Shown here piece by piece: positions 1 to 64,000 of a DNA stretch of 64,000 nt. Origin of the DNA: a virus (lineage: Duplodnaviria; Heunggongvirae; Uroviricota; Caudoviricetes); the IMG/VR virus record IMGVR_UViG_2802429224_000004, positions 1 to 64,000 of that record. The stretch is one strand, 5' to 3'. The position numbers were made by a program, and so were the translations under genes. How positions within the stretch are numbered: position 1 is the first letter of the stretch; the number at the start of each line of letters is the position of its first letter. The notes under the pieces are model-generated. The model was given only the letters and a program-made list of their open reading frames with translations. It did no database searches and was not told the origin of the DNA.

Positions 1-196
<196 letters not shown>

Positions 197-229
197 ATTA
201 TGCGACGCCCGGCGAACCGGGCGCTCCTG

Positions 230-3200
230 TTATGCGTATTGTTGGATGACGGCCAGAACGTCCGCCACGTTGTGTTTTGTCTCGATAATCCACCAGTTAC
301 CCGGGAAATCGCTGTTCTTCGCCTTCGCTGGCAGCCAGCGAGCGCCGAATTTCGTCTTGATTGCGTCTTTCGCACGGAAAAGAACGCCTTTCATGCCTGA
401 GGCTTCCTGAAGCCCAAATACCTCGCCAGCGGCGAATTTTGGTGCGTACATCATCTTCAGGTCGGCGGTGGATACGCGATAATTCAGACCAAGAGACTGA
501 GCTATGCTGGTGGCATCACCCTGTATTGATGATAACTCTTCTTGTTTCTCGTTTCTGGCGGCAATTTCTTCCTCCGTGATGTTGCCAAGGGCCAGGTTTA
601 TCCGATCAGCGTCGGCCTGTTTCTCTTCATCGGTGCGCCCGGCAAGAACCGTGTTAATTCTCTGCAATATCTCCACATGATTCTTGCGCATGCTGAGCAA
701 TTCCGGCGTAACCTCGTTAAGATCCACCAGCCCAAGGATGGCAAGGTCGGAAAACATTGATACCAGGTTGTAGGTCATGCGATAGCTGAGTTGGCCATAG
801 GCTGATGGCAACTGCACCGCATCCATTTTATAGGCATCCATAAATTTAGAGCCGTCGTTTACGACATCCGCAATTGCCGGTGTGATTTTCCCTGTGGTGG
901 CGGCCTCCCTGATTGCTGTTACCCACGATTGAGTCAGTGCGGCGACTGCATGATTCAGATTGGCTTCCCGTTCTGCTGCGATGCGCGCGCTTGCTGCGTC
1001 CATTGCCTGCTTGATCTCGGCTTTATTGCTGTAAATGCCAATGGTGCCAAACTGTGCTGTGGTGATCTCATAATCTGACGCCCGGAACTCATGGGTACCG
1101 AAAATGGCATTGGTGACCTCAAGTTCAGAATCCCCGTTACGAGTAGCCCCCTGGCTTGTTTTCTCCGGCATTCTGGCGATCGCATCCGCTATTTTCTCCT
1201 GAATTGCTTCAGGGGATAGCGTATCTCCATATGACGCGATTACATCGCCATAATTGGAGCCAAACAGTTCAGTCAGGAATACTTCTGCCAAACGGACCTG
1301 GCGGTTATTCCCTTCAGACATCATACCAAGCACCCATTTTGCAATTGACGACTTCAGCGCGCCGTCACGGCGATCCGGGTAAACCGCATGCTTCAGTGGG
1401 TCCGTATAGGTACCAACAAAATCAATGCTATAGCCTGACTCTGTAGTCTGAACGCCGTATGAGTCAGTGATTTTGATCATGCCGCGCTGCTGGAAACGGT
1501 AGAAATCGTCACAGGAAATGATGTCGTTAATCCCGGCGATGGAGACGCCACCACTGATTTTCTGCATAACAGCATCTTCATCGGGAGTTACATCCACCTG
1601 TTTATCCAGCGTCTTCACATCCCAGTTACCCGATTTGGTGCCTTTGAAGGTAAAGATGATCTCCACGTCTGCGCGCTGGCTGTCGAAGTCCAGCGACTTA
1701 ATGCGAACGATATCACCGGCACAATCGTAGTATTGGCCTACACGCCATGAGCGATCGCCGATAACAAGGAACTCACTCGCATGGTTAACCAGGTCAGGAT
1801 CAACATCCAGAATGCCTTTATTTATTGCATCCTCCACCAGCGGGCGCAGGCGTTTGATATCCGTCGCGGCCTTCTGAGTACGGTTCAATAATTTCTCATA
1901 GCGGGAAATGGCCTGAGAGATATTAGCCTTGCGCTGAATGGCGCTTTTCAACGACGCGCGATACTGTGCTAACAACGTACGGTCTGTGTGATGGACGCTA
2001 CCCCAGCGGGCTTTCCAGTCTGCGTTATCAGCTGCTTTGGCCATTACCGCCTGTTTGAATTTGGCGACGTCGGCGGTGGTCTTTTCAAGTTCCGCTTTGC
2101 TTCGCTCCAATTCAGCGGTAAGTACCTCCACATCCTCACCAGCTGCGTGCTGCGCCTTGATGTAGTTCTGAAGGTCGATAGTAGCCTGTTCTTTCTGGCG
2201 AGCGCGTTGCGCGGCTTTCGCCTTATCCATTTGAATCTGCATCATTGCCAGACGTTCGCCATCATCCTTAGCGGTATACATCTGCATTTCGATCATATCG
2301 TTGGCGTCGGCGTTCTCCATTTCTGACTTATCTGAACGGAGGATATCGGAGATCCAGCCTGCTTTACGCTTCAGCGTCTTCAGTCGGTATTCATCGAAAG
2401 AACCCTTGCCGCAGTAGTAGTGAACACGAACGCTTGCACGGTTGGAGCCAACTCGGGCACCGCGACCGTTTCGTTGCGCAATACTGGCTGGAGTCCATGG
2501 CAACGTCAGATGATGGATGTCAGTCGTTCCTCGATGCAGGTTGATACCCACCTCTGCCTTTTTGTTGCAGATGATGATCGGAGTCCGGCCCTCCTGGAAG
2601 TCGGCTGCAATCTTTTCCAGACCGCCCAACGACATTTCATTTTGCTGCGCGATATAGGCGTCATACAGAGCCATTTGGTCGTTGTATTTCGCTATCTGTG
2701 CATCTGTTGGTTCATCCGGTAACTCTTTCGGCGGTTTAACCGCTTTCAGTTTCTTACCGGTTTTACCTGCCTCGGCAACCGTCTGAGCATTCAGGATCCC
2801 CACCTTTGAAGGTTCAAGGTTAAGAGCATTGCAGATAATGCGCTTGAGCTTCTGGTGCTGCGTTTTTTCATCGGTGAAGATGATTTGCTTACCTTCCGGG
2901 AAAAACTCCTTCAGCGTGGCAATCAGCTTCGCGTATTTGGGCGTAACGGGGTGAGTTACGGTCTGTTCGTCAATGCCAAACCTGGCCAGGCGCTTATTCA
3001 CTTCCTGCTCGAACGCTTCCGGAACCTGCAACTGAATAAACTCGCCCTTATCTATCAGGGAGTATTGCGATTGCTGCGTGATTGAATCATCACTGTCGTC
3101 GTCTTCGCTGGTGGCTTGTTTAGGCAAACTGTCCGCCAGCTGCTGCACCGCATCGGCGTACTCCGGCAGGAAACGATAGGTGATCCGACGATAGTACAGG

Positions 3201-6200
3201 TCCATGTCAGTACATACGCGGTCCATATCCCTGATTATTGAGAAGATCGGACGGGCTTTCTCGTGCTCAATCACGCCGTCTTCATTGACCGAGGTCGTTA
3301 CGCCATTGTTGGCTTTGGCCGCCGCTTCCGCCTGCTGACGCAATTCTTCATACGCCGCCAGTTGTTCTTCAGTAAGTGGTGCATCCTGCTGGTGTTCGTC
3401 CAGCTCCGGGATCTCCACGGTATCCTTAACGTCTTCCGCCGTTTTAAGCGTTACCCAGCGATGGAATATACCGCGCAGCGCATCAAGGTTTTCAAAGCCC
3501 ACCAGCGCCATTTTTTCTTCAACTTCACCGCTGATTTTCTGTACCGTTTCCAGCCTGGTCTTGCCGAAGAATTTAACGAAGTCATCAGGACCGTAGATCC
3601 CCATCTTCTGCCAGTATTCCTTCGGCAGAACATGAGAAAGCATGTTGTATGCATCGATCGGGGTGTTAACGACTGGCGTTGCAGTCAGGAGAACCGGCCC
3701 GCGCCCGCCATTCTTTTTCATCAGGTACGCGTTTTTAATTGCCATATCCCGCGCCGATTGCGCCACCGCGCTGGTGGGCAGATAGGCCAGTTGTGACGCT
3801 TCGCGACCATTTTTATAGCTATTGCGGTAGTTGTGACCTTCGTCGGCGATCACACTATCGAAGCCCATATCCTCAAAGTACGGATACTTCTCTGCTTTTT
3901 CGGTGCCGGTATCTGAATACTCCGACAATACCCGGCGACGCGCGGCCTCTTTGCGGTGGGAGTCGGAGTCCATTGCGCTGGCTACGCGCCCGGCGGCAAC
4001 GAAGTCATAAAGCATATCCTGTGCATGCTCATCTACGGTGTCATCACGTAGCGGAATGCGGGCGTATTGTTCTTTGGTAAACACGACTGCACGGTAATTT
4101 GAGTGCGGGATCGCGTTCATTCGCGCGGTGATAGTGGCTTCATCTGCCAGTTTAAGAGCATCACGCATAAGTGGAGTGCCATCAGTACCAAGGACAGGTT
4201 TACCGTTCTCATCGAGCACCGGCACCTGGCGAATCTGATCGCCATCCATCAGCACATCAAGACCGACGAACAGGTAGTTACTGAATGCTGCTTCACTCAG
4301 GAACTCTTTTGCTTCGTAATACCAGTTTTCCAGCACTGATTTAGGCACTACATAAGCAGTACGGGTGGAGCGACCGTTCTCATAGTTGAACGCCTCAAGC
4401 GCCAGCGCGGTCGTCGTTTTACCCAGCCCGGTGCCGAAGCCCAGGATGCCGCGCCCATCTTCAGACAGTCGTCGCACCTCGCTATTCTGGTAATCAAATG
4501 GCTGGCGCTTACCGCTTAATCCCTTCAACCCAAGCGGATCGCCAGAGTGTTCATACGGAATATTGCTATTGAAAACATCGTTGTATTTGGCAACCAGCTC
4601 ATCGTAGCGATCGTGTGTCTTGATCCACTTATTGAACTGGTCCTCAAGCAGTGCCATCTGCTCGCGGTAGCCGTTCGCCGTCGCGCTATCTTTGCCACCG
4701 ATACGCGCACCATTGAGATACTTTTCCAGCTGTGCCGGGAACCCGGTCGCGTTTTCACCTGATTTACGGTCCCACTCGTAGCGGATCTCGCCTGTTTCTT
4801 TATCCTTGCGCTGGACGACACCGTATCGGTGTCCGACGAACAGACCATCACCACCGTGATAGGTGTCAGAAACCATTTCGTCGCCTTCCAGCTGCACTGA
4901 CTGCACATAGCGCAGATCCGGATAGCCGTTTTCCTGCAAAAACTCCAGAATGACGGAACGGTCGAACCAACGGCTATTGAGCTTAAAGCGGATATTCTCT
5001 GCTGGCGTCTTGATGCGCTTCTCTTCGATCGCTGCCAGCTGATTAAGGACGTTGTTCTTTACTGGACCGTCGGGGAGCGTGGCGAGGAATTCCTGTTTTG
5101 GAACCACTATCTCGTTAATGTCGCCGCTGGTGGCGCGGGCGAACGGAACAATCCCGCCATACGGCGAAACCGCAATACCTGGGGTGCTGGCCAATAAATT
5201 AAGCAACTCTTCATCACTGGCTGGCAGTTCGCCGGTAAACGCAAGGCGGAAATCATCGAGCTGGATTGGATCGCGGGTAAGATCGCTATAGAGATAACGC
5301 AAGGTGTCCTGATAGCTGGTGGAGTCATAACTTGCGCTGGAATCATGCGTAACCAGCTTTCCTGTCAGCTCGTCAGAAATAGTGCCATCCAGCTTAATTG
5401 CACCACGGAAAGCAAACCAGGCGCGCGCACCGCTTCCCGATAATTTAGCTATCGGACCGCGACCGGGGTTACCAAAACGGTCAATCTCTGCCTGCAAACG
5501 GGATACCAGAGAAAGGCGCTGCTGTTCGATTTGTTCAGCACTATGCCCGGCGGCCTTCATATCCTGATATTCAATTAACATCCGGCCAATCATCGCCCCG
5601 CGATACAAGCGTTCACGGTATTTTTCAGGCTGGCTGTTAATCCAATCCACCAGTTGCACCATATCGTCGCTGATTGATGTGGTGTACTTATCGCGGACAT
5701 TTGCCATCTGGGTAAATGTCATGCCGAGACGACCTTCGGTGGTAGTCAGGTTACGCTGAAGAGCCTCCCAGCTATCCGCGCCATAACTGGCAACATCAAT
5801 CTTCAGCTCCTTCCCGGCATCAGCTTCAATCCAGCGACCACCAGCATATTTTTGCCATACGCCATTAATCAGGCGCATTTCCCCTTCATCAAAAACATCT
5901 GCGGTCGGTGACGGCTCAGCCATATCGAGCAAAGACCAGTCGATACGACTTTCGAAACGATGAATCAGCTTCGCTTTAAGAGCCTGGTTATCAATCTGCC
6001 CGTCGGCACGAACCTCAATACGCCCCTGGAAGCCCTTCTCCTGGGTGCCATGAACAAACCGGCGGCCGTCCTTTTCAAACCACTTGCCAGAAATAAACGT
6101 TGGCCAAAGCACATTTGCCGATTCAAGAGTGCTTTCATCCACCAGGGGGATTTTCTCAGCCATCTCTGCCGGATGTTTGCGCATCAGCACCACATCAACG

Positions 6201-6997
6201 ACTGTACTGGTCCCGTTTGCGTCAAAAGTACCGGTAGGCAAGCGGTGGGCACCAAGAAATTCAGCTTTCCGTGATAGGCGCAGGCGTAACCGCTTCATGT
6301 TTGAACCTGAAACAATGGACGGCGGCACAATCACGCACATGAATCCGTCTGGCTTTATCTTGTCCAGCATGCGGAGCATGAAGTAAGACCCCATATCCGT
6401 TTCTTCTGCGTAAGGCTTATCGATGTTGCGTGTGTTATCACGACCGCCGAACGGAACGTTACCCACAACATGGTCGAATGAATCGTTAGGCGTGCTTACA
6501 GCCAGTTGTTCGAACGGGGAAATCTGTACGCTGTCTTCCGGATGTAACAGCTGGTTTATACGACCGGAAACACTGCTGATCTCAGTCGCGGTCATCACCG
6601 TACCAACCGGTTTTGTCTCATTAAAAACGCCGGTGCCCGCCGATGGTTCCAGAGTGTTACCTACGTCCGCGCCATAGAGCTTCATGATCTCCCAGACGCC
6701 TTCAGCGATAGGCTTTGGTGTGTAATATTCGGAGACGGACCCGCCAATGCCGCCTTCACCAGTGTACCCGGCCAGGATCTGGCGCTGTTCATCTGTCAGT
6801 GTCGCGCCGTCCACCAGCGAATTAAGCAAATCTATCGCCTTCTGATTCGCCTCCCGGCGCAGCCGGTCATAGCTTTTGCCTTCCACCTTTTCCACGCCGT
6901 ATCTAATCGGCGCTCGGTGAGATGTTATTGCCCTAATGTATTTCAATATTTCGCTGACACTTGAACAGCGAAACACCCCCATAGATGGCTTTTTCAT
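230..6997 (-). CDS. darB: DarB-type antirestriction protein: N6-adenine DNA methyltransferase domain fused to SF2 helicase
   Basis: 2255-aa ORF; N-terminal MTase motifs (LEPSAGTGVF motif I-like, NVPFGG motif IV-like); central Walker A GFGTGLGKTTT and DEGH box; LLTATPVVN helicase motif; RBS aagga before ATG at 6997; size matches my recollection of P1 DarB. Confidence 0.85.
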   Translation of the reverse strand: MKKPSMGVFRCSSVSEILKYIRAITSHRAPIRYGVEKVEGKSYDRLRREANQKAIDLLNSLVDGATLTDEQRQILAGYTGEGGIGGSVSEYYTPKPIAEGVWEIMKLYGADVGNTLEPSAGTGVFNETKPVGTVMTATEISSVSGRINQLLHPEDSVQISPFEQLAVSTPNDSFDHVVGNVPFGGRDNTRNIDKPYAEETDMGSYFMLRMLDKIKPDGFMCVIVPPSIVSGSNMKRLRLRLSRKAEFLGAHRLPTGTFDANGTSTVVDVVLMRKHPAEMAEKIPLVDESTLESANVLWPTFISGKWFEKDGRRFVHGTQEKGFQGRIEVRADGQIDNQALKAKLIHRFESRIDWSLLDMAEPSPTADVFDEGEMRLINGVWQKYAGGRWIEADAGKELKIDVASYGADSWEALQRNLTTTEGRLGMTFTQMANVRDKYTTSISDDMVQLVDWINSQPEKYRERLYRGAMIGRMLIEYQDMKAAGHSAEQIEQQRLSLVSRLQAEIDRFGNPGRGPIAKLSGSGARAWFAFRGAIKLDGTISDELTGKLVTHDSSASYDSTSYQDTLRYLYSDLTRDPIQLDDFRLAFTGELPASDEELLNLLASTPGIAVSPYGGIVPFARATSGDINEIVVPKQEFLATLPDGPVKNNVLNQLAAIEEKRIKTPAENIRFKLNSRWFDRSVILEFLQENGYPDLRYVQSVQLEGDEMVSDTYHGGDGLFVGHRYGVVQRKDKETGEIRYEWDRKSGENATGFPAQLEKYLNGARIGGKDSATANGYREQMALLEDQFNKWIKTHDRYDELVAKYNDVFNSNIPYEHSGDPLGLKGLSGKRQPFDYQNSEVRRLSEDGRGILGFGTGLGKTTTALALEAFNYENGRSTRTAYVVPKSVLENWYYEAKEFLSEAAFSNYLFVGLDVLMDGDQIRQVPVLDENGKPVLGTDGTPLMRDALKLADEATITARMNAIPHSNYRAVVFTKEQYARIPLRDDTVDEHAQDMLYDFVAAGRVASAMDSDSHRKEAARRRVLSEYSDTGTEKAEKYPYFEDMGFDSVIADEGHNYRNSYKNGREASQLAYLPTSAVAQSARDMAIKNAYLMKKNGGRGPVLLTATPVVNTPIDAYNMLSHVLPKEYWQKMGIYGPDDFVKFFGKTRLETVQKISGEVEEKMALVGFENLDALRGIFHRWVTLKTAEDVKDTVEIPELDEHQQDAPLTEEQLAAYEELRQQAEAAAKANNGVTTSVNEDGVIEHEKARPIFSIIRDMDRVCTDMDLYYRRITYRFLPEYADAVQQLADSLPKQATSEDDDSDDSITQQSQYSLIDKGEFIQLQVPEAFEQEVNKRLARFGIDEQTVTHPVTPKYAKLIATLKEFFPEGKQIIFTDEKTQHQKLKRIICNALNLEPSKVGILNAQTVAEAGKTGKKLKAVKPPKELPDEPTDAQIAKYNDQMALYDAYIAQQNEMSLGGLEKIAADFQEGRTPIIICNKKAEVGINLHRGTTDIHHLTLPWTPASIAQRNGRGARVGSNRASVRVHYYCGKGSFDEYRLKTLKRKAGWISDILRSDKSEMENADANDMIEMQMYTAKDDGERLAMMQIQMDKAKAAQRARQKEQATIDLQNYIKAQHAAGEDVEVLTAELERSKAELEKTTADVAKFKQAVMAKAADNADWKARWGSVHHTDRTLLAQYRASLKSAIQRKANISQAISRYEKLLNRTQKAATDIKRLRPLVEDAINKGILDVDPDLVNHASEFLVIGDRSWRVGQYYDCAGDIVRIKSLDFDSQRADVEIIFTFKGTKSGNWDVKTLDKQVDVTPDEDAVMQKISGGVSIAGINDIISCDDFYRFQQRGMIKITDSYGVQTTESGYSIDFVGTYTDPLKHAVYPDRRDGALKSSIAKWVLGMMSEGNNRQVRLAEVFLTELFGSNYGDVIASYGDTLSPEAIQEKIADAIARMPEKTSQGATRNGDSELEVTNAIFGTHEFRASDYEITTAQFGTIGIYSNKAEIKQAMDAASARIAAEREANLNHAVAALTQSWVTAIREAATTGKITPAIADVVNDGSKFMDAYKMDAVQLPSAYGQLSYRMTYNLVSMFSDLAILGLVDLNEVTPELLSMRKNHVEILQRINTVLAGRTDEEKQADADRINLALGNITEEEIAARNEKQEELSSIQGDATSIAQSLGLNYRVSTADLKMMYAPKFAAGEVFGLQEASGMKGVLFRAKDAIKTKFGARWLPAKAKNSDFPGNWWIIETKHNVADVLAVIQQYA

Positions 6998-7063
6998 TGG
7001 TAATCCTTAACAAGTGACTAGTGTTAAATTCCGTTCAAACACGATGCGAATTATTCTAATTAA

Positions 7064-9794
<2,731 letters not shown>

Positions 9795-9805
9795 CCACCA
9801 AAAAT

Positions 9806-9827
9806 AACCCCGGCGGCTGCCGGGGTT
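9806..9827. terminator. bidirectional stem-loop terminator between convergent pro and lyz-side genes
   Basis: GC-rich hairpin aaccccggcggctgccggggtt with A-run on plus strand (T-run on minus). Confidence 0.5.
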
Positions 9828-9838
9828 CTCGTTAACTA

Positions 9839-10093
9839 TTATCGCCTTCGCCTGCGTGCCATATATTTGCGCACCGCGCGGCGTGGACAATCTGAAGCGG
9901 TTTCTTTCTGCTGCATCAATCTTGCAGCCATGCTCAAAAATGTCAGGCACAGCCGAAGCCCAGCATACAATAGCGGTTCCAGTGGCCACGTCTCATTGAG
10001 CACATATACCGCCATGAAAATCGAGTCGAAAACTATCGCCGCCAGCGATAACTTCATTGTCGAAAGTCGGCGGAGCTGCCGGAGTTTATTCAT
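9839..10093 (-). CDS. small two-TM membrane protein with poly-Arg C-terminus (holin/pinholin-like)
   Basis: 84-aa ORF overlapping lyz stop by 8 nt; two hydrophobic helices and RKYMARRRRR tail; likely start at internal Met (10057). Confidence 0.35.
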   Translation of the reverse strand: MNKLRQLRRLSTMKLSLAAIVFDSIFMAVYVLNETWPLEPLLYAGLRLCLTFLSMAARLMQQKETASDCPRRAVRKYMARRRRR

Positions 10094-10643
10094 TGACCAG
10101 TCCCGTCAGGCAAAGCTGGCGTTCTTTTTCACGGCGAATCTTTAAACCTCGCAGGGGCACGCCGTTACTGTTCACGAAATCAGGGAGATGGTTACACATA
10201 TTCACCCATTCCCCTTTCTGCGCCCACTTGTGGATGGACGTTTCTACTCGCATGCCTCGCGCTTTGCTGTAGTAGGTTCGTAAGCTATTGCATCCCATAT
10301 TGAATGCCGCGCTTGTCATTGCACTGAAGGCATTATCGGGCATGTCTTTGCCCCGGAAGTGCTGATTAATACAGCGTTCAGCGATCAGGATATTCTTTTC
10401 CCAATCAGCGGCGATTTGCTGGTCTGTTTTTCGCACACCCGGCGTTACCCCGTGTGTATTACCGATCCCGTCAGTCCATACCCCTGCCGGGCACATGTAT
10501 GGATCACGTCGGCAACCTTCAGCGTTTCCGATAAGCTCAAGCCCCGCCTGGTTGGTTCGCACATTGCCATTACCCATCACGATGGTAATCATCACCGCGA
10601 TAGCGCAAATTGCACCGCCTCCTGCGGCTGTTTTTCCCTTCAT
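10086..10643 (-). CDS. lyz: SAR endolysin (T4-lysozyme family) Lyz
   Basis: 185-aa product from Met at 10643; N-terminal Gly/Ala-rich SAR helix MKGKTAAGGGAICAIAVMITIVMG followed by lysozyme catalytic region (E..D..T); matches remembered P1 Lyz. Confidence 0.85.
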   Translation of the reverse strand: MKGKTAAGGGAICAIAVMITIVMGNGNVRTNQAGLELIGNAEGCRRDPYMCPAGVWTDGIGNTHGVTPGVRKTDQQIAADWEKNILIAERCINQHFRGKDMPDNAFSAMTSAAFNMGCNSLRTYYSKARGMRVETSIHKWAQKGEWVNMCNHLPDFVNSNGVPLRGLKIRREKERQLCLTGLVNE

Positions 10644-10776
10644 AAAGACCTCATAAGCGAATTTTTTACGCTCCAGGACAAACACCCATTCACAGCCAAT
10701 ACCGACTGACTCGATCCCTTTAGAAGGCACAGGATAATGCAAATCACTTGTTAGCTACGTTTCAAAGATATACATT

Positions 10777-10793
10777 ATTGCTCTAATTAATTT
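10777..10793. promoter_or_regulatory. C1 repressor operator-like 17-mer upstream of ssb
   Basis: ATTGCTCTAATTAATTT, 16/17 match to remembered P1 C1 operator consensus ATTGCTCTAATAAATTT. Confidence 0.5.
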
Positions 10794-10812
10794 ATTTTAT
10801 TAGGTAAGATAA

Positions 10813-11301
10813 GTGGCACAACGCGGTGTAAACAAAGTCATCCTGATTGGTACCCTGGGGCAAGCCCCGGAGATCAGGTATATACCAAATGGCGGAGCGG
10901 TCGGAAGACTCAGCATCGCAACGAATGAATCATGGCGCGACAAGCAAACGGGCCAACAGAAAGAGCAAACAGAATGGCATAAAGTCGTTTTGTTCGGAAA
11001 ACTTGCTGAAATTGCGAGTGAATATTTACGAAAAGGTTCTCAGGTCTACATCGAAGGGAAACTTAAAACCCGTAAGTGGACAGATGACGCCGGTGTAGAA
11101 CGTTACACGACGGAAATTATCGTCAGCCAGGGCGGCACCATGCAAATGATCGGCGCTCGCCGTGACGATTCACAGTCCTCAAATGGCTGGGGGCAATCAA
11201 ACCAACCTCAAAACCACCAGCAATACAGTGGTGGCGGTAAACCTCAGAGCAACGCCAATAACGAACCTCCAATGGACTTTGACGACGATATTCCGTTTTG
11301 A
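10813..11301 (+). CDS. ssb: single-stranded DNA-binding protein
   Basis: 162 aa, GTG start; OB-fold N-terminus highly similar to E. coli SSB, Gly/Gln-rich linker, acidic tail DFDDDIPF. Confidence 0.9.
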
Positions 11302-11498
11302 ATGTGTAAAAAACGACTGAAAGAAAAGCGGTGGTCCAGACGCCGACAAAAGTACGAACTCGCAAACAAACGCCAAAGTTGGCAATGGCACGCGCTTTTC
11401 ACGAAAAGAACACCCCGAGATATTGCTTTCGCTGGTGGGAAAACATTCCTGACCCACCTGAAGGCGCAAGACATCAGGTTTTAAGCAGAGGAAAGACT

Positions 11499-12176
11499 AT
11501 GAATAACATGACAACGAAAGAGCTTTTGACGGCACTTCCAAAATACAAAAGCCATAAAACAGTTCGCGCCTCAAAAATCAAAGATATCGAAATTATCGCC
11601 CTAATGGATGTGGTCCTTTTTTGCAACATCGAAGTCGTTGAGCCAGAAGGGGTAAAAGTCCATGTTGATAAAATGTTTTTGCAAAAACACCGACCAGAAA
11701 TTGGCGGATATCTGGTCGCTTATGAGAACGGATCTCTGTCCTATTCACCAGAAAAAACATTTGAAGAAGGCTTTAGTCGGACTAACGACTTCTTCGAAAA
11801 TGGGGTATCGCTCAGTATTGAAGGTCACAATGGGGTGACATTCATTACAGCCAGGGACGTAACTATTTCTGCTGGCGGTATCGCTACTCTACAAGAAGAA
11901 ATCGACCTTGAAGCAGCCGACTTTTCTGACGCGCTGATGTGGCTGAAGGATGGCAAGAAAGTTGCTCGACGCGGGTGGAACGGCGAAAACCAATTCTGCT
12001 GGCTGGTTCCTGAAGGACAGTACCCGGCACGAATGGAAGCCATTAAGGGATATTTCCCCGGCGACCTCGTTCCGTATGGTGCTTATTTCGCCTTAAAAAA
12101 TGCACAAGGTGTAGTTGTTCCGTGGGTTCCTTCTGTAGGCGACTTACTGGCATGTGACTGGTTTGTAGTGGAGTGA
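11499..12176 (+). CDS. DUF2829 (Tad2-like) domain protein with unknown N-terminal domain
   Basis: ATG at 11499 with gagg RBS; C-terminal ~85 aa carry the DUF2829 signature (ALMWLKDGKKVARRGWNGENQF ... VVPWVPSVGDLLACDWFVVE). Confidence 0.5.
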   Translation: MNNMTTKELLTALPKYKSHKTVRASKIKDIEIIALMDVVLFCNIEVVEPEGVKVHVDKMFLQKHRPEIGGYLVAYENGSLSYSPEKTFEEGFSRTNDFFENGVSLSIEGHNGVTFITARDVTISAGGIATLQEEIDLEAADFSDALMWLKDGKKVARRGWNGENQFCWLVPEGQYPARMEAIKGYFPGDLVPYGAYFALKNAQGVVVPWVPSVGDLLACDWFVVE

Positions 12177-12182
12177 TTTAAC

Positions 12183-12965
12183 GTGGAAAATACTAAAGCA
12201 ATTCAATACCGCCTGCGTAATGGTCAGAGTGTCGAAGTGACCATCAATAATGATGGTGTGCCTGGCGAAAAGGTTTCGATCTCTGATCTGGCTATCGAAA
12301 AAACCATCATGTGCCACCTTGGCTTTACTGAAGAAGTGAGCAAAAAGCATGGTGTAGCAATCTGGAGCGCAATGGATACTGGTATGCGCAAATTCATTAC
12401 TGCTCGTACCCCAGGGATGACCATGATGGACCTCATGCAGATTGCGCCGCTGTTTGAATGTGAGCCTTTAGATGTATTCAGCAATCCAGCTATCTGCCAG
12501 CAGTTATATGGTGAGATGAAACTCGCGGTTACCCCCATTGTGCTGCATGAAGGATCGCTTGCTGGCGTGTGGAAAGTGGAGCGTATTTCAAGCTACATGC
12601 CTTTCCATGTCAACGGCGTAATCACTGGTGAAAATCAACCTGTTTCCGTTATAAAGTCAGACCTCAAGCGCGCAATTCTTGAAGCAAGTTGTCGAGTTGT
12701 CGGCCTGGGCAAACAGTCTTATGTTTCCTTCCCGGCTGGCCCTGAAGGCCCGGCAGAAATTCTGATTATGGATGCCGATCTGCTCTGGCAAATACAGTTT
12801 CTGATTGGCAAAAGCATCATCCGCGCTGAAGAACTCGATCAGTACATTACCTGCACGATGACGGATGAAGTCAAAAGTGTGGCTATAGCCAATGCCCGGA
12901 ACCTATGTCGTGCTGCATTAACAGAACTGCAAGAAAACACCACGGAAGAAGTGGAAAGCGATTAA
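12183..12965 (+). CDS. hypothetical protein
   Basis: 260-aa ORF, GTG start 7 nt after upstream stop (operon with DUF2829 gene), followed by terminator; no motif recognised. Confidence 0.4.
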   Translation: MENTKAIQYRLRNGQSVEVTINNDGVPGEKVSISDLAIEKTIMCHLGFTEEVSKKHGVAIWSAMDTGMRKFITARTPGMTMMDLMQIAPLFECEPLDVFSNPAICQQLYGEMKLAVTPIVLHEGSLAGVWKVERISSYMPFHVNGVITGENQPVSVIKSDLKRAILEASCRVVGLGKQSYVSFPAGPEGPAEILIMDADLLWQIQFLIGKSIIRAEELDQYITCTMTDEVKSVAIANARNLCRAALTELQENTTEEVESD

Positions 12966-12996
12966 AAAAAATCCCGCCGATTGGCGGGATTTCTTC
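12964..12996. terminator. bidirectional rho-independent terminator
   Basis: A-run, hairpin atcccgccgattggcgggat, T-rich tail; between convergent operons. Confidence 0.55.
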
Positions 12997-13306
12997 AATA
13001 TACGATCTGGTCTACATGATCACCAAAATCATCGTCGTCGTCGTCCTCATCGCCACCATCTACTGCTGGCCAATCAACAAACCAGCCAGCGTAAAGATGC
13101 AGCGTTCGGAGAACATCACTTGCGGGAGCATCAAGGGTGTTAACGAATCCCATATAGCTATTGGGATTTGCCCCAGCTATGGCTTCAGCGATCATGTCCT
13201 CGGTAATGTCACCGGAGATAATGCTTAAACGCCCGGAAACTTCTTCATTATCATCAAATTCGATAATGGCATCTCCACCTAATGGCGCTGCGATTTTAAT
13301 CTGCAT
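12995..13306 (-). CDS. small highly acidic protein at distal end of Dar-type operon
   Basis: 103-aa ORF overlapping upstream stop by 11 nt; C-terminal DGGDEDDDDDDFGD run. Confidence 0.4.
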   Translation of the reverse strand: MQIKIAAPLGGDAIIEFDDNEEVSGRLSIISGDITEDMIAEAIAGANPNSYMGFVNTLDAPASDVLRTLHLYAGWFVDWPAVDGGDEDDDDDDFGDHVDQIVY

Positions 13307-14984
13307 TATTTAGCTCCTTTGCCACACCTAATAACAGTTCCAGCAATCCGTCACCATTCATCAGTGATGCGGCAGCGGCCTCTTTGTCATGATACAACTG
13401 AAGAGCCATAGAGAATACTTCCGTTGCTGACGTTTTGGAAATAGTCGGTGATTTCTGCCGAATTTTCCCGGTGTTACTTACTGAGGCTGGCGGGTATACC
13501 TTCGCCATATAAATATTACTCAATCGAGATCTGAAGCACCATTCAGGCTTGCCACGCCCACCGATATTGACGAAAGATGGCTTATCCCCTTCAACATTGG
13601 CCTTCAGGAATGACCGGGCTTTCTCTAACAAACCAGGGTTACTGTACTCAAGATGATGACCCAGCTCGTGCCACAGTGCACTTGCATTTTCATCGTTCAA
13701 ATTGACAGCAACAACACCATTAAGATTTGCATATGCCCTTCCCTGGTGGTGAACTACCTTTGATAAGGTCGATATTTTCCCGCCGGTCAGGCGATAAATA
13801 TCAGCAAGTTCCTTGCGCAGGTCTATCCCACCATTCTGTCCAGCGCGGACTTCTTCCACTTCTTCTGTGATAAAAGAGTCGGCCCACTCAAGAGCTTTTT
13901 CTTCAGATACGGATGAGTTTGCGATCGCACTGTTCATGGCAGATAACACTTTCTCGTGGACCGAACCCATACTTCGCTGATTCATTTGCCAGCGTATCTG
14001 CGGGTTATATGAGAATCGCTTAAGTAGTTGGTCAAGCTGCTCAAGTTCTTCTTCACTGACATACTTTTTAGCCTCACCAATAATGCCAGGGAGAATATTG
14101 CCGTTAGGATTAAACGCTCGCGAAAGGAAGAGTTTCAGCGCCCCCATGCCCTCCGATGCTTCAATATCACCAATAACCCGGTTAACAATGGCCGCACTCT
14201 TCGGATTAGCATCCGCCAACGCTCTGGCTACGATTTGCAGGGACGATACGACCTCACGCTGCATATCAGTCCTGATCTCATCAATAAACTCTGGCGTTAT
14301 GCCGTGCTCTTTTAGGATATCCCGGCCTTCCGCCGTTACCCCATCAATATCCCCGAGATGTTTATTAACCCGACTTTGCAATGCCTTAAATGCCTTCAGA
14401 ATTCCACGGGCATCATCCGCTTTACTAACGGCCTTCCTGAATGCTGGCAAGAAGTCTGAGTTAACCTCATTTTGTTGATCGGCCCACTGAATGGAGGCTT
14501 CTTTCATCTCGTCCAGAGTCAGATCACCCAACGCGGTATGGTCTGTGAATATGAGCGACAACCTCTGAACCATTTCTGCCAATGGTGATGCCGAATGCGC
14601 CGCGCTAAGGAATGCTTTCACCCTGGTTGGGCGAATGGAAAACCAGTCAATAGCTGGTGGCATATCTCCGTTTTTTATCGCCTGCGCTATCTCGTCAAAG
14701 CCATCGCGCCCAAGGGAGGATGCGTGATTTAACAAGCCGCGAAGTAACGAATTGCTGATACCGAATAATCGGCACCATTTTTTCACGTCGGCAACAGGCA
14801 TTCGAATAAAATGCGCAAGCACTTGTACAAGCTGTTCATCCTGGGGATCTGTACGGGAAAGCAGCCTGATCAGATGAATAATGTCTTTGATGCCGGATGC
14901 CCGATGTAATAACAAGCTGGTATATGGAGCAACACCGTTGTATCCGCTGCTGGTGGTCATAACTATCTGATCGTTTAAACTCAT
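13296..14984 (-). CDS. DdrB-like Dar operon protein with HExxH motif
   Basis: 562 aa; position after darA/ddrA-like genes; contains HELGHH (zinc-metallopeptidase-type HExxH). Confidence 0.45.
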   Translation of the reverse strand: MSLNDQIVMTTSSGYNGVAPYTSLLLHRASGIKDIIHLIRLLSRTDPQDEQLVQVLAHFIRMPVADVKKWCRLFGISNSLLRGLLNHASSLGRDGFDEIAQAIKNGDMPPAIDWFSIRPTRVKAFLSAAHSASPLAEMVQRLSLIFTDHTALGDLTLDEMKEASIQWADQQNEVNSDFLPAFRKAVSKADDARGILKAFKALQSRVNKHLGDIDGVTAEGRDILKEHGITPEFIDEIRTDMQREVVSSLQIVARALADANPKSAAIVNRVIGDIEASEGMGALKLFLSRAFNPNGNILPGIIGEAKKYVSEEELEQLDQLLKRFSYNPQIRWQMNQRSMGSVHEKVLSAMNSAIANSSVSEEKALEWADSFITEEVEEVRAGQNGGIDLRKELADIYRLTGGKISTLSKVVHHQGRAYANLNGVVAVNLNDENASALWHELGHHLEYSNPGLLEKARSFLKANVEGDKPSFVNIGGRGKPEWCFRSRLSNIYMAKVYPPASVSNTGKIRQKSPTISKTSATEVFSMALQLYHDKEAAAASLMNGDGLLELLLGVAKELNNAD

Positions 14985-14996
14985 CCCTGTTACGCC

Positions 14997-15362
14997 TTAT
15001 ACCGCCTCTTTAATATTGGCGGCTATCCATGCCGCCGTGTGCTGTTTAACCTGGTCCAGGTCGATGTATGTGCCAACATATTGACTCAAGTCCTGTAACG
15101 TACCGATAAATGCATCAGTGCTCTGATCGACGAATTTATCAGCCAGGAAATCAGCAACCAGTTTTGGCACACCATCATGTTCCGAAGGTTGTTTTTCCTC
15201 GCCACTACCACCGCCGGACGCGCCGTACCCCATCTGTTGCATGATCTGGTCAATTTCATCGCTGATATCCAGCAACTCCATGCCACTCGCGGTAGCCGCT
15301 TTGGACATCAGAGCATCCAACTTATCGCTGAGGTCCATTAACTCAATAGCTGATAGTGTCAT
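14997..15362 (-). CDS. DdrA-like small acidic protein
   Basis: 121 aa, 4-nt overlap with darA-like stop; synteny only. Confidence 0.4.
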   Translation of the reverse strand: MTLSAIELMDLSDKLDALMSKAATASGMELLDISDEIDQIMQQMGYGASGGGSGEEKQPSEHDGVPKLVADFLADKFVDQSTDAFIGTLQDLSQYVGTYIDLDQVKQHTAAWIAANIKEAV

Positions 15363-17278
15363 GCCGCTACCCCCGCTTTCTGGATTGCTACCAGCAGATC
15401 AGCCAGGTGGCGAGCTGCGCCATTAACCAGCTCTTCGTTTTCCTCAAAACGCCCGGCAGCCTGAAGGGCTGCAATCGCTTCCCGGACATTGCCCCGGGCG
15501 TTACGGATCTCCGCCATGTCAGTGCTTTGCATATCCATCACGTTATTGAGATATTCAATGGCTTTATTAGCCTCTGCATCTGCTTCGCTAACCGTTTCAT
15601 CAGGCTGTGCCGGGGCCGGTTCTGGCTGAGTAATCTCACCGACTTCGGCCTGCAATGCATTGATCATGCTCTGCACCATTTTCTCGGTGCCAGCGCCACC
15701 CGGAAACGCAATATTGGGGAAAGTTTTTTGAAACTGAGTTTTCAGCATTACGCGGAACTCGTCTGGTGAGCGGGTGGCCAGCTCCAGAGCTTTTTGTGCA
15801 TATTTGCCAAACGGACCATTAGTAAGTGTCTTCGCCAGGAAGTCGAAAGAATCCTCGCGAGGCAATAACTTCAGGTCGTACTCACTCATTTGCTGATCAG
15901 AAAGCGGGGTATCGTAAGTAGCAATGCCGTAGCGTGCATATTCATAATACGGGTCACCTTCATCAGGGCGCGGCAGAATTACTTTGTTACCTTCAGGTAT
16001 TGCGCCAGGGGCCGCCGGACGCATTTGCAGGGCATATCGATATGCACCTACAGAGACTTCTGGTTCAGGCGAAGAGCTACCGGTATCCTCCGCTGGTTCA
16101 GGTTCGACGTTTTCCGGTTTATGTTCTTCTGGTTGGACCAGGTATTCCGATACATTACCCGCTTTATAGGCTTTAAACAGCTTGCCGATCGCATCTGCCA
16201 TGTCCACACCCTGTATGGATTTAGCCTTGATCATGTACACGCTACCATCCGAATCGGTTAACTGGATATCCCCTTCGCCGTTCTCAATGAATTGCTTCAT
16301 TGATGCACCATTACTGAGCGTCACTTCCCCGTTCATATGCATACGATTTTTGATACTGGCAAGGCGATCCGTCATCGCGCGAGAGTGCCCACCAGTCATC
16401 CCCGCAGGAGCAATGGTATCGCGCCCACCAGTGCGATTGAGCTGATCAATCTCCGTCTGCAAACGCTCATTCTCTTCATAAAGAGAATCAGCTTCCGATG
16501 CAACAGCGTTAATTTTCTGCTCCAGATCTACCTTCTGCCCTTCTACCGCTGCCACCTGATCCGCGAGGTCGCTCATGGCATCCTCTTTCTGGTCACTGTC
16601 AGCCTGTAGTTGGGTTATTTCATCAACCAGGGCTTTTTTCTTCTTCTGCGCACGCTGGAATTTTGCCGAGTTTTTCTCTGCAAGGTTGGCAAGTTTCATG
16701 GTGACCTGCGCCAGCGTCATATCACGTCCACTCATCGGAGCAACGGTGTGAGTAACGTCTTTTTTATTCAGTAAGAACTGGAAAGCAACCAGCGTATCGC
16801 TATTGGTGATCCGGTTTTCCGCTGTCGGGCTATGAAACAGAATGCTGATAGTCTGACCATCACTGAGCGGAATAATGGCTGGCAGGACAGGCAGCCCGTT
16901 AACGTTACGTGCCCGGCCAATTTCAGCACCGCCGATCGCGCGCGCGCCGCTCTGGGCCACATCCCCCGTTTTATCACTCCCCGCAGAGATTCCGGTACCA
17001 TTCAGCTTCTGGTTCAATGCCCGGACAAATGCCTGCATGGTCCGGTGTAACTGCAAACGAGTAGAACTAATCGCCTCCAGTAAATCCGTAGCACACCAGT
17101 GGATCGGCGTGTCATAGAAGAACGTAGCCTCGATTTCCTCCAGGGTGTTGGATTCCGTCATCAGATAGCGGTCCTCACCGGCCATTAATGCGCGATATTC
17201 ATCATCAGTCACCGGCGGGGGAAGCACGTCAAGCCCCGGCTTAATCGTCACCCCTTTATTGATATTGAACTGTTCCAT
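15359..17278 (-). CDS. darA: DarA-like internal head antirestriction protein
   Basis: 639-aa ORF downstream of lydA/lydB/hdf-like genes on same strand; coiled-coil segments; assignment by synteny and size. Confidence 0.55.
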   Translation of the reverse strand: MEQFNINKGVTIKPGLDVLPPPVTDDEYRALMAGEDRYLMTESNTLEEIEATFFYDTPIHWCATDLLEAISSTRLQLHRTMQAFVRALNQKLNGTGISAGSDKTGDVAQSGARAIGGAEIGRARNVNGLPVLPAIIPLSDGQTISILFHSPTAENRITNSDTLVAFQFLLNKKDVTHTVAPMSGRDMTLAQVTMKLANLAEKNSAKFQRAQKKKKALVDEITQLQADSDQKEDAMSDLADQVAAVEGQKVDLEQKINAVASEADSLYEENERLQTEIDQLNRTGGRDTIAPAGMTGGHSRAMTDRLASIKNRMHMNGEVTLSNGASMKQFIENGEGDIQLTDSDGSVYMIKAKSIQGVDMADAIGKLFKAYKAGNVSEYLVQPEEHKPENVEPEPAEDTGSSSPEPEVSVGAYRYALQMRPAAPGAIPEGNKVILPRPDEGDPYYEYARYGIATYDTPLSDQQMSEYDLKLLPREDSFDFLAKTLTNGPFGKYAQKALELATRSPDEFRVMLKTQFQKTFPNIAFPGGAGTEKMVQSMINALQAEVGEITQPEPAPAQPDETVSEADAEANKAIEYLNNVMDMQSTDMAEIRNARGNVREAIAALQAAGRFEENEELVNGAARHLADLLVAIQKAGVAA

Positions 17279-17279
17279 G

Positions 17280-17891
17280 TTAATTTCCTGCTTTCAGTTG
17301 CTTAAGACGGCGTTTGAGTTCGCCATTTCGGGCCTTTTCGTTATTGAGTCGGCCTGTCTCCTTATCCAGCTTCGCCCGCAAATCAGTGATCTGCTGTTGA
17401 TTGAAAGACACCGAGTTCTGCGCTGATTTATAAGCGGCAACCACCTGAGCATTCCGCTGTTTTGCCTCTTGCAGGCGCTGAAAGTTGGATTTTACTGCCG
17501 GTTTCTTGTCTACCGGATTGGCAACACGTTTCGCTTTGGCGATCAGTGATTTCTGGAATTTTGCGGAGTTTTTGCGGGCCGCTTGCCCCATGACGGTACC
17601 AAGCGTCTTGATATCCGGCGACTGAGCGTTAGGAATAGCTTTTCCATTCAGCTTCACAGACGATATATCGCCAGTATCGTTTACCTGTATGGCAAGAATT
17701 TGTCCGTCGTTAAGAACCAGCTTTGCGGTTTTAACTTTAACGCCATCTTTCGTTGTTGCGCGGTTGCTGGAGTCAACCTCAATTACCGTAACACCGGTTT
17801 TATTGATCGCCGCGATAAGGGATTTCAGCCCCTTTTCATTAACTTGGTCAAAATCGACCGTTGCATACTTATTTTTCGTCATCTGACACAT
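17280..17891 (-). CDS. Hdf-like protein
   Basis: 203-aa ORF ending 2 nt before the darA-like start; basic coiled-coil C-terminus. Confidence 0.4.
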   Translation of the reverse strand: MCQMTKNKYATVDFDQVNEKGLKSLIAAINKTGVTVIEVDSSNRATTKDGVKVKTAKLVLNDGQILAIQVNDTGDISSVKLNGKAIPNAQSPDIKTLGTVMGQAARKNSAKFQKSLIAKAKRVANPVDKKPAVKSNFQRLQEAKQRNAQVVAAYKSAQNSVSFNQQQITDLRAKLDKETGRLNNEKARNGELKRRLKQLKAGN

Positions 17892-18312
17892 CCTGTGCGA
17901 GATTTATTACGTAACTTCTGCGGATTTGCTGAGTAACAGGGAAAATCCGATACAACGGGTTAATGAACGAGTCGCCATGCGTAACCATGACGTTGAAATG
18001 CCACAGTCGCTCTCCTTTACCCATATATTCAGTGGGTATGTACAACCATTCACTGTTTTCGCCCTGTTCAGCCGACGTCAGACAACGTTGTTCGCCTTCA
18101 ATCACTGTCGTTGGCTTCTGAACATCGCGGATCCAATATCTGACCGTTGCGCCGCGCAAAAACGGGAATTTAGATCGGTATTTGAACGGCACCCGGATGA
18201 AGCCCTGTTTAATTTCCACATCACCAAGTTCTAAATGCGTGATGTCCTTGCGTTTTAGCAAATAGCGATCGGCTAAGGCTAACGCAAGAGCGCATACACC
18301 CCAGCCAATCAT
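17869..18312 (-). CDS. lydB: LydB-like antiholin
   Basis: 147 aa, 4-nt overlap with holin-like gene upstream; synteny. Confidence 0.45.
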   Translation of the reverse strand: MIGWGVCALALALADRYLLKRKDITHLELGDVEIKQGFIRVPFKYRSKFPFLRGATVRYWIRDVQKPTTVIEGEQRCLTSAEQGENSEWLYIPTEYMGKGERLWHFNVMVTHGDSFINPLYRIFPVTQQIRRSYVINLAQDVSDDEK

Positions 18313-18638
18313 TTCCCGCCTCCCTTTTTCACCAAACTTGTAAGAACATTCAGAATGCTATCGATATTCACTCGTTTCATCCCTGAAATCACCTCATGAC
18401 CGTTATTGCTGGCTATCGTTACCATTAAGTACGTAATTGATAACTCCCAGCCCTCGTGTTGCCCCAATAGGTACGCCATCGCGCCCGCTGTCACTGCAAC
18501 AAAGATCTCCGTAACCAATCCCAACAAATTGCCAGACTGGCGTCCATCTCGGACATCCAGCAGGAACGTGCCTATCCCACCAATTACTGAAAGCAGGAGC
18601 GCAATAGCAACTGGAGTTAATCCCTGAGTGTCAAGCAC
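18309..18638 (-). CDS. lydA: LydA-like holin
   Basis: 109 aa with predicted TM helices and charged C-terminus (KKGGGK). Confidence 0.55.
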   Translation of the reverse strand: MLDTQGLTPVAIALLLSVIGGIGTFLLDVRDGRQSGNLLGLVTEIFVAVTAGAMAYLLGQHEGWELSITYLMVTIASNNGHEVISGMKRVNIDSILNVLTSLVKKGGGK

Positions 18639-18698
18639 AAGTTCCCTCCTACGTTGTCAGGAGGTAATGGTATGCAAAGTAACTTCTCATCTGGTTGT

Positions 18699-18983
18699 TC
18701 ATAATTTGCCAATACATTCGTAAATCAAGTGAAAAACCCATATTTTGGTTATTCTTAATACAAAATGGCTATTCCAACTACATATCAAAAAAGCAACCAC
18801 ATCCAAAAATGAGTTTCCCCACTGAACTTCTGCAAGACAAAAACCAACAAAACCACCTTTTATGGCAAGCAGCCATGCTTCAAGCCAATGTAAAAAACAT
18901 GGCTTATAAGCTCCACGCCTAACTCCAGTAAGAAATAAATAGGTTCCACTAATAATGGACATTAAAAAAATCAAAATCTGCAT
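18699..18983 (-). CDS. possible small membrane protein in AT-rich region
   Basis: 94-aa hydrophobic ORF; AT-rich, may be non-coding. Confidence 0.2.
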   Translation of the reverse strand: MQILIFLMSIISGTYLFLTGVRRGAYKPCFLHWLEAWLLAIKGGFVGFCLAEVQWGNSFLDVVAFLICSWNSHFVLRITKIWVFHLIYECIGKL

Positions 18984-19104
18984 AAGCTCCTCCCGGATCT
19001 AACAAAAATCAAGCAGGAACCTATTCAGATTGTTATTTCTGTGCATAACGCTTTGTTCTTTAAAATTCGCAGACTCATAAGAACAACGCATTAGAGTAAA
19101 AATC

Positions 19105-19665
19105 ATGCTGATCGGCTATGTACGCGTATCAACAAATGAACAAAACACTGCTTTGCAACGAAATGCCCTTGAAAGCGCAGGATGTGAGCTAATTTTTGAG
19201 GATAAGGCGAGCGGCAAAAAGACTGAACGCCCTGGGCTAAAAAAGGTTTTGCGTATGCTTTCCAGAGGTGACACCCTGGTCGTATGGAAGTTAGATCGTC
19301 TTGGGCGCAGCATGCGTCACTTGGTTGTGCTGGTGGAAGAGCTGCGTGACAGAGGAATTAATTTCCGGAGTCTCACTGACTCTATCGACACCAGTACACC
19401 AATGGGGCGCTTTTTCTTTCACGTAATGGGGGCGCTGGCAGAAATGGAACGTGAGCTTATCGTTGAACGTACACGCGCTGGACTTGATGCAGCTCGCGCA
19501 GAAGGTCGTATAGGTGGGCGTCGGCCTAAATACCAAGAAGAAACATGGCAGCAAATGCGGCGATTGCTGGAGAATGGCATCCCCCGTAAGCAGGTTGCAA
19601 TCATCTATGATGTGGCTGTTTCCACGCTTTATAAGAAGTTTCCGGCGTCGTCATTTCAATCCTAA
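19105..19665 (+). CDS. cin: serine recombinase / DNA invertase Cin
   Basis: 186 aa; catalytic Ser motif YVRVSTNEQ; strong Hin/Gin/Cin family similarity; C-terminal HTH. Confidence 0.9.
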   Translation: MLIGYVRVSTNEQNTALQRNALESAGCELIFEDKASGKKTERPGLKKVLRMLSRGDTLVVWKLDRLGRSMRHLVVLVEELRDRGINFRSLTDSIDTSTPMGRFFFHVMGALAEMERELIVERTRAGLDAARAEGRIGGRRPKYQEETWQQMRRLLENGIPRKQVAIIYDVAVSTLYKKFPASSFQS

Positions 19666-19682
19666 ACCTTGGTTTAAGAGAA
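19657..19682. other. Cin crossover site (cixL-like)
   Basis: caatcctaaaccttggtttaagagaa; hix/gix-like 26-mer with AAACC-TT-GGTTT core; overlaps cin stop. Confidence 0.65.
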
Positions 19683-19712
19683 CTCGGTACCAGCGGTGAA
19701 AAGATCCCCCTG

Positions 19713-21719
19713 TTGAGCACGGCTAACACATGGAGTGCACGCCAGACTTTTAACGGCGGGATCACCGGGGCGTTGACAGGGAACGCCGATACCGCGACGA
19801 AGTTGAAAACAGCACGGAAGATTAACAACGTTTCATTTGATGGTTCGGCAGACATAACGCTGACACCTGAGAACCTTGGCGTCACCAGTCTGACGTTTGA
19901 GAAAAACAACGGTGAAATGCCTATTGATGCTGACCTAAATACTTTCGGTCCCGTTGAGGCTTATCTTGGTGTCTGGTCCAAAGCAACATCCACCAACGCA
20001 ACACTGGAGAAAAATTTCCCGGAAGATAATGCTGTCGGTGTGCTTGAGGTATTTGCTGCCGGAAATTTTGCAGGTACGCAACGCTTTACCACGAGAGACG
20101 GCAATGTATACATACGCAGACTCGCCAATAAGTGGAATGGCTCTGATGGTCCGTGGGGCGTATGGCGTCACACTCAATCAGCTACCCGCCCTTTGAGTAC
20201 GACTATAGACCTGAATACGCTTGGAGCCGCCGAACATCTTGGTTTATGGCGTAACAGTAGCTCGGCTATAGCTTCATATGAACGCAATTATCCAGAGGAA
20301 GGCGGCTTTGCTCAGGGGATGCTTGAGATACTCGAAGGCGGAAATTATGGAAGAACGCAACGTTATACCACTCGCCGTGGAAATATGTATGTCCGCTGCC
20401 TTGCGGCAAGCTGGGATGCATCAAATCCGCAGTGGGAACCGTGGTTAAGAGTCGGTCATCAGTCAGAGAGTCGTTATTACGAAGGTGATTTAAATGTTCT
20501 AACCGACCCCGGTATTTACAGTGTTACAGGAAAGGCAACAAACGGTCCGATGCTGGACACAGTTGGCGCGACACTACTTGGGATACTGGAAGTAATCAGA
20601 CGTTTTGATGGTGTGTCTGTCTGGCAGCGTTACACAACCACAGGGAAATCAGAAACCACACAGGGACGCACTTTTGAGCGCGTCTACGCCGGGAGCAAAT
20701 GGACCGAATGGCGAGAAGTGTATAACTCCTTTTCGTTGCCCCTGAATCTGGGTATCGGTGGCGCAGTAGCAAAACTCACCAGCCTGGACTGGCAGACCTA
20801 CGACTTTGTGCCGGGCAGTCTGATAACCGTTCGGCTTGATAATATGACCAACATTCCCGACGGTATGGACTGGGGCGTCATTGATGGCAACCTGATAAAC
20901 ATCGCAGTGGGTCCGAGTGATGATTCCGGTACGGGGCGCTCAATGCATGTGTGGCGCAGCACTGTAAGTAAAGCGAACTACCGCTTTTTTATGGTGCGTA
21001 TTTCAGGAAATCCGGGAAGCCGCACGATCACGACAAGACGTGTGCCAATTATCGACGAAGCTCAGACATGGGCGGCGAAACAAACCTTCAGCGCCGGTCT
21101 TTCAGGCGAACTGTCCGGCAATGCTGCTACAGCTACAAAGCTGAAAACGGCACGAAATATTAATGGTGTCAAATTTGATGGCACCGGCGATATAAATATT
21201 AATACGCTGGTATCCCGGAATCGCGTCACAGCATTAAGCGGGAGTGCAAAGGGGACGCCTGGTATTCAGATGTATGAGGCATATAACAATGGCTACCCTT
21301 ACGCCTATGGCAATGTGCTTCATCTTACGGGAGTGTCCGCAGTTGGAGAAGGTGAGTTACTTATCGGCTGGAGCGGCACCAGTGGAGGTTACGCGCCAGC
21401 ATATATCCGTTCAAGGCGGGATACAGATGATGCTCAATGGTCTGGATGGGCGCAACTATATACAACCGCTCATAAACCATCGGCAGGTGATATTGGTGCT
21501 TATACTCAGGCGGAATGTAATTCGCGTTTTATTACAGGTATTCGCTTAGGTGGTTTGTCATCCCTTCCAACGTGGAATGGTACTGGCTGGCATGACAGGT
21601 CAGGGCATGTTCTTACTGGTGTCGTCAATAGTAATACTGATGAATTAATTGATATCGCGCAGGCAAGGCCAATTCAGTATTGCATTAATGGAACGTGGTA
21701 TAACGCGGGGAGTATTTAA
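19713..21719 (+). CDS. alternative tail-fibre variable part (Sv'-like), silent in this orientation
   Basis: Reading frame starts at cixL with no own start context; encodes junction peptide then receptor-binding-like module; would fuse to Sc after inversion. Confidence 0.6.
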   Translation: MSTANTWSARQTFNGGITGALTGNADTATKLKTARKINNVSFDGSADITLTPENLGVTSLTFEKNNGEMPIDADLNTFGPVEAYLGVWSKATSTNATLEKNFPEDNAVGVLEVFAAGNFAGTQRFTTRDGNVYIRRLANKWNGSDGPWGVWRHTQSATRPLSTTIDLNTLGAAEHLGLWRNSSSAIASYERNYPEEGGFAQGMLEILEGGNYGRTQRYTTRRGNMYVRCLAASWDASNPQWEPWLRVGHQSESRYYEGDLNVLTDPGIYSVTGKATNGPMLDTVGATLLGILEVIRRFDGVSVWQRYTTTGKSETTQGRTFERVYAGSKWTEWREVYNSFSLPLNLGIGGAVAKLTSLDWQTYDFVPGSLITVRLDNMTNIPDGMDWGVIDGNLINIAVGPSDDSGTGRSMHVWRSTVSKANYRFFMVRISGNPGSRTITTRRVPIIDEAQTWAAKQTFSAGLSGELSGNAATATKLKTARNINGVKFDGTGDININTLVSRNRVTALSGSAKGTPGIQMYEAYNNGYPYAYGNVLHLTGVSAVGEGELLIGWSGTSGGYAPAYIRSRRDTDDAQWSGWAQLYTTAHKPSAGDIGAYTQAECNSRFITGIRLGGLSSLPTWNGTGWHDRSGHVLTGVVNSNTDELIDIAQARPIQYCINGTWYNAGSI

Positions 21720-21721
21720 TT

Positions 21722-22255
21722 ATGATGCACTTAAAAAATATTACTGCTGGCAACCCTAAAACAAAAGAGCAATACCAGCTAACGAAACAATTTAACATCA
21801 AATGGCTTTATACAGAGGATGGGAAAAACTGGTATGAGGAACAAAAGAACTTTCAGCCTGATACGTTGAAAATGGTCTATGACCACAACGGCGTTATTAT
21901 TTGTATTGAAAAGGATGTTTCAGCAATTAATCCAGAAGGCGCAAGCGTCGTTGAATTACCTGATATTACAGCAAATCGCCGGGCTGATATTTCGGGTAAA
22001 TGGATGTTCAAAGATGGCGTAGTGATAAAGCGAACTTATACCGAGGAAGAGCAGAGGCAACAAGCGGAAAATGAAAAGCAAAGCTTGCTACAGCTCGTCA
22101 GGGATAAAACTCAGCTATGGGATTCTCAGCTACGACTTGGAATTATTTCTGCTGAGAATAAACAAAAATTGACCGAGTGGCTGCTCTACGCGCAGAAAGT
22201 AGAGTCTACGGATACCTCCGTCCTGCCAGTCACGTTCCCCGAACAACCAGAATGA
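21722..22255 (+). CDS. tail fibre assembly chaperone (U'-like)
   Basis: 177 aa, paralog of the minus-strand U-like protein (shared [39 protein letters not shown]). Confidence 0.65.
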   Translation: MMHLKNITAGNPKTKEQYQLTKQFNIKWLYTEDGKNWYEEQKNFQPDTLKMVYDHNGVIICIEKDVSAINPEGASVVELPDITANRRADISGKWMFKDGVVIKRTYTEEEQRQQAENEKQSLLQLVRDKTQLWDSQLRLGIISAENKQKLTEWLLYAQKVESTDTSVLPVTFPEQPE

Positions 22256-22257
22256 GA

Positions 22258-22284
22258 GAAGGCCCGTTCGGGCCTTATTTTTTA
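22258..22284. terminator. bidirectional terminator between convergent U' and U
   Basis: hairpin aggcccgttcgggcct followed by T-run. Confidence 0.5.
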
Positions 22285-22818
22285 TTCAGGCTTTTGTGGC
22301 CATTCTGGATTTGCCGTATCCACGCGGCTGAGCAGAACGCTGTAGCGTTCCCAGCCATCCAGCCGTGTACGTTCCTCATCTGTTGCCAGATTCATCCTGA
22401 CGGCACGTTCCAGCAGCCGGATGACTGATTCAGCTTCGGAAAGCAAAGCTGCTTTTTGTGATTCAGCCTGCTGTTGTAATTCATCTTCTGTATAGACTCT
22501 TTTAATTACAGCACCATCCTTAATCATCCAGTTGCCGGAAATATCAGCGCGTCGGTTTGCCGTAATATTGGGTAACTCGATCACACTCATTCCCTCTGGA
22601 TTAATCAGGGATGCGTCTTTCTCTATGCAGCAAATAATACCCTCCTGGTTATATGCCACTTTTAACGTGTCTGGCTGGAAATTTTTTTGTTCCTCATACC
22701 AGTTCTTACCTTCTTCCGACCATAACCAGACAACATCAAATTCTTTTGTAAGTTGATACTGTTCGATAGTTTTTGGATTTCCTGCTTTAATATTTTTTAA
22801 ATGCTGCATATTAAGCAC
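22282..22818 (-). CDS. U: tail fibre assembly chaperone (U-like)
   Basis: 178 aa, Tfa-family similarity, directly downstream of expressed S. Confidence 0.7.
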
Positions 22819-25774
22819 GTCCTACATTGTACCACTGACCATTAATATATTTCTGGACAGGCGCATAAACAGGCCACTCCCAGTCATCATCAAAGTTACC
22901 ACCTGTAAGAACATACCCCGCCGGGAGTGTTCCACCTTCACCCCCCCATTTTATTCCGCTCTGGTTAGCTCCCATGCGAACGTCACGCACATAGCGTGAG
23001 TCAAAATTGCCATAATTTCCGGGAATAATTTGCGCACCGCAAAGCCAGTTACCGTTATTGTCCATGTACGCCTGACCATCGGTGCCATTGGCTGTCCTTG
23101 AGTTATTAATCATGTAGATGCCAAATTGCTTATTTCCCAGACCGCCAATCATAAATTTGCGGTCGGCATGGTCCTGACGGAGCAAGGCCTGAGCACCATC
23201 AGTGGATACCGCATTACGTCCCATAATAACGTTCTGGTCACGCATATGAATCCACATGCCTGTACTGCTGTTAATTAAAAAACGGTTTGTAAATATATCT
23301 CCTGTAACATCCAGACCATGCCCCATGCTTATCCGACCAGTTCTAAGATTAAGCGTAAAGGGGCGTAGTGGCCCTATATCACCATTTTCTCCCTCGTTCT
23401 CTCGTGTAGGGATGATATGCAGGCATTCTTCAGAACGGCGAAAAATGGCACCAAAAGATGAATTAAATATCCTCAGTGCATTGACTGTCGATATTTTTAC
23501 TTCACTGCTGAAAAGGGCTTTAACAAGAACAGACAAAGCATCCCATTTAAGATTCATCAGGTCTTTTGTTGTGGTGCTTTGTTTGCTTCTCCATTTGAAA
23601 TATTCATTGCCGTTGTCGCCTGTTTCAAACCACATGTATGAATCAGTATCGCTGTCGGCATCATTTTTAAATCCAATCTTTGCCCAGTCAGTATTTCGAA
23701 TCCAGGCAAGAATTGAGTCGTTTTCAAAAGTAAGTCCACCGGACAAGGTATCGCCTGTCTTTTGAACCGCGTTATCAGCCTTGTTTACCGTTTCCTGTAG
23801 ATTTAAATTTTCCGCTGTTAGCTCAATATTTTTAGAACCGTCAAACGAGACACCGTTGATAGTACACGCCGTCTGCAATTTGGTCGCTGTAGCCGCATTA
23901 CCAGAGGTGTCCTGATTCCCTTTGACATTGACGCCGGGAATTGAATCTTTTGACGTATAGACCTGCGCCCATTCGGACCATGCCGCAGCAGTGCTATCTC
24001 TTTTGGATCGAATGAAAGCTGGTGCATGAGCGCCATTTGTGCCACTCCAGCCAATGAGCAACTCGCCTTCACCAGTGGATGCAGCTCCCTTCAGGTGAAG
24101 TACATTCCCGTAAGTCGTCGGATAACCATTGTTGTATGCCTCATACATCTGCAATCCAGTAGCAGCACCTTGCGTTATACCGGTAAGCGCAGTAACGCGT
24201 CCTCTAGACGTAATTGTTGGTATCGAAATGTTCGTAGAACCATCGAATCTGACGCCATTAATGTTTATGGCTGTTTTTAATTTCGTCGCGGTGTCGGCGT
24301 TCCCTGTCAGCGCCCCGGTGATCCCGCCGTTGAAAGTCTGGCGCGCACTCCATGTGTTAGCCGTACTCAACAGGGGGATCTTTTCACCGCTGGTACCGAG
24401 TTCTCTTAAACCAAGGTATTGGATAACGGCCAGTGTGCTTGTTTTAGCCAGAATATCGCGACCGACTGACGTTAAATCAGTCTGAGCTACCGTATCCTTA
24501 CCAGTGAAATAAGGCAGTTTGTTTGCACCAGTCGCAAGGGCAGCGAGAGCGGTTAAAGTTGCATCCAGAGGCTGTTTGCCTGCCAGCGCATTTGTCATTG
24601 TTGTCGCAAAGTTCGGGTCATTGCCAAGTGCTGCGGCAAGCTCATTCAGGGTATCAAGAGCTTCTGGTGATGAACCAACCAATGCGGATATGGCAGCTCT
24701 TACATAAGCGGTCGTAGCAATCTGCGTGTTATTCGTACCCTGTGCAGCGGTAGGCGCAGTAGGTATTCCCGTTAATGCTGGACTTGCTAAAGGCGCTTTA
24801 AGAGCCAGAGCATTGTTGATAGTTGTGCTGAAATTCGGGTCGTTATTGATCGCAGCAGCTATTTCTTTAAGCGTATCCAGTGTGCCAGGTGCACCGTTGA
24901 TAAGTGCTGTTATAGCTGCCTTAACAAAGGCTGTATTTGCTATCTGCGTGCTGTTTGTACCTTGCGCTGCCGTCGGCGCGGTTGGCGTTCCTGTCAGACT
25001 CGGGCTTTCTATTGGCGCTTTGGTATCAGCCAGATCTTTTACAGACTTAACAGCTTTAGGGGTAGCTGCCATTGTTTCGCTGTCGCTGTTAGTTGCGCTA
25101 CTGAGCTGAACTAATCCCTTTTGCGTTGTGCTTGCATCCTGCGCCGTATACTTGCTTTTCGCCAGATCGTAGGCTTTTTTAACTGCCAGCGAACTTGCAG
25201 CAACATCACTTCTGCTACTGGTTACAGAGTCTGAAATATCAATGCCGATCGTGCGGTTAATACGCTCGGATGTATCAATCATCTCCTGGGTAATGGCTGA
25301 TACGCCGGCAGGGATATTCACCGTACAAACAAGCAGCTCCCCATCTCCTAACTGATATGAATCGGTATAGGTTCTGGTAACAAATTCAGCCGCATGAATA
25401 TGTGACGCGGTATTAACCTGATAGGTATCCTCTCCAAGGAGGTATCTTCCCTTCAGCACAATTGCATATTTCTTGCCTGCACTAAGTGCAAGAGAAATAT
25501 CCGTACGTTGCTGAATAGTTACCTGGTAGAATTCACCAATATCCACCGACGCCGCGCCTGCGGTTTTATCACCATCCACTGAGGTGATTAACAGGTTCAT
25601 CCCACCGCCAGGCTTAGGTAAGAAACCGGCATAAAATCCCGGGTCAACAATCCCCCTGAATTTTCGGTTTAGCGCGGCTGACAGATATGGTTCGTGGTAT
25701 TGCACATCAGCCACCAGAGCCAACGACTCGGGTGATGGGTAAGTAACTGATGTAACAACTGTAACGTCATTCAT
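22811..25774 (-). CDS. S: tail fibre protein S (constant Sc fused to currently active Sv)
   Basis: Probable ATG at 25774 with aagga RBS (ORF extends to 25861); Ala/Thr-rich tandem repeats; spans cixR. Confidence 0.75.
24401..24426. other. Cin crossover site (cixR-like)
   Basis: ttctcttaaaccaaggtattggataa; inverted copy of the cixL core, inside S. Confidence 0.65.
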
Positions 25775-25785
25775 CAAGCATATCC

Positions 25786-26220
25786 TTATGCTGTTGTCGT
25801 GTTTATGGCCATAACTGCGGTATATGTTTTGCCCACATACAGCGAGTCTTCCTGGACACAAATAATGGCGATTGGCTTGTTCTCGTTATCCAGAACAACC
25901 AGAGTGTTGAATGGGTAGTTTTTCCCTTCCTGCAACTGGCTTTGATCAAGGTCCATTCGGACAGTAATTATCCCGCCAGAGTAGGTTGGGACGAGGTTAA
26001 TGGTGCAAAATTGACTGGTCAGTTCAGCCAGATCGAAAACCTTTGGCAGTTCTCCAATCTCATAAGTGCCATCTCCTTTCTTAGTAACCAATGAACTGGT
26101 ACCGAAAACGGCCTTGCTGATTAAAAATCGAGAGCCTTTGTTAATGGACGATTCAGCGCGCCGCTGATAGTAATAGTCCAACAACTGACTCTTATAGAGG
26201 TTTGTTGAGACGTCAGACAT
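25786..26220 (-). CDS. tail-fibre-associated structural protein (R-like)
   Basis: 144-aa ORF directly upstream of S; synteny only. Confidence 0.4.
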   Translation of the reverse strand: MSDVSTNLYKSQLLDYYYQRRAESSINKGSRFLISKAVFGTSSLVTKKGDGTYEIGELPKVFDLAELTSQFCTINLVPTYSGGIITVRMDLDQSQLQEGKNYPFNTLVVLDNENKPIAIICVQEDSLYVGKTYTAVMAINTTTA

Positions 26221-26298
26221 GATTTTCCCTAATCAATGTTGTGAAGCCTCATTGTAAGAGAAGTAACTTGTCACCCCGCCCTATGGACGGGGTGATTG

Positions 26299-27138
26299 TC
26301 AGGCGTCGCTATCCAGCAACAAATCATCTGCGCGTGTGCGATCAAACGTAGGTGTCGCTTTCACAATAGTGCCACCAGGCGTTGCGGTGATCGGGGCGCT
26401 AATCGACGTAACTCCAGTAAGCGAAGTTGTATCCGAAGTTTCAAACCAGCAGAATGCTTTTTCGGTATCAGAAATCTCGTTCAAAGTGATCATGTCGGCC
26501 TGTTCATTTACAACAACCGACAAATAGAGCGTAAGCCCATCAAACACTATATGCAGTGGCAGTAGAGGCTTTACGAACTGATTAAACTTTCTGAGAATTT
26601 CTTCTGTAATTGCGGACTGATCTATCGTGCCAGTAATACCCATTGTCCTGGCCAGGTCGTTTATGGGAATACTGATCATCCCTCTGGAAGTCAGAAACAT
26701 CTCGCCGAATGTGCCGCCGGTAGTCTCCAGTGTGCTTTCTGGTATTAGAACTGTGCCATAGGGATGACGCTCAAGGTCCACCGGTGCATATATCGGATCC
26801 CATAAAACAGAAATACCGTTAAATTCGCGGTAAATTGTCTGGTTTATAGGACGTTCAGTTCCCTTAAAGTGGATCTCATCAAGCCGCTGTTGTAACAACA
26901 TCGGAACGGAAGATGAGTTCGAGGTTCTGATAGTAAAGAACTGGCCAAGTTCATTTGTCCTGGTCTCCAGATCCTCCTTGCTCATGGAGAAAATAGACTT
27001 CCGGTTGGTAATTCGCTCCAACCATGGGTCAACAAAGGTGTCCATCATTGACTGAACCAAATCAGCCAATGATTTATAGAGCAATGACTTTTGCTTAGCT
27101 GATGTAAGCCGGTTATTAAACCAGGAACGCTGCATCAC
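26299..27138 (-). CDS. baseplate protein
   Basis: 279 aa, 4-nt overlap with upstream gene; synteny. Confidence 0.4.
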   Translation of the reverse strand: MMQRSWFNNRLTSAKQKSLLYKSLADLVQSMMDTFVDPWLERITNRKSIFSMSKEDLETRTNELGQFFTIRTSNSSSVPMLLQQRLDEIHFKGTERPINQTIYREFNGISVLWDPIYAPVDLERHPYGTVLIPESTLETTGGTFGEMFLTSRGMISIPINDLARTMGITGTIDQSAITEEILRKFNQFVKPLLPLHIVFDGLTLYLSVVVNEQADMITLNEISDTEKAFCWFETSDTTSLTGVTSISAPITATPGGTIVKATPTFDRTRADDLLLDSDA

Positions 27139-28568
27139 TCCTCCTCATACGAAATATTAAAGGTGGAGTTTTCTGTATCCAGATAAACGAAATCGTAAAA
27201 GCCGTTGGACTCATTCCACTCGACAAATTCCAGATAAAAGTCGCGGAAATAACCCAGCGTTTCGATAAATGCCCAAACGTCTTTTTTCTTGATTAGGATG
27301 TACTTGCCGACACGGTTCGGATCAAAGAAAGTTGAGTCACGCCCAAATTTTGTTTCCAGTGCCGACTTCAGCTCATCAGTCACGTTCTCAATGGTCAGGC
27401 TTGCCGATATCCGCCCGGTGATGGTGATCTTAAAGGGTAGTTTTCTGACCTCTTTATACGAGAAGTTCTTGTTCAACTCATTCGGCACCTTCTTGAAGGC
27501 AGCCAGGATCATTTCTTCAAGCTCTGACTGGCTTTTGTTTGGATGCCATCCTGAAATAAATATCTTATTGATATTCCGAACATTATAAGCACCATCTAAT
27601 TTCTCTTGCTGGCCTTCGCCCCATGCCTTTACCCAGGACAGTCCCGGGATGTTACGCACCAGAAAATACGTATAGTCCCCGCCCCATACGACCTGATCAT
27701 CATAGGCAAGGTAATATTGTGCACGATTACGTGTGATCTCCGTTGTTTCGGCATCGGTACCTGCGGTTATGGGTGTCGTTGTCTTAACTGAAATCAAATT
27801 AGCTAAATTAGCCGCAGAATCGACAGGAGTCAGGTTTTGGCCAGCAACCAGGGTTATATCTCCGTTGGTGCACCATACCTTAAGTGTAATGGTCGAGCCT
27901 TCTGGCGGTATTTGCCCAATTAGCCCATCACCGAATCGAACCCCCAACTGCTCGGATGGCTTATAAAACTCAACGTAGACCTGGCTTTTACTACCGGCTA
28001 ACCGGAACATAGTGCTGGAAGACCACTGCGTGGTCTTACCATCGGTCGTCACGAATACTTCCAGCTTATAGCAGACAGCAGTGAGAGCCTTTGATAACAC
28101 GACTTCCAGAAATTCTTTGGCTGCCGTAACGGTATATGTCACCTCCTGGATTTCCAACTGTGCCACTTCTACCGTACCGGTGCCGTCAACCAACCTGCAT
28201 ACATCCATAGTCATGTAAGGGTACTGGTCGTCAGATATTAAAGGCATGTTTTTGGGGATTACCGCTGGGGCATCTTCACTTGTGGCAGTGATCTCAATCA
28301 TCCCCGATGACGGTGTTGGCTTGGTACCAACGTAACTATTCGTTTCTGCCGCTGCCAGGATAGAGGAACGCCGCGTCGCGGTCGATATAAAGCCTTCAGC
28401 CAGCGCCGCATCGGCATACTGAAAGCACCTGTAGACAATCTGGGTAATAAACAATGTCAGCATCGAGACAAATTGAGAGCCGACAAACTTCGACCAGAAT
28501 GAATCTTTCTCGACAAGCTCTTCAAACTCTGCACGAATACTGTCTTTAGTCGGTGTTGTTTTACTCAT
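27135..28568 (-). CDS. baseplate protein (BplA-like)
   Basis: 477 aa, overlapping stop/start with neighbours; synteny. Confidence 0.4.
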   Translation of the reverse strand: MSKTTPTKDSIRAEFEELVEKDSFWSKFVGSQFVSMLTLFITQIVYRCFQYADAALAEGFISTATRRSSILAAAETNSYVGTKPTPSSGMIEITATSEDAPAVIPKNMPLISDDQYPYMTMDVCRLVDGTGTVEVAQLEIQEVTYTVTAAKEFLEVVLSKALTAVCYKLEVFVTTDGKTTQWSSSTMFRLAGSKSQVYVEFYKPSEQLGVRFGDGLIGQIPPEGSTITLKVWCTNGDITLVAGQNLTPVDSAANLANLISVKTTTPITAGTDAETTEITRNRAQYYLAYDDQVVWGGDYTYFLVRNIPGLSWVKAWGEGQQEKLDGAYNVRNINKIFISGWHPNKSQSELEEMILAAFKKVPNELNKNFSYKEVRKLPFKITITGRISASLTIENVTDELKSALETKFGRDSTFFDPNRVGKYILIKKKDVWAFIETLGYFRDFYLEFVEWNESNGFYDFVYLDTENSTFNISYEEE

Positions 28569-28924
28569 AGCACCACGTCCTGTGTGATAGTTATATCCCT
28601 GATACGAATGGATATTTTCAACTTATCAAAAGCATCTCCCTCGGCTACTGACAAGCCAGAAATCGGTATGTCAGGTAAATCTACCGTCAGTTTTTGCAAC
28701 AGCATTGCCTCAACCGCAATTTGAACATGCGACAAGTTGGTCGGTTCGTGTTTAAACTGCGGTAAAACATTGCCCCATGACGGATCTCCGTATACCTCAC
28801 CCTGATAAGTGTTTAGCCACTCATATAAACGAGCGCCCCAGGCCTCCTCCTGGGACTCATACGTTTTTACGCCGGATAACTCCAGCGTCAGTAAAGGATC
28901 AATTTCGTTATTGTTGGCCATCAA
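28565..28924 (-). CDS. small baseplate wedge-like protein
   Basis: 119 aa between sit and baseplate genes; translationally coupled. Confidence 0.35.
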   Translation of the reverse strand: MMANNNEIDPLLTLELSGVKTYESQEEAWGARLYEWLNTYQGEVYGDPSWGNVLPQFKHEPTNLSHVQIAVEAMLLQKLTVDLPDIPISGLSVAEGDAFDKLKISIRIRDITITQDVVL

Positions 28925-31900
28925 TCAACTCTCGCGTAGTCATTCATCAACGGATCATCAATTGACAGTGGCACCGTGCGCATAACGCCCGGTTGAGGCG
29001 TGCTGACCTTTACGACAGTTCCCTGGCCTTTCGCCGAGTCTTTAGTGTGCTCTTCAATCCTGGCAAGCAATGAGGTCATCTGCGCAAACAGCCGCTTCGT
29101 TTCACCATCAAGTGAAACGGTATTATCAGCCAACTGCATTGTCGGCTTGGCACCGGAGCCGCCAAGGTCACTAATAACCTGTCCGTCTATCTGCATACGA
29201 CCGGTTGGTTGCTGCAAATCGTTGGCGGCAGTCGTCACCTGGGACGTGGAGGCTGGTTCAGGCGCATTATTTTTCCGCATCCCCGGCGAGTTGCGGAGTT
29301 TATCGAATAGTCCATCAATCCCCATTTGTGCGCCGAGTTGGTCAAAGTAACTTGAGTTGCTGGCCACCGGACGCGCCTCTTCAACTGGCATCGGAGTATC
29401 AACATACACATTGCCAGCTGCTGTTGCGGTCCCCTTCCCTCGTGCACGTTCTTCGAGCGTTCCCTGAACGACTTCCCGACGCATACCCCGGCCATTCATG
29501 AATTTGTTGACCAGATCGTTAACGCCAACAGCATTGCCAATTTTGTCTACCAGACCGCCTTTCTCAAACGGGCTATCACCAGGGGTAAACGCTAGGCCAG
29601 TAGACTGATCGATAACGGCGTTATCAGGTATCTTTTCGTAAATTGCTGGTGCGCTATGATCTACCTTAGAGCCATAAACGGCACCATTATTGAGCATCTG
29701 CTGATACCCTCTGACACGAGTAACATATTCGCCGGTACCTGCGACTACTCTCCCCTTATCAACATGCCCCATACCAGCATGATAGGCAGCTATTGCACGA
29801 CCCTGATCACCGTTATAACGGTTCATCAGCATACTTAGGTATCTGGCGGCACCATCAGCTGCTTTTCGTGTATCCATGGCATCAGCATCGCTGAGTCCAA
29901 GATCCTCCCTTGTACCTTTAGTGATCTGAAAAGCCCCAAGGGCAGATGAAAGTTTGTTCCCGTTTTTGTCTACTGGATTTCCAGTTCTCTGGCCTGCACT
30001 AGACTCTGCGGATGCAACTGCTGACAGAATCCCTTTTTCAAGCCCATACTTACGTTCAAGCTCATCAAAATAATCGGCATTGTCAGAAATCCATTGGTAT
30101 CCGGCAGCATTTAATTTTGGCAAAGAAACATCCTTGCCATTGTTAAATCGACGTTTATCTATCTCATATGCACTTAATGCTTCCTCCTTGCCTGTAGCAG
30201 GCTGGCCCAAGGCAGCATCAATTGTTTGTGCTGCTTTATTTCCTGTTTCTACGGCATTTGCATTACTAATCTGATTAGCAGTTTCTTTAACTGTTTTATT
30301 GCTATCTTTCGCCATATCCAGGGCCGCATTTATCACGCGGGCAGCAATATTAGTCTGTTTGGCATCGGATTCAGTTTTAGAATCAGATGTCCCCTGATGG
30401 CTATTAACCGGAGTTTTTAACTCCGGAGTGATTTCTTTCGCATTAGCCTCGCCGATCAGATTGGGTATTTTTGATACAATCATTGCCGCAGGGGTATTTT
30501 TAACGGCATCAACCGCTGCATCTAATGCTTTACCTGGTAAATTTTTAACCCCATCCCAAATATTACCAGCCGCCTCCTTAATGTGTTTCCCTGGGTTCTT
30601 AATGAAATCAATTGCACTATCAATTGCATCACTGAAAACCTGTTTCAGGTTATCGACAGTAAAGAAGTCTTTGATGGCATCCAGCTTTTCAAGCAGCTTA
30701 TTAGATGTATCGCTAAACCATGCTGAAACAGCATCACCAATCTTTGCTGTGTAATCATCGAACTTGGTAGAAATGGTGTCGCCAAGGTTAGAAATATATG
30801 TTTCTAAGTTGGTAATCCCACTATCTATGGCCTGGGCAATACTTTCCGTCGAAAATGATTGCAACATATTGCCGATATCCTCAAATCCAAGTGATTTGAG
30901 AACCTCACCAATGGCGCTGCTAATACCAGATACCAGTCCCCCCATATCAAGAACATTAGCTAACGTATAAGCGGCTTTTTGCTGGAATGATGGATCTTGT
31001 CCTGATTTAAGCCCAAACGCTCGACGTTGCGCTTCTGTATCATTCCAACCGGTTACCGCATCATAAATACCTCCAGCCACTGTGCCGACTAGGGGAATTG
31101 CGCGTAACGCCCCTTTACCAACTGCCTTTAATCCAAGTTTACCTGCTGCCCGGGCAGCCAAATCTCCGCCTTCATGGGCGAGAGTCTTCTTGCCACCACC
31201 GCGTAGCATTCCTACAAGTTTCTTTGCCCCCAGAGCGCCAAAAGCGAGTGCTCCAGCTTTTTTCAGCATGCCACGCCTCATTAACAACGACGCGACGCCA
31301 CCGGCCCCCTTCCCTAACAGGCTAAATAATTTGGACAGCAAGCCGCCCTTCTTTTTCCCAGTGTTTTTGGCTATCTGATCAAGGGCGCTGAGAATCTTGT
31401 CATTGCCCTCTTTAATTTCGCTGGTCTGATCCTGAAGTTCCTGAACCGTCCGTTTTTGGGTGTTAACCTGAACGACATCGGCACTATTTTGCGATTTACG
31501 CCTAAAAAAACCTTTTCTACGGCTGTTATCGTCATTGCCACGAATCACATCGGCAATAGACTTTCTGGCACCATTAAGCGATCCACCAACTTCTTTTGAT
31601 ATCCCGCCAAGCTCCTTCCCTGCGGCCCACAATGGACCAGCAACGGCATAACCTAACGCATCGACGGCACGAGTCTCTGAAGGGTTACCTATGCCTTCAG
31701 CTACTTTTGACAGTTTTTTTAATAAACCTGATTCAGCATTTAGACGCTCATCATCCTCTTTGCGCCTGGCCTTTTCAGCACGTTCAGCACGGGCATCTTC
31801 CGCTGCGGCCTTACTCCCTGACTTTCCAATAAAACGACCACGCGCATCGCGTTGGTTTTGGCTTTTTTGCGCACCGCCTTTTTGACCGAACATTTCGCGA

Positions 31901-32295
31901 GCGTGTTCGGCTGCTTCAGTCCGTTGCGCCTTTACATCTTCTGTTATAGCCTTCTTGCGTCGTTTTTTACCCTTTCGCGTAGTTGATTTGGCCTGCTGTT
32001 CCTGTTGAGCAACATCCTCCTGAACTACACGAGAAACGTCCCCTAAATTAAGCCGTTTCATTGCGTCAACAATAGGGTCTACTGATGGCGCTTTGGCCAC
32101 AAAGTCAGGCCGGGAATTTTCGATTGTGCGATTTAATGCCGACACGCTGCGAGAGACAGGATCAACAGTAGCAACTCGCCCACCTTTCAAATCTTCAACA
32201 GCTTCCCGAATACCAGCAAGCTCTTCCAGCTCTTTTGCGCTGGCGGTTTCAACTGTCCTTATAACATCGTCAATGTTGGCGTTTTTTCGTTCCAT
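28921..32295 (-). CDS. sit: Sit-like tail tape-measure protein with lytic transglycosylase domain
   Basis: 1124 aa; Gly/Ala/Lys-rich extended N-terminal part; SLT-like motifs (SAVASAESSAGQ ... GAFQITKGT ... AAYHAGMG). Confidence 0.75.
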   Translation of the reverse strand: MERKNANIDDVIRTVETASAKELEELAGIREAVEDLKGGRVATVDPVSRSVSALNRTIENSRPDFVAKAPSVDPIVDAMKRLNLGDVSRVVQEDVAQQEQQAKSTTRKGKKRRKKAITEDVKAQRTEAAEHAREMFGQKGGAQKSQNQRDARGRFIGKSGSKAAAEDARAERAEKARRKEDDERLNAESGLLKKLSKVAEGIGNPSETRAVDALGYAVAGPLWAAGKELGGISKEVGGSLNGARKSIADVIRGNDDNSRRKGFFRRKSQNSADVVQVNTQKRTVQELQDQTSEIKEGNDKILSALDQIAKNTGKKKGGLLSKLFSLLGKGAGGVASLLMRRGMLKKAGALAFGALGAKKLVGMLRGGGKKTLAHEGGDLAARAAGKLGLKAVGKGALRAIPLVGTVAGGIYDAVTGWNDTEAQRRAFGLKSGQDPSFQQKAAYTLANVLDMGGLVSGISSAIGEVLKSLGFEDIGNMLQSFSTESIAQAIDSGITNLETYISNLGDTISTKFDDYTAKIGDAVSAWFSDTSNKLLEKLDAIKDFFTVDNLKQVFSDAIDSAIDFIKNPGKHIKEAAGNIWDGVKNLPGKALDAAVDAVKNTPAAMIVSKIPNLIGEANAKEITPELKTPVNSHQGTSDSKTESDAKQTNIAARVINAALDMAKDSNKTVKETANQISNANAVETGNKAAQTIDAALGQPATGKEEALSAYEIDKRRFNNGKDVSLPKLNAAGYQWISDNADYFDELERKYGLEKGILSAVASAESSAGQRTGNPVDKNGNKLSSALGAFQITKGTREDLGLSDADAMDTRKAADGAARYLSMLMNRYNGDQGRAIAAYHAGMGHVDKGRVVAGTGEYVTRVRGYQQMLNNGAVYGSKVDHSAPAIYEKIPDNAVIDQSTGLAFTPGDSPFEKGGLVDKIGNAVGVNDLVNKFMNGRGMRREVVQGTLEERARGKGTATAAGNVYVDTPMPVEEARPVASNSSYFDQLGAQMGIDGLFDKLRNSPGMRKNNAPEPASTSQVTTAANDLQQPTGRMQIDGQVISDLGGSGAKPTMQLADNTVSLDGETKRLFAQMTSLLARIEEHTKDSAKGQGTVVKVSTPQPGVMRTVPLSIDDPLMNDYARVD

Positions 32296-32376
32296 GATCT
32301 TATCGCCTACCGTTTCGGTTTAAGTTTTTCTTCCAGTTTCTCCAACAGGAAAAACGCATAGGATTCAGTAAGCCTT

Positions 32377-33258
32377 TCAGCGTCCTGAATCGGTATACCC
32401 CCATACAAAACCAGGTTGGACACTAAGGTCTGATAGCTTTTCAATCCCCACCTGTGGAATGAAGTCGGTAGCCCGAAAGGGCACCCACAGACGGGTATAC
32501 GCACCCTCTGTGGACTCCTTTTTATCCTGATTTGGGCATTTATGCGGCGGGAGACGAAGACGCATTTCACCTTTATCGATGTAGCACGGTAAACCATGTT
32601 CGAGCTTTTCATGAGCCAGTCGGATGTGTGCCGCCAGCTTCATAAATTCAGTATCAATGGCCATCCGTTTAATCGTTTCATAACGACGCTCAGCCTGATC
32701 TTCACGAGTACCGCTAACATCGTTATAAAGCTCACACTGATAAGCGAATTCCCAAAAACGCAAATCAACGATCGCTTCTTTGAATTCCGCGTCGTCTTCA
32801 GGTGGCAATGCTGCACGGCGCATCTCCAGCATTTCCATTGCCCAACCATCAAGCGGCACGATACGCCATTGATAAGGAACTCCCTCTACAGACACCTCAA
32901 TATCGTCAATGAAAGGTTCCACTTCCAGGACCTGGATATCTTCAGCCAGAGCATTCATATCGCAATCGTAATAATGCTCTTTACCGCAATGTTTACAGGT
33001 GTAGGTGAATGTCTCGACCGGTGTTTCACGGGAGCCGGTAAATATCCACCATAACGCGGTAATCCGGTCCTGCGCCGTCCATGTCAGGGGATCATGTTTC
33101 GCGGGTTCAGCCAGCAAGGCTTTTAAATACGCCGTTGTCTGTTGTTCTTGTTCCTCCGGTGTTATCGAGTTGAAACGCATCGCATCAGCAATATTTGGCT
33201 GACGGAACTGGATCAATTCACTTGGCCGCGATGGTAGCGGAAAAAGGGGTAAAAGCAT
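32377..33258 (-). CDS. tail morphogenesis protein
   Basis: 293 aa; synteny in tail module. Confidence 0.4.
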   Translation of the reverse strand: MLLPLFPLPSRPSELIQFRQPNIADAMRFNSITPEEQEQQTTAYLKALLAEPAKHDPLTWTAQDRITALWWIFTGSRETPVETFTYTCKHCGKEHYYDCDMNALAEDIQVLEVEPFIDDIEVSVEGVPYQWRIVPLDGWAMEMLEMRRAALPPEDDAEFKEAIVDLRFWEFAYQCELYNDVSGTREDQAERRYETIKRMAIDTEFMKLAAHIRLAHEKLEHGLPCYIDKGEMRLRLPPHKCPNQDKKESTEGAYTRLWVPFRATDFIPQVGIEKLSDLSVQPGFVWGYTDSGR

Positions 33259-33272
33259 CCTTGCTCCTTAAT

Positions 33273-33884
33273 TCAAAGAGAAAAACTAAAGCCCAGAAGG
33301 GAAGCCAAAGAACTTGAGGATTGGTTAAACGTGCTGTGCAATGCGAAGGTCATTGGGAATGACTTAAATTCCGTAACCTGATCCCGCGCATAGGTGACAT
33401 CGCCGGTAGTGACCGGAAATACCGTCATCTCATTTTCCAGTTTGGTTAAGCCGGAAGACAGCAACCGATAAATACGCACATTGAGCAAATATTTAGATGG
33501 TATGTTCCCGGTACCGTCAGGATTGATCACCCGACTTTTTGCCGTCTTAAACCAGTCCAAAACGAGGCCATCAACAGTGTCCCTGACCATCATTGTTATC
33601 TGCCCAGGCGAACGCTCCGTTGGCTGAAGGATATTCCCCCCGCCGATTTTAATCGTTTCATATTCGATGCTGTAATCGTGGTAGGTAATGTCTTTGGCAA
33701 AGAAGTCTGCCCCCTCCAGTCCATCAACTTCGACAGAGAACTGCCATCCTTGCGCGAACAGCATTTTGTTCATGATGATTGACGTCAGCTTACCAACTTC
33801 CCGCTCACCAACGCCGGAGCCAAATAATGTCGTCGTTAATGCCGAAGATACATAAGACTTTACTGAAGCAACATTAAGCCCCAT
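33273..33884 (-). CDS. tail tube-like protein
   Basis: 203 aa; synteny. Confidence 0.4.
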   Translation of the reverse strand: MGLNVASVKSYVSSALTTTLFGSGVGEREVGKLTSIIMNKMLFAQGWQFSVEVDGLEGADFFAKDITYHDYSIEYETIKIGGGNILQPTERSPGQITMMVRDTVDGLVLDWFKTAKSRVINPDGTGNIPSKYLLNVRIYRLLSSGLTKLENEMTVFPVTTGDVTYARDQVTEFKSFPMTFALHSTFNQSSSSLASLLGFSFSL

Positions 33885-33894
33885 ATCAGCCCCC

Positions 33895-34485
<591 letters not shown>

Positions 34486-34614
34486 TTAACCGATTCTACG
34501 AGTTGTCATTTGTTACCGGTCAGTCTACACATTTCAGATGCTGCGTTAAAAAATTCAAGTACTTCAAGTAGCACATCGTCATCAACACCCAGCCCCAAGA
34601 TACGGTGATAAAAT

Positions 34615-35592
34615 TCAAGCCTTAAGAGGCTTTGTGTATGTTCGTGTAATCCAACCAGTAATAAACTCATCCCCTGATTTAACCTGCACGTAAAGCCATT
34701 GACGATCTTTCTTATCTAAAATAGCAACAATTGTGTTTTTGCCAATGCATTCAATCACTTCACTATTTAAAGAAGGGCTGACATGTAATCTTACGTTATC
34801 ACCAGTTATAAACCTAAAACCATTGAGATCTTCCCACTTAATTTCTGTGTTTTCTTTAATTAATTTTTGTTTTGAAATTGGTGCATCCTCATATAGGGAT
34901 ACAGAATATGATTCTGTCTTGTGTATTTGCGATAAGATTTGTTCTTTTGCATAATCAGCAATGGCACCAAGCAACACTTCTGTTAAAAACCACATAATAA
35001 TAAACTGAAGCGGGTGAGGGAGCGCCTTAAATGAGTCAATAAACGTCGAACTGGATTTATTTAATCCTTTGTCTTGAACATCACTTTCGTTGTGAGATGT
35101 TTCAATAGCACCTTCAACATAAGCCTGTGCAATTGATGAAAGACCTTGCTCCATTGTTCTATTAAATAGAGATGTCTTTTTTTCAATATATTGATTTTCT
35201 TGTTTTTTTATAATATCTTTTGTTAAATCATCGTAAGTTATATATTCTCGTAAATTTTTAAGTGTAGCCTCCATACTTTCCAAGCCAGCTTGTTTATTAA
35301 AAACTACTATCTGGCTTTGTAATGACAAAGATTTTTCCGACTGTTTCTGAAAATTTTCAACATACTTACGGAAAAGATGGTTTATCTCATTCGTTTTTAG
35401 TGATGTGTTAAATTTTTTTTGAAGATAATTATCTAATATTTTTTGAGATGTTTTTTCCAAAACTATATGCAATAGATTTTGTTGCAAAAAATCAAGCGGG
35501 GTAGTAAGACCACCCAAACTCACTGATTTTGCTAAATTACTTAACTCGTTATATTTGGAGCTATTAATACTTGCCATCTTATTCGCCATCAT
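34615..35592 (-). CDS. membrane protein with C-terminal SH3b-like domain (accessory)
   Basis: 325 aa; very AT-rich coding sequence; coiled-coil-like N-terminal region, one TM helix (FIIMWFLTEVLLGAIADYA), C-terminal SH3b-like fold (VRLHVSPSLNSEVIECIGKNTIVAILDKKDRQWLYVQVKSGDEFITGWITRTY); 14-nt overlap with upstream gene. Confidence 0.5.
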   Translation of the reverse strand: MMANKMASINSSKYNELSNLAKSVSLGGLTTPLDFLQQNLLHIVLEKTSQKILDNYLQKKFNTSLKTNEINHLFRKYVENFQKQSEKSLSLQSQIVVFNKQAGLESMEATLKNLREYITYDDLTKDIIKKQENQYIEKKTSLFNRTMEQGLSSIAQAYVEGAIETSHNESDVQDKGLNKSSSTFIDSFKALPHPLQFIIMWFLTEVLLGAIADYAKEQILSQIHKTESYSVSLYEDAPISKQKLIKENTEIKWEDLNGFRFITGDNVRLHVSPSLNSEVIECIGKNTIVAILDKKDRQWLYVQVKSGDEFITGWITRTYTKPLKA

Positions 35593-36085
35593 ATTGTTTT
35601 AAACACCCGTCTTTTTTAGCTTCCTTGTAAATACTTGAAATACCATTAAGAGAGAATGATGTGATTCGACGCGATCCGATATATACATCCATGTTTTTTT
35701 CTTTTGTGGCTGACGCTGACTTCCAAAAAGAATACCATTCCCTACGATTTGGAGCAGTGTTTTGCGTACCAATATTAAAGCTATCCGGACCAACAATTAA
35801 GGTAATTACATCAGCTTTACGAGAAATTGTGTCGCGTGTAGAAAAATCAGCATTCTCTTTCCCTCCACTTACATACAAATTTCTTCCAGCGATATGATCT
35901 TCGGAACCTTCCCTTGCTCCAGCATCACAAGAAAAGTTAATTGTATAACCATCGTCATTGGTTGCAGAGATTTCTCTCCACCCTTGCTCACCTCCTACCG
36001 TCCAAACGGTAGAACCTGCCATTGCTGATAATGGCAGAAAAGAGGACATTAATAAAAAGCTATACAATGACTTATACAATTTCAT
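35579..36085 (-). CDS. secreted/periplasmic protein (accessory)
   Basis: 168 aa; N-terminal signal peptide MKLYKSLYSFLLMSSFLPLSAMA|GS. Confidence 0.5.
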   Translation of the reverse strand: MKLYKSLYSFLLMSSFLPLSAMAGSTVWTVGGEQGWREISATNDDGYTINFSCDAGAREGSEDHIAGRNLYVSGGKENADFSTRDTISRKADVITLIVGPDSFNIGTQNTAPNRREWYSFWKSASATKEKNMDVYIGSRRITSFSLNGISSIYKEAKKDGCLKQYDGE

Positions 36086-36173
36086 ATTTTTATCCTTTTG
36101 TTTTTAGATATTATAGGCATAGTCCATATTGTTAGATCCACTATGCCCAGAGAATTTAATATTATTTATTAAA

Positions 36174-36665
36174 TTATGGAGCTACACCCGGCCCCCTAGC
36201 TCGTTCTTCAAGCGTACCCTGCACGTTTTGATGGCGCATTCCCGGGGCGTTTCTGATTGAATCAATGCCATTTCTTCCAACGTCTTCTTTATTAACGGCA
36301 TTGCTCGCCACCAGAACGCCCCAGCTAGGGATAGCAAAATCAGGAGCGGTTTCGCATGCCTTTACCATATAATCGAAAGTGCTTCGATTGATCTCATTTG
36401 CGTCTGGATTTAACAGGCGAGAATATTGATATTTAGCATTTTCGTTGGTTGCGACTTTATACAGTTCTTGCTGCACCATCGCTTCAGAAAGTTTAAGACG
36501 TTTCATGTCTGAAAGTAACTTCTTGCGCATGGATTCGTCTTGGCTGACAGCAAAGCCGTAAACGTGCCCAAGGTATTTCGTGTAGTCGGTACAAATCGCC
36601 TTTACACTTGATGCTGCATTAACAGTCCCAGCCATAAATAATAACGGTAGTAATAGTTTTCTCAT
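36174..36665 (-). CDS. secreted/periplasmic protein with Sit-like C-terminal peptide (accessory)
   Basis: 163 aa; signal peptide MRKLLLPLLFMAGTVNA|AS; last ~25 aa (NAPGMRHQNVQGTLEERARGPG) and their DNA are homologous to an internal segment of sit (~29430-29520); gaggt RBS. Confidence 0.5.
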   Translation of the reverse strand: MRKLLLPLLFMAGTVNAASSVKAICTDYTKYLGHVYGFAVSQDESMRKKLLSDMKRLKLSEAMVQQELYKVATNENAKYQYSRLLNPDANEINRSTFDYMVKACETAPDFAIPSWGVLVASNAVNKEDVGRNGIDSIRNAPGMRHQNVQGTLEERARGPGVAP

Positions 36666-36761
36666 TATAACCTCACCTGCCTTTTAACTCATTTAGGGTA
36701 CATATTTTCGCCTTTAAAAAAAAGAGGTTATTAGATCCAGTTGTGTATTTATTAAACAGTA

Positions 36762-36778
36762 AGTGCTCTAATAAATTT
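36762..36778. promoter_or_regulatory. C1 repressor operator (Op51-like) of immI
   Basis: AGTGCTCTAATAAATTT, 16/17 to consensus; between accessory operon and icd/ant. Confidence 0.6.
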
Positions 36779-36959
36779 GTATTTTTAAGTCGCGAATGCT
36801 ATCTTTTCGCATCATATTGACCTTTTAATCGTTCAGGCTTATAGTTCCCGCCGTCGTAGCAAATTCTGCGACCGGGTTTAGCAGCCTGAATACTTACGCG
36901 GACAACCGCAGATTTCCGATATTGCGGTATTTTTGTGTCCGTAAACCACGTTACGCCCG

Positions 36960-37085
36960 AATTATGGTGGGGCGTGATGGGGAGGCTTCGGCCTGCTGGT
37001 TTCGTAAGTGCCAGTCTGCTAACCCCGTCACGTCCTGCCACCTGTTTAGCAGCGGGTCGCAGGTTGTTTATCAACTTACGAGGCC
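36960..37085 (+). ncRNA. candidate c4-like antisense RNA region (boundaries undetermined)
   Basis: Non-coding, structured region between the operator and icd containing stem-loops (aggcttcggcct UUCG tetraloop; ctgctaa...ttagcag); called by position relative to icd/ant only. Confidence 0.2.
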
Positions 37086-37091
37086 GTAACT

Positions 37092-37313
37092 ATGGTTAAT
37101 GCCAATCCTTGCGCACGCCCAGAATTCATCTGGCGTTTCTATTCCTGTAAAAAACACCACTATCACTTCGTTATCGCAGCAACAGAAGACGAAGCACGCT
37201 CTCAATTGCCTGACGGCCCCTGCATTTTTACTGCCCGTTTTTCAACTAACTCGCGCAATTCACTTAGTTACTGGAACCTCCCCTTCTCTGCCGACGTTCA
37301 GGGGGGTTTATGA
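37092..37313 (+). CDS. icd: Icd-like small protein
   Basis: 73-aa ORF whose stop overlaps the ant start (ATGA); position and length as remembered for P1 icd. Confidence 0.45.
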   Translation: MVNANPCARPEFIWRFYSCKKHHYHFVIAATEDEARSQLPDGPCIFTARFSTNSRNSLSYWNLPFSADVQGGL

Positions 37314-38356
37314 AAAAACCTCTCGTCACCCGTAATGAAATAGCCGAAGCGATCGCCCTGCATACAACCTGTATGCCGACACGGGAGATCCCCGGCGCAA
37401 TTGCCAACTATTTCATGATAACCAGGCGTTTTTATACCCGAACAGATAAGGCTGTGATCAACAGGCTACTGATAGCCGAGATCAGGGATTATTTGATTAA
37501 ACAAGGACGTCTACGTTACGCAACGGTGGCAGCAGAAATGAGAAAGGAGGCGCGCAGAATGACCGGTAATAATTTGAATGTTGAAAAACCAGCACCTGTT
37601 GCTTCAGCTACGCCATCACCAACTGTGAATGTTATCTCCAACACTGGAGACACAATCGACAGCCAGACACTGTTAAAGATGGTCAATGAAGCGCGTAAGT
37701 TATGTGGGGAACCAGAGGTTCGGAACAACAAATTCATCGAAAAAATACTCGACGAATTAGAAGGTGAGGACGGTTACACAAAAAGTGCAACCGTGCCGCC
37801 AGGTGGCGGTACGCCTATGGTTGTCATAACCATGACCTACAAACAAGCCCTGCGAGTCGCCGCGCGCGAGTCAAAAGCGGTCCGCCGTTCGCTGATCGAC
37901 AAACTGGAAGAATTGCAGCAGGCAAACTCCCCTACCCCATCGATCCCCCAAACATTACCAGAAGCCCTACGCCTGGCTGCCGAGTTAGCAGAACAGAAAA
38001 TGCAGTTGGAACAACAGCTGGTGGCCGCAGCCCCTAAAGTCGATTTTGCCGACCGGGTATCAGTGGCCAATGGAATCCTGATCGGGAACTTTGCAAAGGT
38101 CGTTGGACTTAAGCAAAACGCCCTTTTCTCATGGTTGCGCCAGAACGGCATTCTCATGGCTTTTGGAGCGCGCAAAAACGTACCGCGCCAACAGTACATC
38201 AACGCCGGGTATTTCACGGTGAAAGAAGTGGTGCTGGATGATGAAAATGGCTACCAGATACGGCTGACGCCCCAATTAACGGGTAAAGGCCAGCAGTGGT
38301 TAACTCGCAAGCTACTTGATGCTGGTTTGTTAAAACCAGTGGCGTCCTTGTCTTAA
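37310..38356 (+). CDS. ant: antirepressor Ant
   Basis: 348 aa; C-terminal ~130 aa form the antirepressor domain shared with the kilA product (PQTLPEALRLAAELAEQK ... TGKGQQWL ... LLDAG). Confidence 0.7.
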   Translation: MKKPLVTRNEIAEAIALHTTCMPTREIPGAIANYFMITRRFYTRTDKAVINRLLIAEIRDYLIKQGRLRYATVAAEMRKEARRMTGNNLNVEKPAPVASATPSPTVNVISNTGDTIDSQTLLKMVNEARKLCGEPEVRNNKFIEKILDELEGEDGYTKSATVPPGGGTPMVVITMTYKQALRVAARESKAVRRSLIDKLEELQQANSPTPSIPQTLPEALRLAAELAEQKMQLEQQLVAAAPKVDFADRVSVANGILIGNFAKVVGLKQNALFSWLRQNGILMAFGARKNVPRQQYINAGYFTVKEVVLDDENGYQIRLTPQLTGKGQQWLTRKLLDAGLLKPVASLS

Positions 38357-38764
38357 CGTATTCAGACCAGGATTTGCCATAAATTACAGGCATGTGTACG
38401 ATATGCCCAACCCTGTTTTTCAGGGGAGGCGCAACGTTATGCGGGGGTTATGAACTCCTGGATGCGTAGCCTCCAGACAGAAAAAACCCTCGCTACAACG
38501 TTGCATGGAGGCAACCAGCGAGGGCATTCCTTATGTCTGATCAACAAGAGGATAGCCGCAAGCAGTTGCTGTTGCAAGTGTGCGGATCTTCGTAATGACT
38601 CTTCAAAAAGCTTGCAAGTGGATTGTGACCAACATCATTGTTCCTGTCATCATCGGGGCTTCAAGTTCTGTGTTGGCATCAGTGATTGCCTCACTTCTCC
38701 ACATTGCATAACAACATTGAAGGGCGTTAGTTCGCAGTGTAACAGCAGCGCGTTGCGCCCGAAC

Positions 38765-38800
38765 AGGCCACAGGGTAAAACCTGTGGCCTTTTTCGTTTT
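38765..38800 (+). terminator. rho-independent terminator after ant
   Basis: hairpin aggccacagggtaaaacctgtggcct followed by TTTTT. Confidence 0.55.
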
Positions 38801-38909
38801 AGCCAGCCACAAATCCACATTGAAAAACGCCTTATACAAAAAAACCTGCCAGCGAACTGGCAGGTTTCTGAGCAGATCGACCAACCCGATCTGGATCGGA
38901 TTGGAAAAA

Positions 38910-38926
38910 TTTGCTCTAATAAATTT
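38910..38926. promoter_or_regulatory. C1 repressor operator (Op53-like) upstream of kilA-repL
   Basis: TTTGCTCTAATAAATTT, 16/17 to consensus, 70 nt before kilA. Confidence 0.6.
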
Positions 38927-38995
38927 TGTTTTCTTAGTGCAAAGAATCACCATTTCGAGCTGGTGATTGAAGGTTGATGCAAACTTGGAGAAAAA

Positions 38996-39796
38996 ATGCA
39001 ACAAACATTCAATGCGGATATGAATATATCAAACCTTCATCAAAATGTCGATCCTTCAACCACTCTGCCTGTTATTTGTGGTGTTGAAATTACGACCGAC
39101 CGCGCTGGCCGTTACAACCTTAATGCTCTACACAGAGCGAGCGGACTCGGTGCCCATAAAGCGCCAGCTCAATGGCTAAGAACGCTGTCAGCCAAACAGC
39201 TCATCGAAGAGCTTGAAAAAGAAACTATGCAGAATTGCATAGTTTCGTTCGAAGGCCGTGGCGGCGGCACTTTTGCCCATGAATTGCTCGCTGTGGAGTA
39301 CGCAGGCTGTATTTCTCCCGCGTTTCGGCTGAAGGTAAACCAGACATTTATCGACTATCGAGCCGGAAGATTACAACCTGCTATTCCGCAGAGTCTCCCT
39401 GAAGCTCTCCGTTTGGCTGCCGACCTGGCAGAGCAAAAGCAACGGCAGGAGCAAAAAATGCTTATGGATGCACCTAAAGTCGAATTCGCCGAACGCGTTG
39501 CTACCGCCAGCGGGGTTCTAATCGGCAACTATGCCAAAGTGCTCGGCCTGGGACAAAACTATCTCTTCACCTGGTTGCGTGATAACGGAATTCTGATCGC
39601 AACCGGTGAACGCAGGAACGTCCCCAAACAAGAATACATATCCCGTGGGTACTTCACCCTCAAAGAAACCGTGATCGATACAAGCAACGGAAGCAGGATT
39701 TCTTTCACGACTCGTATAACCGGCAAAGGTCAGCAGTGGCTAATGAAGCGATTGCTTGATGCTGGTGTGCTGGTACCTGTCGCGGCTACGCGCTAA
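38996..39796 (+). CDS. kilA: KilA (KilA-N domain + antirepressor C-terminal domain)
   Basis: 266 aa; N-terminal KilA-N-like region; C-terminal domain paralogous to Ant C-terminus. Confidence 0.7.
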   Translation: MQQTFNADMNISNLHQNVDPSTTLPVICGVEITTDRAGRYNLNALHRASGLGAHKAPAQWLRTLSAKQLIEELEKETMQNCIVSFEGRGGGTFAHELLAVEYAGCISPAFRLKVNQTFIDYRAGRLQPAIPQSLPEALRLAADLAEQKQRQEQKMLMDAPKVEFAERVATASGVLIGNYAKVLGLGQNYLFTWLRDNGILIATGERRNVPKQEYISRGYFTLKETVIDTSNGSRISFTTRITGKGQQWLMKRLLDAGVLVPVAATR

Positions 39797-39825
39797 CAGA
39801 CGTAGTAAGAACCACCAGCATTGTA

Positions 39826-40671
39826 ATGCTGGCTAAAGTCACTTTCCTGAGCTGTATAACGATGAGCGATTTTACTTTTTCTGGCTATGAATTGGCCTGC
39901 TTTGTAACACACTCCGGTCTATCCCGTAGCGCCGGGCATATCCTGTCGCAATGTGCAAATCTTGCGGCAACAACCAGTGAATACTTCATTCACAAGCCTC
40001 ACCGCATGATCGCGGCAGAAACTGGTTATAGCCAATCAACCGTCGTTCGCGCATTCCGTGAAGCTGTAAACAAAGGAATCCTGTCGGTAGAGATTGTTAT
40101 CGGCGATCACCGTGAACGCCGCGCTAACCTGTACCGGTTTACACCATCCTTTTTAGCCTTTGCTCAACAAGCCAAAAATGCGCTAATTGAAAGCAAATTA
40201 AAGATCTCTTCAGCCGCAACCAAGGTTAAAGCTGTTCTCGCTAAAGCATTGGCTTTATTTGATTTTTTATCCACACCCCCATGTCAAAATGATACCCCCT
40301 CCCCCTGTCAGGATGACGTGGCAATAAAGAATAAGAAGTCACAATTTAAAAAAACAAAAAGATCAGTTTCCGGCGCTGCCGGAACGACCAAACTCAAAAA
40401 ATTGACTTCATGGATCGCTGGGGCAAAAGCAAAGGCCGACAATCTGCGTTTATCCAAAAAACGCGCTCAAAAACATGAGTTCCAGCAGAAAGTTGAGGCA
40501 GCGGCCCGGAAATATGCTTACCTGAAGAGCAAGCGTTCTCCTGATATTGGCGGGATATCAAACTTCGATAATCTGCCGCATTGCATGACGGTAAACGAAG
40601 CTCTTAATGCGGTTTTAGCCAAAAATAACGATAACGAACAATGGGGTATACCGGCAGGATTCAGAGGGTGA
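39826..40671 (+). CDS. repL: RepL-like lytic replication initiator
   Basis: 281 aa, HTH-like segment, immediately after kilA as remembered for P1. Confidence 0.6.
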   Translation: MLAKVTFLSCITMSDFTFSGYELACFVTHSGLSRSAGHILSQCANLAATTSEYFIHKPHRMIAAETGYSQSTVVRAFREAVNKGILSVEIVIGDHRERRANLYRFTPSFLAFAQQAKNALIESKLKISSAATKVKAVLAKALALFDFLSTPPCQNDTPSPCQDDVAIKNKKSQFKKTKRSVSGAAGTTKLKKLTSWIAGAKAKADNLRLSKKRAQKHEFQQKVEAAARKYAYLKSKRSPDIGGISNFDNLPHCMTVNEALNAVLAKNNDNEQWGIPAGFRG

Positions 40672-40721
40672 TAAATTGCTCTAATCTGGGGTCACCTGGC
40701 GTTTTCAGTTTGAGGTCGGAG

Positions 40722-40967
40722 ATGCAATCTGATTTTTTACAGTTAGCGATCGCTTTTGCCGTATATGTTTGCATTGGCTTCTGTGTATGCATGATCAGCC
40801 GAAAAATGCTTGTCGATATCGACCGCAAAGAACGAGCAGAGGAAATCTTAGTATGGATTTTCTTTGGCGCGGTCTGGCCATTAGGGATCATGTTTGCTGC
40901 AACGTTTCTTCTGATGTGGATATTCACCCTTCCTGGTGATTTCTATAGAAAAAAAGCCAGACATTGA
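40722..40967 (+). CDS. small membrane protein
   Basis: 81 aa from ATG 40722 with gaggtcgga RBS; two hydrophobic helices. Confidence 0.4.
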   Translation: MQSDFLQLAIAFAVYVCIGFCVCMISRKMLVDIDRKERAEEILVWIFFGAVWPLGIMFAATFLLMWIFTLPGDFYRKKARH

Positions 40968-41090
40968 TACAATCGCTGCGGGTGCTTGAGGCTATCTGCT
41001 TCAGGCATTACCCGAAAAGCAGATAGAAGAAAGCCCCAGATAACATTACGCGTCCGGCAAGACGCTTAACATTAATCTGAGGCCACATCT

Positions 41091-41297
41091 ATGCTTAACA
41101 TACGTAGATTAGCCTCTTACCGACCAAAAGGTCAAGGAGAAGCAGGCTATGAAGCAGCAAAAGGCGATGTTAATCGCCCTGATCGTCATCTGTTTAACCG
41201 TCATTGTGACGGCACTGGTAACGAGGAAAGACCTCTGCGAGGTACGAATCCGAACCGGACAGACGGAGGTCACTGTCTTCACAGCCTACGAATCTGA
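41091..41297 (+). CDS. mok-like overlapping reading frame of hok locus
   Basis: 68-aa ORF in +1 frame overlapping almost all of the hok-like gene, as in hok/mok/sok loci. Confidence 0.35.
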   Translation: MLNIRRLASYRPKGQGEAGYEAAKGDVNRPDRHLFNRHCDGTGNEERPLRGTNPNRTDGGHCLHSLRI

Positions 41298-41304
41298 AAG
41301 GTAA
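41149..41304 (+). CDS. hok: Hok/Gef-family type I toxin
   Basis: 51 aa MKQQKAMLIALIVICLTVIVTALVTRKDLCEVRIRTGQTEVTVFTAYESER; close match to R1 Hok core ([26 protein letters not shown]); GC hairpin ggcggggagagatccccgcc downstream. Confidence 0.75.
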   Translation: MKQQKAMLIALIVICLTVIVTALVTRKDLCEVRIRTGQTEVTVFTAYESER

Positions 41305-41375
41305 GAGACCTGGCGGGGAGAGATCCCCGCCACTCTTCGTGTGTCAGGTATCCTCAATGCACCCTTTCCTCTCCA

Positions 41376-41402
41376 AATAAAAAAGCTCCCGAAGGAGCTT
41401 TA
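41376..41402 (-). terminator. rho-independent terminator after minus-strand structural operon
   Basis: hairpin aagctcccgaaggagctt with A-run on plus strand (T-run on minus). Confidence 0.5.
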
Positions 41403-41420
41403 AAATACAAGGGATGACTC

Positions 41421-41930
41421 TTAATCCCAGTCAATCCAGTTGTAGACGATACGAAGTGACGGGCGCACAGCGGCAGTCACATCTTCGGTACCAAAGTCGA
41501 TTGCATCACTGTAGATTTTGCAGTCCAACATTTCAATTGTTGTAGCAGCTTTTGTCACAGCGTTAACCCCGGAAGATTTGGATTCAGGGGTCGCAGCCAT
41601 CGTGATATCAACATAGTCCTTCGCCGCAATGCGATCTTTAATGAACTGAAGAATATCTCCTTCGATAGTCTCCACGCACTGAACCTGGATTTCCCCGGAG
41701 TTACGGATTGGGCCGTGCTGGTTGAACTTCACACCATTCGGACCATAGTCTTCCACATCCTCGCGGGTCATTTCAGGGATTTGCGACGTGCGAACCAATA
41801 CGCTGATATCTTCATAGCCTGCAAAAGTGAGCTGGAATTCAGAAGATACCAGTCGTTCGCCTTTGGCCGCGTTGGCAGTATAGCGGCCCTTAATAAATTT
41901 ACGGTTTCCCTTAGTGTTATTGTGTCCCAT
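41421..41930 (-). CDS. virion structural protein (tail tube-like)
   Basis: 169 aa downstream of sheath-like gene; synteny. Confidence 0.35.
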   Translation of the reverse strand: MGHNNTKGNRKFIKGRYTANAAKGERLVSSEFQLTFAGYEDISVLVRTSQIPEMTREDVEDYGPNGVKFNQHGPIRNSGEIQVQCVETIEGDILQFIKDRIAAKDYVDITMAATPESKSSGVNAVTKAATTIEMLDCKIYSDAIDFGTEDVTAAVRPSLRIVYNWIDWD

Positions 41931-41941
41931 ATAAAATCCTT

Positions 41942-42523
41942 TTACTGGAACGCCCGAACAATATCGGAGCTGTTATATATCGATGAACCGGTCAACTGGA
42001 GGTTGACGGTGTTTTTCAGGAAATGCCCATTACTATCCCTAGGGGCATCGAGATCGAAACTTAGGTCCTGGATAGCAACATCAATGATGTTGATTCGACG
42101 GCCAATGTTTAGCGTCACCCGCTCCGGGATTCGACCACCAATACTGGCGTCTTTAAGTTCCGGGCTAATCATTGCTGACAACGCGGCGATAGCACCTGAA
42201 ACTTCCGTATATGGGTCAAACAAAGCGATGAAAGTTACTGGCAGCGTGAAAGTCGGCGGTGTTCCCCCTTCCCAAACCATTAAGCTGTTCCAACGGGCAA
42301 CAGACGTTGTTTCAGTACCAACCTGCGCAAAACCACCCAGAGCACCAGAAACAGATCCCATGGACATACCGGTAAACGGCGCTTCCCAATTCTGGGCCAT
42401 GTTCATTGCCGCTCCCTGGCTGATATATCCGGTAACCTGGTACTGAGAGTTCGTTAAAGTAACTTTCAGATATGGCGATACACCGTCAGCCTGGCTGTAA
42501 ACCCCATAAGCTATAGGAGCCAT
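41942..42523 (-). CDS. virion structural protein
   Basis: 193 aa; synteny. Confidence 0.35.
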   Translation of the reverse strand: MAPIAYGVYSQADGVSPYLKVTLTNSQYQVTGYISQGAAMNMAQNWEAPFTGMSMGSVSGALGGFAQVGTETTSVARWNSLMVWEGGTPPTFTLPVTFIALFDPYTEVSGAIAALSAMISPELKDASIGGRIPERVTLNIGRRINIIDVAIQDLSFDLDAPRDSNGHFLKNTVNLQLTGSSIYNSSDIVRAFQ

Positions 42524-42558
42524 TCAAGTTAAAGGCCGGAGTTCTCCGGCCTCCTCCT

Positions 42559-43374
42559 TTAGCCAAGGCGCTTACGGCGCAGTTTCATTGACTTTTTGCG
42601 GGCAAGTTTTGCCGCGCCGGTCTGGGCTTTTCGACGAGCTTTTTTCAGCGCCGATTTTTGAGCCGCAGTCAGACGTTTTTTACGCAGGCGTTTACGGATG
42701 AGTTTGATCTCACCGTTACGAACAACCTTCTTAAATGCTTCAGTCAGCATTTCATCAGAAGTGCCAGCAACAACAAACGCCGCTTCCAGTTCGTCGCGGT
42801 CGTCGCTATCTAAACCAGCGATAGAGGCACCAACATCAGCAGCTGCGTCGTCGTCCTCATCGTCAGCCAGTGCTTCGATCAGGTCATCATCTACACCGCA
42901 TGCTGCGAGGAAGTCAGCAACATTTGCCCATGCTTCGTTATAGGCATCGTCCTGTTCTTCTGTAACTTCGGAGTCGTCGTCATCAGAGATACCAGCGATA
43001 GCCTGAACGAAACCATCAAGGGAGTCGAAAGTCAGATCACCGCTATCAGCCCAGGCGAAAACGGCGTCGGCCGCATCACTCAACGCATTCTGCATAGCAC
43101 TTCGATTTGCAGCTTCCAGAATCATCTGGTGCGCCTGTTCGACGGTCCATTCTTTACCGTCTTTCCCTTCCAGGATTTGCTCAGGAGCCGGGTCAGATGA
43201 AACGTCCTCGTTAATCTGTGCCTCAGGTTCCGGATTATTATTAATAACCGGATCGGTTGGCGGTTGGGCACTTGCTCGGGCAGACTCCATCAGTTGCACA
43301 GGATCAGCGTTCAAAGCGAAACGGGACAGTCCATTCCCTAAAAATGCCCCGGATTGAAAAAAGTTTTTGCTCAT
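42559..43374 (-). CDS. acidic protein with strongly basic C-terminal tail
   Basis: 271 aa; long Asp/Glu-rich middle, C-terminal KRLRKKRLTAAQKSALKKARRKAQ...RRKRLG. Confidence 0.35.
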   Translation of the reverse strand: MSKNFFQSGAFLGNGLSRFALNADPVQLMESARASAQPPTDPVINNNPEPEAQINEDVSSDPAPEQILEGKDGKEWTVEQAHQMILEAANRSAMQNALSDAADAVFAWADSGDLTFDSLDGFVQAIAGISDDDDSEVTEEQDDAYNEAWANVADFLAACGVDDDLIEALADDEDDDAAADVGASIAGLDSDDRDELEAAFVVAGTSDEMLTEAFKKVVRNGEIKLIRKRLRKKRLTAAQKSALKKARRKAQTGAAKLARKKSMKLRRKRLG

Positions 43375-43383
43375 TGTATTCCC

Positions 43384-44973
43384 TTACTTAATAAGCAGCG
43401 GTACGCCCTGGATACGACGGGCTACACCTGTCGGGCAGCAGGCCCAGACCACTTCCCATTTATCGAATTCCGCCTGCGTAACTTTCAGCACATACGGTTC
43501 TGTACCGTCAGCATCCGGATCACGTGGAGCCACCAGAGCGCCGGAGGCGACAAAGCGATCTAAAAGTTTGGTCATACCTTTAGTCAGGCCAGCAGCAGTA
43601 ATGCCGTCCGGGCTATGCTTCATCTGTCTGGCTAACTGGACAAAGAAACGGCTGATTGCGTTCATCAAGGATGGGACGTGCTGGAAGTGCAGATAGTTAT
43701 CCTGCGTGCAGCAAGTTAAAGCATCGTCGATGATCATCTGGCCAGAGGTGCCAACAGATACTTTATTGAGACGGCCCTTGACCATTGCTTCTTCGTCCGG
43801 GGTATCTTCCGGATACAGCGGTTGAATTGACGCACGAGCAATGACGGCACGTTCTTCACCAGCAGGAGAATAATGCCAACCGCCGACATCGGAGTTTTTC
43901 TTAACGCCACGAGCTTTCGCCGCATATGCCACGCCAGACAGACCAAAGACCACACGGGATTGGGTCCATTTGTCTTTGCAGGAGAACGGATAGTGATAGA
44001 AAGAACAGCTTACATAATCGGTACCAAGTAAACCGGTATCTTCAACAGCAGACAGCGCTTCCGTGTATGTCAATGTCGGTTTAACATCAAAGAAGCCATC
44101 AATCAGGCGATCAGAACAGATATTACCTAACGCGGTGATCGCCGCATTGTCATAGCACCCTAGGCCGAGAACAGCGGTGTACATGTACGGGGCATTGTTC
44201 AGCACTTTCACCGCACGCAGGTACGCAGCAGTTGATATTTTCGATTGATCACCGTTGGTACCACCGGTGAACGCCAACGATTTTTTGTTTGTTACTTTCG
44301 CTGTCGAAATCAGCTCTTCATTAACAACCGCGCGCAGATATTTAGAACGGGCTTCCAGAGCAGTAGGCAGATAACACAAGCGACCCATGTCATCTTTCGC
44401 TTCTTCCGCCAAAGACACAGTGTGTGTCTCCAGGGTCGTTACCACACCGAGCGAAGTCGTCTGGGTCAGTTTTAAGAGGAAGCGTTCATTACCCGCGCTG
44501 TCCGCTGTTGCCGTTTCGATGGTTAACTCACGGGTAGGAGAAATACACGGATCACCATCATCAACGTAGATAGCAAAGGCTTCGCCGCTATCAAGTTCAA
44601 TTTCAGAACCGTATGGCAACGCACTGTAAGCCGGTTCGCCTGATTCATCGAACATAATAATCGGGAACTTCGCATCATCCGGAACAGCACGGACAACATA
44701 ACCAGACGTTTGCTGAATAGCTTCGTACACATGGCGAATTGGTTCGAACTGTGAGCCGGAAGACGGCTTCAGCGGTTCGCCGAGAACATCTTCGTAATTG
44801 GACTCAGTAACCGCGAGAACAGTAAACGGCTTGCCACGCGCAAATACGCCAATACCAGCCCACAAGCTGCTATTTAATGCAACACCGGTAGATAACGTCG
44901 CATCGGCATTGATCGGGCTAACCGCGACGCCGGATGCATTACCTAATGACTGTTGAATTGAATATTGAGACAT
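43384..44973 (-). CDS. tail sheath protein (gp22-like)
   Basis: 529 aa, between capsid-like gene and tube-like genes; size and position. Confidence 0.55.
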   Translation of the reverse strand: MSQYSIQQSLGNASGVAVSPINADATLSTGVALNSSLWAGIGVFARGKPFTVLAVTESNYEDVLGEPLKPSSGSQFEPIRHVYEAIQQTSGYVVRAVPDDAKFPIIMFDESGEPAYSALPYGSEIELDSGEAFAIYVDDGDPCISPTRELTIETATADSAGNERFLLKLTQTTSLGVVTTLETHTVSLAEEAKDDMGRLCYLPTALEARSKYLRAVVNEELISTAKVTNKKSLAFTGGTNGDQSKISTAAYLRAVKVLNNAPYMYTAVLGLGCYDNAAITALGNICSDRLIDGFFDVKPTLTYTEALSAVEDTGLLGTDYVSCSFYHYPFSCKDKWTQSRVVFGLSGVAYAAKARGVKKNSDVGGWHYSPAGEERAVIARASIQPLYPEDTPDEEAMVKGRLNKVSVGTSGQMIIDDALTCCTQDNYLHFQHVPSLMNAISRFFVQLARQMKHSPDGITAAGLTKGMTKLLDRFVASGALVAPRDPDADGTEPYVLKVTQAEFDKWEVVWACCPTGVARRIQGVPLLIK

Positions 44974-45033
44974 AACTTTCCCTGTTATGCGCCCCGCACG
45001 GGGGCGCTATGTTAAACGGAGAACTTCCCCTGA

Positions 45034-46740
45034 TTACTCAGAGTCACCGGCATCAATCGTGTCGCCGCTTATGAAGTTAAGCCCGCCTTTTTTGGCCATT
45101 GTCAGCGTTACACGAGTGAAGTAATCAGCGCCGTTGCGTGGGTGCATATCGTTGATAGCCGAACCCCACAGCGTGGTACGGTTGACCAGCGCCGGAGTGG
45201 TCGGATGCTGGAACGGGATGGCCGGGACAGCATCACCAGTCACGAAGCCTGCTTTACCCGGATTTTCATCACGGACGTAGCACAGCACATCCATCGAGCT
45301 GAACTGAATGTTCTCTGTCGTTAAGTTCTTACAAATACCAGCAGGTACTTCGTACACTTTCACGTTACCGAACAGGGTACCGATGTAGTGAACATACGGA
45401 GTCTGGATATAGTCTTCGGCTGGCTGGAAGAAATCCTTCGGCAACTGTTTGAAGAAAGATGCTGCATCAGCACCAGCAAACATCCCCATCGCACCAGAAG
45501 ATTTAACGCGCTCAATAATGTCGCGATATACAGTCTGGAATTTGCCACGAATGATGGTTGCCCATACATCAAAGGACTGGTTAACCGGCAGAGCGATGTC
45601 AAAGGTGTCGGTCGCAAGAGTACGCCAGATCATGATGCGAAGACGCAGCATATCCTGTTCATGAGACAGGTATTCCTTCAGGGTGCGGAACTGTAGGGAA
45701 CCCAGGTCCAGACCAAATTCACGCTGTGCTTCATACGCCGCCTGTACCGTGTGCTCAGCCGCGATAACGAACTGGCTTGGGAACAGGGTGTATTTCTTCA
45801 TTTCGTGGTTGATCAGCGGGATCAGCTCAGGAGCGGCTTCAATATTGATTTCCGTCTCAATTGCGATCTCAGTGCCTTTATCCGGCGCTTTGGAGAACGA
45901 CAGGGCAATCTGACCAATGTTGTAGTTCAGAGAGCAGGTAACAGTGATTTGCTCACCAGCAGCATTAGTAAACGAGTGAAGTAGGCTGCCGGAACCGTTA
46001 TCAACAACAGACTTAATACGGTTAACGTAGATGTTAGTGCGACCTTTTCGGATTGGTACATTCTGGCCTTCGAAGTCTTCCATCTTGAAGGTTGCGGTTT
46101 TGCTGGTGCCATCGGAGCTTGCCACCAGCACATAGCGGCGGCGTAACTGGCTGTACACACCGACGGATTGCATGTCCAGAACATCACCAGCAGCATAAGA
46201 ACCAAAAGAGGAACCTGCCACGTTAAAGACTTCATAGATGTCGGACTGGTCACGCGTAACCGGAATGAAGGTACACGCATCAGCGGTAGCTGCCCCCAAC
46301 TGAACAGGCAGGATCATCGCGAGGAATAAAGGCAGACGCATAACACCGTCAGAAACGCTCATCATCTCTGCTGCGACGGATTCCAGCATCGCTTTATTAG
46401 TGGCATCCATGCTATTGCGGGTGGACTCAATCAGGCAGTTTTCCAGCGTCTGGTGGCAGGAGGCCAAAATTTCCGGACGCGGCATAGATTTATGTGCTGC
46501 GGCGTAGTCAGCCAGTGCACTTGCCCACGCTGTAGCGATTTGAGCGGTGGCATTATCAGAGATACCCGCAAAAATTGGGTCTTTACGTGCAGCTTCAAGG
46601 ATAGATGCGGCACGCGCGGCATCATCTTTAATGAATTGGTTATCAGTACCGAACTGCGCAGTGCTTGCCCAGCCAAGCACAGCTTTAGAGCGTTTTGCGA
46701 TATCTGCAATACGATTCTGGTATTCGCGTAAGTTACTCAA
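45034..46740 (-). CDS. major capsid protein (gp23-like)
   Basis: ~568 aa from TTG at 46740 with aggaag RBS (ORF extends to 46761); large structural ORF next to par locus. Confidence 0.5.
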   Translation of the reverse strand: MSNLREYQNRIADIAKRSKAVLGWASTAQFGTDNQFIKDDAARAASILEAARKDPIFAGISDNATAQIATAWASALADYAAAHKSMPRPEILASCHQTLENCLIESTRNSMDATNKAMLESVAAEMMSVSDGVMRLPLFLAMILPVQLGAATADACTFIPVTRDQSDIYEVFNVAGSSFGSYAAGDVLDMQSVGVYSQLRRRYVLVASSDGTSKTATFKMEDFEGQNVPIRKGRTNIYVNRIKSVVDNGSGSLLHSFTNAAGEQITVTCSLNYNIGQIALSFSKAPDKGTEIAIETEINIEAAPELIPLINHEMKKYTLFPSQFVIAAEHTVQAAYEAQREFGLDLGSLQFRTLKEYLSHEQDMLRLRIMIWRTLATDTFDIALPVNQSFDVWATIIRGKFQTVYRDIIERVKSSGAMGMFAGADAASFFKQLPKDFFQPAEDYIQTPYVHYIGTLFGNVKVYEVPAGICKNLTTENIQFSSMDVLCYVRDENPGKAGFVTGDAVPAIPFQHPTTPALVNRTTLWGSAINDMHPRNGADYFTRVTLTMAKKGGLNFISGDTIDAGDSE

Positions 46741-46874
46741 TTTACTCTTCCTTAAACACAAGGCACTTGTGTGAATCCCTTTTCGGAAGAGATTTTATTG
46801 AAAGTCACTTGTTGACTTTCTCGTGACAAGCAATTTTTTTATTTTTTTCGGGAGTAGGGGATGAAGGTAAAATC

Positions 46875-46965
46875 CAAGGTGAAATCGTGGCGATTTCACC
46901 TTGAAATTTTAGAGGGATTTACTTTAAAAACAGTAGTTTAATGGTGAAATTTGAATGGCGAAAGT
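46875..46965. other. parS centromere
   Basis: Heptamer boxes GTGAAAT/ATTTCAC and hexamer TGGCGA flanking an AT-rich stretch (gtgaaatcgtggcgatttcaccttgaaattt), directly downstream of parB. Confidence 0.6.
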
Positions 46966-47967
46966 TTAAGGCTTCGGCTTTTTATCGAGGCTCTTTCTAA
47001 GGATATGCCCAATCATCCTGTCGAGTTCTTCCTGTAGCTCTTTTGAAAGTCGATTAAACTCATAAGAAAATGCACGGCCTTTCACGCGCTTCCTTGCAAA
47101 GCGATCCTTGTCCTCAAATTTCCATAATTCAGTAACTACGGACTTATCTTTAGAACCTTTATCCGTGAGTAGTGAGGCTTCCTTTGTTATCAAGCGCAGG
47201 ATTTTATTTTTAACTTCATCTTCGGCCATTTCTTCAATGGATAAGATGTCGTTTATTTCCGGGGATATGTTTTGAATAAGCTGATCAAACTCTAAATTCT
47301 TGTTCCCCATTTCGTCGCCAACAGCACAAAGCGTTTTGTAGTCCGAAAAGGTTAATTCCGACTGCACAGGGAAAAGGGCGACTAATTCTTCCGGAGCACT
47401 CGCTGCCTGGAGAGCACGCGTGACCTTCGCCTGAGACAGCCCTTCTTTGGCTGCAATATCCTTCTGACTCATCCCATCATTTTTCATTCGCATCAAACGC
47501 AGACCTATTTCTCGAATGCTGTGCTGCAATGCTGTCTGAACGTCTTTCGCTAAATTTTGCGCTTCCTGAACGCTGATCTCCTGGTCCGTGACTAAAACCC
47601 GCAACCCTACGTTCTCTAAGATGGCAGAAGCTCGACGCCGGGAACCATCCAAAATTTCAATTTTCCCTGTAGCCCGTCTAACACCTATTGCAGGGTAAAA
47701 TTGCTGATGCTTAATAGTGCTTCGGATACTTTTTAATGATTTTGGCGTAAGAGATGCTTGGTCACGCCCGTTGTTATGCTGATCAACAAAGGTATCGCTT
47801 TCTACCTGGTTCGGAGGTATTACCTCTTCAATAAATGTGGCCTGGCGACCAGTTGATAACTTGAATACCTGCTCGACTCGATCGCCAGAGGCTGAAGAAC
47901 TATCAAATCCGCTTAATATTGAAGGATTAAGGGTTCGCCCAATTGTTGGTCTGTTTTTCTTTGACAT
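46966..47967 (-). CDS. parB: partition protein ParB
   Basis: 333 aa; ParB motifs; length and sequence as remembered for P1 ParB. Confidence 0.85.
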   Translation of the reverse strand: MSKKNRPTIGRTLNPSILSGFDSSSASGDRVEQVFKLSTGRQATFIEEVIPPNQVESDTFVDQHNNGRDQASLTPKSLKSIRSTIKHQQFYPAIGVRRATGKIEILDGSRRRASAILENVGLRVLVTDQEISVQEAQNLAKDVQTALQHSIREIGLRLMRMKNDGMSQKDIAAKEGLSQAKVTRALQAASAPEELVALFPVQSELTFSDYKTLCAVGDEMGNKNLEFDQLIQNISPEINDILSIEEMAEDEVKNKILRLITKEASLLTDKGSKDKSVVTELWKFEDKDRFARKRVKGRAFSYEFNRLSKELQEELDRMIGHILRKSLDKKPKP

Positions 47968-47983
47968 GGGGGTTTCTTACTCC

Positions 47984-49180
47984 TCAGTTAGATCTGATAA
48001 ATTCAATACGGTCAAAAACTGCTTTAGCAAAATCTTCCGCGGCAATTCGCGCGTTCTTCAATGCATCAGCACTACCAACATACGTTGCCGGGTTAGCTGA
48101 AATAACAGTGTCAAAAGACTCGCCGCAACGTTCAAAACCGTCAAGGCGAGGGAGGACGACATCGAGCATATCCCCACCGAACACTTCTTTAGCCAGGCTA
48201 TGGCAATACTTATGATCTGCCTTGTTACTCAACTTGGACATAAAACCAATGTTAGTCGCAAGCTGGCACTCGCAGCCTTCATCCGAAATGAGTTTCACCA
48301 ACTCAGGAAGGCGGGCAACGTATTTAAGCGATGAGTGGAAATCGACAGTTGCTGGCGGCAGAGGTGTAAACAGTATATTGGCCGAGGCCAAAGCATTTTT
48401 CAGGAAGGCGTCAAGGTGAGGACCACTATCAACGAGGATAAAGTCATAATCGCTCTTCAGCTTATCAATCACATTTTCTTTCAGGACAGCATGGATGTTC
48501 TGACCCGGTAGATGCTCATTGCACAGCTCTCTCCAATCGGATGCAATAAAGGCATCGTCAATCGACGCAGGCATAACGTCAACCCCAGGTACAACAGAAG
48601 GAACAATAAACTCCTCTAACAGCTCTTCACGGCTTACATTCTGCAACATAGCCTGTGCAGATGTTGCGTTTACGATACCAATAGAGTGTTTATGGCTTAA
48701 AAACATCGTTGCTGAAGATTGCGGATCAAGGTCAATAACCAGAATCCTTAAATCTTCCATCAGAAGATGAGGGTGGGCACGCATTGCATGCGCCAGAGAA
48801 ACCGTCGATACAGTTTTTGACACACCGCCTTTAAGATTGGAGATGAAAATCACATACGCTTCGCTGTAGCGATCCCGGTATTTTGGCACTCCGCGGTGTT
48901 CATATATGTCAATGATGTTCTGAATTGACATCGCATATTTCATTGAAGAGCCAGCAGGGCGTTTATCGAAAACATAACCCTTTTCTTCCATTTCACTTAC
49001 GGCATAGTCAACGTTCGCTCGAGTCAGTAGAGGCAATTTTGCCAGTGCCGCTTTCGCATAGACCTGGTAAAACTCGTTCGCGTGTAGCTCATCCTTTTGC
49101 AACTGTACTTGTTCAGTCAGAACATTGAGCATTCTGTTTGCTCTTTGAGCAACCTTGTGAAGCTGGCTGGAATCACTCAT
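47984..49180 (-). CDS. parA: partition ATPase ParA
   Basis: 398 aa; deviant Walker A KGGVSKT; N-terminal HTH extension. Confidence 0.85.
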   Translation of the reverse strand: MSDSSQLHKVAQRANRMLNVLTEQVQLQKDELHANEFYQVYAKAALAKLPLLTRANVDYAVSEMEEKGYVFDKRPAGSSMKYAMSIQNIIDIYEHRGVPKYRDRYSEAYVIFISNLKGGVSKTVSTVSLAHAMRAHPHLLMEDLRILVIDLDPQSSATMFLSHKHSIGIVNATSAQAMLQNVSREELLEEFIVPSVVPGVDVMPASIDDAFIASDWRELCNEHLPGQNIHAVLKENVIDKLKSDYDFILVDSGPHLDAFLKNALASANILFTPLPPATVDFHSSLKYVARLPELVKLISDEGCECQLATNIGFMSKLSNKADHKYCHSLAKEVFGGDMLDVVLPRLDGFERCGESFDTVISANPATYVGSADALKNARIAAEDFAKAVFDRIEFIRSN

Positions 49181-49317
49181 CGAAAGTCATCCTTTATGCT
49201 GTATTTTTGAATTTAATTAAAAATGCTGCATAAAATAATAATGTATGCGTAGATGCTTGTACATAGCATTCTCTGCATGTTTGGTTCATTTTGTACGATT
49301 GAGAGTTACAAGGAGGG

Positions 49318-49348
49318 CACAAAAAAGCCCCGTTCAGGGGCATCAGTG
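49318..49348 (-). terminator. rho-independent terminator after T5orf172-like gene
   Basis: minus-strand hairpin gcccctgaacggggc followed by TTTTTT. Confidence 0.5.
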
Positions 49349-50158
49349 TTATTTGTTAAGAGCTGCGAATAATCGTTCGAAATCGATAGTATCTATAGCA
49401 CGCGTTAGCGCCGGAAGTTCAGCCTCAAAGCACCCGTTTCGATCGTAAAAGAAGGGACCGAAGAGCGAGGCATGTTGGATTCTACTTCGCCCCAGTCCGG
49501 ACACACAGTTAAGCCCATTACCGGCTAAAAGGCTAAAAAACTTCTCTGGATTATCGTGGTAAAGCTGGGAATCAATGGTGGCGGTTAACTCTTCCATAGG
49601 GAAGCACACCCGCCCTGTCTCCCAGGGATATTTAGTCCGAAGCGTAAACATCGCTTTCAGCAATTCACATTGAGCGCGGATCGCGTCAGGTTCATAGCCA
49701 GATATGGAGACATAAGCCACATCCCTCATTCCTGCGTCATCTTTGAAAGTCACGATAGAAGTAACATCCAGTTCTTTTTCGAAAGAGCGAGCAGCATCTA
49801 CTGGACGCTGAAGTAAATCATTCGACTTAATCCGCTCGAGAATCCCTCCCCACATATCATTTAGATATTCGATATGAGCCAAAACCTTATCAAGACACTC
49901 TCGTGTAAACCATTCAGTATGCCCGCCACCGGCGCTTTTCTCCCACGGCGCATTCCAGGGGAAAAAGGTTGCGTGTAAAGCCCGCTCAAGATTAACTATT
50001 GCCAAACGCGTACCACGATAGACCCGTGAAAGTGCAAAATCGGGACTCACTTGTAGCCCTTTAAACCGTGCCAATGGACCACATGAAATGCCGATTTTAA
50101 AAGTATCTCCGTTCTCCGGCACCAGAACGTAGAGGTAGTGTTGTTTCTCTTCTTGCAT
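49349..50158 (-). CDS. T5orf172 / GIY-YIG-like domain protein (accessory)
   Basis: 269 aa; N-terminus HYLYVLVPENGDTFKIGIS...LERALH...EWF fits the GIY-YIG-like T5orf172 pattern; lies between incA-like iterons and the parA promoter. Confidence 0.5.
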   Translation of the reverse strand: MQEEKQHYLYVLVPENGDTFKIGISCGPLARFKGLQVSPDFALSRVYRGTRLAIVNLERALHATFFPWNAPWEKSAGGGHTEWFTRECLDKVLAHIEYLNDMWGGILERIKSNDLLQRPVDAARSFEKELDVTSIVTFKDDAGMRDVAYVSISGYEPDAIRAQCELLKAMFTLRTKYPWETGRVCFPMEELTATIDSQLYHDNPEKFFSLLAGNGLNCVSGLGRSRIQHASLFGPFFYDRNGCFEAELPALTRAIDTIDFERLFAALNK

Positions 50159-50164
50159 ATCAAT

Positions 50165-50460
50165 ACCACTGCTTGATGAGAACCGCGCAAATGTTGACTA
50201 TGCGCGAAAGTTAATGTGAATAGTTGACTATGCGCGATGTGACTACAGTCAAAAGTTGACTGTAGTCGATTTAACTCCACCAAAAATCGACTATGTAAGA
50301 TATTGTCGGGAGAAACGTTGACTATACGCGATGAAATGACCCTAAAAGCCATCTCAATAGCGACTTGCAGAATATTGACGCCAGCAAAAATCCACCAGCG
50401 TCAACGAATGTCGCCTATAGTCAACTTCTCGCTATCGCATATAGTCAATATTATGGATTG
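50165..50460. repeat. incA-like iteron array downstream of repA
   Basis: At least six copies of TTGACTAT(A/G)CGCG-type repeats in both orientations. Confidence 0.55.
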
Positions 50461-51335
50461 CGCTTATGGATCTGGAAGCCGATTTTCCTGCCGTTTTTTA
50501 TCTCTGAAAATTTAAGATATTCAATAGCTTCCAAATCTTTCATAGCTTTTCTGATAACGCTATTTTGCACGCTAACGGATGATTTGAGATTAAGCCTTGC
50601 TCTAAGGCGCTCAATGCTGACAGGTGCCGGGTTGGCGGGTAGAGCCTCAAAGAATGTATACAGTACCTTGGCCGTCTCTTTGCGCCCGAGCTTATCCAGC
50701 ATCTTCAGCTTCAGGATTCGCTTATAGTCAACATAGTAAAGTTCAGATAGCTGTTTCTGCGGCTGGATCTCGATAACATCAAGCTCGGTATTCAGGCTGC
50801 TATATGCCAACAAGTTGACGTTAATGTTATTGAGATGACCTTTTGCCGCCGGGAAGCGGAATTTGACAACTGTCTGCTGAATGCGTGTCAGAGAGTCATC
50901 AATACTTTTACGGAACGCCTTTGAAAGGCGCTTACGTGGATAGCCGCATCGATCGGCAAACTCGGAGAATGGCAGGGTGATTATGCCGTCATCATCAGGT
51001 GCGTAGTCAAACAACGCGGAGGTTATGCCCACCCACACCTTAAAATCAGTATCCATATCCAGGCGTGGACCATGTATTTCAATTCCCTCATAGCCTTCCT
51101 GCTCAACAATTTTGAGGCTTGATAGTTCTTCGGTTGCGTTCGTTGTGTTTGTAGTAACTGACGATCCGCGACGTAGTGCCACATTGGTAGATTTTAAGGT
51201 TGGCACAAACACACCTAAGCGCAACAAAGCGATGGGTTGTATAGTGCTATTGTTATTGGGTTTCAGGCTGTGGATTTCTCCTGTATTTCCTGCAACTTCT
51301 TCAACGCTAAGGAAGCCTTTATTTTCTTCCGGCAT
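50451..51335 (-). CDS. repA: plasmid replication initiator RepA
   Basis: 294 aa from ATG 51335 with ggag RBS; RepA-family segment QPIALLRLGVFVP; flanked by iteron arrays. Confidence 0.75.
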   Translation of the reverse strand: MPEENKGFLSVEEVAGNTGEIHSLKPNNNSTIQPIALLRLGVFVPTLKSTNVALRRGSSVTTNTTNATEELSSLKIVEQEGYEGIEIHGPRLDMDTDFKVWVGITSALFDYAPDDDGIITLPFSEFADRCGYPRKRLSKAFRKSIDDSLTRIQQTVVKFRFPAAKGHLNNINVNLLAYSSLNTELDVIEIQPQKQLSELYYVDYKRILKLKMLDKLGRKETAKVLYTFFEALPANPAPVSIERLRARLNLKSSVSVQNSVIRKAMKDLEAIEYLKFSEIKNGRKIGFQIHKRNP

Positions 51336-51404
51336 CGTGGTTTCTCCATATGTGGCGCGGCCTGGCGTCATCTGGATTGCAGTTATCAACAACTGTGAAT
51401 AGTC

Positions 51405-51627
51405 AGGCTCTAAAATCGCGTACAGTCAATGTTTCTGTCGCGTATAGTCAACAATAAATCGCGTGCAGTCAACAATAAATCGTGCACAGTCAACATAAAA
51501 TCGCGTATAGTCAATGTTGATCCCATTTCAGGCCAGAAATGGCGCGGCTTACAGCGATCCGGGATCTTCTTTGGATCTTCCTAGGTTCTCTTTAGGATCT
51601 GTTTATTGGATCTATGCTGTGGATAAG
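51405..51627. other. plasmid origin oriR: five direct iterons, GATC cluster, DnaA box
   Basis: Five ~21-bp direct repeats (ATCGCGTATAGTCAA-type) at 51412-51520; five GATC within 51556-51612; perfect DnaA box TGTGGATAA at 51618-51626. Confidence 0.6.
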
Positions 51628-51669
51628 TTGAATAAACCGGCCAATAAAGCCGGTTGGAAGGAAGCCGTA

Positions 51670-52062
51670 TTATTCTACGCTTTCGATAAGAAGACCATGT
51701 TCATAACATTTAAGCTCATCGCCTTCGTACAGGAATTGGTATCCAATACCACCATTTTCATGGACATTAGGGAATAACTCATAACTCACTGAAGAGCAAA
51801 TCACACCAATGCAGCGATCAACGCCTTCTCGTTCTTCAGTGCTGAAAAAATCCTCTTCGGTAAGAACATGAGTACATTGCTCATCAGCATAGGTCGGAAA
51901 TATATGCTCGATGCAATCCGGGTGTTTTAAACCAAGCTGATCGGCAAGCTCGAAAGCATGACGGTATTGTTCAGATCCTGGCTTGCCAACAGTGATGTGC
52001 TCAATTTTGTAGATTGAAGTCGCTTTGTTGATAGTTTGCTTTACTGTTACTTTATCAGACAT
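51670..52062 (-). CDS. hypothetical protein
   Basis: 130-aa ORF; no motif recognised. Confidence 0.35.
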   Translation of the reverse strand: MSDKVTVKQTINKATSIYKIEHITVGKPGSEQYRHAFELADQLGLKHPDCIEHIFPTYADEQCTHVLTEEDFFSTEEREGVDRCIGVICSSVSYELFPNVHENGGIGYQFLYEGDELKCYEHGLLIESVE

Positions 52063-52073
52063 AAAAATCCCTT

Positions 52074-52325
52074 TTAGTTACCGCTGATAGCGCGGTTGTA
52101 ATCATTAACGTTGCGATTCTTCCTGTTAATCCCCATCAGCATCGTTTCTGTATCAAGGATATAGGCTGGCAGATCATCAAAATATTCACTGCTAAACTCT
52201 GGCATCCTGCACATAAATGCACTTTTGGGGGCAGGGTGGTTAACCTTTGTCGGCGTCGGCGTTAAATTCGCTGATCGACTCCCGGAGCAACCGCTGAGTG
52301 TCAGCAGGAATGCGCTGGCGAACAT
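52074..52325 (-). CDS. outer-membrane lipoprotein, o-spanin-like
   Basis: 83 aa from Met MFASAFLLTLSGC (lipobox LSGC), Pro-rich mature part; overlaps 3' end of i-spanin-like gene in another frame. Confidence 0.45.
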   Translation of the reverse strand: MFASAFLLTLSGCSGSRSANLTPTPTKVNHPAPKSAFMCRMPEFSSEYFDDLPAYILDTETMLMGINRKNRNVNDYNRAISGN

Positions 52326-52662
52326 TACCCGCCGCAACCAGTTGTTTCTGAACTTCTGCTTTTCGTTCCATTTGCCTGTCAGCATACTTGGCTTGCTCTG
52401 ATTCATTTTTCACTTCCTGGCTGTGAAAATGTTGATCTGCTTTGTTCATCGTCTCAATGGTCTGGTTAAGATCCATTATTGACTTATCACGTTCCTTAAC
52501 AGCCTGATCAAGACTGCCAATTTTCTCGATGGCTTGCTTTAGCTGATGACGTTCCCATGCAAACCCAGCACCAACAAGTGCGCAAATCAGAACAAGAACA
52601 CCAGTAGCAGCAAGTTTCTCCTTCAAAGACAAAGCTGTTTTTAACGTAGAAAAGAATGACAT
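52240..52662 (-). CDS. i-spanin-like protein (N-terminal TM, periplasmic coiled coil)
   Basis: Start at internal Met with aggagg RBS; TM ATGVLVLICALVGAGFAW then coiled-coil; overlapped lipoprotein gene. Confidence 0.45.
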   Translation of the reverse strand: MSFFSTLKTALSLKEKLAATGVLVLICALVGAGFAWERHQLKQAIEKIGSLDQAVKERDKSIMDLNQTIETMNKADQHFHSQEVKNESEQAKYADRQMERKAEVQKQLVAAGNVRQRIPADTQRLLRESISEFNADADKG

Positions 52663-52701
52663 GTCTTCCTCCTGAAGAAAAATTATCAATGAAGTCCTTT
52701 G

Positions 52702-53547
52702 TTACTGTGCCGCTTTGTTTAATTCATCAAGAACAGAATCAGGAACCAAAGCGGCGACTGCGCTGGATGTGCTGGTCTTATTTGCTGATGCCTCCGCAAG
52801 CGCGGTACCAATAGCATGGTTATAAGCAGTTATGGCTATGCTGGCGCTTTCCTTCGCCCGTTCATACTGCTGTTGCAATGCAACTGTGGGCGCTGTTGTT
52901 TGGTTGAAAACTCCCCCAAACTGTTCAGTTGCTACTTTCAGTGCTTCAATTTGCTTTTCTGTTAGTGCTGGTGGGGGAGTGGCAGTACCTCCGCCTGAAT
53001 CAGAGCCTGACGAGTTTCCTGAGCCAGTGTTAAGGGTCTGGTTAATATCTCCCATAGCAGCAACTAAACTTGATGTATTAAGCGCGTTTACAGCGTCCTC
53101 AAGCGATTTAGTAATAGTCACATCACCAATGGCAATAGAGATCGGCAGTTCTGATACTTCTCGCTCATTAGCACGGCAATAAACATCCCAACCAATATCG
53201 AGTTGAAGCAGCATTGACAGATCTGCATAACCAGCCAACAGGTCCGCGTGCTTAGTTGCCAGTTCTCCAATGTTCGTTAAGCCGGTTGTGGTTGTTCTGA
53301 TCGTTGAAACATAGCTGGTAATAGTGTCGGGATAGACAATTGCATCCAGAATTAATCCGGTCAATTCTTCTGCAAGCAGTTTTGCTGTGTTAGCACTGTT
53401 TCGTGCCGATGTTATGGCACCAGGTGTTTTCATCCCACCGGCGGCGGCCAATTTTTTATATGCGGATAACTGGTAGTCTTTTTCCAGCATGATATCTCCT
53501 AACTTACCTGAACCAGGCCGTCTCCGGACGCTACGGTAGATCCGCAT
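52702..53547 (-). CDS. hypothetical protein
   Basis: 281 aa; Ser/Gly-rich segment; no motif recognised. Confidence 0.35.
   Translation of the reverse strand: MRIYRSVRRRPGSGKLGDIMLEKDYQLSAYKKLAAAGGMKTPGAITSARNSANTAKLLAEELTGLILDAIVYPDTITSYVSTIRTTTTGLTNIGELATKHADLLAGYADLSMLLQLDIGWDVYCRANEREVSELPISIAIGDVTITKSLEDAVNALNTSSLVAAMGDINQTLNTGSGNSSGSDSGGGTATPPPALTEKQIEALKVATEQFGGVFNQTTAPTVALQQQYERAKESASIAITAYNHAIGTALAEASANKTSTSSAVAALVPDSVLDELNKAAQ

Positions 53548-64000: not shown

Follow-up and report, generated by a model that had tools for sequence, protein, structure and literature searches.

An OB-fold–Tad2 fusion gene at the isaA start codon of a P1-like phage-plasmid: a probable accessory anti-Thoeris sponge cassette

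We analyzed a gene at positions 11499–12176 of a 64,000-nucleotide window (the whole stretch of DNA studied here), which is a P1-like (SJ46-type) phage-plasmid. The C-terminal domain of the gene product belongs to the Tad2 family by sequence and predicted fold, and it is preceded by an OB-fold domain similar to that of the phage decoration protein Dec. Taken as a whole, the gene is probably best explained as an accessory anti-Thoeris sponge cassette of P1-like phage-plasmids. Sequence comparison with P1 indicates that this cassette was inserted exactly at the start codon of isaA, and that the resident isaA was displaced downstream. Given that Tad2 has already been reported in P1 and D6 elements, the Tad2 assignment is ordinary, and what is new here is only the OB-fold fusion partner.

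Results

Genomic context and transcription unit

Between 10700 and 13400, the window shares 99.3% identity with Salmonella phage SJ46 and, piecewise, about 96% identity with P1. The features of the transcription unit are given below, with promoter and operator coordinates carried over from P1 (window = L001 + 9199).

10748–10810, + strand: P2ssb and P1ssb promoters with the C1 repressor operator Ossb (about 10777–10793), from the P1 annotation
10813–11301, + strand: ssb, encoding a single-stranded DNA-binding protein of the P1 type and opening the transcription unit (PF00436, E = 3.9e-39)
11302–11498, + strand: leader of 197 nt between ssb and the OB-Tad2 gene, near-identical in P1
11488–11492, + strand: Shine-Dalgarno sequence GAGGA, 6 nt before the ATG, read from the sequence
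11499–12176, + strand: OB-fold–Tad2 fusion gene, 225 aa plus stop (PHROG 872 over the full length, E = 1.9e-59)
12183–12965, + strand: isaA homologue, 260 aa, GTG start (PHROG 2326, E = 2.3e-149)

As stated in the original prediction, the gene lies next to ssb, which is immediately upstream and is named as such at the corresponding gene in both the P1 and SJ46 annotations. Positions 10730–10830 have 100% identity to the annotated P1 region containing the ssb promoters and Ossb, and the leader aligns to P1 with 3–4 mismatches as far as ATG 11499. No terminator-like or promoter-like site was found on the + strand between ssb and the OB-Tad2 gene, the 197-nt leader matched no Rfam family, and a promoter scan of 10600–13400 returned no sigma-70-like site; given that the annotated P1 ssb promoters in this region were also missed, the scan was too strict to exclude an internal promoter. 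From this lack of predicted signals, ssb and the OB-Tad2 gene are most likely co-transcribed from the C1-repressed promoters. The expression regime of the OB-Tad2 gene would thus likely be early and C1-repressed, and early expression would suit a sponge needed before signals build up.

On the minus strand, no ORF of more than 72 aa overlaps the OB-Tad2 gene. The GTG of the isaA homologue (MENTKAIQYRL...) begins 6 nt past its stop, and the isaA product had no match in Pfam or NCBIfam. Farther downstream, between the convergent isaA and hxr genes (12961–13094), sub-threshold Rfam matches to Trp, Leu, Thr, and rnk leaders (E 0.04–0.8) are probably due to a hairpin resembling a terminator rather than to a genuine leader. 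On the other side of the unit, the minus-strand endolysin ORF at 10086–10742 has 218 aa from a TTG, compared to 185 aa from MKGKTAAGGG annotated for P1 Lyz, and its extra N-terminal residues are probably untranslated.

Start codon and insertion at isaA

The longest frame of the + strand ORF ending at 12176 has 281 aa from GTG 11331, while ATG 11499 yields 225 aa; both strings quoted in the original prediction, ALMWLKDGKKVARRGWNG and VVPWVPSVGDLLACDWFVVE, are present in the 225-aa frame. GenBank uses the GTG in SJ46 and P1, treating 11331–11498 as coding for the N-terminal end of both P1 IsaA (320 aa) and the 281-aa SJ46 protein. We rejected this start in favor of ATG 11499 on four grounds. The ATG has a Shine-Dalgarno sequence; homologues in other genomic contexts start at the equivalent methionine; RefSeq/PGAP calls exactly the same 678-nt ORF, starting at 11499, in hundreds of plasmids; and, in the alignment with P1, isaA uses the same Shine-Dalgarno site (GAGAA) and the same ATG, the 168 nt upstream of it (11331–11498) being open in frame and shared with P1, where a different gene follows. 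Given that this segment is near-identical in P1 and the window yet precedes different genes, we regard an untranslated leader as most likely, and the GenBank starts of P1 IsaA and the 281-aa SJ46 protein are probably over-extended, with a spurious leader-encoded extension.

P1 and the window are near-identical from ssb through the leader, ATG 11499 included. Past this ATG, P1 runs straight into isaA (MTAQNTKTIQYRL...), whereas the window runs into the OB-Tad2 gene, and the GenBank version of P1 IsaA corresponds to the leader plus a protein matching the 12183–12965 product of the window. This divergence exactly at the ATG therefore points to a precise cassette insertion that captured the isaA translation signals. 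A housekeeping P1 gene of unrelated function at this position, which would have contradicted the original prediction, was not found; P1 has only isaA there and lacks the OB-Tad2 gene.

Tad2 domain

The 225-aa protein is organized as follows.

11511–11786, + strand: Dec-like OB-fold domain, aa 5–96 (AlphaFold2 model and Dec profile match)
11787–11909, + strand: linker, aa 97–137, short predicted beta-strands, pLDDT below 50 (AlphaFold2 model)
11910–12173, + strand: Tad2 (PF11195) domain, aa 138–225 (Pfam, PDB matches, and Foldseek)
11976–11978, + strand: codon of W160, predicted ligand-contact residue (alignment with SPO1 Tad2)

Pfam family PF11195 (Tad2-like, formerly DUF2829) matched residues 141–224 over profile positions 2–73 of 73, with a score of 80.2 bits against a cutoff of 25 bits and E = 1.6e-22, and is therefore far beyond chance. 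The C-terminal DUF2829 domain initially proposed is thus borne out, although the accession cited for it, PF10991, was wrong and PF11195 is correct. In a PDB sequence search, ModTad2 was the best match (9EIB/8V3E, E about 6e-20 to 6e-21), followed by AcrIIA7/HgmTad2 (E about 1e-9 to 1e-12); SPO1 Tad2 (E about 1e-9 to 7e-9) and SptTad2 also matched. We built an AlphaFold2 model of the full protein on 38 homologues, in which the Tad2 domain (138–225) had pLDDT values of about 80–94 (10-residue block means) and the elements H142–150, five or six strands, and H213–217. When this model was searched against the PDB with Foldseek, every solved Tad2 was returned with a probability of 1.00, and ModTad2 ranked first (target-normalized TM 0.80–0.89, 46% identity), consistent with the Tad2 fold originally anticipated.

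In SPO1 Tad2, residues W25, N26, W73, S76, and D79 contact 1''-3' gcADPR, and these align with W160, N161, W209, S212, and D215 in a pocket comparison that covers the SPO1 contacts. All 38 homologues share W160, W209, and D215, and at least 90% of them share S212, while N161 is a lysine in one allele group. Secondary pocket positions differ from SPO1 Tad2, with T65 replaced by N201, D67 by Q203, H71 by V207, and T78 by G214.

Helix alpha1 of Tad2 participates in tetramerization, and in our protein a 137-aa N-terminal extension lies ahead of this helix. The extension need not block tetramer assembly, given that functional N-terminal fusions exist (Acb4-Tad2). Likewise, the protein exceeds the short stand-alone length of about 70–110 aa that is typical of Tad2 but not obligatory; since multi-domain Tad2 proteins are documented, 225 aa is not disqualifying.

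N-terminal OB-fold domain and linker

The original prediction described an uncharacterized N-terminal domain of about 140 aa in an architecture that could not be assigned to a described protein. The extension exists, but it consists of a domain of about 95 aa and a low-confidence linker of about 40 aa. Its fold, though not its function, can be assigned, and the architecture turned out not to be a unique one, given its membership in PHROG 872, its presence in hundreds of P1-like plasmids, and its PGAP label as a DUF2829 protein. A model of the OB domain only had a pLDDT of 90.3 and a pTM of 0.81. A profile of the domain (alignment A3) matched the Dec OB-fold over its whole length (Dec residues 14–91, E = 3.3e-5), with the common motif PE(I/V)GGYL...G.L.Y.....FE, so that the domain resembles the Dec OB domain in both sequence and fold; past residue ~99, we found no similarity to Dec.

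We found no Pfam match for the N-terminal 140 aa even at E ≤ 10 (20 members), no name in NCBIfam or PHROG, and no match to Acb4 in the PDB. In BFVD, the domain matched only uncharacterized phage proteins and one MazG fusion. When the N-terminal 100 aa were used in a word-indexed search for homologues, nothing but fragments of this protein came back, whereas searching 1.84 billion representatives exhaustively with a profile revealed a family of 4902 clusters at 50% identity (E ≤ 1e-3; 2451 at E ≤ 1e-10), counts that are slightly inflated by spurious giant proteins. Members are often stand-alone phage proteins of 83–125 aa. The giant proteins (P0129, P0130, P0132, P0133, P0147, P0177, and P0189) are adhesin-like repeat proteins of 1.8–4.6 kaa that appeared at the top of the search. 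We rejected them as family members because only the half-motif 'DGSYSYTP..NF.G.D' matches, and they are not YD-repeat proteins either; the adhesin repeat 'DGSYSYTP..NF.G.D.F.Y' mimics the GGYLV.Y.DG..SYSP..FE..Y hairpin of the domain.

Fusions were classified in 143 newly returned representatives among the best 150 matches. The domain was alone in 107, 55 of which had at most 125 aa; it was fused to Sequestin in 12, to Tad2 in eight, and to both in three, and the remainder were tandem copies (six) and spurious giant proteins (seven). Among 47 longer proteins with this domain, two carried PF13876 (Acb4 family) and one an RyR domain. A published table of Sequestin homologues also contains fusions of this domain to Sequestin, a family that was itself discovered through fusion to known sponges. 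Being tied to all three small sponge families, the domain therefore represents a candidate anti-defense family, as was the case with Sequestin.

Known sponge families did not account for the domain. The pattern GGYLV.Y.DG...S.SP..FE..Y raised the suspicion of an Acb4 (PF13876) relative, and the 'TRGEYN' N-terminus in the Sequestin table had been taken for Acb4, but neither matched PF13876. Acb4 is described as three strands flanked by helices and not as an OB barrel, and the co-occurrence of both domains in single proteins indicates that they are distinct. Lockin was also rejected, given that it forms curved beta hexamers, is absent from sequenced INPHARED phages, and gave no PDB match. We found no description of the OB-fold partner in the literature.

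These results raise the question of whether the OB-fold domain, as an independent anti-defense module from a new family of sponges or signal binders, or as a nucleic-acid or nucleotide binder, is the main functional unit of a two-function fusion, in contrast to a passive add-on to Tad2. The family is very large and often stand-alone, 23 of the 143 representatives are fused to Tad2 and/or Sequestin and two of the 47 longer ones to PF13876, fusion to known sponges was the route by which Sequestin was discovered, and the OB fold is a classic ligand-binding fold. In addition, the many near-invariant polar and aromatic residues of the family (H, K, H, Y, D, Y, S, S, E, and Y) suggest a binding site. 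However, the only solved relative, Dec, binds capsid, the copy in the window carries N77, S79, and F92 at three sites where the family almost invariably has D, Y, and Y, respectively, and the domain could be a mere solubility, oligomerization, or localization module. We consider this reading possible but doubtful. By analogy with Sequestin, the OB domain might, tentatively, be an independent counter-defense module from a family whose members bind an immune signal or some other factor of the host; in that case, the P1-type protein could be a double inhibitor like Acb4-Tad2, a prospect we hold equally loosely.

Tested Tad2 relatives and expected ligand

The closest tested homologue of the Tad2 domain, with 68% identity over 82 aa, is Tad2_68, one of 18 Tad2 homologues of a systematic screen (10.1101/2025.08.24.671296). 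In Table S2 of that study, Tad2_68 was positive on type I (plaque assay) and type II Thoeris, and negative on type IV Thoeris, two CBASS systems, and two Pycsar systems (10.1101/2025.08.24.671296). [quoted passage not shown] Tad2 specificity varies widely among homologues, and, as the secondary pocket differs here, the ligand is not readable from sequence. The activities of ModTad2 and Tad2_68 therefore make sequestration of Thoeris signals, of type II and probably also type I, the best-supported prediction. The Tad2 domain in the window would thus, with good probability, act as a Thoeris-signal sponge, and its ligand is likely His-ADPR and/or 3'cADPR, by homology. Thoeris signals were also named in the original prediction, where their restriction to cyclic ADPR is too narrow, given the type II His-ADPR activity of the ModTad2/Tad2_68 clade and the additional type I activity of Tad2_68.

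Alternatively, the Tad2 domain could sponge CBASS cyclic dinucleotides or Pycsar cCMP/cUMP via the A–C interface pocket, which would render Thoeris secondary or irrelevant. Between them, Tad2 homologues act against CBASS, Pycsar, and three types of Thoeris, and the second pocket binds cUMP/cCMP in ModTad2 and cyclic dinucleotides in HgmTad2. Given that neither the two CBASS nor the two Pycsar systems were inhibited by Tad2_68, which was positive on type I and II Thoeris, and that the canonical residues of the ADPR-signal pocket are conserved, we regard this alternative as improbable. Even less probable is a virion-associated protein whose Dec-like OB-fold binds the capsid, as decoration or as carrier of the Tad2 domain. 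The gene lies in the early C1-controlled ssb unit and not among late or morphogenesis genes, surface decoration would stay outside the cell, the fusion partners of the OB domain are mostly small cytoplasmic sponges, and the family to which Dec belongs has thousands of members. Finally, an AcrIIA7-like anti-CRISPR acting on Cas9 is hardly credible: AcrIIA7 proteins are DUF2829/Tad2 family members that match at E about 1e-9 to 1e-11, but this match is weaker than that to ModTad2. Homologues of AcrIIA7 (HgmTad2; 8kbj, 8kbk) have isomers of cADPR as well as cyclic dinucleotides as ligands, and the authors who first described Tad2 hold that the family counters Thoeris rather than CRISPR, with no Cas9 binding shown. 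The E. coli and Salmonella hosts are not known to carry type II CRISPR-Cas.

Distribution, alleles, and exchange

The OB-Tad2 gene was detected in 213 of 5426 complete E. coli genomes, with 213 of its 220 places on plasmids, typically of ~90–100 kb among the records listed, and in 229 PLSDB plasmids. Since isaA was present in 378 of the complete E. coli genomes, the gene occurs in about 56% of P1-type elements. DefenseFinder was applied to 1592 P1/D6 phage-plasmids in a 2025 preprint, which reported 'Tad2 AcrIIA7 (anti-Thoeris)' in 56% of the P1 group and 93% of the D6 group. PGAP labels the product a DUF2829 domain-containing protein, and one UniRef relative is named Thoeris anti-defense Tad2 family protein.

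Close relatives of the Tad2 domain also sit behind other N-termini and before Sequestin, occurring as Tad2-Sequestin and OB-Tad2-Sequestin proteins (P0061, P0063, and P0134). The junction with other N-terminal modules is always at ...EIDL(E/D)AADFSDALMWLK, the end of the linker (...GGI(A/T)TxQEEIDLEAADFS). At the same place, D6-type elements encode a dUTPase and a short Tad2 protein, followed by a homologue of isaA. The IsaA-like product encoded after the Tad2 genes of these elements has 48% identity and its first 14 residues are identical, from which it seems that the Tad2 module recombines together with the 5' end of isaA. In phage D6 itself (L003, 2085–3034), the dUTPase gene lies directly upstream of the short Tad2 gene. 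Some elements (L004, 4001–4726) instead encode a 241-aa dUTPase-Tad2 fusion (P0056), the Tad2 domain of which is 98% identical to that in the window, and the isaA homologue with 48% identity comes after this fusion.

The Tad2-Sequestin protein P0061, encoded on a 90.7-kb contig (Logan SRR7894888; L006, 4001–4576), has a Tad2 domain with 85% identity to that in the window. Its gene adjoins genes for NinX, a RecA-dependent nuclease, and HigB/HTH; this non-P1 context indicates that the Tad2 domain moves between unrelated temperate elements. In a non-P1 element, the neighbor of a Tad2-Sequestin gene is unrelated to IsaA, so that the pairing of Tad2 with isaA is specific to P1/D6 elements.

Several Tad2 alleles were found behind the same OB domain. 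In the short-loop allele (P0021, P0028, P0031, P0033, P0039, P0046, and P0050–P0053; alignment A1), the beta2–beta3 loop is shortened, RREWKGEKQ replaces RRGWNGENQ, and N161 and G159 are changed to K and E, respectively. A long-loop allele, the third, has a loop 20 residues longer, and P0083 has a Tad2_71-like domain behind the OB domain. Tad2_71 itself is active against Thoeris types I, II, and IV. This variety suggests ligand-specificity switching at one locus, and the allele pattern is as expected of an arms-race gene.

Discussion

The gene that we characterized would fit the following scenario. An OB-Tad2 cassette inserted at the isaA start codon would have taken over the isaA ribosome-binding site, and its product would be made early after infection or induction and be silent in the lysogen. 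The Tad2 domain is expected to form the usual homotetramer, with inter-protomer pockets lined by W160, N161, W209, S212, and D215 that would bind ADP-ribose-derived signals of Thoeris TIR proteins, likely His-ADPR (type II) and probably 3'cADPR (1''-3' gcADPR, type I). By homology, this would keep the ThsA-type effector from ever being activated and allow the infection to go ahead. The Dec-like OB-fold on its flexible linker of ~40 aa would be an add-on, and our best guess is that it serves as a second binding module, as in Acb4-Tad2 and Tad2-Sequestin.

Pathogenic E. coli, Shigella, and Salmonella commonly harbor P1-like phage-plasmids, which also serve as standard vehicles of transduction. 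With the gene present in roughly half of these phage-plasmids and missing from laboratory P1, they offer a natural comparison for how Thoeris limits their spread. The Tad2 assignment adds little here, and the value of the analysis lies in the fusion partner. The OB-fold family, with thousands of short phage proteins and no Pfam entry, constitutes a concrete and cheap candidate anti-defense family that, if this reading is true, would join Tad1, Tad2, Acb2, Acb4, Sequestin, and Lockin.

Comparison with known systems

The P1 isaA locus (NC_005856) shares the ssb promoter/operator region, ssb, leader, ribosome-binding site, and ATG with the window. P1, however, lacks a Tad2 gene, its isaA begins directly at the ATG, and an IS1 is located downstream. 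Dec, the capsid-binding decoration protein of phage L (6E3C), is the only solved relative of the OB domain. Whereas in Dec this domain leads into a C-terminal trimeric spike and the protein binds capsids, the OB domain in the window is followed by an unrelated linker and the Tad2 domain, and its gene is in an early operon.

Among Tad2 proteins, Tad2_68 (IMG/VR UViG_3300014659_000001) has the same GWNG, YPARMEA-KG, and YFALKNAQG-VVPW-PS-GD-LA-DW motifs as the protein in the window. It is a stand-alone protein of 87 aa from a metagenomic virus, in contrast to the window protein with its 137 additional N-terminal residues (OB-fold and linker). ModTad2/MoTad2, from a Myroides odoratus prophage (9EIB, 8V3E), is the best solved match and has an equal beta2–beta3 loop length, but differs in being a stand-alone protein of 88 aa that binds cUMP/cCMP and does not block type I Thoeris. 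The founding member, SPO1 Tad2 (gp34.65; 8SME/8SMF/8SMG), shares the fold and the core contacts W25/N26/W73/S76/D79; this stand-alone protein of 89 aa binds 1''-3' gcADPR, has about 33–35% identity to the domain in the window, and differs by the replacement of T65, D67, H71, and T78.

The nearest parallels to the fusion are Acb4-Tad2 of Pasteurella phage Pm86, which blocks both Thoeris and CBASS, and Tad2-Sequestin (PF21825). In these known double sponges the partner belongs to a sponge family with demonstrated activity, whereas the partner in the window is an OB-fold with no PF13876 or PF21825 match. The architecture is nonetheless shared: in each, a linker connects a Tad2 domain with a second small phage domain within one polypeptide.

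Follow-up and report, generated by a model that had tools for sequence, protein, structure and literature searches.

What the 260-codon open reading frame (ORF) between ssb and the Dar-type operon of this element does, and whether it does so together with the gene in front of it, are the questions raised by this locus. The window, i.e., the whole 64,000-nucleotide stretch of DNA that was analyzed, is from a P1-like phage-plasmid, and Salmonella phage SJ46 is the element most closely related to it, with 99.3% nucleotide identity over positions 11300 to 13320. The initial annotation had described the product of this ORF as an unknown protein, cotranscribed with a DUF2829 gene, that could be a second anti-defense or defense component. 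The ORF itself is present as described there.

12183 to 12965, plus strand: ORF of 260 aa, almost certainly the isaA ortholog, with a GTG start, stop codon included

This ORF is a genuine gene, since it is conserved at 80+ related loci and is under purifying selection, with a median dN/dS of 0.13 among 42 distinct P1-type alleles and of 0.19 among 20 D6-type alleles. In a BLASTP alignment with residues 60 to 320 of phage P1 IsaA (YP_006486, "IS1-associated gene A"), 246/261 residues (94%) are identical to those of the window protein. The IsaA proteins of SJ46 and RCS47 are 99.6% identical to it, and a PHROG 2326 profile match spans its residues 1 to 260 (E value of 2.3e-149). Based on these comparisons, the window ORF is almost certainly the ortholog of P1 isaA. 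The description of the protein as unknown needs correction in that it belongs to a family that already has a name, but it stands in that no function has been assigned: in the literature that was searched, isaA is mentioned only in gene lists, a CRISPRi essentiality table, and descriptions of a variable region, and the P1 virion proteome paper does not mention it in its main text. A CRISPRi screen of P1, the assay of which covers lytic growth only, scored isaA as nonessential (PMC10695390).

The surroundings of isaA in the window are as follows.

10777 to 10793, plus strand: predicted C1 operator (equivalent of Op21/Ossb), ATTGCTCTAATTAATTT, 20 nt upstream of ssb
10813 to 11301, plus strand: ssb (162 aa), first gene of the predicted operon, 99% identical to ssb of P1 and of SJ46
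11302 to 11498, plus strand: leader of 197 nt from ssb to the next gene, ending in the RBS module TAAGCAGAGGAAAGACTATG
11499 to 12176, plus strand: Tad2-domain gene (225 aa) with a PF11195 match; called "DUF2829 domain-containing protein" by PGAP
12168 to 12185, plus strand: probable coupling junction, consisting of GGAG, the TGA stop, the 6-nt spacer TTTAAC, and the GTG start of isaA
12969 to 12992, both strands: putative intrinsic-terminator hairpin with a 10-bp G+C-rich stem (-17.1 kcal/mol; z score of -2.2)
12995 to 13306, minus strand: hxr (103 aa), PHROG 2292, also named hxr in SJ46 and P1

The P1 annotation gives a 320-aa IsaA product with a GTG start 30 nt past ssb, and this gene model needs correction. 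The frame annotated in P1 as the IsaA N terminus has internal stops in 6/14 sequence variants, and PGAP places the starts of both P1 isaA and the Tad2-domain gene at the ATG that follows the leader. These two observations lead us to conclude that the 56- to 59-aa N-terminal extension of P1 IsaA is untranslated leader and an annotation artifact. On the same grounds (stops in 6/14 variants of the frame opened by the GTG at 11331, and the choice of the ATG by PGAP), we place the true start of the upstream gene in the window at the ATG at 11499 and not at 11331. The window leader is ~98% identical to that of P1 (4 differences over 197 nt, counted from the sequences). The RBS/start module TAAGCAGAG(A/G)AAAGACTATG is used by isaA in P1 and by the Tad2-domain gene in the window and in D6-type elements. 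P1 has no Tad2-domain gene, and P1 isaA, which directly follows the ssb leader, therefore takes the RBS/ATG module that serves the Tad2-domain gene in the window. In both P1 and the window, isaA has the same orientation and lies after ssb and its leader, whereas the 3' side differs: P1 has IS1 and isaB between isaA and hxr, and the window has a 29-nt terminator spacer alone.

The C1 operator at 10777 to 10793 has 1 mismatch to the P1 operator consensus, and a C1-controlled operator of ssb is annotated at the equivalent site in both P1 and P7. There are 7 matches to the operator in the window versus 0.36 expected by chance. A sequence scan of the plus strand from ssb to the end of isaA found no promoter-like or terminator-like sites, and the leader RNA has no significant structure (z score of -1.06). 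Since the operator precedes ssb, no plus-strand promoter or terminator intervenes, and the leader is without significant structure, ssb, the Tad2-domain gene, isaA, and the terminator most likely form one C1-repressed early transcript.

At the 3' end, the hairpin at 12969 to 12992 lies 4 nt past the stop of isaA and 3 nt past that of the convergent hxr gene, with A8 upstream and TTTCTTC downstream. Because it follows both stops so closely, it could plausibly serve as a bidirectional terminator common to isaA on the plus strand and hxr on the minus strand. The strong bidirectional terminator proposed in the initial annotation is plausible from the strength and position of the hairpin, but the hairpin is not among the calls of a simple terminator scan. 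Rfam searches of the leader and terminator region gave only subthreshold matches, all on the terminator. The D6-type isaA gene also has a strong hairpin with a T run directly 3' of it. Beyond the hairpin come hxr, ddrB, ddrA, and darA on the minus strand, which agrees with the location originally given for the ORF, between ssb and the Dar-type operon. The placement of isaA after ssb and its leader and before hxr/ddrB is shared with P1 and SJ46. As the convergent final gene of the darA-ddrA-ddrB-hxr operon, hxr marks the boundary of the isaA cassette and lies outside it.

The isaA gene is placed behind a C1-repressed promoter, and no separate promoter-like site for it was found. Both points bear directly on the possibility that IsaA is encoded by the prophage to protect the lysogen, as a defense or superinfection-exclusion protein. 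It is true that isaA falls in a region of P1-like plasmids that is known for variable cargo (PMC9603915) and that the corresponding slot in P7 holds a lysogenic-conversion porin. However, no PADLOC-DB family matches IsaA (0 families at an E value of ≤1) and no effector-type domain is present, and we give this possibility only the slightest chance. The suggestion that the gene might be a defense component is unlikely to hold for a gene that is behind a C1-repressed promoter.

The gene upstream of isaA has a variable N-terminal domain of ~135 aa and a full-length C-terminal Tad2 domain, which matches PF11195 ("Tad2-like," formerly DUF2829) at residues 141 to 224 with an E value of 1.6e-22. Its nearest solved relatives are ModTad2 (9eib; E value of 6e-20) and Tad2 (8v3e). 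ModTad2 is a His-ADPR sponge, which acts by sequestering His-ADPR (bioRxiv 10.1101/2024.01.03.573942). The isaA ORF opens 7 nt past the final base of the upstream TGA (12174 to 12176), exactly as first noted, with a Shine-Dalgarno sequence, GGAG, 9 nt before the GTG and within the 3' end of the Tad2-domain gene. From this arrangement, translational coupling of isaA to the Tad2-domain gene is probable in the window. The junction sequence, GGAGTGATTTAACGTG, is identical in D6-type phage-plasmids (e.g., L003), where it is at another locus (24/24 loci). In RCS47, an IS26-blaSHV-2 transposon is inserted within the neighboring Tad2 gene.

Our survey of 80 IMG/VR loci and several others gave the following picture of how often the two genes occur together.

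P1-type isaA, 93 to 100% identical to the window protein, 60 loci: Tad2-domain gene directly upstream in 23 and not in 37
D6-type isaA, 47 to 49% identical, 24 loci: Tad2-domain gene directly upstream in 24/24, with the identical junction
Distant isaA, 19 to 32% identical, loci L005 to L009 and L093 to L096: where context is available, in a cre-proximal early operon; Tad2-domain gene upstream in none

The P1-type genes are preceded by ssb in 59/60 loci, and the exception is on a contig that begins 163 nt before isaA. At the D6-type locus, the order is cre, phrog_1968, wHTH, dUTPase, Tad2, and isaA-like, beside phd/doc and not after ssb. Since 37/60 P1-type loci, in which the ssb leader runs straight into isaA as it does in P1, and the distant homologs have no Tad2 neighbor, the pairing of Tad2 with isaA is frequent but facultative. 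The isaA gene itself is also accessory: ssb is kept but isaA is absent in P7, JL22, phi456, and 673R5, and in the two of these that were inspected (P7 and JL22), a porin gene occupies the isaA interval. With this absence, the nonessential score, and no function assigned to the family, isaA is not the P1 core gene of assigned function that would have refuted the initial annotation. We conclude that isaA is an accessory protein-coding gene of P1/D6-like phage-plasmids. The compact two-gene cassette that had been proposed is supported by the tight coupling, the closing terminator, and the presence of the same pair at the D6-type locus, but the operon most likely starts at Pssb and the pairing is not obligatory.

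These data allow us to weigh the idea that IsaA is an obligate partner (subunit, regulator, or adaptor) of the Tad2-domain protein and that the two make up one anti-Thoeris or antisignaling system. The identical 6-nt coupled junction, the weak GTG of isaA right behind the Tad2 stop, and the retention of the pair at two genomic loci, with a Tad2 domain preceding 24/24 D6-type isaA genes, are what an obligate partner would lead one to expect, and a survey of phage-plasmids found Tad2 in 93% of the D6 group and 56% of the P1 group (bioRxiv 10.1101/2025.09.12.675607). However, isaA occurs without Tad2 in P1, in the 37 P1-type loci, and in every distant relative, and Tad2 proteins function alone, as homotetrameric sponges (bioRxiv 10.1101/2024.01.03.573942 and bioRxiv 10.1101/2025.07.12.664507). 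In addition, the Tad2 C-terminal domain is 97 to 100% identical between P1-type and D6-type elements, while IsaA in the same elements is just 48% identical, which argues against coevolution. The nucleotide match of the window to D6 reaches ~40 nt into isaA and ends there. The shared Tad2/isaA junction therefore points to a recombination tract rather than to coevolution, and a tract that extends ~40 nt into isaA is enough to explain the shared junction. We consider an obligate partnership quite improbable.

The IsaA family is small. Just 34 IsaA matches came from searching 1.84 billion representative proteins exhaustively with a profile, a word-indexed search of a 5.8-billion-protein collection with a broader alignment gave no relatives more distant than those from the HMM search, and a scan of genome contigs with a narrower alignment gave two Escherichia loci only. 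Members are found on 468 PLSDB plasmids of ~75 to 120 kb, of which 448 are predicted to be nonmobilizable. The PLSDB hosts are Escherichia, Salmonella, Shigella, Pantoea, Klebsiella, Enterobacter, Serratia, and Xenorhabdus, plus one Acinetobacter record. Among complete E. coli genomes, 428/5,426 (~8%) carry an isaA locus, nearly always on a plasmid, and 116 of these 428 have the full Tad2-plus-isaA arrangement.

Five divergent P1-like elements (L005, L009, L093, L095, and L096) have a C1 repressor and a Cre-like integrase that is 31 to 39% identical to P1 Cre, and in all five, the isaA-like gene, which is without a Tad2 neighbor, closes the cre-proximal early operon. The gene before it is a wHTH gene in L005, L009, and L096 and a dUTPase gene in L095. 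The identity of IsaA-like proteins is 48% for D6 and falls to 19 to 25% for the distant elements, and so the family is not evolving dramatically faster than Cre. Because the distant homologs fill the cre-proximal slot, paralogy with P1 Mat or Ref was suspected, but it was rejected: Mat gave an hhalign probability of 0.1 against the IsaA family and no BLASTP match, and the upstream 174-aa neighbor is not Ref.

Two further explanations have to be considered in view of this genomic setting. The first is that IsaA is an accessory of replication, recombination, or nucleotide metabolism that works with SSB, Ref, or dUTPase in early lytic growth, e.g., as a mediator with SSB or RecA, and not DNA, as its binding partner; we rate this as rather unlikely. 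The second is that IsaA is a lineage-specific regulator of the life cycle, acting through protein-protein contacts on the lysis-lysogeny decision, Cre/lox cyclization, or plasmid maintenance. This would fit with the occupation of the same slot in the five divergent elements, alongside a divergent c1, cre, a c8-like gene (phrog_1968), and mostly a wHTH/MarR-like gene. It would also fit with the presence of a C1 repressor and a Cre-like integrase in every isaA-family element with sufficient flanking sequence and with the residence of the family on large, mostly nonmobilizable plasmids. However, P7-type phage-plasmids have the same life cycle without isaA, P1 isaA has moved away from cre and c8, the wHTH partner is absent from P1, and IsaA has no DNA-binding domain. 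The nonessential score of P1 isaA also counts against a regulator, although that assay was of lytic growth only (PMC10695390). On this evidence, a regulatory role is unlikely.

Sequence searches with the protein confirm the earlier impression that it has no recognizable motif: Pfam (E value of ≤1, with the protein and all 17 family members), NCBIfam, and PDB sequence searches are empty, as is PADLOC. An AlphaFold2 run with 6 near-identical sequences gave an unusable model (pLDDT of 45) and was replaced by a run with 17 diverse homologs, which gave a confident model (pLDDT of 86.6 and pTM of 0.82). The model consists of an N-terminal hairpin and an alpha-beta-beta-beta-alpha module (residues 35 to 91), a second alpha-beta-beta-beta-alpha module with extra strands (residues 102 to 214), and a long C-terminal helix (residues 228 to 259). 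Past approximately residue 250, the alignment has a variable acidic or proline-rich tail of 6 to 82 residues. No internal duplication of the two modules is detectable by hhalign, and no transmembrane or signal feature was found. Foldseek comparison of the model with PDB and BFVD gave nothing significant save P1's own fragment.

All 17 family members have a pI of 4.4 to 5.1 and two modules that are both net negative. The window protein has a net charge of -11 over 260 aa, with -5 of this in the 10-aa tail, and is predicted to be a soluble acidic protein (pI of ~4.9) with a short disordered acidic tail. The start Met, Y9, G124, L126, W130, A164, G174, and D219 are invariant in the 17 members, only one of these residues being charged, and Q106, L218, and Y221 are near-invariant. 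Most of the conservation falls in the C-terminal module (residues 106 to 179 and 218 to 221), while the N-terminal module and the tail vary. We found no conserved catalytic constellation, basic nucleic acid-binding surface, or conserved Lys/Arg cluster in the family.

These features also bear on whether IsaA is a nucleotide-signal sponge or a signal-degrading enzyme that provides a second anti-CBASS, anti-Thoeris, or anti-Pycsar activity beside Tad2. Sponge genes cluster and even fuse, as in Tad2-Acb4 and Tad2-Sequestin (bioRxiv 10.1101/2025.07.12.664507). The invariant or near-invariant residues Y9, W130, Y221, Q106, and D219 are aromatic or polar, as is typical of nucleotide pockets, and the long C-terminal helix of the model could drive oligomerization. 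However, known sponges are short and have positive pockets, unlike IsaA with its two acidic modules, searches of PDB folds gave no match to Tad1, Tad2, Acb1, Acb2, or Acb4, and no conserved catalytic set of His, Asp, or Glu is present that would suit an enzyme. We regard a sponge or signal-degrading enzyme as very improbable.

The reading that we prefer, to which we assign a probability of roughly one in three, is that IsaA is a nonenzymatic binder that neutralizes a host or competitor protein and that it is an anti-defense or host takeover factor independent of the neighboring Tad2 sponge. According to this proposal, isaA would close an early operon kept off in the lysogen by the C1 repressor, and IsaA would bind its target early after infection or induction through the conserved C-terminal module. 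The proposal is based on the properties of IsaA as an accessory, acidic, early, and probably C1-controlled protein with no enzyme motif, on the conservation of its second module, and on its anti-defense neighbors, and its independence of Tad2 is suggested by the fact that isaA stands alone in 37/60 P1-type loci and in every distant relative. The neighbors in question are the Tad2 domain upstream and the adjacent Dar anti-restriction operon. In addition, the equivalent operon region of a relative contains a gene for Sequestin, which is a viral sponge (bioRxiv 10.1101/2025.07.12.664507). An anti-defense role for IsaA is plausible from this gene context. The proximity to Tad2 would then reflect both the clustering of anti-defense genes and recombination through isaA that drags the upstream gene along.

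Against this proposal, the family has been resident for a long time, in a conserved slot (cre, c8-like, wHTH, and isaA-like) in elements where Cre is 31 to 39% identical to P1 Cre. A conserved slot and modest divergence fit an arms-race gene no better than a housekeeping or regulatory gene specific to the lineage. A PDB fold search of the IsaA model against solved anti-defense proteins also gave no significant match. It is possible, but on the doubtful side, that the family is an unrecognized class of anti-defense or host takeover protein, i.e., an acidic two-module binder of ~260 aa, specific to P1/D6-like elements, that would neutralize a host immune or DNA surveillance protein soon after infection. 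If this were true, the class would have been missed by sponge screens that left out proteins of >200 aa.

Clinical and veterinary Enterobacteriaceae commonly contain P1-like phage-plasmids, which are also carriers of resistance genes. If IsaA counters host defense, it would be a new class of inhibitor in a classic model phage and would help to explain host range. Deletions of isaA are viable, so the anti-defense idea is simple to test, and we consider isaA a reasonable candidate for anti-defense screening. What the present analysis adds is a corrected start for P1 isaA, an operon model, and a confident two-module structural model. It also adds that the family is restricted to P1/D6-like phage-plasmids, where it occupies one or the other of two genomic slots, and the finding that the Tad2/isaA association is linked to recombination and facultative, and is not a two-component system. 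The comparison of presence and absence across P1-like genomes that the initial annotation had called for shows isaA to be an accessory gene, with its Tad2 neighbor in 23/60 P1-type and 24/24 D6-type loci.

Compared with known systems, IsaA shares with the viral sponges Tad1, Tad2, Acb2, Acb4, Sequestin, and Lockin that it is phage encoded and early, and it adjoins a Tad2-domain gene. Sponges are short (typically <100 to 200 aa) homo-oligomers with a positively charged interprotomer pocket (bioRxiv 10.1101/2025.07.12.664507). In contrast to these proteins, which are usually <100 aa with basic pockets, IsaA is an acidic protein of 260 aa without similarity to them in sequence or fold, and judging from its sequence, it seems unlike the usual signal sponge. 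IsaA as a Tad2/DUF2829 protein was rejected because PF11195 (E value of ≤1) and PDB sequence searches with it are empty and the upstream gene matches instead.

The proteins 1R7L (from a Bacillus cereus phage) and 4PUP correspond to just one of the IsaA modules, at 9 to 16% identity. We take 1R7L to represent the "phage ABA sandwich" family. None of the 17 IsaA members matches the ABA sandwich or DUF2591 NinX Pfam family at an E value of ≤1, and hhalign of the IsaA family with a NinX/DUF2591 protein gave a probability of 0.1. Because those families are without known function, the resemblance to 1R7L and 4PUP gives no mechanism. A PD-(D/E)xK (Hjc-like) nuclease was rejected since the conserved D...(D/E)xK residues were not found on the central sheet. 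Ocr and ArdA have a very high density of negative charge that mimics the DNA backbone, and IsaA as a DNA mimic of this type was rejected since its charge density is too low and neither protein is among the fold matches listed.

Comparison of IsaA with alpha-beta-beta-beta-alpha domains of the dsRBD-like type (e.g., those of ADAR2, TRBP, and Staufen) gave marginal scores. On sequence and charge, a dsRBD was rejected because the modules are acidic, there is no dsrm Pfam match, and there is no conserved Lys/Arg cluster; at most, IsaA would resemble the class of dsRBDs that bind protein and not RNA. The likeness to the D6-type homolog (P0015, a hypothetical protein of phage D6) extends over the full length of the protein, at 48 to 49% identity to window IsaA, and the gene for this homolog, like isaA in the window, follows a Tad2-domain gene across an identical stop/start junction and is itself followed by a strong terminator.

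The leader between ssb and the Tad2-domain gene, 197 nt long, contains a short open reading frame for which there is no PGAP call:

11302..11484, (+), 60-aa ORF beginning MCKKRLKEKRWSRRRQKYELANKR..., very basic, within the leader

Its ATG start abuts the ssb stop codon (TGAATG), none of the 12 distinct variants interrupts the frame, and its variable sites fall 10/3/10 at codon positions 1/2/3. These features hint that 11302..11484 may be a small, unannotated, ssb-coupled gene. An overlapping stretch, 11331..11498 (+), was also considered as coding and was rejected, as 6 of 14 variants carry stop codons within that frame. From sequence comparison, we conclude that the N-terminal 56 to 59 residues of the annotated 320-aa P1 IsaA (NC_005856, 21569..21736) are non-coding, as is the corresponding N-terminal stretch of the 281-aa ORF that would start at GTG 11331 in the window. 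In D6-type elements, which are phage-plasmids with a 47-49% identical IsaA, the start codon of the Tad2 genes is the MNNM ATG, which immediately follows dUTPase.

The Tad2-domain protein carries an additional domain that has no Pfam match:

11499..11900, (+), N-terminal domain of ~135 aa, PHROG 11049/872

From locus to locus this domain has been exchanged or has diverged, with 53-99% identity or else no match, whereas the Tad2 domain itself is 97-100% identical in most of them. Since fusions of Tad2 with other sponge domains are known, e.g., with Acb4 and Sequestin (bioRxiv 10.1101/2025.07.12.664507), the ~135-aa domain could be a further ligand-binding module. Distant P1-like elements have further conflict-related genes close to their isaA homolog (L093, 9964..10185; L095, 8258..8788 and 10890..11225). 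These are Sequestin (PF21825, a 3'cADPR sponge family), a Tlde1-domain protein, NinX/DUF2591, and Fic/Phd modules.

Beyond the site at ssb, the 17-nt C1 operator consensus is matched at six positions in the window with 0 to 3 mismatches, against a chance expectation of 0.36 for the whole window:

6927, 36762, 38910, 53865, 57387, and 57398, C1 operator matches

Presumably, further operons under C1 control in this P1-like genome lie at these sites.

Two further features were compared with related phage-plasmids:

13296..14984, (-), ddrB, 562-aa product
12966..12994, isaA-hxr spacer (equivalent interval compared in related loci)

DdrB is 562 aa in the window versus 995 aa in P1 and Salmonella phage SJ46. 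The short form, also present in two other IMG/VR loci (L055 and L058), is an in-frame internal deletion that fuses approximately the first 12 residues to approximately residue 447. Lost with it is the N-terminal part of DdrB, previously assigned to the DdrB-like ParB domain (Iyer et al., PMC5512222); the C-terminal metallopeptidase part is retained.

The isaA-hxr spacer is 35-36 nt in the window and 14 other loci and ~0.8-1.6 kb elsewhere, and by this comparison it is an insertion hotspot. It is occupied by IS1 and isaB in P1 and by ISSod13 in RCS47, in which the Tad2-domain gene is also broken by an IS26 composite transposon with blaSHV-2. In P7 and JL22, the ssb-hxr interval as a whole contains a porin gene (nmpC/ompD).

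Follow-up and report, generated by a model that had tools for sequence, protein, structure and literature searches.

Hxr, the hyper-acidic product of the gene coupled to ddrB in P1-like phage-plasmids, as a possible partner of the DdrB peptidase

On the evidence of its sequence, the stretch of DNA analysed here (64,000 nucleotides, hereafter the window) is a P1-like phage-plasmid element, and the 3.5 kb around the gene hxr are 96-99% identical at the nucleotide level to P1, P7, SJ46, RCS47 and their relatives. The gene is the seventh and last of the operon lydA-lydB-hdf-darA-ddrA-ddrB-hxr (Table 1), whose members are separated by small gaps or overlap. The Dar proteins are known to reside inside the phage head, to be delivered into the cell along with the DNA and to work exclusively in cis (PMC12707154; PMC12810830), and the published work on this system counts six components, Hxr not being among them (PMC12810830; PMC12707154). 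By CRISPRi, hxr has been found dispensable for plaque formation on a laboratory host, as have the other Dar genes (PMC10695390), and beyond this non-essentiality no phenotype of an hxr mutant was found in the searchable literature.

Table 1. Features of hxr and of the operon that it ends, with positions in the window
Feature	Position	Strand	Basis or remarks
hxr coding sequence	12995..13306	(-)	103 aa plus stop; ortholog of P1 hxr (P1_gp021) and P7 odaA
Predicted globular core of Hxr, residues 1-80	13067..13306	(-)	AlphaFold2 model and alignment
Predicted disordered acidic tail of Hxr, residues 81-103 (AVDGGDEDDDDDDFGDHVDQIVY)	12998..13066	(-)	AlphaFold2 pLDDT and 41 tails
Asp run in the Hxr tail	13028-13060	(-)	
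Conserved C-terminal tip of Hxr	12998-13012	(-)	
Coupling junction	13296..13319	(-)	AAGGAG ribosome-binding site 13314-13319; hxr ATG 13304-13306; ddrB TAA 13296-13298
Intrinsic terminator ending the darA operon	12964..12992	(-)	GC-rich hairpin, then U8
ddrB, short form	13296..14984	(-)	562 aa; profile match positions 445-995
ddrA	14997..15362	(-)	identity to P1
darA	15359..17278	(-)	identity to P1
hdf	17280..17891	(-)	pI 10.7, net charge +21
lydB	17869-18312	(-)	with lydA, opens the operon
lydA	18309-18638	(-)	with lydB, opens the operon
Region matching the P1 late promoter LPdar	18663..18694	(-)	upstream of lydA

The gene is already catalogued and therefore not new; it is known but mislabelled. 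Hxr of P1 (P1_gp021, YP_006490.1) and OdaA of P7 have the same length as the protein of the window, MQIK...DGGDEDDDDDDFGDHVDQIVY, and their genes have the same position after ddrB and the same 11-nt overlap with it. Three substitutions and one extra Asp distinguish the protein from that of P1, which is no substantive difference, whereas the surroundings do differ from those in reference P1, in that ddrB of the window lacks the ParB-like domain and the IS1/isaB insertion is missing. Since Hxr matches PHROG 2292 over its full length (E = 3e-60), has copies in plasmids and phages (504 PLSDB plasmids and 20 phage records in a tblastn search) and has relatives that keep its length and architecture, the reading frame is a real gene. 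The opposite strand carries a 107-aa open reading frame (ORF; 12905-13228, (+)) that overlaps hxr, spans the terminator and reads the Asp codons as a run of Val, and this ORF is treated as an opposite-strand artefact.

The sequence-only reading of the window described the product as a small, hyper-acidic protein of 103 residues and proposed a calculation of its pI and charge, which agrees with that description. Hxr has 24 Asp or Glu residues against three Lys or Arg (net charge -21) and a pI of about 3.4, obtained by our own titration with no floor because the Biopython pI bottoms out at 4.05. At -0.204 charges per residue, it is the most acidic of the 97 ATG-initiated ORFs that reach 80 aa or more when all six frames of the window are read, followed by DdrA with -0.116. 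The terminal string quoted in that reading does lie within the Hxr tail, but it is not the end of the protein, which continues for another six residues (VDQIVY). Paralogy of Hxr with DdrA, also an acidic Dar protein, was considered and rejected (hhalign probability 0.05%). The net charge of -21 is mirrored by that of Hdf, encoded in the same operon, which may be a coincidence.

The coupling of hxr to the DdrB-like gene and its place at the end of a Dar-type operon, both claimed from the letters alone, were likewise confirmed. The start of hxr and the stop of ddrB overlap by 11 nt, and an AAGGAG sequence lies 7 nt upstream of the hxr ATG. Right after the hxr stop there is a terminator hairpin of -21.6 kcal/mol (z = -4.9), with none of 200 shuffled sequences folding equally well, and this element also serves the convergent isaA-like gene, transcribed in the opposite direction; the context as a whole is P1-like. 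At the other end of the operon, 30 of 32 bases are identical to P1 LPdar, with zero matches expected by chance, and the minus strand from this region to hxr showed no sigma-70-like site. We therefore take hxr to be a late gene whose product is made in step with DdrB, and it is from the annotation of P1 that we infer this late expression. Two further ideas on the region were considered and rejected. A programmed frameshift fusing DdrB to Hxr would accord with the relative frame of the two genes, which is always the same, yet inspection of the overlap revealed no slippery heptamer. An RNA element or attenuator formed by the Asp-codon run and the terminator gave only 'leader' matches of at most 26 bits, as compared to gathering scores of at least 41; these sub-threshold matches were taken for noise produced by the terminator.

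The partner gene itself has a shortened form in the window. DdrB has been described as ParB-like in its N-terminal domain and as a zincin peptidase at its C-terminus and is reportedly processed to ~76 kDa before packaging (PMC5512222), and according to the virion proteomics paper it helps DarB to be added to the capsid (PMC9024508). In the window, residues 1-12 of P1 DdrB are joined in frame to residues ~445-995. The ParB-like domain typical of DdrB (PF18763) has been deleted and gave no match, whereas the half with the HExxH metallopeptidase motif is kept, HELGH being visible in the translation. The lost stretch includes the site of the antisense ORF iddB of P1. A short ddrB also appears to be present in SJ46, where the alignment is continuous, and RCS47 is less clear; in most of the IMG/VR relatives DdrB has 995 aa. 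Its C-terminal half is not markedly basic (net charge -6), with a single block of +5 just after HExxH, and no solved relatives of this peptidase half were found.

To build the Hxr family, 1.8 billion representatives were scanned in full with HMMER, and a profile search came next. Its wider members are proteins of 95-100 aa with 29-45% identity and the same architecture, sitting on P1-like contigs of 80-96 kb, and the source names of some of these contigs are Klebsiella, Enterobacter, Citrobacter, Cronobacter and Rosenbergiella; no hxr loci came out of two scans of species-representative genomes. The association with ddrB is strict. A script scored 48 fetched loci (four Logan/NCBI and 44 IMG/VR contigs), and in all 48 the start of hxr and the stop of an ORF of 641-1311 aa, which has HExxH within its last 300 residues, share an overlap of 11, 14 or 17 nt; with one more locus, L060, the coupling holds in 49 of 49. 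Wherever the upstream genes were listed (the window, L004-L007 and L060), hxr closes the order lydA-lydB-hdf-darA-ddrA-ddrB-hxr. Hxr and a DdrB of the full-length type occur in one and the same set of 20 phage records, and phage D6 has neither. The pair stays intact in L006, where a HicB gene lies between ddrA and ddrB, and also in the window, despite the deletion of the N-terminal 433 aa of DdrB. The one candidate for an Hxr without ddrB, a lone copy on a 2.7-kb contig (L003), was rejected: the last 25 codons of ddrB precede the gene and transposase-like sequence adjoins it on the other side, which marks this copy as a relic. In L060, the pairing takes the form of P0015 (6001-6555), a protein of 184 aa in which the Hxr domain is duplicated in tandem and which overlaps the stop of a 997-aa ddrB by 17 nt, its first copy having a short acidic linker and its second a poly-Asp tail.

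Downstream of hxr, P1-like elements have a slot for variable cargo, as seen in the window (12183-12965 (+) and the hxr-ssb interval) and in L001, L004-L007, L009 and L060. It holds IS1 and isaB in P1 and a porin gene, nmpC or ompD, in P7, pSCKP83 and L060; elsewhere it is occupied by MqsA-RelE, a CHAP-domain gene or an AAA_15 and AAA_21 pair, or ssb follows directly. In four distant loci hxr ends the same operon and is followed by a different item in each, namely ssb, MqsA-RelE, the CHAP-domain gene and the AAA_15 and AAA_21 pair. The window contains no IS1. Between ssb and the isaA-like gene lies a 281-aa protein (11331-12176 (+)) with a C-terminal Tad2-like domain (Thoeris anti-defence 2, PF11195/DUF2829; E = 2.5e-22). 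Reference P1 lacks its gene, and in Ro157c2YLVW it carries the annotation DUF2829; D6, SJ46 and RCS47 also match over the initial 224 nt of the query, a stretch that covers its 3' end.

The two halves of DdrB relate to Hxr in different ways. Pairwise identities of the Hxr core correlate with those of the C-terminal 300 aa of DdrB at r = 0.99 over all pairs and 0.63 over the distant pairs, as opposed to 0.55 and 0.24, respectively, for the N-terminal 400 aa; the mean identity of DdrB itself is 71% in its N-terminal part and 40% in its C-terminal part. This pattern of identities fits a co-evolution of Hxr with the peptidase half of DdrB, but plain linkage of adjacent DNA in mosaic genomes may produce the same pattern.

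The structure of Hxr was predicted by AlphaFold2 with an alignment of 25 sequences. The model has a mean pLDDT of 76, with values of 83-90 for the greater part of residues 1-80, ~71 in residues 21-30 and below 50 for residues 88-103 in the tail. The predicted core is a beta-rich alpha/beta arrangement in which three strands are followed by two helices and a short strand. Residues G53, V65, L66, R67, W75, W79 and P80 are invariant among the aligned members, R67 being the sole basic residue conserved in all of them, and the net charge ranges from -11 to -22 in all 25. After the invariant W-x-[VI]-x-W-P every member has a tail of 20-26 residues. When 41 distinct tails were pooled, they contained 43.6% Asp and Glu, no Lys or Arg at all and 28% Gly, Pro, Ser, Thr, Asn and Gln. 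Their sequence varies, and what is conserved is this composition together with a C-terminus of the form hydrophobic-V-[N/Y/H]: Asp is found at position -5 in 27 of the 41 tails, Ile at -3 in 22 and Val or Ile at -2 in 39, and the last residue is Asn, Tyr or His in every one. Even among near-identical P1-like elements (loci L030-L059) the length of the Asp run varies from four to nine residues, which is consistent with slippage in a run of GAC/GAT codons; Tandem Repeats Finder called no tandem DNA repeat in this run. The model and the alignment thus suggest three parts, namely a small alpha/beta core of ~75-80 aa that would be an orphan fold, since searches detected no structural relative of it, a polyanionic, disordered linker of 15-20 aa and the C-terminal tip. 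An unconserved sequence with conserved composition and tip and an Asp run of variable length suggest a charged tether that is flexible and bears a docking tip rather than a rigid surface copying DNA. Indeed, the structure prediction proposed in the sequence-only reading did not bring out the likeness to a rigid DNA mimic, as about half of the negative charge of Hxr is located in the disordered tail.

How, then, should this protein be understood? Homologues of Hxr do carry an annotation at variance with the mimic role suggested earlier, since the P1 record describes hxr as 'possible repressor; homolog of Xre', but that annotation fails when tested. The idea of an Xre-type helix-turn-helix (HTH) transcriptional repressor, a label copied across P1-like genomes, goes back solely to that entry, which is based on 28% identity to an Xre phage repressor over ~58 residues. 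Neither HTH_3 (PF01381) nor any other HTH family in Pfam was matched at E up to 10 by any of the 25 members, and for Hxr of the window itself Pfam gave no family at E up to 1; NCBIfam gave no match, and a profile search of all PDB sequences gave none at E up to 10. In place of an all-helical bundle of five helices, the model opens with three strands and contains no more than two helices, and it resembles no HTH protein. A pI of 3.4 and a net charge of -21, with R67 as the one conserved basic residue, are ill-suited to a DNA-binding surface, and the last gene of a late structural and anti-restriction operon is hardly the place of a repressor. With no HTH profile match and a beta-rich predicted core, the label is unsupported, and the repressor function can be considered effectively refuted. 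A free, trans-acting mimic of nucleic acids, inhibiting a DNA-binding defence or repair enzyme of the host, is another alternative. Candidate targets would be type I restriction-modification (R-M), BREX PglX, RecBCD or a nucleoid protein, and such a function might resemble that of Ocr, ArdA, Gam or T7 gp5.9, with an unrelated fold. T7 Ocr and plasmid ArdA are, like Hxr, small, very acidic proteins encoded by mobile elements in an anti-restriction context, and their overall charge density is comparable to that of Hxr. The charge of -0.20 per residue and the pI of ~3.4, the most acidic in the window and within the range for DNA mimics, agree with this idea, as do the conservation of acidity across the family, the location of hxr in an anti-restriction operon adjoining a Tad2-like anti-defence gene and its non-essentiality on a laboratory host that is poor in defences. 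However, Ocr and ArdA form rigid dimers that are largely helical, imitate B-DNA with their surface carboxylates and act early and in trans, and Hxr differs from them in having a beta-rich core and a disordered, variable tail, in being encoded by a late gene and in being locked to ddrB. Profile, PDB and structure searches detected no homology to Ocr or to ArdA (PF07275) in either sequence or fold, no PDB or viral fold matched the Hxr model significantly, and no solved DNA-mimic, immunity-protein or anti-CRISPR fold was matched. Of the traits of Ocr, Hxr shares the high, conserved density of negative charge but apparently not the early expression, ocr being an early gene. Furthermore, the Dar proteins are reported to act in cis only (PMC12707154), and a titrating mimic of the Ocr type would therefore not explain Dar protection. 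The Ocr/ArdA idea of the sequence-only reading thus does not hold as family membership and survives, weakly, as a mechanism. We consider a free Ocr-like mimic unlikely, and less likely than a partnership with DdrB, and leave open a looser role as an acidic, nucleic-acid-like decoy.

The same reading had named a packaged head protein as its other option, and Hxr might indeed be a seventh Dar component of the virion, serving as an acidic counter-ion or scaffold for the basic Hdf and DNA and either leaving the head together with the ejected DNA or being pushed out of it as DNA comes in. The hdf-to-ddrB block and ulx-darB have six other products, every one of them an internal head protein, and the charges of Hdf (+21) and Hxr (-21) are opposite. 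On the other hand, Hxr is not among the 27 proteins detected in CsCl-purified P1 virions, where at least two unique tryptic peptides were required (PMC9024508). Its tryptic peptides comprise one favourable peptide of 22 aa, a 4-mer and two acidic peptides that, at 36 and 41 aa, are very long; given this cutoff and the single suitable peptide, the non-detection is weak evidence, which leaves some room for packaging. A polyanion next to packed DNA would be electrostatically unfavourable, however, and no signal for capsid targeting or processing was identified in Hxr. Taken with its counter-ion or scaffold variant, packaging appears to us quite improbable. What is left beside these alternatives and the partnership with DdrB falls to something else.

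Among the possibilities considered, the one that we favour, with a probability of roughly 0.45, is that Hxr is a late, stoichiometric acidic partner of the peptidase half of DdrB, whose tail masks a surface in the manner of a chaperone or inhibitor, or else serves as a decoy. Hxr would be made together with DdrB through translational coupling, and its core would dock on the C-terminal half of DdrB, which bears the metallopeptidase. The tethered acidic tail could then occupy a basic surface on DdrB or on a neighbouring Dar protein, be it a nucleic-acid-binding or an active-site one, and in the producing cell this surface would stay masked or inactive up to the loading of the Dar proteins into proheads. 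Physical binding of Hxr to DdrB, the masking or inhibitory role and the time of action are, in this proposal, steps that we infer. Against it stand the net charge of -6 of the C-terminal half of DdrB and the place of Hxr outside both the published Dar six and the reported virion proteins. A bolder version would make Hxr an unrecognised seventh Dar component of an undescribed fold, a trans-encoded, tethered polyanionic 'plug' that controls the peptidase of DdrB or its DNA-binding surface and thereby the ordered loading of DarB into heads. Here docking would fall to the C-terminal tip, and the poly-Asp segment would be nucleic-acid-like or would block the zinc site. We find this version rather doubtful, but if it were true, its label as a repressor would have hidden a Dar component from fifty years of genetics.

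Several known systems offer partial parallels to the partnership with DdrB. Single-stranded DNA-binding protein (SSB) also combines a globular core, a flexible acidic segment and a short, conserved hydrophobic C-terminal tip. The SSBs of E. coli and P1 end in DDDIPF, and the SSB tail is a tethered ligand that serves both partner proteins and the DNA-binding surface of SSB itself; the ssb gene of the window (10813-11301) encodes a protein ending in ...DFDDDIPF. The likeness would be architectural only, as Hxr has no OB fold and no homology to SSB and its tip reads hydrophobic-V-[N/Y/H] instead of IPF. The order of an enzyme gene followed by a gene for a small acidic protein, with tight coupling and co-divergence with the enzyme domain, recalls the colicin DNase-Im and barnase-barstar pairs. 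Similarly, by analogy with the aspartate-switch propeptides of zinc metallopeptidases, a carboxylate-rich segment of Hxr could plausibly block a zinc site. No similarity of Hxr to inhibitor or immunity proteins or to aspartate-switch propeptides was found in fold or sequence, and the parallel with peptidase inhibition may be taken as an analogy drawn from general knowledge.

An arrangement of similar appearance occurs in the Vibrio phages VAP7, D506, 207E48.1 and K469, where an ORF of 87-90 aa (L010 4699-4971; L011 4567-4830; L012 4699-4962; L014 3546-3809) follows a large protein with a 4-nt overlap or a 3-nt gap. The C-terminus of these large proteins aligns with residues 341-539 of DdrB, that is, with a DdrB-like metallopeptidase, and the small ORFs are Hxr-like in position and size, yet neither acidic nor acidic-tailed. 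The copy in VAP7 is mis-annotated as 'tetraspanin-15', and Xanthomonas phage Rb1 lacks such a small ORF. Compared with the Hxr model, VAP7 gp181 gave a weak fold match that is not significant (TM 0.41-0.45, E = 1.9). As homologues of Hxr the Vibrio ORFs were rejected, with an hhalign probability of 0.5% both with four sequences and with the seven members reached when the family was enlarged by protein search. As these ORFs are non-acidic and not detectably homologous to Hxr, a general rule of a peptidase plus an acidic partner is not established, and the resemblance is probably a positional analogy only.

What is new here is the invariant ddrB-hxr module, the wider Hxr family, the predicted orphan fold and a tail whose acidity and tip are conserved. 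Current models of how the Dar proteins of P1 protect DNA from type I R-M and BREX count six proteins; hundreds of P1-like phage-plasmids carry a conserved seventh gene, coupled to ddrB, under the misleading label of a putative repressor. Many of these elements are described in the literature as carrying resistance genes such as mcr-1. Correcting the label takes a false regulatory gene out of the annotations of P1. Should a deletion of hxr have no effect, Hxr would be a small accessory protein and the finding an ordinary one. If, on the other hand, the acidic tail is a decoy for a DNA-binding or protease site, Hxr would add a new fold and a 'tethered-tail' design to the acidic anti-defence proteins.

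Follow-up and report, generated by a model that had tools for sequence, protein, structure and literature searches.

A probable Cin-type tail-fibre switch of a P1/P7-like Escherichia phage-plasmid carries a P2-like fibre module in its silent arm

The stretch of DNA analysed here, hereafter the window, belongs to a P1/P7-like phage-plasmid of Escherichia sp. MOD1-EC5948 and covers positions 1-64000 of contig PTST01000020.1. An earlier note on this DNA had claimed a Cin-type invertible tail-fibre switch, and the claim is borne out by the presence of an invertase gene, two cix sites, a putative enhancer, a fixed flank consisting of LPs, R, and Sc, and two Sv/U cassettes whose reading frames are open both ways. 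The genes are arranged in the order cin-Sv'-U'-U-Sv-Sc-R, while the flanks share 96-98% DNA identity with P7 and P1-like plasmids. The features of the locus are as follows.

19105-19665, plus strand: cin, serine DNA invertase of 186 aa (Resolvase and HTH_7 domains, identity to P1 and P7)
19123-19194: putative recombinational enhancer (sis), within the 5' portion of cin, placed from the homologous P1 annotation
19657-19682, plus strand: cixL, 26-bp crossover site with central TT at 19669/19670, equal to cixL of P1 and P7
19659-19855, plus strand: left repeat arm, coding for the shared start of Sv and Sv', 87% complementary to the right arm
19670-24413: predicted invertible C segment of 4744 bp, between the two cix crossover dinucleotides
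19671-21719, plus strand: Sv', alternative fibre C-terminal part, frame open from the crossover, identified by DNA and cluster matches
21722-22255, plus strand: U', predicted tail-fibre assembly chaperone for S' (Caudo_TAP, 4.1e-36)
22259-22276, plus strand: GC-rich hairpin and downstream T-run separating the convergent U' and U, from a terminator scan
22282-22809, minus strand: U, predicted tail-fibre assembly chaperone for S, 175 aa from ATG (Caudo_TAP, 2.7e-34)
22811-24413, minus strand: Sv, fibre C-terminal part now joined to Sc in one ORF
24228-24424, minus strand: right repeat arm, pairing with 19659-19855
24401-24426, minus strand: cixR, 26-bp crossover site with central TT at 24414/24413 of the minus strand, equal to cixR of P1 and P7
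24414-25774, minus strand: Sc, constant N-terminal fibre part, outside the segment (96.5% identical to P7; Phage_fiber_2 repeats)
25786-26220, minus strand: R, first gene of the fibre operon, 144 aa (ORF; source gene call with Pfam Phage_P1_tail_fiber_R)
26251-26269, minus strand: predicted late promoter LPs, outside the segment, by homology to the P1 annotation

The cin product matches the Pfam families Resolvase (3.8e-51) and HTH_7 (2.4e-18), is 99% identical to the Cin proteins of both P1 and P7, and conserves the Ser9 motif YVRVST. The cin stop codon falls inside cixL, which reads CAATCCTAAACCTTGGTTTAAGAGAA, the same as in P1 and P7. Likewise, cixR reads TTATCCAATACCTTGGTTTAAGAGAA on the minus strand, again the same as its P1 and P7 counterparts. 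These are the two inverted 26-mers previously pointed out, since 22 of 26 bases match between 19657-19682 and the reverse complement of 24401-24426. No further cix-like sites were detected in the 64-kb window, where other matches at ≤3 mismatches were no more numerous than expected by chance. A multiple inversion system of the Min or shufflon kind, with more than two crossover sites, was therefore rejected. According to the P1 annotation, the recombinational enhancer occupies nucleotides 19-90 of cin, and the corresponding stretch of the window (19123-19194) has 0 mismatches to P7 and 3 mismatches to P1. The sis enhancer is Fis-dependent in P1, and the homologous stretch probably acts as an enhancer in this element as well, including the binding of Fis.

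The segment delimited by the crossover dinucleotides had been estimated at ~4.7 kb and described as carrying convergent fibre and chaperone pairs, which agrees with the measured 4744 bp and with the arrangement of Sv'-U' on the plus strand and U-Sv on the minus strand. Also as proposed, the minus-strand Sv is fused to Sc: the ORF is uninterrupted through cixR, and the present S gene (Sc-Sv, 22811-25774, minus strand) encodes 987 aa from its ATG. Proximally, Sv is 96.5% identical to its P7 counterpart; distally, its DNA is 81-83% identical to P1 Sv and P7 Sv', and it matches Pfam Gp34_trimer. The adjacent U shares 79% identity with P1 U and 78% with P7 U'. With U and the distal Sv this far from their known counterparts, the role of the S fibre is only a presumption drawn from homology. 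U' is 96% identical to P1 U', and in the hairpin between the two chaperone genes AAGGCCCGTTCGGGCCTT is followed by ATTTTTTATT, with a T-run on the plus strand only. In the fixed flank, R yielded no Pfam match at 1e-3 in the present analysis, while a gap-free alignment shows both the -22 box (AAGTTACTT) and the -10 box (TACAAT) of the predicted LPs to be the same as in P1 and P7.

In the current orientation, Sv' is silent and lacks its own start codon at the crossover, but the Sv'-U' arm contains neither stop codons nor frameshifts, and inversion of 19670-24413 in silico creates an open S' of 1136 aa with no stop. Because the Pfam search of Sv' gave no match at 1e-3, we relied upon DNA and protein cluster matches for its identification. 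The body of Sv' (19876-21719) is a P2-like gpH module with knob-like repeats, and the similarity continues into U' to position 22069. Its DNA is 93-97% identical to gene H of P2-like prophages, and the protein, with at least 90% identity to prophage fibres, falls in the same 90% cluster as 840-aa proteins described as 'tail-collar fiber / pyocin knob'. The conserved GNAxTATKLxTA motif was considered as the joint of the P2-like module exchange and was rejected, since the P2-like similarity begins ~20 codons later (...GVTSLTF...) and the prophage fibre lacks the motif at that place. A composition profile revealed nothing distinctive for the acquired P2-like module.

Such high identity to a chromosomal prophage gene, together with the origin of the sequence in a draft short-read assembly, raises the question of whether the module combination might be an assembly artefact in which a P2-like prophage of the same genome was wrongly joined to a P1-like plasmid at a repeat. 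This seems exceedingly improbable. An independent Logan contig of 4708 bp from read set SRR3987707 is the same as 19688-24395 and extends from the left repeat through the P2-like module, U', U, and Sv to the right repeat. In addition, the reading frames are intact over all joints, and the junction of Sc to the P2-like module is present with 95% DNA identity over 19659-21193 in the complete P1-like plasmids CP056621 and CP122941. The match covers about 510 of the ~680 Sv' codons, while the distal tip and the chaperone of CP056621 and CP122941 differ. In both plasmids the junction is part of a complete tail-fibre gene. Therefore, a fusion of Sc to the body of the P2-like module exists as a full-length, annotated gene.

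Both cix sites overlap a terminal inverted repeat (19659-19855/24228-24424), which a repeat search measured at 197 nt with 87% identity. Counted from the crossover, the first 130 nt of the arms agree at 96%, the first 144 nt at 95% (7 mismatches), and the first 186 nt at 88%, so the earlier description of a ~130 bp inverted repeat with several divergences was a fair one. The perfect stretch amounts to 52 nt (19666-19717/24366-24417). All seven mismatches in the 144-nt core are synonymous; consequently, the first 48 codons past the crossover specify the same protein in Sv and Sv' despite 7 synonymous differences. The repeat is also, as the earlier note stated, shorter than in P1, where it is 636 nt long at 98% identity. 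We measured the P1 and P7 repeats from their GenBank records, and the value for P7, like that for RCS47, is 198 nt at 87%, while D6 has 198 nt at 93%. Hence, the short and imperfect repeats, the implied point of interest in the earlier note, turn out to be the ordinary P7-type state. The repeat inside the cix sites encodes the opening ~48-60 residues that the two variable parts have in common and is very probably not a recombination substrate, which explains how it can be short and drift synonymously.

The terminal repeat does offer a conceivable substrate for RecA-dependent homologous recombination, which could invert the segment in place of Cin acting at cix, since the arms share 197 nt at 87% identity, 52 nt of it perfect. 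Even so, this would be a poor substrate, being short and mismatched, while an intact dedicated invertase is encoded alongside exact target sites at the segment ends. The P1 crossover was also reportedly placed at cix by Iida et al. in 1982. A comparison of CP057623 with P7 is more equivocal. Relative to P7, CP057623 shows a clean flip of the region bounded by the cix sites, and the flip ends inside the terminal repeats (2560-2714 and 6434-6588 of the extracted P7 locus). To judge from these sequences, the endpoints are consistent with exchange at cix, but owing to the overlap, exchange elsewhere in the repeat might fit them as well. On balance, we regard a RecA-dependent route as highly improbable.

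From the sequence evidence, we conclude that 19670-24413 is very probably a Cin-driven invertible C segment of the P1/P7 type that serves as a tail-fibre host-range switch. All components of a Cin-type switch can be recognized, and by this measure the switch is structurally intact. In the mechanism that we propose, Cin, encoded directly to the left of the segment, would bind the two inverted 26-bp cix sites and, with host Fis on the enhancer inside cin, would make staggered cuts at the central TT. The segment would then be rotated by 180 degrees and religated, leaving 19670-24413 inverted. Since inversion would leave LPs, R, and Sc in place outside the segment, transcription and translation would run from Sc into the arm next to cixR. 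At present that arm is Sv with its chaperone U, which should yield an S fibre of 987 aa. Inversion would bring Sv' and U' to this place, yielding an S' fibre of 1136 aa with a distal part of the P2-gpH type. We infer that inversion would take place in this strain, and receptor binding by the S and S' fibres is likewise inferred.

Only one orientation of this element is on record in public data. The S protein is found on a single contig and is a singleton at the 90% cluster level in a collection of ~15 billion proteins, while the exact 1136-aa S' fusion is absent from the same collection. One might take this as a sign that the switch, though intact, is an effectively locked relic that undergoes no meaningful inversion in this host, with S as the sole fibre produced and Sv'-U' carried along silently. 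Relatives do commonly have locked or degraded versions: in RCS47 cin has become a pseudogene, CP056621 and CP122941 have neither cin nor the segment, and altered switches have been described (PMC6906374). Nevertheless, a locked switch is unlikely in our view. There is no damage in the sequence, as Cin shares 99% identity with the active protein of P1, the cix sites and the enhancer have not changed, and the frames of the two arms and their chaperones are open. Moreover, a single assembly could not display two orientations anyway, and since the element is known from one assembly, the absence of S' is uninformative about orientation. The Logan contig is equally silent in this respect. Its termination in both repeats was considered as a sign of two orientations among the reads and rejected, because a de Bruijn graph with k=31 necessarily breaks at the 52-nt perfect repeat, which gives precisely the ends at 19688 and 24395.

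Among sequenced plasmids, P7-type segments with the same repeat type occur in both orientations at 99.7-99.9% identity, with Sc-Sv' found in CP057623, CP127257, and CP148408 and Sc-Sv in CP057875, CP031351, CP057446, and CP032067. Judging by these arrangements, short imperfect repeats do not block switching. The terminal repeat of a C segment can shrink to about 150-200 nt and drift synonymously with the cix sites unaffected. Therefore, repeat length is no criterion for an active switch.

With a Cin-driven C segment as the preferred reading, the remaining question concerns what the switch would exchange. The switch itself is well known, and the only novelty is the combination of fibre tip modules. 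We give roughly even chances to the proposal that a diverged fibre of the P1-S type and a fibre of the P2-gpH type, the latter with knob-like repeats, have come under one Cin switch, and that, with both working, the phage-plasmid would toggle between two receptor specificities. The S and S' fibres of P1 have different host specificities, with cin switching between them (PMC13172314), and the cin-Sv'-U'-U-S block is a recognized variable region of P1-like phage-plasmids (PMC9603915; PMC6906374), ranking among the most variable regions of these elements. If both fibres work, the phage-plasmid of an unclassified Escherichia lineage would toggle between specificities, one of them recently borrowed from chromosomal P2-like prophages, and the locus would be a tangible example of an invertible segment capturing a cassette. 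In any event, a silent arm with a P2-type receptor-binding module illustrates how invertible segments may gain fibre cassettes, and a natural Sc-compatible fibre of the P2/knob type could be of use for host-range prediction or for P1-based delivery tools. On a more sober assessment, the locus is of little significance beyond annotation, as one more allele combination in a textbook phase-variation system.

As for known systems, no record among 50,697 phage records, 72,556 plasmids, and 5,426 complete E. coli genomes covers ≥80% of the locus. P7 (AF503408/NC_050152) resembles it in the flanks and cin region (96.5-98% DNA identity), in cixL, cixR, and the enhancer stretch, which are all the same, and also in Cin (99%), the proximal Sv, the gene order, and the repeat type (198 nt at 87% vs 197 nt at 87% here). 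In contrast, the P7 segment is about 4.0 kb rather than 4744 bp, lacks the P2-like gpH module that forms the Sv' body here, has a second, displaced 129-nt repeat that is missing here, and has its U' split into Ua and Ub, whereas U' is intact here. In P7, the counterpart of the distal Sv/U cassette found here is the distal Sv'/U', at about 83%. P1 (NC_005856) has a colinear layout, the same cix sites and LPs boxes, a Cin that is 99% identical, a U' that is 96% identical, and an S protein of 987 aa as well, but its Sv' has about 520 codons compared to about 680 here, and its distal Sv and U are only about 80% identical.

The known relatives of the Sv' module are genes H and G of P2-like Escherichia prophages and peduoviruses, such as the E. 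coli EC556 prophage and Peduovirus P24E6b. The stretch 19876-22069 is 93% identical at the DNA level to gene H (from codon ~227) plus the start of gene G. The P2-like prophage fibres differ in having a P2-type N-terminus and in being non-invertible, whereas here the module sits as a graft after the P1 Sc/cix/repeat region, with a P1-type U' chaperone at its end. For the opposite arm, the distal Sv/U DNA is 86% identical to S/U of Mu. The Din invertase family, to whose mechanism class this switch belongs, includes Gin with the G segment of Mu, Hin with hix of Salmonella, Pin with the P segment of e14, and Min of p15B. These systems combine a ~190-aa serine invertase with inverted sites of 26 bp, which have a 2-bp core, and with a Fis enhancer. 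The Mu inverted repeat is 34 bp, so that the repeat here is longer, and p15B Min has six crossover sites, compared to the two cix-like sites found here. The switches of Mu, e14, and p15B likewise alternate fibre C-termini.

The 26-mers at 19657-19682 (CAATCCTAAACCTTGGTTTAAGAGAA, cixL) and 24401-24426 (TTATCCAATACCTTGGTTTAAGAGAA on the reverse complement, cixR) match at 22 of 26 positions when aligned as reverse complements, and a six-way alignment found each to be identical at every base to its annotated P1 and P7 counterpart. Both sites have TT as their central dinucleotide, which sets the limits of the invertible C segment at 19670-24413 (4744 bp), in agreement with the ~4.7 kb proposed in an earlier note. 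Searching the 64 kb for further cix-like sites returned only these two with the core pattern and none above chance with a looser search. Thus, this is a two-site switch, unlike the multi-site Min system of p15B. As the earlier note had described, the segment carries convergent fibre/chaperone pairs and the minus-strand Sv is presently fused to the constant fibre part Sc. Sv'-U' on the plus strand faces U-Sv on the minus strand, both U proteins are assigned to Caudo_TAP, and Sc-Sv is one unbroken ORF across cixR.

Genes and features of the switch
19105-19665, plus strand: cin, 186 aa, Resolvase and HTH_7 domains, 99% identity to P1 and P7 Cin; its stop codon lies within cixL, as in P1
19123-19194: enhancer stretch, homologous to the enhancer annotated in P1; no difference from P7, 3 mismatches to P1
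19671-21719, plus strand: Sv', frame open from the crossover onward
21722-22255, plus strand: U', 177 aa, Caudo_TAP, 96% identity to P1 U'
22259-22276, plus strand: hairpin with T-run, from a terminator scan
22282-22809, minus strand: U, 175 aa, Caudo_TAP, 79% identity to P1 U
22811-24413, minus strand: Sv, running on unbroken from Sc
24414-25774, minus strand: Sc, right of the segment and outside it
25786-26220, minus strand: R, first gene of the fibre operon
26251-26269, minus strand: late promoter LPs, -22 and -10 boxes the same as in P1 and P7

The present fibre S (Sc-Sv) is a 987-aa protein with Phage_fiber_2 repeats and a Gp34_trimer domain, while in silico inversion of 19670-24413 yields an uninterrupted S' (Sc-Sv') of 1136 aa. 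Each form carries two copies of the motif GNA(D/A)TATKLxTAxxINGVxFDG, one within the terminal repeat and the other deeper (residues 491 and 625 of S, window ~24304 and ~23902, minus strand; residues 491 and 937 of S', window ~19782 and ~21120, plus strand), and P2-like gpH has one (residue 641). The motif looks like a recurrent module boundary; the P2-like graft in Sv' begins ~20 codons past the first copy. The DNA at 21111-21463 has 75% similarity to the P1 terminal repeat. Between the convergent genes U' and U lies a hairpin whose T-run is on the plus strand only. Judging by this layout, it resembles a proper intrinsic terminator for the presently silent Sv'-U' arm, while for the currently expressed S-U arm it would seem to be a bare hairpin only.

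With Cin of P1, and likewise with the related Gin and Hin, invertase dimers bound at the crossover sites (cix for Cin) and Fis at the enhancer form an invertasome, and cleavage at the 2-bp core, 180-degree rotation and religation leave the segment inverted. All of the corresponding parts can be recognized here: the invertase gene is intact, the two inverted sites match those of P1 exactly, the enhancer sequence is conserved, a promoter and the constant gene part lie fixed outside the segment, and inside it are two complete alternative cassettes with frames open both ways. This upholds the earlier reading as a Cin-type switch, and at the sequence level the element classifies as a Cin-cix C segment like those of P1 and P7, with the repeat type of P7. 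In strain MOD1-EC5948, Cin at cix and Fis at the enhancer would accordingly be predicted to invert 19670-24413, and the S and S' fibres would bind different receptors, the present one presumably P1-S-like and its alternative P2-H/knob-like. In P1, S and S' have different host specificities (PMC13172314). On the evidence of a single assembly, it is improbable that the switch is a locked relic: its sequence shows no damage, whereas relatives that are locked are visibly damaged (cin is a pseudogene in RCS47 and is missing from CP056621 and CP122941).

Two P7 junction queries, each joining 423 nt of Sc to 830 nt that extend into unique sequence of Sv or Sv', were searched against 72,556 plasmids. 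The native Sc-Sv junction was found unbroken, at 99.7-99.9%, in CP057875, CP031351, CP057446, and CP032067, and the inverted Sc-Sv' junction at 99.8% in CP057623, CP127257, and CP148408, indicating that P7-type segments exist in both states in nature. Relative to P7, the flanks of CP057623 are colinear, while the block between the cix sites (2560-6588 of the P7 locus, L001) is flipped at 99.8% identity. For the window's own element a single state is on record, with S on a single contig, and an exact look-up among ~15 billion proteins returned no S' fusion protein. A contig of an independent short-read assembly (Logan SRR3987707 contig 307, L007) is identical to the segment less 18 nt per end (19688-24395). 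This contig was rejected as a sign of two orientations, since its ends are the k=31 graph break at a 52-nt perfect repeat; it carries no orientation information, and contigs broken in this way risk being misread as evidence of inversion. What it does provide is independent confirmation of how the segment is arranged internally.

The terminal inverted repeat (19659-19855/24228-24424) had been described, accurately, as ~130 bp, already diverged and shorter than that of P1. It measures 197 nt at 87% identity, with 96% over the first 130 nt from the crossover, 95% over 144 nt (7 mismatches), and 88% over 186 nt before decaying, compared with 636 nt (98%) in P1. Over the corresponding regions, P7 and RCS47 both have 198 nt (87%) and D6 has 198 nt (93%); by this comparison, the short imperfect repeat is not unusual and is of the P7 type. 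The left and right arms are 98% and 96.5% identical to their P7 counterparts, so the divergence between arms is older than the split of these phages. Over the first 48 codons past the crossover the peptide is the same in both arms, which makes each of the 7 nucleotide differences in the repeat core synonymous. The repeat is coding sequence common to both arms and under protein-level constraint, and is probably not the recombination substrate. RecA-mediated inversion between the repeats is unlikely, as perfect identity extends for just 52 nt (19666-19717/24366-24417) and a dedicated system sits at the segment ends.

Among the phages, plasmids and complete E. coli genomes searched, no record covers 80% of 19000-24600, a region composed of modules of differing affinity.

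Affinities of the modules
18600-19844: P7-like, 98%
19845-21473: not in P1 or P7
19876-22069: 93% to a P2-like prophage of E. coli EC556, from codon ~227 of gene H into the first part of gene G
19659-21193: repeat plus P2-like module, 95%, in P1-like plasmids CP056621 and CP122941
End of Sv' and U': P1-type
Distal Sv and U: ~81-83% DNA identity to P1 Sv/U and P7 Sv'/U'
Proximal Sv, cixR, Sc and R: P7-like, 96.5%

Peduovirus fibre genes match 19876-22069 at ~95% identity, and the Sv' ORF shares a 90% cluster with 840-aa proteins annotated as 'phage tail-collar fiber domain-containing' or 'pyocin knob domain-containing'. S is a singleton in 90% clustering. That this combination is an assembly chimera is contradicted by the Logan contig, which shows the same arrangement, and by complete plasmids containing the same joint. 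Module exchange is expected here. The cin-Sv'-U'-U-S block is one of eight regions listed as highly variable in P1-like phage-plasmids (PMC9603915) and has been called a recombination hot spot (PMC6906374). What is new is a previously unrecorded pairing of fibre cassettes; the rest is an ordinary P1/P7-type Cin-cix C segment.

The window corresponds to 1-64000 of NCBI contig PTST01000020.1 (95,284 bp; assembly GCA_002965365.1); a locus retrieved through an exact protein match agrees with window 15722-28255 at every base and has the same numbering. The source's name for the S protein assigns it to Escherichia sp. MOD1-EC5948, an unclassified Escherichia. The backbone within the window is P1/P7-like by alignment: 26000-50000 matches many E. 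coli P1-like plasmids at ~98% identity across 96% of its length, and the neighbourhood of the switch matches P1, P7, RCS47, and D6. Elsewhere in the window, the immunity region ImmI of P1 is represented at 36839-37045 by the C4 antisense RNA, an Rfam match, and its a1/b1 target, and tRNA genes lie at 58068-58142 and 60082-60157 (Asn-GTT and one with a CAT anticodon); a P1-like genome would be expected to have all of these. Rfam also detects a full-length sok antitoxin RNA (40980-41154; 115.7 bits), which suggests a hok/sok-type toxin-antitoxin locus where P1 has rlfA/rlfB; the locus may be a non-P1 cargo module.

Known relatives differ from this arrangement in several respects. In CP122941 (L003, 4510-9181) and CP056621 (L004, 4510-10089), cin and the C segment are missing and the P2-like module is permanently fused to Sc in one long 1181-aa fibre gene, so the Sc-module body fusion exists as a complete annotated gene, although its distal tip and chaperone differ from those of the window's S'. 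Downstream are genes for another assembly protein and for a serine acetyltransferase, with a macro-domain gene there as well in CP056621; both plasmids are locked single-fibre variants with extra cargo. RCS47 is probably a natural case of a frozen switch: despite an intact C segment with intact 198-nt repeats, its cin (L008, 1027-1567) is annotated as a two-piece pseudogene. In P7, Ua and Ub are the split counterpart of the window's intact U', and the inner part of the C segment (L001, 2782-5256) is flipped relative to P1 and window 21474-23920, such that distal Sv'/U' of P7 corresponds to distal Sv/U of P1 and the window, and Ua/Ub to U'. The edges of the inner block in P7 and RCS47 also carry another inverted repeat, displaced and 129 nt long (88%), through which the flip could have come about.

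Follow-up and report, generated by a model that had tools for sequence, protein, structure and literature searches.

P1-like phage-plasmids have a sim hotspot with an exchangeable accessory cassette, one allele of which consists of three minus-strand genes in a tailed-phage sequence, bounded by the late promoter LPsit and by Oc4, a C1 operator. We analysed them within a stretch of 64,000 nucleotides (IMG/VR record IMGVR_UViG_2802429224_000004, positions 1 to 64,000; hereafter the window) and found that its three envelope-protein genes are separable, were acquired horizontally and together form a mosaic. New here is a match between the tail of the first protein and a motif conserved in Sit, a protein that is injected. 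As far as the sequences go, this Sit-like peptide suggests a decoy against injection by related phages.

The cassette occupies the P1 sim locus

Three minus-strand ORFs (163, 168 and 325 aa; genes 1 to 3) fill the interval between LPsit and Oc4 (Table 1). Their sizes and positions, as well as the 14-nt overlap of the 168-aa and 325-aa ORFs, were confirmed in the ORF coordinates as a previous sequence-only reading had given them. An alternative start of the 325-aa ORF is an internal ATG at 35577, one base past the upstream TAA, which amounts to stop-start coupling. The slot is exactly the sim locus of P1, where the earlier reading had put it: as in P1, the interval is set between pmgC/tub/pmgB/sit and icd/ant1, and homology with P1, P7 and Ro157 stops at 34514-34522, beside LPsit. 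In P1, the sim locus is non-essential (PMC10695390).

GC content was 0.29-0.33 across 34650-35700 versus ~0.47-0.49 in the flanks, and GC3 was 0.26 in the 325-aa gene, 0.29 in the 168-aa gene and 0.42 in the 163-aa gene, compared to 0.41-0.53 in neighbouring genes. The AT-rich (GC ~0.30), foreign character proposed earlier was thereby borne out, with low GC3 in the 168- and 325-aa genes. In gene 1 dN/dS was 0.03-0.05, in gene 2 0.07-0.23 and in the SH3 domain of gene 3 0-0.2; such low values show genuine genes under purifying selection and not chance reading frames.

A promoter and terminator scan returned no more sites than were found in shuffled sequence, and the regulatory sites therefore rest on identity with the P1 annotation. 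Once aligned, the hexamers of the PsimA-like site are the same as those annotated in P1, and 5 nt separate this site from the C1 operator. Because the operator abuts it, the predicted promoter may be silent in lysogens. For the hairpin in the spacer of genes 1 and 2, RNA folding gave a dG of -15.7 kcal/mol (z -3.7).

Table 1. Features of the cassette, its flanks and the sit gene in the window
Feature	Position	Strand	Details
sit, 1124-aa structural injection transglycosylase, putative tape measure	28921..32295	-	P1 annotation; outside the cassette interval
Motif copy 2 in Sit, aa 997-1010	29266..29307	-	FDKLRNSPGMRKNN
Motif copy 1 in Sit, aa 921-957	29425..29535	-	NAVGVNDLVNKFMNGRGMRREVVQGTLEERARGKGTA; just downstream of SLT domain
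Late promoter LPsit	34493..34511	-	-10 TAGAAT, -22 box; left-hand boundary
Gene 3, 325 aa	34615..35592	-	variable helical N-region, one hydrophobic helix, C-terminal SH3_3 domain
Short GC-poor hairpin, terminator-like, overlapping gene 3 end	34617..34632	-	consensus match alone
SH3_3 domain, gene 3 aa 265-319	34636..34800	-	Pfam E 8e-6
Hydrophobic (transmembrane) segment, gene 3 aa 193-215	34948..35016	-	Kyte-Doolittle 19-residue mean 1.76
Allele-specific first ~81 codons of gene 3	35348..35592	-	sole part differing from plasmid pLR-21-1_3
Gene 2, 168-aa exported YfjT-family protein	35579..36085	-	signal peptide aa 1-23; conserved C53, C161; WYxFW motif
Hairpin, 10 bp, in 88-nt spacer of genes 1 and 2	36114..36149	-	no U-tract
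Gene 1, 163-aa exported SimA-domain protein	36174..36665	-	signal peptide aa 1-17, helical core aa ~20-125, flexible tail
Sit-like tail of gene 1, aa 122-162	36180..36302	-	NAVNKEDVGRNGIDSIRNAPGMRHQNVQGTLEERARGPGVA
Promoter-like site, predicted PsimA of P1	36730..36756	-	-35 TTTAAT, -10 TCTAAT; predicted promoter
C1 operator Oc4	36762..36778	+	AGTGCTCTAATAAATTT; right-hand hotspot landmark
C4 RNA	36960-37045		

Gene 1 is a full-length form of simA

P1 SimA is a 52-aa remnant, of which gene 1 represents the full-length form: BLASTP gave 92.5% identity over 40 aa, PHROG 3933 was matched at E 8.5e-114, and the RefSeq name of the homologues is 'simA domain protein'. The SimA-domain is a conserved exported region of ~150 aa in which C25 and C104 are invariant among 29 homologues; homology to P1 SimA and both invariant cysteines place gene 1 in this family. 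In BLASTP searches, none of the three proteins matched SimB (111 aa) or SimC (264 aa) better than E 1.9. The earlier reading had conceded that the proteins might turn out to be conserved P1 sim proteins, which held for gene 1 as full-length simA but not with respect to SimB and SimC.

The signal peptides of genes 1 and 2 were judged by inspection. Both consist of a basic n-region, a hydrophobic core (KD19 ~1.35) and an AXA site, with cleavage between MRKLLLPLLFMAGTVNA and AS in gene 1 (VNA/A) and between MKLYKSLYSFLLMSSFLPLSAMA and GS in gene 2 (AMA/G), and neither contains an L-x-x-C lipobox. That is, by inspection, the two small proteins carry cleavable type I Sec signals, in line with the earlier claim.

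The last ~55 residues of the 215-224-aa homologues are missing from the window's protein 1, which could be impaired by this loss; the truncated protein stops just past the complete core motif. Frameshifted tails were seen in some homologues of gene 1. A PTP-like phytase domain (PF14566) was considered for protein 1 and rejected: the match scored 26.7 bits against a threshold of 27 and covered profile positions 48-132 of 158 only, and the cysteines of the protein (CTDYTKY, CETAPDF) are not part of a catalytic C-x5-R loop.

The tail of protein 1 matches a motif of Sit

When compared with the window's Sit, whose SLT domain spans aa 742-847, the tail of protein 1 was identical in 21 of 41 residues (BLASTP E 7e-8, or 1.7e-6 when searched against all window ORFs). 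This was the sole cross-match of the cassette proteins to window ORFs of at least 100 aa; searched against the window's proteins, neither the SH3 family nor the other cassette proteins revealed any mimicry. Profile comparison of the SimA-domain family with the Sit C-terminus (hhalign) gave a probability of 93% at E 3e-7, and the motif is kept in SimA-domain proteins down to ~52% identity. By these comparisons the motif common to protein 1 and Sit is statistically solid. At the DNA level 46 of 66 positions were identical, with different codons at 10 of the 16 identical residues; judged from codon usage, the match is maintained at the level of the peptide and not of the DNA. The motif-bearing tail had low confidence in the structural model and is probably flexible.

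A 54-aa Sit query across the motif (aa 911-964) was 100% identical in P1, P7, RCS47 and other E. coli P1-type phages and 73-85% identical in SJ46 and JK004, and in a search of the phage collection it matched P1-like phages only. Co-variation between tails and their cognate Sit proteins was untidy: the E. coli-type tail is as near to the Salmonella-type Sit as to its own, and Salmonella-type tails follow Sit repeat 2, which the Salmonella-type Sit does not have.

Gene 2 is a member of the YfjT family

PF27224 (named YfjT) is carried by P0001, the 98%-identical cluster representative of gene 2, and gene 2 itself is homologous to YfjT of E. coli K-12 (BLASTP E 1e-4, ~27% identity; up to 1e-35 to intermediates), which together establish its membership in this family. 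Moabite gp315 was matched at E 9e-8. Across 18 family members W28, C53, W117 and C161 are invariant; the AF2 model was weak (pLDDT 59), with two helices predicted. Since an exhaustive HMMER search with protein 2 yielded only 22 cluster representatives at E <= 0.001, the YfjT family is small. Its relatives in phage settings are found in a cryptic prophage beside abpA and rnlAB and in lytic jumbo phages. No functional work on YfjT was found in a literature search.

In addition, gene 2 was compared with lysozyme inhibitors, using E. coli MliC and the Neisseria ACP sequence, the latter verified against 5MY7. An MliC/PliC/ACP identity was rejected: hhalign was not significant, and the MliC motifs SxSGAxY and YxxxTKG were absent.

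Gene 3 encodes a probable membrane-anchored SH3 protein with a variable N-region

Gene 3 belongs to PHROG 7086, and RefSeq names its homologues 'SH3 domain-containing protein'. Its candidate SH3_3 domain (PF08239) scored 26.4 bits against a cut-off of 27 with 52 of 54 profile positions covered, and PF08239.18 is flagged in nearly all homologues in the precomputed annotation. As stated by the earlier reading, the 325-aa protein has one hydrophobic segment (aa 193-215). The missing signal peptide and the 192-aa N-region favour an N-in topology; the flank charges are ambiguous, with higher K/R counts on the C-side of the helix (60 versus 32 in 28 sequences). On this ambiguous topology, the peptidoglycan-anchored SH3 domain of the earlier reading was not supported. 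Together with the two signal peptides, this helix agrees with the earlier view that all three products are envelope-targeted.

Mean pairwise identity in the gene 3 family was 85% in the SH3 domain versus 37% in the N-region. The latter evolves fast (dN/dS 0.34-0.71), as expected for a specificity domain in conflict, and matched only coiled-coil proteins in the PDB; the SH3 region had no PDB relative by sequence. For the first ~81 codons there was no match in PLSDB or complete E. coli genomes, and 99% and 80% identical proteins were found only in read-archive assemblies (P0036, P0037).

Across all three proteins, scans of Pfam, NCBIfam, PHROGs and PADLOC returned only PHROGs of unknown function, the borderline SH3_3 and the borderline PTP-like phytase. 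PADLOC-DB 2.0 gave no match besides one at chance level (E 0.038), and none of the proteins of alternative cassettes, nor P1 SimB and SimC, matched PADLOC. PDB searches by sequence and profile, with all three proteins and with the SH3 region alone, produced coiled-coil noise only, and the proteins resembled none of the solved or viral predicted structures searched. Consistent with what had been read from the sequence before, the Pfam, NCBIfam and PADLOC scans revealed no enzymatic motif and no known defence family. The proteins had, however, been said to fit no known family, and here the earlier reading did not stand: gene 1 is simA, gene 2 is YfjT (PF27224) and gene 3 is PHROG 7086. All three families are uncharacterised.

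The cassette is a stack of separable modules

At least 34 PLSDB plasmids carry ~83% of the cassette, lacking only the initial ~81 codons of gene 3, and related variants occur in many IMG/VR contigs. Since the sim region of P1-like phage-plasmids has also been published as variable and low in GC (PMC9603915), the module is not undescribed, as had been supposed. The slot itself holds at least five cassettes, namely SimB/SimC, P7 Upf50.0/50.5, a 116-aa multi-TM protein, a DUF4760 protein and the present one, and most of their products bear export signals or membrane helices.

We found the SimA-domain gene with yfjT and without the SH3 gene at more than 20 loci, including phage Ro157c2YLVW. An arrangement of TM116, YfjT and SH3 or DUF4760 also occurs, Citrobacter elements have the SH3 gene by itself, and YfjT stands without the other two genes in jumbo phages (tblastn of the phage collection) and in K-12 CP4-57. 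Tested as a co-inherited three-gene system, the genes do not co-occur wherever one of them occurs. Because they are found apart elsewhere, the three genes are stacked modules and not one obligate system; the idea of a single integrated three-gene system was thus not sustained.

Proposed function and alternative readings

The motif common to protein 1 and Sit gives a concrete reason to consider an injection block. We regard superinfection exclusion by a periplasmic injection block of P1-like phages as the most likely job of the cassette, with a confidence that stays slightly short of even. Also in its favour are the position of the cassette in the slot where P1 encodes its exclusion protein Sim, the dispensable and variable nature of that slot, the export signals or membrane helices of most products encoded there, purifying selection on all three genes, the fast N-region of protein 3, the YfjT relatives in other phage settings and the precedent of exclusion and defence proteins directed at tape-measure or ejection proteins. 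Against it stand the C1 operator beside the predicted promoter, the lack of resemblance to SimB, SimC, PADLOC models and the structures searched, the C-terminal loss in protein 1, the untidy co-variation of tail and Sit, and the separability of the genes. In the lysogen, the cassette would be expressed from the conserved sim promoter region. Protein 1 would be exported by Sec to the periplasm and fold as a disulphide-bonded helical domain with an exposed flexible tail, which appears to copy the Sit motif (..GMR-x3-VQGTLEERARG..). On infection, P1 ejects Sit, a transglycosylase and putative tape measure, into the periplasm. The tail might there serve as a decoy or competitor and occupy the partner of the Sit motif, which could be a domain of Sit itself or a host factor in the periplasm or inner membrane; the injection conduit would then not be completed, and any anti-phage effect of the cassette would arise at this step. 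Protein 2 (YfjT family, presumably periplasmic and disulphide-bonded) and protein 3 (membrane-anchored SH3, fast-evolving N-region) would be additional envelope modules, each acting independently. That protein 1 blocks P1-like genome injection specifically as a periplasmic decoy presenting a copy of the Sit peptide is a more doubtful proposal than exclusion as such. Equally, the motif might play no part in exclusion and be a site by which protein 1 and Sit both bind a chaperone, a protease or peptidoglycan.

Unlikely, but next in order, is that the genes are independent lysogenic-conversion 'morons' that aid the host envelope and are unrelated to phage entry, for example by protecting peptidoglycan against lysozymes, lytic transglycosylases, colicins or type VI effectors, or by conferring stress tolerance. 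In that case the YfjT protein would inhibit muramidases in the periplasm, and the SH3 protein would bind the cell wall. If the cassette had no anti-phage effect, the sim slot would be a general landing pad for such envelope 'morons'.

The cassette might instead serve the phage's own lytic cycle by restraining Sit or endolysin, by timing lysis or by blocking lysis-from-without by progeny. Consistent with this, the cassette immediately precedes the late tail operon, of which sit is part; the motif common to protein 1 and Sit and the presence of YfjT relatives in jumbo phages that are strictly lytic point the same way. For P1, the Sim phenotype was reported with multicopy clones, which would fit an action as copy number rises. 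However, the cassette lies upstream of LPsit and not behind it, the locus is dispensable, and unrelated genes replace the cassette in P1, P7 and others with viability kept. Moreover, protein 1 bears a Sec signal, while the assembly of Sit is cytoplasmic. We consider this role rather improbable.

Still less probable is an abortive-infection or toxin-immunity system, with the SH3 protein as an infection-triggered membrane-damaging effector and the exported proteins as sensors or immunity factors. The single-pass membrane helix and fast N-region of protein 3 (dN/dS 0.34-0.71), the translational coupling of genes 2 and 3 and a multi-TM DUF4760 protein encoded by another allele of the slot would be compatible with such a system. 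But in domain and defence scans the cassette proteins showed no effector domain, be it pore-forming, nuclease, NTPase or another, Citrobacter elements carry the SH3 gene without partner genes, which an immunity-dependent toxin would not tolerate, and the pair of SimA-domain and YfjT occurs without the SH3 gene. The C-terminal truncation of protein 1 relative to the 215-224-aa forms, the replaced N-terminus of gene 3, the 52-aa stump of gene 1 in P1 and the frameshifted tails of some homologues might suggest a mosaic in decay that no longer has a function. This is barely credible given three ORFs intact in AT-rich DNA, dN/dS well below 1 in genes 1, 2 and the SH3 domain of gene 3, and a core motif still complete in the truncated protein 1.

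To our knowledge, it has never been established how P1 DNA crosses the periplasm and the inner membrane or by what means Sim prevents this. Under the exclusion reading, a prophage-encoded exported protein with a Sit peptide would offer a direct handle on P1 DNA entry: the motif lends itself to deletion, to transplantation and to use as bait, and a search for escape mutants can concentrate on a defined part of sit that spans 100 residues. If the decoy is true, protein 1 would be the first exclusion protein that works by mimicry of an injection-machinery motif, Sit residues ~920-1010 would be pinpointed as the segment that engages a host or phage partner in P1 DNA entry, and the full-length SimA-domain proteins would represent the ancestral sim function. 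The YfjT family, including K-12 yfjT, and the SH3 proteins would then be further injection-stage exclusion modules; this is the first hypothesis offered for the YfjT family, E. coli K-12 gene included. Since P1-like phage-plasmids commonly carry resistance genes in Enterobacteriaceae, which of them can co-infect or displace each other may depend on the allele in the sim hotspot.

Comparison with known systems

The closest system is simABC of P1 (superimmunity/superinfection exclusion), which the cassette resembles in its slot, orientation, promoter region by Oc4, non-essential nature, low GC and exported products. P1 Sim is reportedly a periplasmic exclusion protein, as Kliem and Dreiseikelmann in 1989 and Maillou and Dreiseikelmann in 1990 are said to have described; SimC is this processed periplasmic Sim protein. 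P1 SimA shares the first 40 residues of gene 1 but has neither the helical domain nor the Sit-like tail, and no similarity was detected between the three cassette proteins and SimB or SimC. While exclusion by P1 sim has been shown in the older literature, for the present cassette it is a prediction. In the SIE review we found nothing on Sim.

For gene 2, the ypjK-yfjS-yfjT operon of the K-12 cryptic prophage CP4-57 likewise places a PF27224 member in a short envelope operon on a mobile element, but the partners there are a small TM protein and a lipoprotein instead of a SimA-domain and an SH3 protein. MliC/PliC and Neisseria ACP, to which a third-party HHpred note ties a YfjT relative, are also small, exported and disulphide-bonded; YfjT proteins, however, are ~50 residues longer with two predicted helices, whereas ACP is beta-rich. 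T4 Spackle, the periplasmic inhibitor of the tail lysozyme gp5, is a conceptual likeness as a small exported phage protein, and by the same concept an exported protein could disable the muralytic part with which an incoming virion punctures the cell.

Ltp of TP-J34, HK97 gp15 and P22 SieA are exclusion proteins that target tape-measure or ejection proteins (PMC10883804), as does the defence protein SNIPE (PMC13190303). All four are envelope-located, encoded by prophage or host, and block DNA entry via injected conduit proteins. They share no sequence or fold similarity with the cassette proteins, and none is reported to bear a copy of its target's peptide, whereas the tie of protein 1 to the tape-measure-like Sit is one of sequence mimicry, by a common motif.

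The cassette in the sim slot

The window belongs to a P1-like phage-plasmid (Punavirus), and comparison with the P1 annotation placed its three-gene cassette (genes 1 to 3) exactly where P1 carries simC-simB-simA (the sim slot, from LPsit to Oc4). This location had been proposed in the sequence-only reading, and our analysis confirmed it together with the three ORFs, the signal-peptide-like N-termini of the two small proteins, and the single hydrophobic helix and SH3-like C-terminus of the largest. The reported 14-nt overlap of genes 2 and 3 is likewise present, with the caveat that an alternative gene 3 ATG at 35577, one base past the gene 2 stop, would give stop-start coupling. The distal gene is indeed AT-rich: GC is 0.29-0.33 over 34650-35700 versus about 0.48 for the window, and GC3 is 0.26 in gene 3, 0.29 in gene 2 and 0.42 in gene 1 (neighbours 0.41-0.53).

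Features of the sim slot and its surroundings in the window
Feature	Position	Remark
Cassette	34615-36665	minus strand; ORFs of 163, 168 and 325 aa
sit	28921-32295	downstream of cassette
tub, pmgB		downstream of cassette
pmgC	33895-34461	downstream of cassette
Late promoter LPsit	34493-34511	conserved
Predicted promoter	36730-36756	identical to PsimA of P1; abuts C1 operator
C1 operator Oc4	36762-36778	upstream, other strand
a1b1 targets and C4 antisense RNA	36839-36892 and 36960-37045	upstream, other strand
icd and ant1	37310-38356	upstream, other strand

A 10-bp hairpin (36114-36149, minus strand; dG -15.7 kcal/mol, z -3.7) lies in the spacer that separates genes 1 and 2. It lacks a U-tract and may serve RNA processing or stability instead of termination. 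The C1 operator consensus is also matched, with no more than one mismatch, at 10777, 38910, 53865 and 57387 (plus strand), and up to three mismatches yield seven window sites versus 0.36 expected. These sites are consistent with a complete immunity circuit of P1 type spanning the window.

A full-length simA with a Sit-derived motif

Judged by alignment, gene 1 corresponds to P1 simA at full length. The annotated 52-aa SimA of P1 corresponds to the first 40 residues of protein 1 (92.5% identity) followed by junk, and the P1-specific simB/simC insertion starts at about codon 46. That is, P1 SimA (AF234172, 3898-4056, against window 36526-36665) is the N-terminal stump of a conserved exported protein of 163-246 aa. 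Homologues of this length, some named 'simA domain protein', occur in P1-like elements of about 90 kb from Escherichia, Salmonella, Klebsiella and Cronobacter. Upstream of gene 1 in the window (36666-36700, minus strand), a stop codon closes the 9-codon N-terminal extension (MSYKAGEVI-) with which P1 SimA and many homologues are annotated; all of them probably start in fact at MRKLLL, which follows AGGTGAGG.

When the cassette proteins were matched to neighbouring genes, Sit proteins (about 1100 aa) scored against protein 1. Within the window, no other cassette protein matched any ORF of at least 100 aa. Residues 122-162 of protein 1 (NAVNKEDVGRNGIDSIRNAPGMRHQNVQGTLEERARGPGVA) align with residues 921-957 of Sit (NAVGVNDLVNKFMNGRGMRREVVQGTLEERARGKGTA; E 7e-8, window); Sit residues 997-1010, a second and shorter copy, align with them as well. 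A PHROG profile of 1130 positions, matched by residues 129-162 at its positions 929-963, agrees with this, as length and position correspond. When the SimA-domain family and Sit C-termini were compared as profiles, the probability was 93% (E 3e-7). The core motif is identical at only 46/66 DNA positions, with different codons at 10/16 identical residues; what keeps up the resemblance is therefore selection acting on the peptide and neither a recent duplication nor gene conversion.

In Sit, the motif directly follows the SLT transglycosylase domain (residues 742-847), and the 54-aa stretch spanning it matched P1-like phages only in the phage collection and is 100% identical in P1, P7, RCS47 and others. 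The motif has a long version (GMR-x3-V-x-G-T/S-L-x-x-R-A) and a short one (GMRxQPS...) that resembles Sit repeat 2, and divergent SimA-domain proteins keep one or the other; co-variation between SimA-domain tails and cognate Sit proteins was not clean. Protein 1 itself stops three residues past the core motif, without the extension of about 55 residues found in 215-224-aa forms. E. coli-type Sit has two GMR-motif copies about 68 residues apart (29266-29535, minus strand, in the window's sit), and Salmonella-type Sit (L018, L020) has the first copy only. In several SimA-domain homologues from databases (P0013, P0014, P0022) a frameshift in the tail abolishes the Sit-like motif, which may reflect either natural loss of function or errors of assembly.

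Genes 2 and 3

By sequence similarity, gene 2 is a member of the YfjT family (PF27224), which is small (22 cluster representatives among 1.84 billion, E <= 0.001). Its members, 145-168 aa long and exported, share a WYxFW-type motif and two invariant Cys residues, one in an early strand and the other C-terminal. For gene 2, dN/dS is 0.07-0.23. They occur in four settings: the sim slot, CP4-57 of K-12, Cronobacter phage JK004, and lytic jumbo phages of Serratia and Klebsiella. In cryptic prophage CP4-57 (L053, 6446-7616), yfjT forms an operon with ypjK (small TM protein) and yfjS (lipoprotein), with abpA and rnlAB a few kb away. The three envelope genes together parallel the sim-slot cassettes. 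The jumbo phages measure 270-307 kb, and the record of one, Serratia phage Moabite, lists an HHpred match (about 92%) of its YfjT-family protein gp315 (L051, 3489-3932) to the Neisseria lysozyme inhibitor ACP. We did not reproduce a YfjT link to ACP or MliC, the predicted structure being too weak to bear on the question, and found no reported function for YfjT in the literature.

Protein 3 comprises a helical, coiled-coil-like N-region of variable sequence and length (192-348 aa), a hydrophobic helix, a linker and an SH3_3-like domain that is strongly conserved. Mean pairwise identity is 37% in the N-region (dN/dS 0.34-0.71), 43% in the TM helix and 59% in the linker (together 0.16-0.46), and 85% in the SH3 domain (0-0.2). 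The long N-region without signal peptide argues for an N-in/C-out topology with a periplasmic SH3 domain, whereas the K/R distribution argues for the opposite orientation. In Citrobacter elements gene 3 is solitary and divergently oriented, lacking YfjT and SimA-domain genes as neighbours, and some alleles show obvious tandem repeats in the N-region. Distant SH3-family genes in Citrobacter contigs of 84-100 kb (L056, 4001-5446; L057, 4001-5053) lie among HNH, HTH and DarB-like helicase genes, some with long N-region repeats (…STIADSVSLSERITKLAQG…).

The sim slot as a recombination hotspot

Junctions were placed by pairwise alignment of the window with P1, P7, phage Ro157c2YLVW and plasmid pLR-21-1_3. 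Homology to the three phages ends at 34514-34522, just beyond LPsit, and restarts at 36526 (gene 1 codon ~46) for P1, at 36186 (codon 160) for Ro157c2YLVW and at 36764, at Oc4, for P7. The sole difference from pLR-21-1_3 is 35348-35578, where the first ~81 codons of gene 3 stand in place of ~145 codons of a 389-aa allele. Neither PLSDB nor a set of 5,426 complete E. coli genomes contained a match to this segment; proteins 99% and 80% identical to it came from read-archive assemblies only.

Across the compared P1-like loci the contents of the slot fall into at least five kinds: the P1 simA stump with simB and simC; a P7-type DUF5384 protein with a lipoprotein; a SimA-domain protein of 215-261 aa with a YfjT-like one of 157-158 aa; SimA-domain (163-172 aa), YfjT-like (168 aa) and SH3 (325-394 aa) proteins; and a 116-aa multi-TM protein with a YfjT-like protein (158 aa), joined by an SH3 protein or by a DUF4760 membrane protein encoded on the opposite strand. 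In the last case (L037, 6514-7515, minus strand; also L039 and L042) a 333-aa multi-TM protein replaces the SH3 gene; its DUF4760 assignment has a Pfam E of 1e-13, and it had no match in PADLOC. The sim region is among eight variable low-GC regions of P1-like phage-plasmids (PMC9603915). The slot is a recombination hotspot, and the window's cassette is a mosaic.

Interpretation

Slot, export signals, interchangeable envelope proteins and the dispensability of the P1 sim genes in a CRISPRi screen (PMC10695390) together speak for a role in lysogenic conversion or exclusion. The Sit motif points specifically to the injection step, Sit being annotated in P1 as structural injection transglycosylase and putative tape measure. 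Tape-measure and ejection proteins are targets of Ltp, HK97 gp15 and P22 SieA (PMC10883804) and of the SNIPE nuclease (PMC13190303). Given these precedents and the motif, we rank first a model in which protein 1 would act as a periplasmic decoy or competitor at injection, and proteins 2 and 3 would be add-on modules separable from it; all functional steps in this model are inferences. Rival readings are that the cassette protects the envelope for reasons other than phage entry, that it serves the lytic cycle of the phage itself, that it acts by abortive infection, or that it is decaying.

What appears new is the recognition of P1 simA as the stump of a larger conserved gene, the Sit-derived motif in its full-length form, and the pairing of the SimA-domain gene with YfjT-family and SH3 modules. 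The earlier view of a single three-component system, unplaceable in any known family, is not supported: all three proteins have family assignments (SimA-domain, YfjT, PHROG 7086), the SH3 gene occurs alone in Citrobacter, and other slots pair YfjT and SimA-domain genes without it. The cassette is neither a categorically new system nor a single three-component machine. Its genes are common in databases yet uncharacterised and the sim hotspot is already known; we therefore regard it as a variant among sim-slot exclusion or conversion cassettes.

Follow-up and report, generated by a model that had tools for sequence, protein, structure and literature searches.

We show that the variable slot of this P1-like phage-plasmid (Punavirus) opens with a gene of the SimA family whose product ends in a segment resembling part of Sit, the protein of the same element that is both tape measure and injection transglycosylase. 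The window, by which we mean the whole 64,000-nt stretch of DNA that was analysed, is 94-98% identical to P1, P7, SJ46 and Ro157c2YLVW in the flanks of this finding. The slot is bounded by LPsit/pmgC on one side and, on the other, by the c4-icd-ant operon with its C1 operator Oc4; it equals the P1 sim (superimmunity) locus. The ORF discussed here is a SimA-family member and the first gene of this superimmunity / superinfection-exclusion slot, divergent from the C1-controlled c4-icd-ant operon. The features of the slot are as follows:

34493..34511 (-), late promoter LPsit, the fixed left edge of the variable slot (P1 annotation carried over via the 97% identical flank 33800-34514)
34523..36185 (-), private low-GC cassette of 1.66 kb, which replaced the simA 3' end and the downstream partner gene
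34615..35592 (-), SH3 protein of 325 aa, cassette cargo (C-terminal SH3_3, PF08239, 26.4 bits against a cutoff of 27; phrog_7086, E=1.7e-129)
35579..36085 (-), YfjT-like exported protein of 168 aa (phrog_3429, E=2e-69)
36174..36665 (-), gene of the simA family encoding 163 aa before its stop, in an allele truncated at the C-terminus, the family being ~215-222 aa long (from the ORF and its translation)
36180..36302 (-), Sit-like tail, residues 122-162, with the core NAPGMRHQNVQGTLEERARGPG at 36183-36251
36185..36186 (no strand), recombination breakpoint truncating the gene, where homology to the 215-aa allele stops; the VAP-stop (36174-36185) is private
36306..36605 (-), N-domain, compact and all-helical (residues ~21-120; C25 and C104 invariant)
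36615..36665 (-), Sec signal peptide as predicted by direct reading of the sequence, residues 1-17 (MRKLLLPLLFMAGTVNA, followed by ASS)
36762..36778 (+), operator Oc4 for C1, in the interval from which the simA and c4-icd-ant transcription units diverge (coordinates transferred from the alignment with P1)

Against phrog_3933, the profile of the SimA family (NCBI name 'simA domain protein'), the 163-aa protein matches with E=8.5e-114 over residues 1-162, which correspond to profile positions 1-162 of 213; since only these positions are present, the allele in the window is truncated. The protein carries the N-domain signature of the family, ICTDY..KYLGH..LSEAMV..IPSW.VLVA, together with 41 invariant columns common to 17 SimA-family members, and over 161 aa it shares 97.5% identity with gp35 (215 aa) of phage Ro157c2YLVW. 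The order of pmgC, slot and c4-icd-ant is retained in seven divergent elements, and a simA-family gene stands first in the slot, followed by a YfjT-like gene, in the window as in seven divergent loci, Ro157c2 and plasmid NZ_AP027490. This slot is one of eight hypervariable regions described in P1-like phage-plasmids (PMC9603915). Its promoter-proximal region (36640-36860) has a mean column identity of 96% in a three-way alignment with P1 and Ro157c2, and both Oc4 and a predicted promoter, PsimA, are annotated for P1 in NC_005856. Our scan for promoters and terminators returned sites no more numerous than in shuffles. The annotated start of P1 SimA lies nine codons further upstream (MSYKAGEVIM...; window counterpart 36666-36692, (-)). 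The upstream ATG of the window runs into a stop at codon 3 (ATG AGT TAA), so the true start is the ATG at 36665 (MRKLLL), which has AGGTGAGG before it, and the simA start of the P1 reference may be annotated too far upstream.

The predicted signal peptide has a basic n-region, a hydrophobic core and V-N-A ahead of the cleavage site, without a lipobox, and N16, A17 and S19 are invariant in the SimA family. In the AlphaFold2 model, pLDDT is <50 for signal-peptide residues 1-15, >90 for the helical domain and 40-58 for the Sit-like tail, which, judging from this model, is probably flexible. No fold or sequence relatives of the helical domain were found in PDB or BFVD, where the sequence search of solved structures gave non-significant matches only. 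One candidate identity, PTP-like phytase (PF14566), was rejected: it scores 26.7 bits against a cutoff of 27, the catalytic CX5R P-loop is absent, the sole P-loop candidate (C104-ETAPD-F110) has no arginine, and divergent SimA members do not match PF14566.

The breakpoint was located by comparison with Ro157c2YLVW, to which the window is homologous by blastn at 36186-37498 and again at 33800-34522. The cassette at 34523-36185 has no homology to P1, P7 or Ro157c2, and its GC content is 25-42%, against ~47-49% in the flanks. Because homology ends at 36186 and private cassette DNA lies beyond, the gene has been cut three codons after the Sit-like segment. Past ERARGPG, the 215-aa protein of Ro157c2YLVW continues with TNSPMGNLSPEELQEYNQ...LNLPYEW; the window protein ends in ...ERARGPGVAP and has neither of the modules that follow GMR(H/Q)Q elsewhere, that is, the coiled coil (...LNLPYEW) or the Cys module. 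The truncation thus removed the usual C-terminal coiled-coil part, which makes the Sit-like module look like a tail end, and the truncated allele retains exactly the N-domain and the motif. The same cassette arrangement occurs in 34 PLSDB plasmids, and no donor of the low-GC cassette was found among the fetched loci.

Several smaller observations concern the cassette. Its 168-aa protein is 50-53% identical to the PF27224 YfjT genes downstream of simA in three of the divergent loci (L004, L005 and L010) and 28% identical to gp34 of Ro157c2; the PF27224 (YfjT) model itself gave no match for any scanned protein and is probably missing from the Pfam copy used. Across loci L004-L010, a YfjT-like exported gene (PF27224) lies nearly always directly downstream of the simA-family gene, and its alleles form at least two deeply divergent groups, the window copy being 50-53% identical to one and 28-35% to the other. 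SimA and the YfjT-like protein look like the ancestral gene pair of the slot. The SH3 protein has 325 aa in the window and 389 aa in the closest plasmids, NZ_AP027490 among them; phrog_7086 matches only its residues 72-325, and the first 14 nt of its gene overlap the 168-aa gene. The window version is either an N-terminal variant or the result of an intra-cassette rearrangement. The spacer of 88 nt that separates the truncated simA from the YfjT-like gene contains, immediately within the cassette junction, a perfect inverted repeat of 8 bp (GGCATAGT ... ACTATGCC; loop of 16 nt) at 36119-36150, which may represent an RNA hairpin or a feature linked to recombination.

Proteins of the SimA family are built in a common order: a signal peptide, an N-domain with C25 and C104, a linker, a near-universal N(A/S)(P/R)GMR(H/Q)Q motif and then one of two alternative modules. 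The motif is followed either by the Sit-like extension V(Q/E)G(T/S)L.ERA(R/Y)G.GT..(M)GN(L/V), with a coiled-coil or Cys module after it, or directly by a Cys module. About half of the family variants have only the N..PGMR(H/Q)Q core, VQGTLEERARG being replaced by a Cys-containing module, which indicates that a full mimic is not universally required. A k-mer/HMM search recovered 28 clusters, all from P1-like contigs of ~90 kb of Escherichia, Salmonella and Klebsiella, and 1.84 billion representatives, searched exhaustively with a profile, yielded 11 matches, all of them the family itself or fragments of it, with one distant member (P0030). As far as such searches reach, the SimA family is an orphan. 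The contigs of its most distant members, P0030 and P0028, are only ~1.1-1.2 kb long and do not cover the resident Sit. Several 205-aa entries from Logan read-archive assemblies (P0002, P0004, P0005, P0007, P0008, P0016, P0017 and P0021) carry a frameshift inside the Sit-like segment or past it (...QWETSHQRNCKSITNGW...), and these are either assembly errors or real pseudogenes.

This family structure bears on the reference gene itself. P1 SimA has 52 aa, of which residues 10-49 are 92.5% identical to window residues 1-40, after which the sequences diverge into simB and simC. Since the match to P1 is confined to residues 1-40, P1 simA is an N-terminal remnant of a full-size gene. That the long form is ancestral follows from a Salmonella member (P0009), which is 57% identical and has the same C-terminal module, and from the length of the family profile (213 positions). 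A simA-family gene is present in 267 PLSDB plasmids: 84 carry it at full length, ~35 carry the 161-aa truncation and ~140 carry a 48-aa stump as in P1. The ~35 truncated alleles are annotated 'simA domain protein', the truncated ORF is intact in these plasmids and in a 153-member protein cluster, and the 163-aa ORF is uninterrupted in plasmids whose DNA diverges by 2-8%.

The other partner in the comparison is encoded on the same strand, in the gene order pmgC-tub-pmgB-sit that is also found in P1:

28921..32295 (-), sit, tape-measure / injection transglycosylase of 1124 aa, with an SLT domain (PF01464) at residues 742-847
29431..29610 (-), Sit residues 896-955, the block of highest invariance in the C-terminal half (D196 to G255 in alignment A2)
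29266..29325 (-), second, partial motif copy in Sit (MGIDGLFDKLRNSPGMRKNN), found by BLASTP and tblastn

An earlier note on this DNA had proposed that the C-terminus of the 163-aa protein (...NAPGMRHQNVQGTLEERARGPGVAP) and the DNA beneath it are homologous to an internal segment of sit (...NGRGMRREVVQGTLEERARGKG...). Both peptides are present and had been placed correctly, and at the protein level the homology is well supported. BLASTP with compositional adjustment aligns residues 122-162 with Sit 921-957 (21/41 identical, 51%; 38.9 bits, E=7e-8) and finds a second Sit site at 997-1010 (RNSPGMRKNN, E=0.005). Searched by tblastn against all six frames of the 64-kb window, the tail hits only two Sit sites, 29425-29535 (E=3e-8) and 29266-29325 (E=0.01). 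The Smith-Waterman score of 90 was equalled in 0/2000 shuffles (mean 31.5, sd 4.3, max 62), and the Sit-family PHROG profile phrog_2533 provides an independent match to the tail at positions 929-963 (E=3e-5; E=1.2e-7 for the 215-aa homolog). Where the Sit-like extension is present, the correspondence between SimA and Sit reaches ~45 residues (VQG(T/S)L.ERA(R/Y)G.GT...GN(L/V)), and the same correspondence appears in every divergent pair examined. A motif-only profile search for other carriers, run on a small candidate set, returned only Sit and SimA fragments. The match to phrog_2533 is limited to positions 929-963 of 1130 and the protein has no SLT domain; it is best described as having a module in common with Sit yet standing outside the Sit family. 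For the DNA, the claim holds only in part: pairwise alignment does find a best local match of 48 nt at 75% identity (36199-36246 against 29444-29491), but similarity at this level is weak. Within the identical VQGTLEERARG block, 6/11 codons differ and 6/6 of these differences are synonymous.

The segment of Sit that is matched belongs to the most conserved part of its C-terminal half. Alignment A2, which comprises 15 Sit C-terminal regions of 45-97% identity, gives D..TGLAFTPG..PF.KGGL.D..G...G..D...KF....GMR...VQGTL.ERA.G.G for block 896-955, and the SimA tail resembles the second half of it (Sit 921-957, 29425-29535), a short way downstream of the SLT domain. Our model of the Sit C-terminal region is confident for the SLT domain alone; pLDDT drops to 30-57 in the motif block, and contacts therefore cannot be inferred from the model. 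At this low confidence the block is modelled as a short helix, a GMR loop and a short helix, the same local pattern as in the SimA tail. A sequence search of PDB gave no relatives of Sit, and the cryo-EM structure of P1 did not resolve it (PMC12810830). In P1, sit is essential for plaque formation and simA, simB and simC are dispensable (PMC10695390). Sit residues ~956-1011 (window 29263-29430) form an insertion of ~55 aa with a partial motif duplication, DKIGNAVGVNDLVNKFMNGRGMRR vs DQLGAQMGIDGLFDKLRNSPGMRK. This insertion is found only in P1/E. coli-type Sit and is missing from Salmonella- and Klebsiella-type Sit, and its GMR copy reads as a partial internal duplication. The Sit SLT domain (29755-30072) comes in two distinct sequence types across P1-like elements, AFQITKGTREDLG... 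vs MFQFT.IAR.E.G... in A2; as these types differ between near-identical flanks, the enzymatic domain is a swapped module.

How old the resemblance is can be judged from its distribution and from its codons. The Sit-like segment is found in family members down to ~35-50% N-domain identity, and the Sit-like extension is present both in members that are 49-60% identical to the E. coli form and in the ~40%-identical outlier P0030. In distant family pairs, pairwise identity is 67% over the 21-aa motif, compared with 51% over the folded N-domain and 37% over the linker. Compared with the motif of the resident Sit in four genomes, the SimA motif has 62-70% nucleotide identity and 6-10 synonymous differences in 21 codons, and P0028, which has the most Sit-like tail, is 46-67% identical in DNA to any Sit. 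These values rule out recent copying or gene conversion from sit. The synonymous differences from sit within a conserved peptide point to selection on the peptide, and the resemblance between SimA and Sit is best explained as ancient and maintained by purifying selection at that level. Same-genome co-variation of the SimA and Sit motifs was not significant (permutation p ~0.36, n=8 genomes) and lends no support to co-evolution or gene conversion.

Seen in this light, several expressions of the earlier note need qualification. The tail had been called a copy from Sit; with synonymous sites near saturation relative to sit, it is not a recent one. The description of the protein as ending in a Sit-like peptide is right for this truncated allele, but the segment is internal in the 215-222-aa form. 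That the allele is truncated, and that its gene is the full-size relative of P1 simA, had escaped the note. Since it is internal in the ancestral form, broadly conserved and near-saturated at synonymous sites, the segment is neither a recent copy nor a marker of cassette acquisition. There is indeed a breakpoint just after it, at 36185/36186, but the segment itself predates that event, and the alignments indicate that the term recombination scar applies to the truncation point only. Homologs, which the note had suggested consulting, carry the segment across Escherichia, Salmonella and Klebsiella as well as in the ~40%-identical outlier, but about half of the variants keep the core only. Taken jointly, the descriptive part of this account (SimA-family identity; a Sec signal peptide, helical domain and flexible tail; a Sit-homologous module; an ancient and selected resemblance; truncation by a cassette) is in our judgement very probably correct.

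What the segment does is a matter for more cautious wording. It is tempting to hypothesize that the SimA-family protein would be made in the lysogen, as the P1 annotation suggests, and exported to the periplasm, where its tail would mimic the Sit segment. There the tail could occupy a host or phage partner needed by the ejected Sit of an incoming P1-like phage, or could instead co-assemble with that Sit; either route would interfere with DNA injection and so produce superinfection exclusion. This reading draws on the position in the sim locus, the signal peptide, the flexible tail, the constraint on the motif and the match to the most invariant block of Sit. Periplasmic mimicry of Sit that interferes with injection by P1-like phages is, on these grounds, a plausible mechanism of exclusion that we would stop short of calling probable. 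The wider proposal, that the SimA family as a whole consists of periplasmic mimics of a tape-measure segment, which exclude P1-like phages by competing for or poisoning an interaction of the ejected Sit and represent a type of decoy not described before, is more doubtful. Evidence from the exclusion locus of P1 runs against both, as P1 has only the SimA stump and exclusion there is assigned to SimC; the truncated allele of the window could, in addition, be partly disabled. The many family members that have only the GMR core, and the lack of significant co-variation within genomes, also weaken the decoy idea.

The shared segment might also have arisen or persisted for reasons other than a decoy. 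It could serve as a common docking, localisation or processing tag that brings Sit and SimA to the same place, recognised by, for example, a periplasmic chaperone, a protease, a peptidoglycan feature or a membrane site, with the helical domain carrying out envelope modification or another lysogenic-conversion job. We regard this account, including its division of labour, as unlikely, though as the main rival to mimicry it is well worth keeping in view. What is universally conserved is the short N..PGMR(H/Q)Q core with interchangeable modules, as is typical of a short linear recognition motif; P1-lineage Sit has this core twice; the two motifs do not co-vary within genomes; and the other genes of the slot encode assorted exported or envelope proteins (YfjT-like, a lipoprotein, DUF5384). 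A similarity that extends up to ~45 aa nevertheless exceeds the needs of a simple tag, the sim-locus position favours exclusion, and any common periplasmic binding site would in practice also compete with incoming Sit.

No function would be required if the segment were left over from an old sit-simA recombination and the truncated gene of the window were a decaying by-product of cassette exchange without a role. The conservation of the motif tells against such a neutral relic, since over deep divergence the motif is better conserved than the folded domain, many changes relative to sit are synonymous (6/6 of the differing codons in VQGTLEERARG), the segment is internal in the ancestral 215-222-aa form common to the E. 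coli and Salmonella lineages, and the 163-aa ORF remains intact over plasmids 2-8% apart in DNA. We therefore consider decay improbable, even though the breakpoint falls three codons past the segment, the slot is known as hypervariable (PMC9603915), ~140 plasmids and P1 retain only the 48-aa stump, the sim genes are non-essential (PMC10695390) and public assemblies contain several versions with frameshifts. That a short tail resembles a long, low-complexity tape-measure protein by chance or through composition has a negligible probability in our view: no more than ~41 aa are matched and Sit is a long protein with much G, A and K, but E=7e-8 was obtained with compositional adjustment, 0/2000 shuffles reached the score, and the match recurs at the same Sit positions with an independent profile and in every divergent pair examined.

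Interference with injection through mimicry of Sit, the reading that we prefer, can be set beside known systems. The closest by position is the P1 sim locus (simA, simB, simC), which occupies the same slot between LPsit/pmgC and Oc4/c4-icd-ant and has the same promoter-proximal region, 96% identical in the three-way alignment with P1 and Ro157c2. It differs in that P1 SimA is a 52-aa stump with neither the helical domain nor the Sit-like tail, whereas the window combines a full-type SimA, though truncated, with a YfjT-like and an SH3 protein; no SimC or SimB homologs were found among these three proteins. P1 SimC is a processed periplasmic protein, and Kliem & Dreiseikelmann 1989 and Maillou & Dreiseikelmann 1990 reportedly assigned the P1 exclusion phenotype to it. 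The block imposed by the P1 Sim system falls between adsorption and DNA entry.

Exclusion proteins of other phages offer partial parallels. Spackle (gp61.3) of T4 is a superinfection-exclusion protein of the periplasm and inhibits gp5, the tail lysozyme (PMC7677548, PMC7650644). Like the protein described here, it is a small, signal-peptide-bearing, helical phage protein, and its target is a cell-wall-degrading injection component of an incoming relative, as may be the case here. It binds an enzyme domain via its folded body, in contrast to a flexible tail that resembles a non-enzymatic segment of Sit, and neither sequence nor fold similarity between Spackle and SimA was detected. Ltp of Streptococcus phage TP-J34 is a lipoprotein that acts in exclusion and targets the tape-measure protein (Bebeacua et al. 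2013, as it appears among the references of PMC3952083). The likeness lies in a prophage-encoded extracytoplasmic exclusion factor tied functionally to an incoming tape-measure protein, a role that is a candidate one here; Ltp differs in being lipid-anchored, in its helix-turn-helix repeat domains and in its Gram-positive host, and it has no homology to the TMP. No similarity between Ltp and the SimA-family protein was detectable, and comparison with solved structures revealed no fold similarity that would make the latter Spackle-like or Ltp-like.

Cumby et al. 2012/2015 are said to have described gp15 of HK97 as an inner-membrane exclusion protein that keeps the genome from entering and whose escape mutants map to tape-measure or ejection proteins. 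SieA of P22 is likewise an inner-membrane exclusion protein, which blocks genome entry and whose escape mutants map to tape-measure or ejection proteins (PMC10883804). Exclusion at the injection step, with specificity coming from an injected tail or ejection protein, would be common to both and, as a candidate, to the system described here; both are integral membrane proteins and not target mimics, unlike a predicted soluble periplasmic protein with a segment resembling a TMP. None of Spackle, Ltp, HK97 gp15 and SieA is homologous or structurally similar to the SimA-family protein, and none mimics its target.

We found no paper in the literature searched that notes a Sit-like segment in SimA-type proteins or describes P1 simA as a remnant. 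We present the SimA-family protein as a candidate exclusion factor of the periplasm, unusual for its mimicry feature. If the reading holds, decoy-type exclusion by mimicry of an injection protein would be a new mechanism, and the mimicked peptide of 25-45 aa would offer a direct probe or bait for the periplasmic or inner-membrane partner of Sit. The P1 reference annotation is corrected in that its simA is a gene remnant, the full gene being present in ~84 sequenced plasmids. In Enterobacteriaceae, resistance genes are commonly carried on P1-like phage-plasmids, so factors that control their superinfection have practical relevance. A further protein of the same slot, Upf50.0 of P7 (DUF5384; L003 1643-2182), also gives a match to Sit, at residues 95-199 (22% over 105 aa, E=6e-4 with uncorrected composition), which is probably a compositional or coiled-coil effect.
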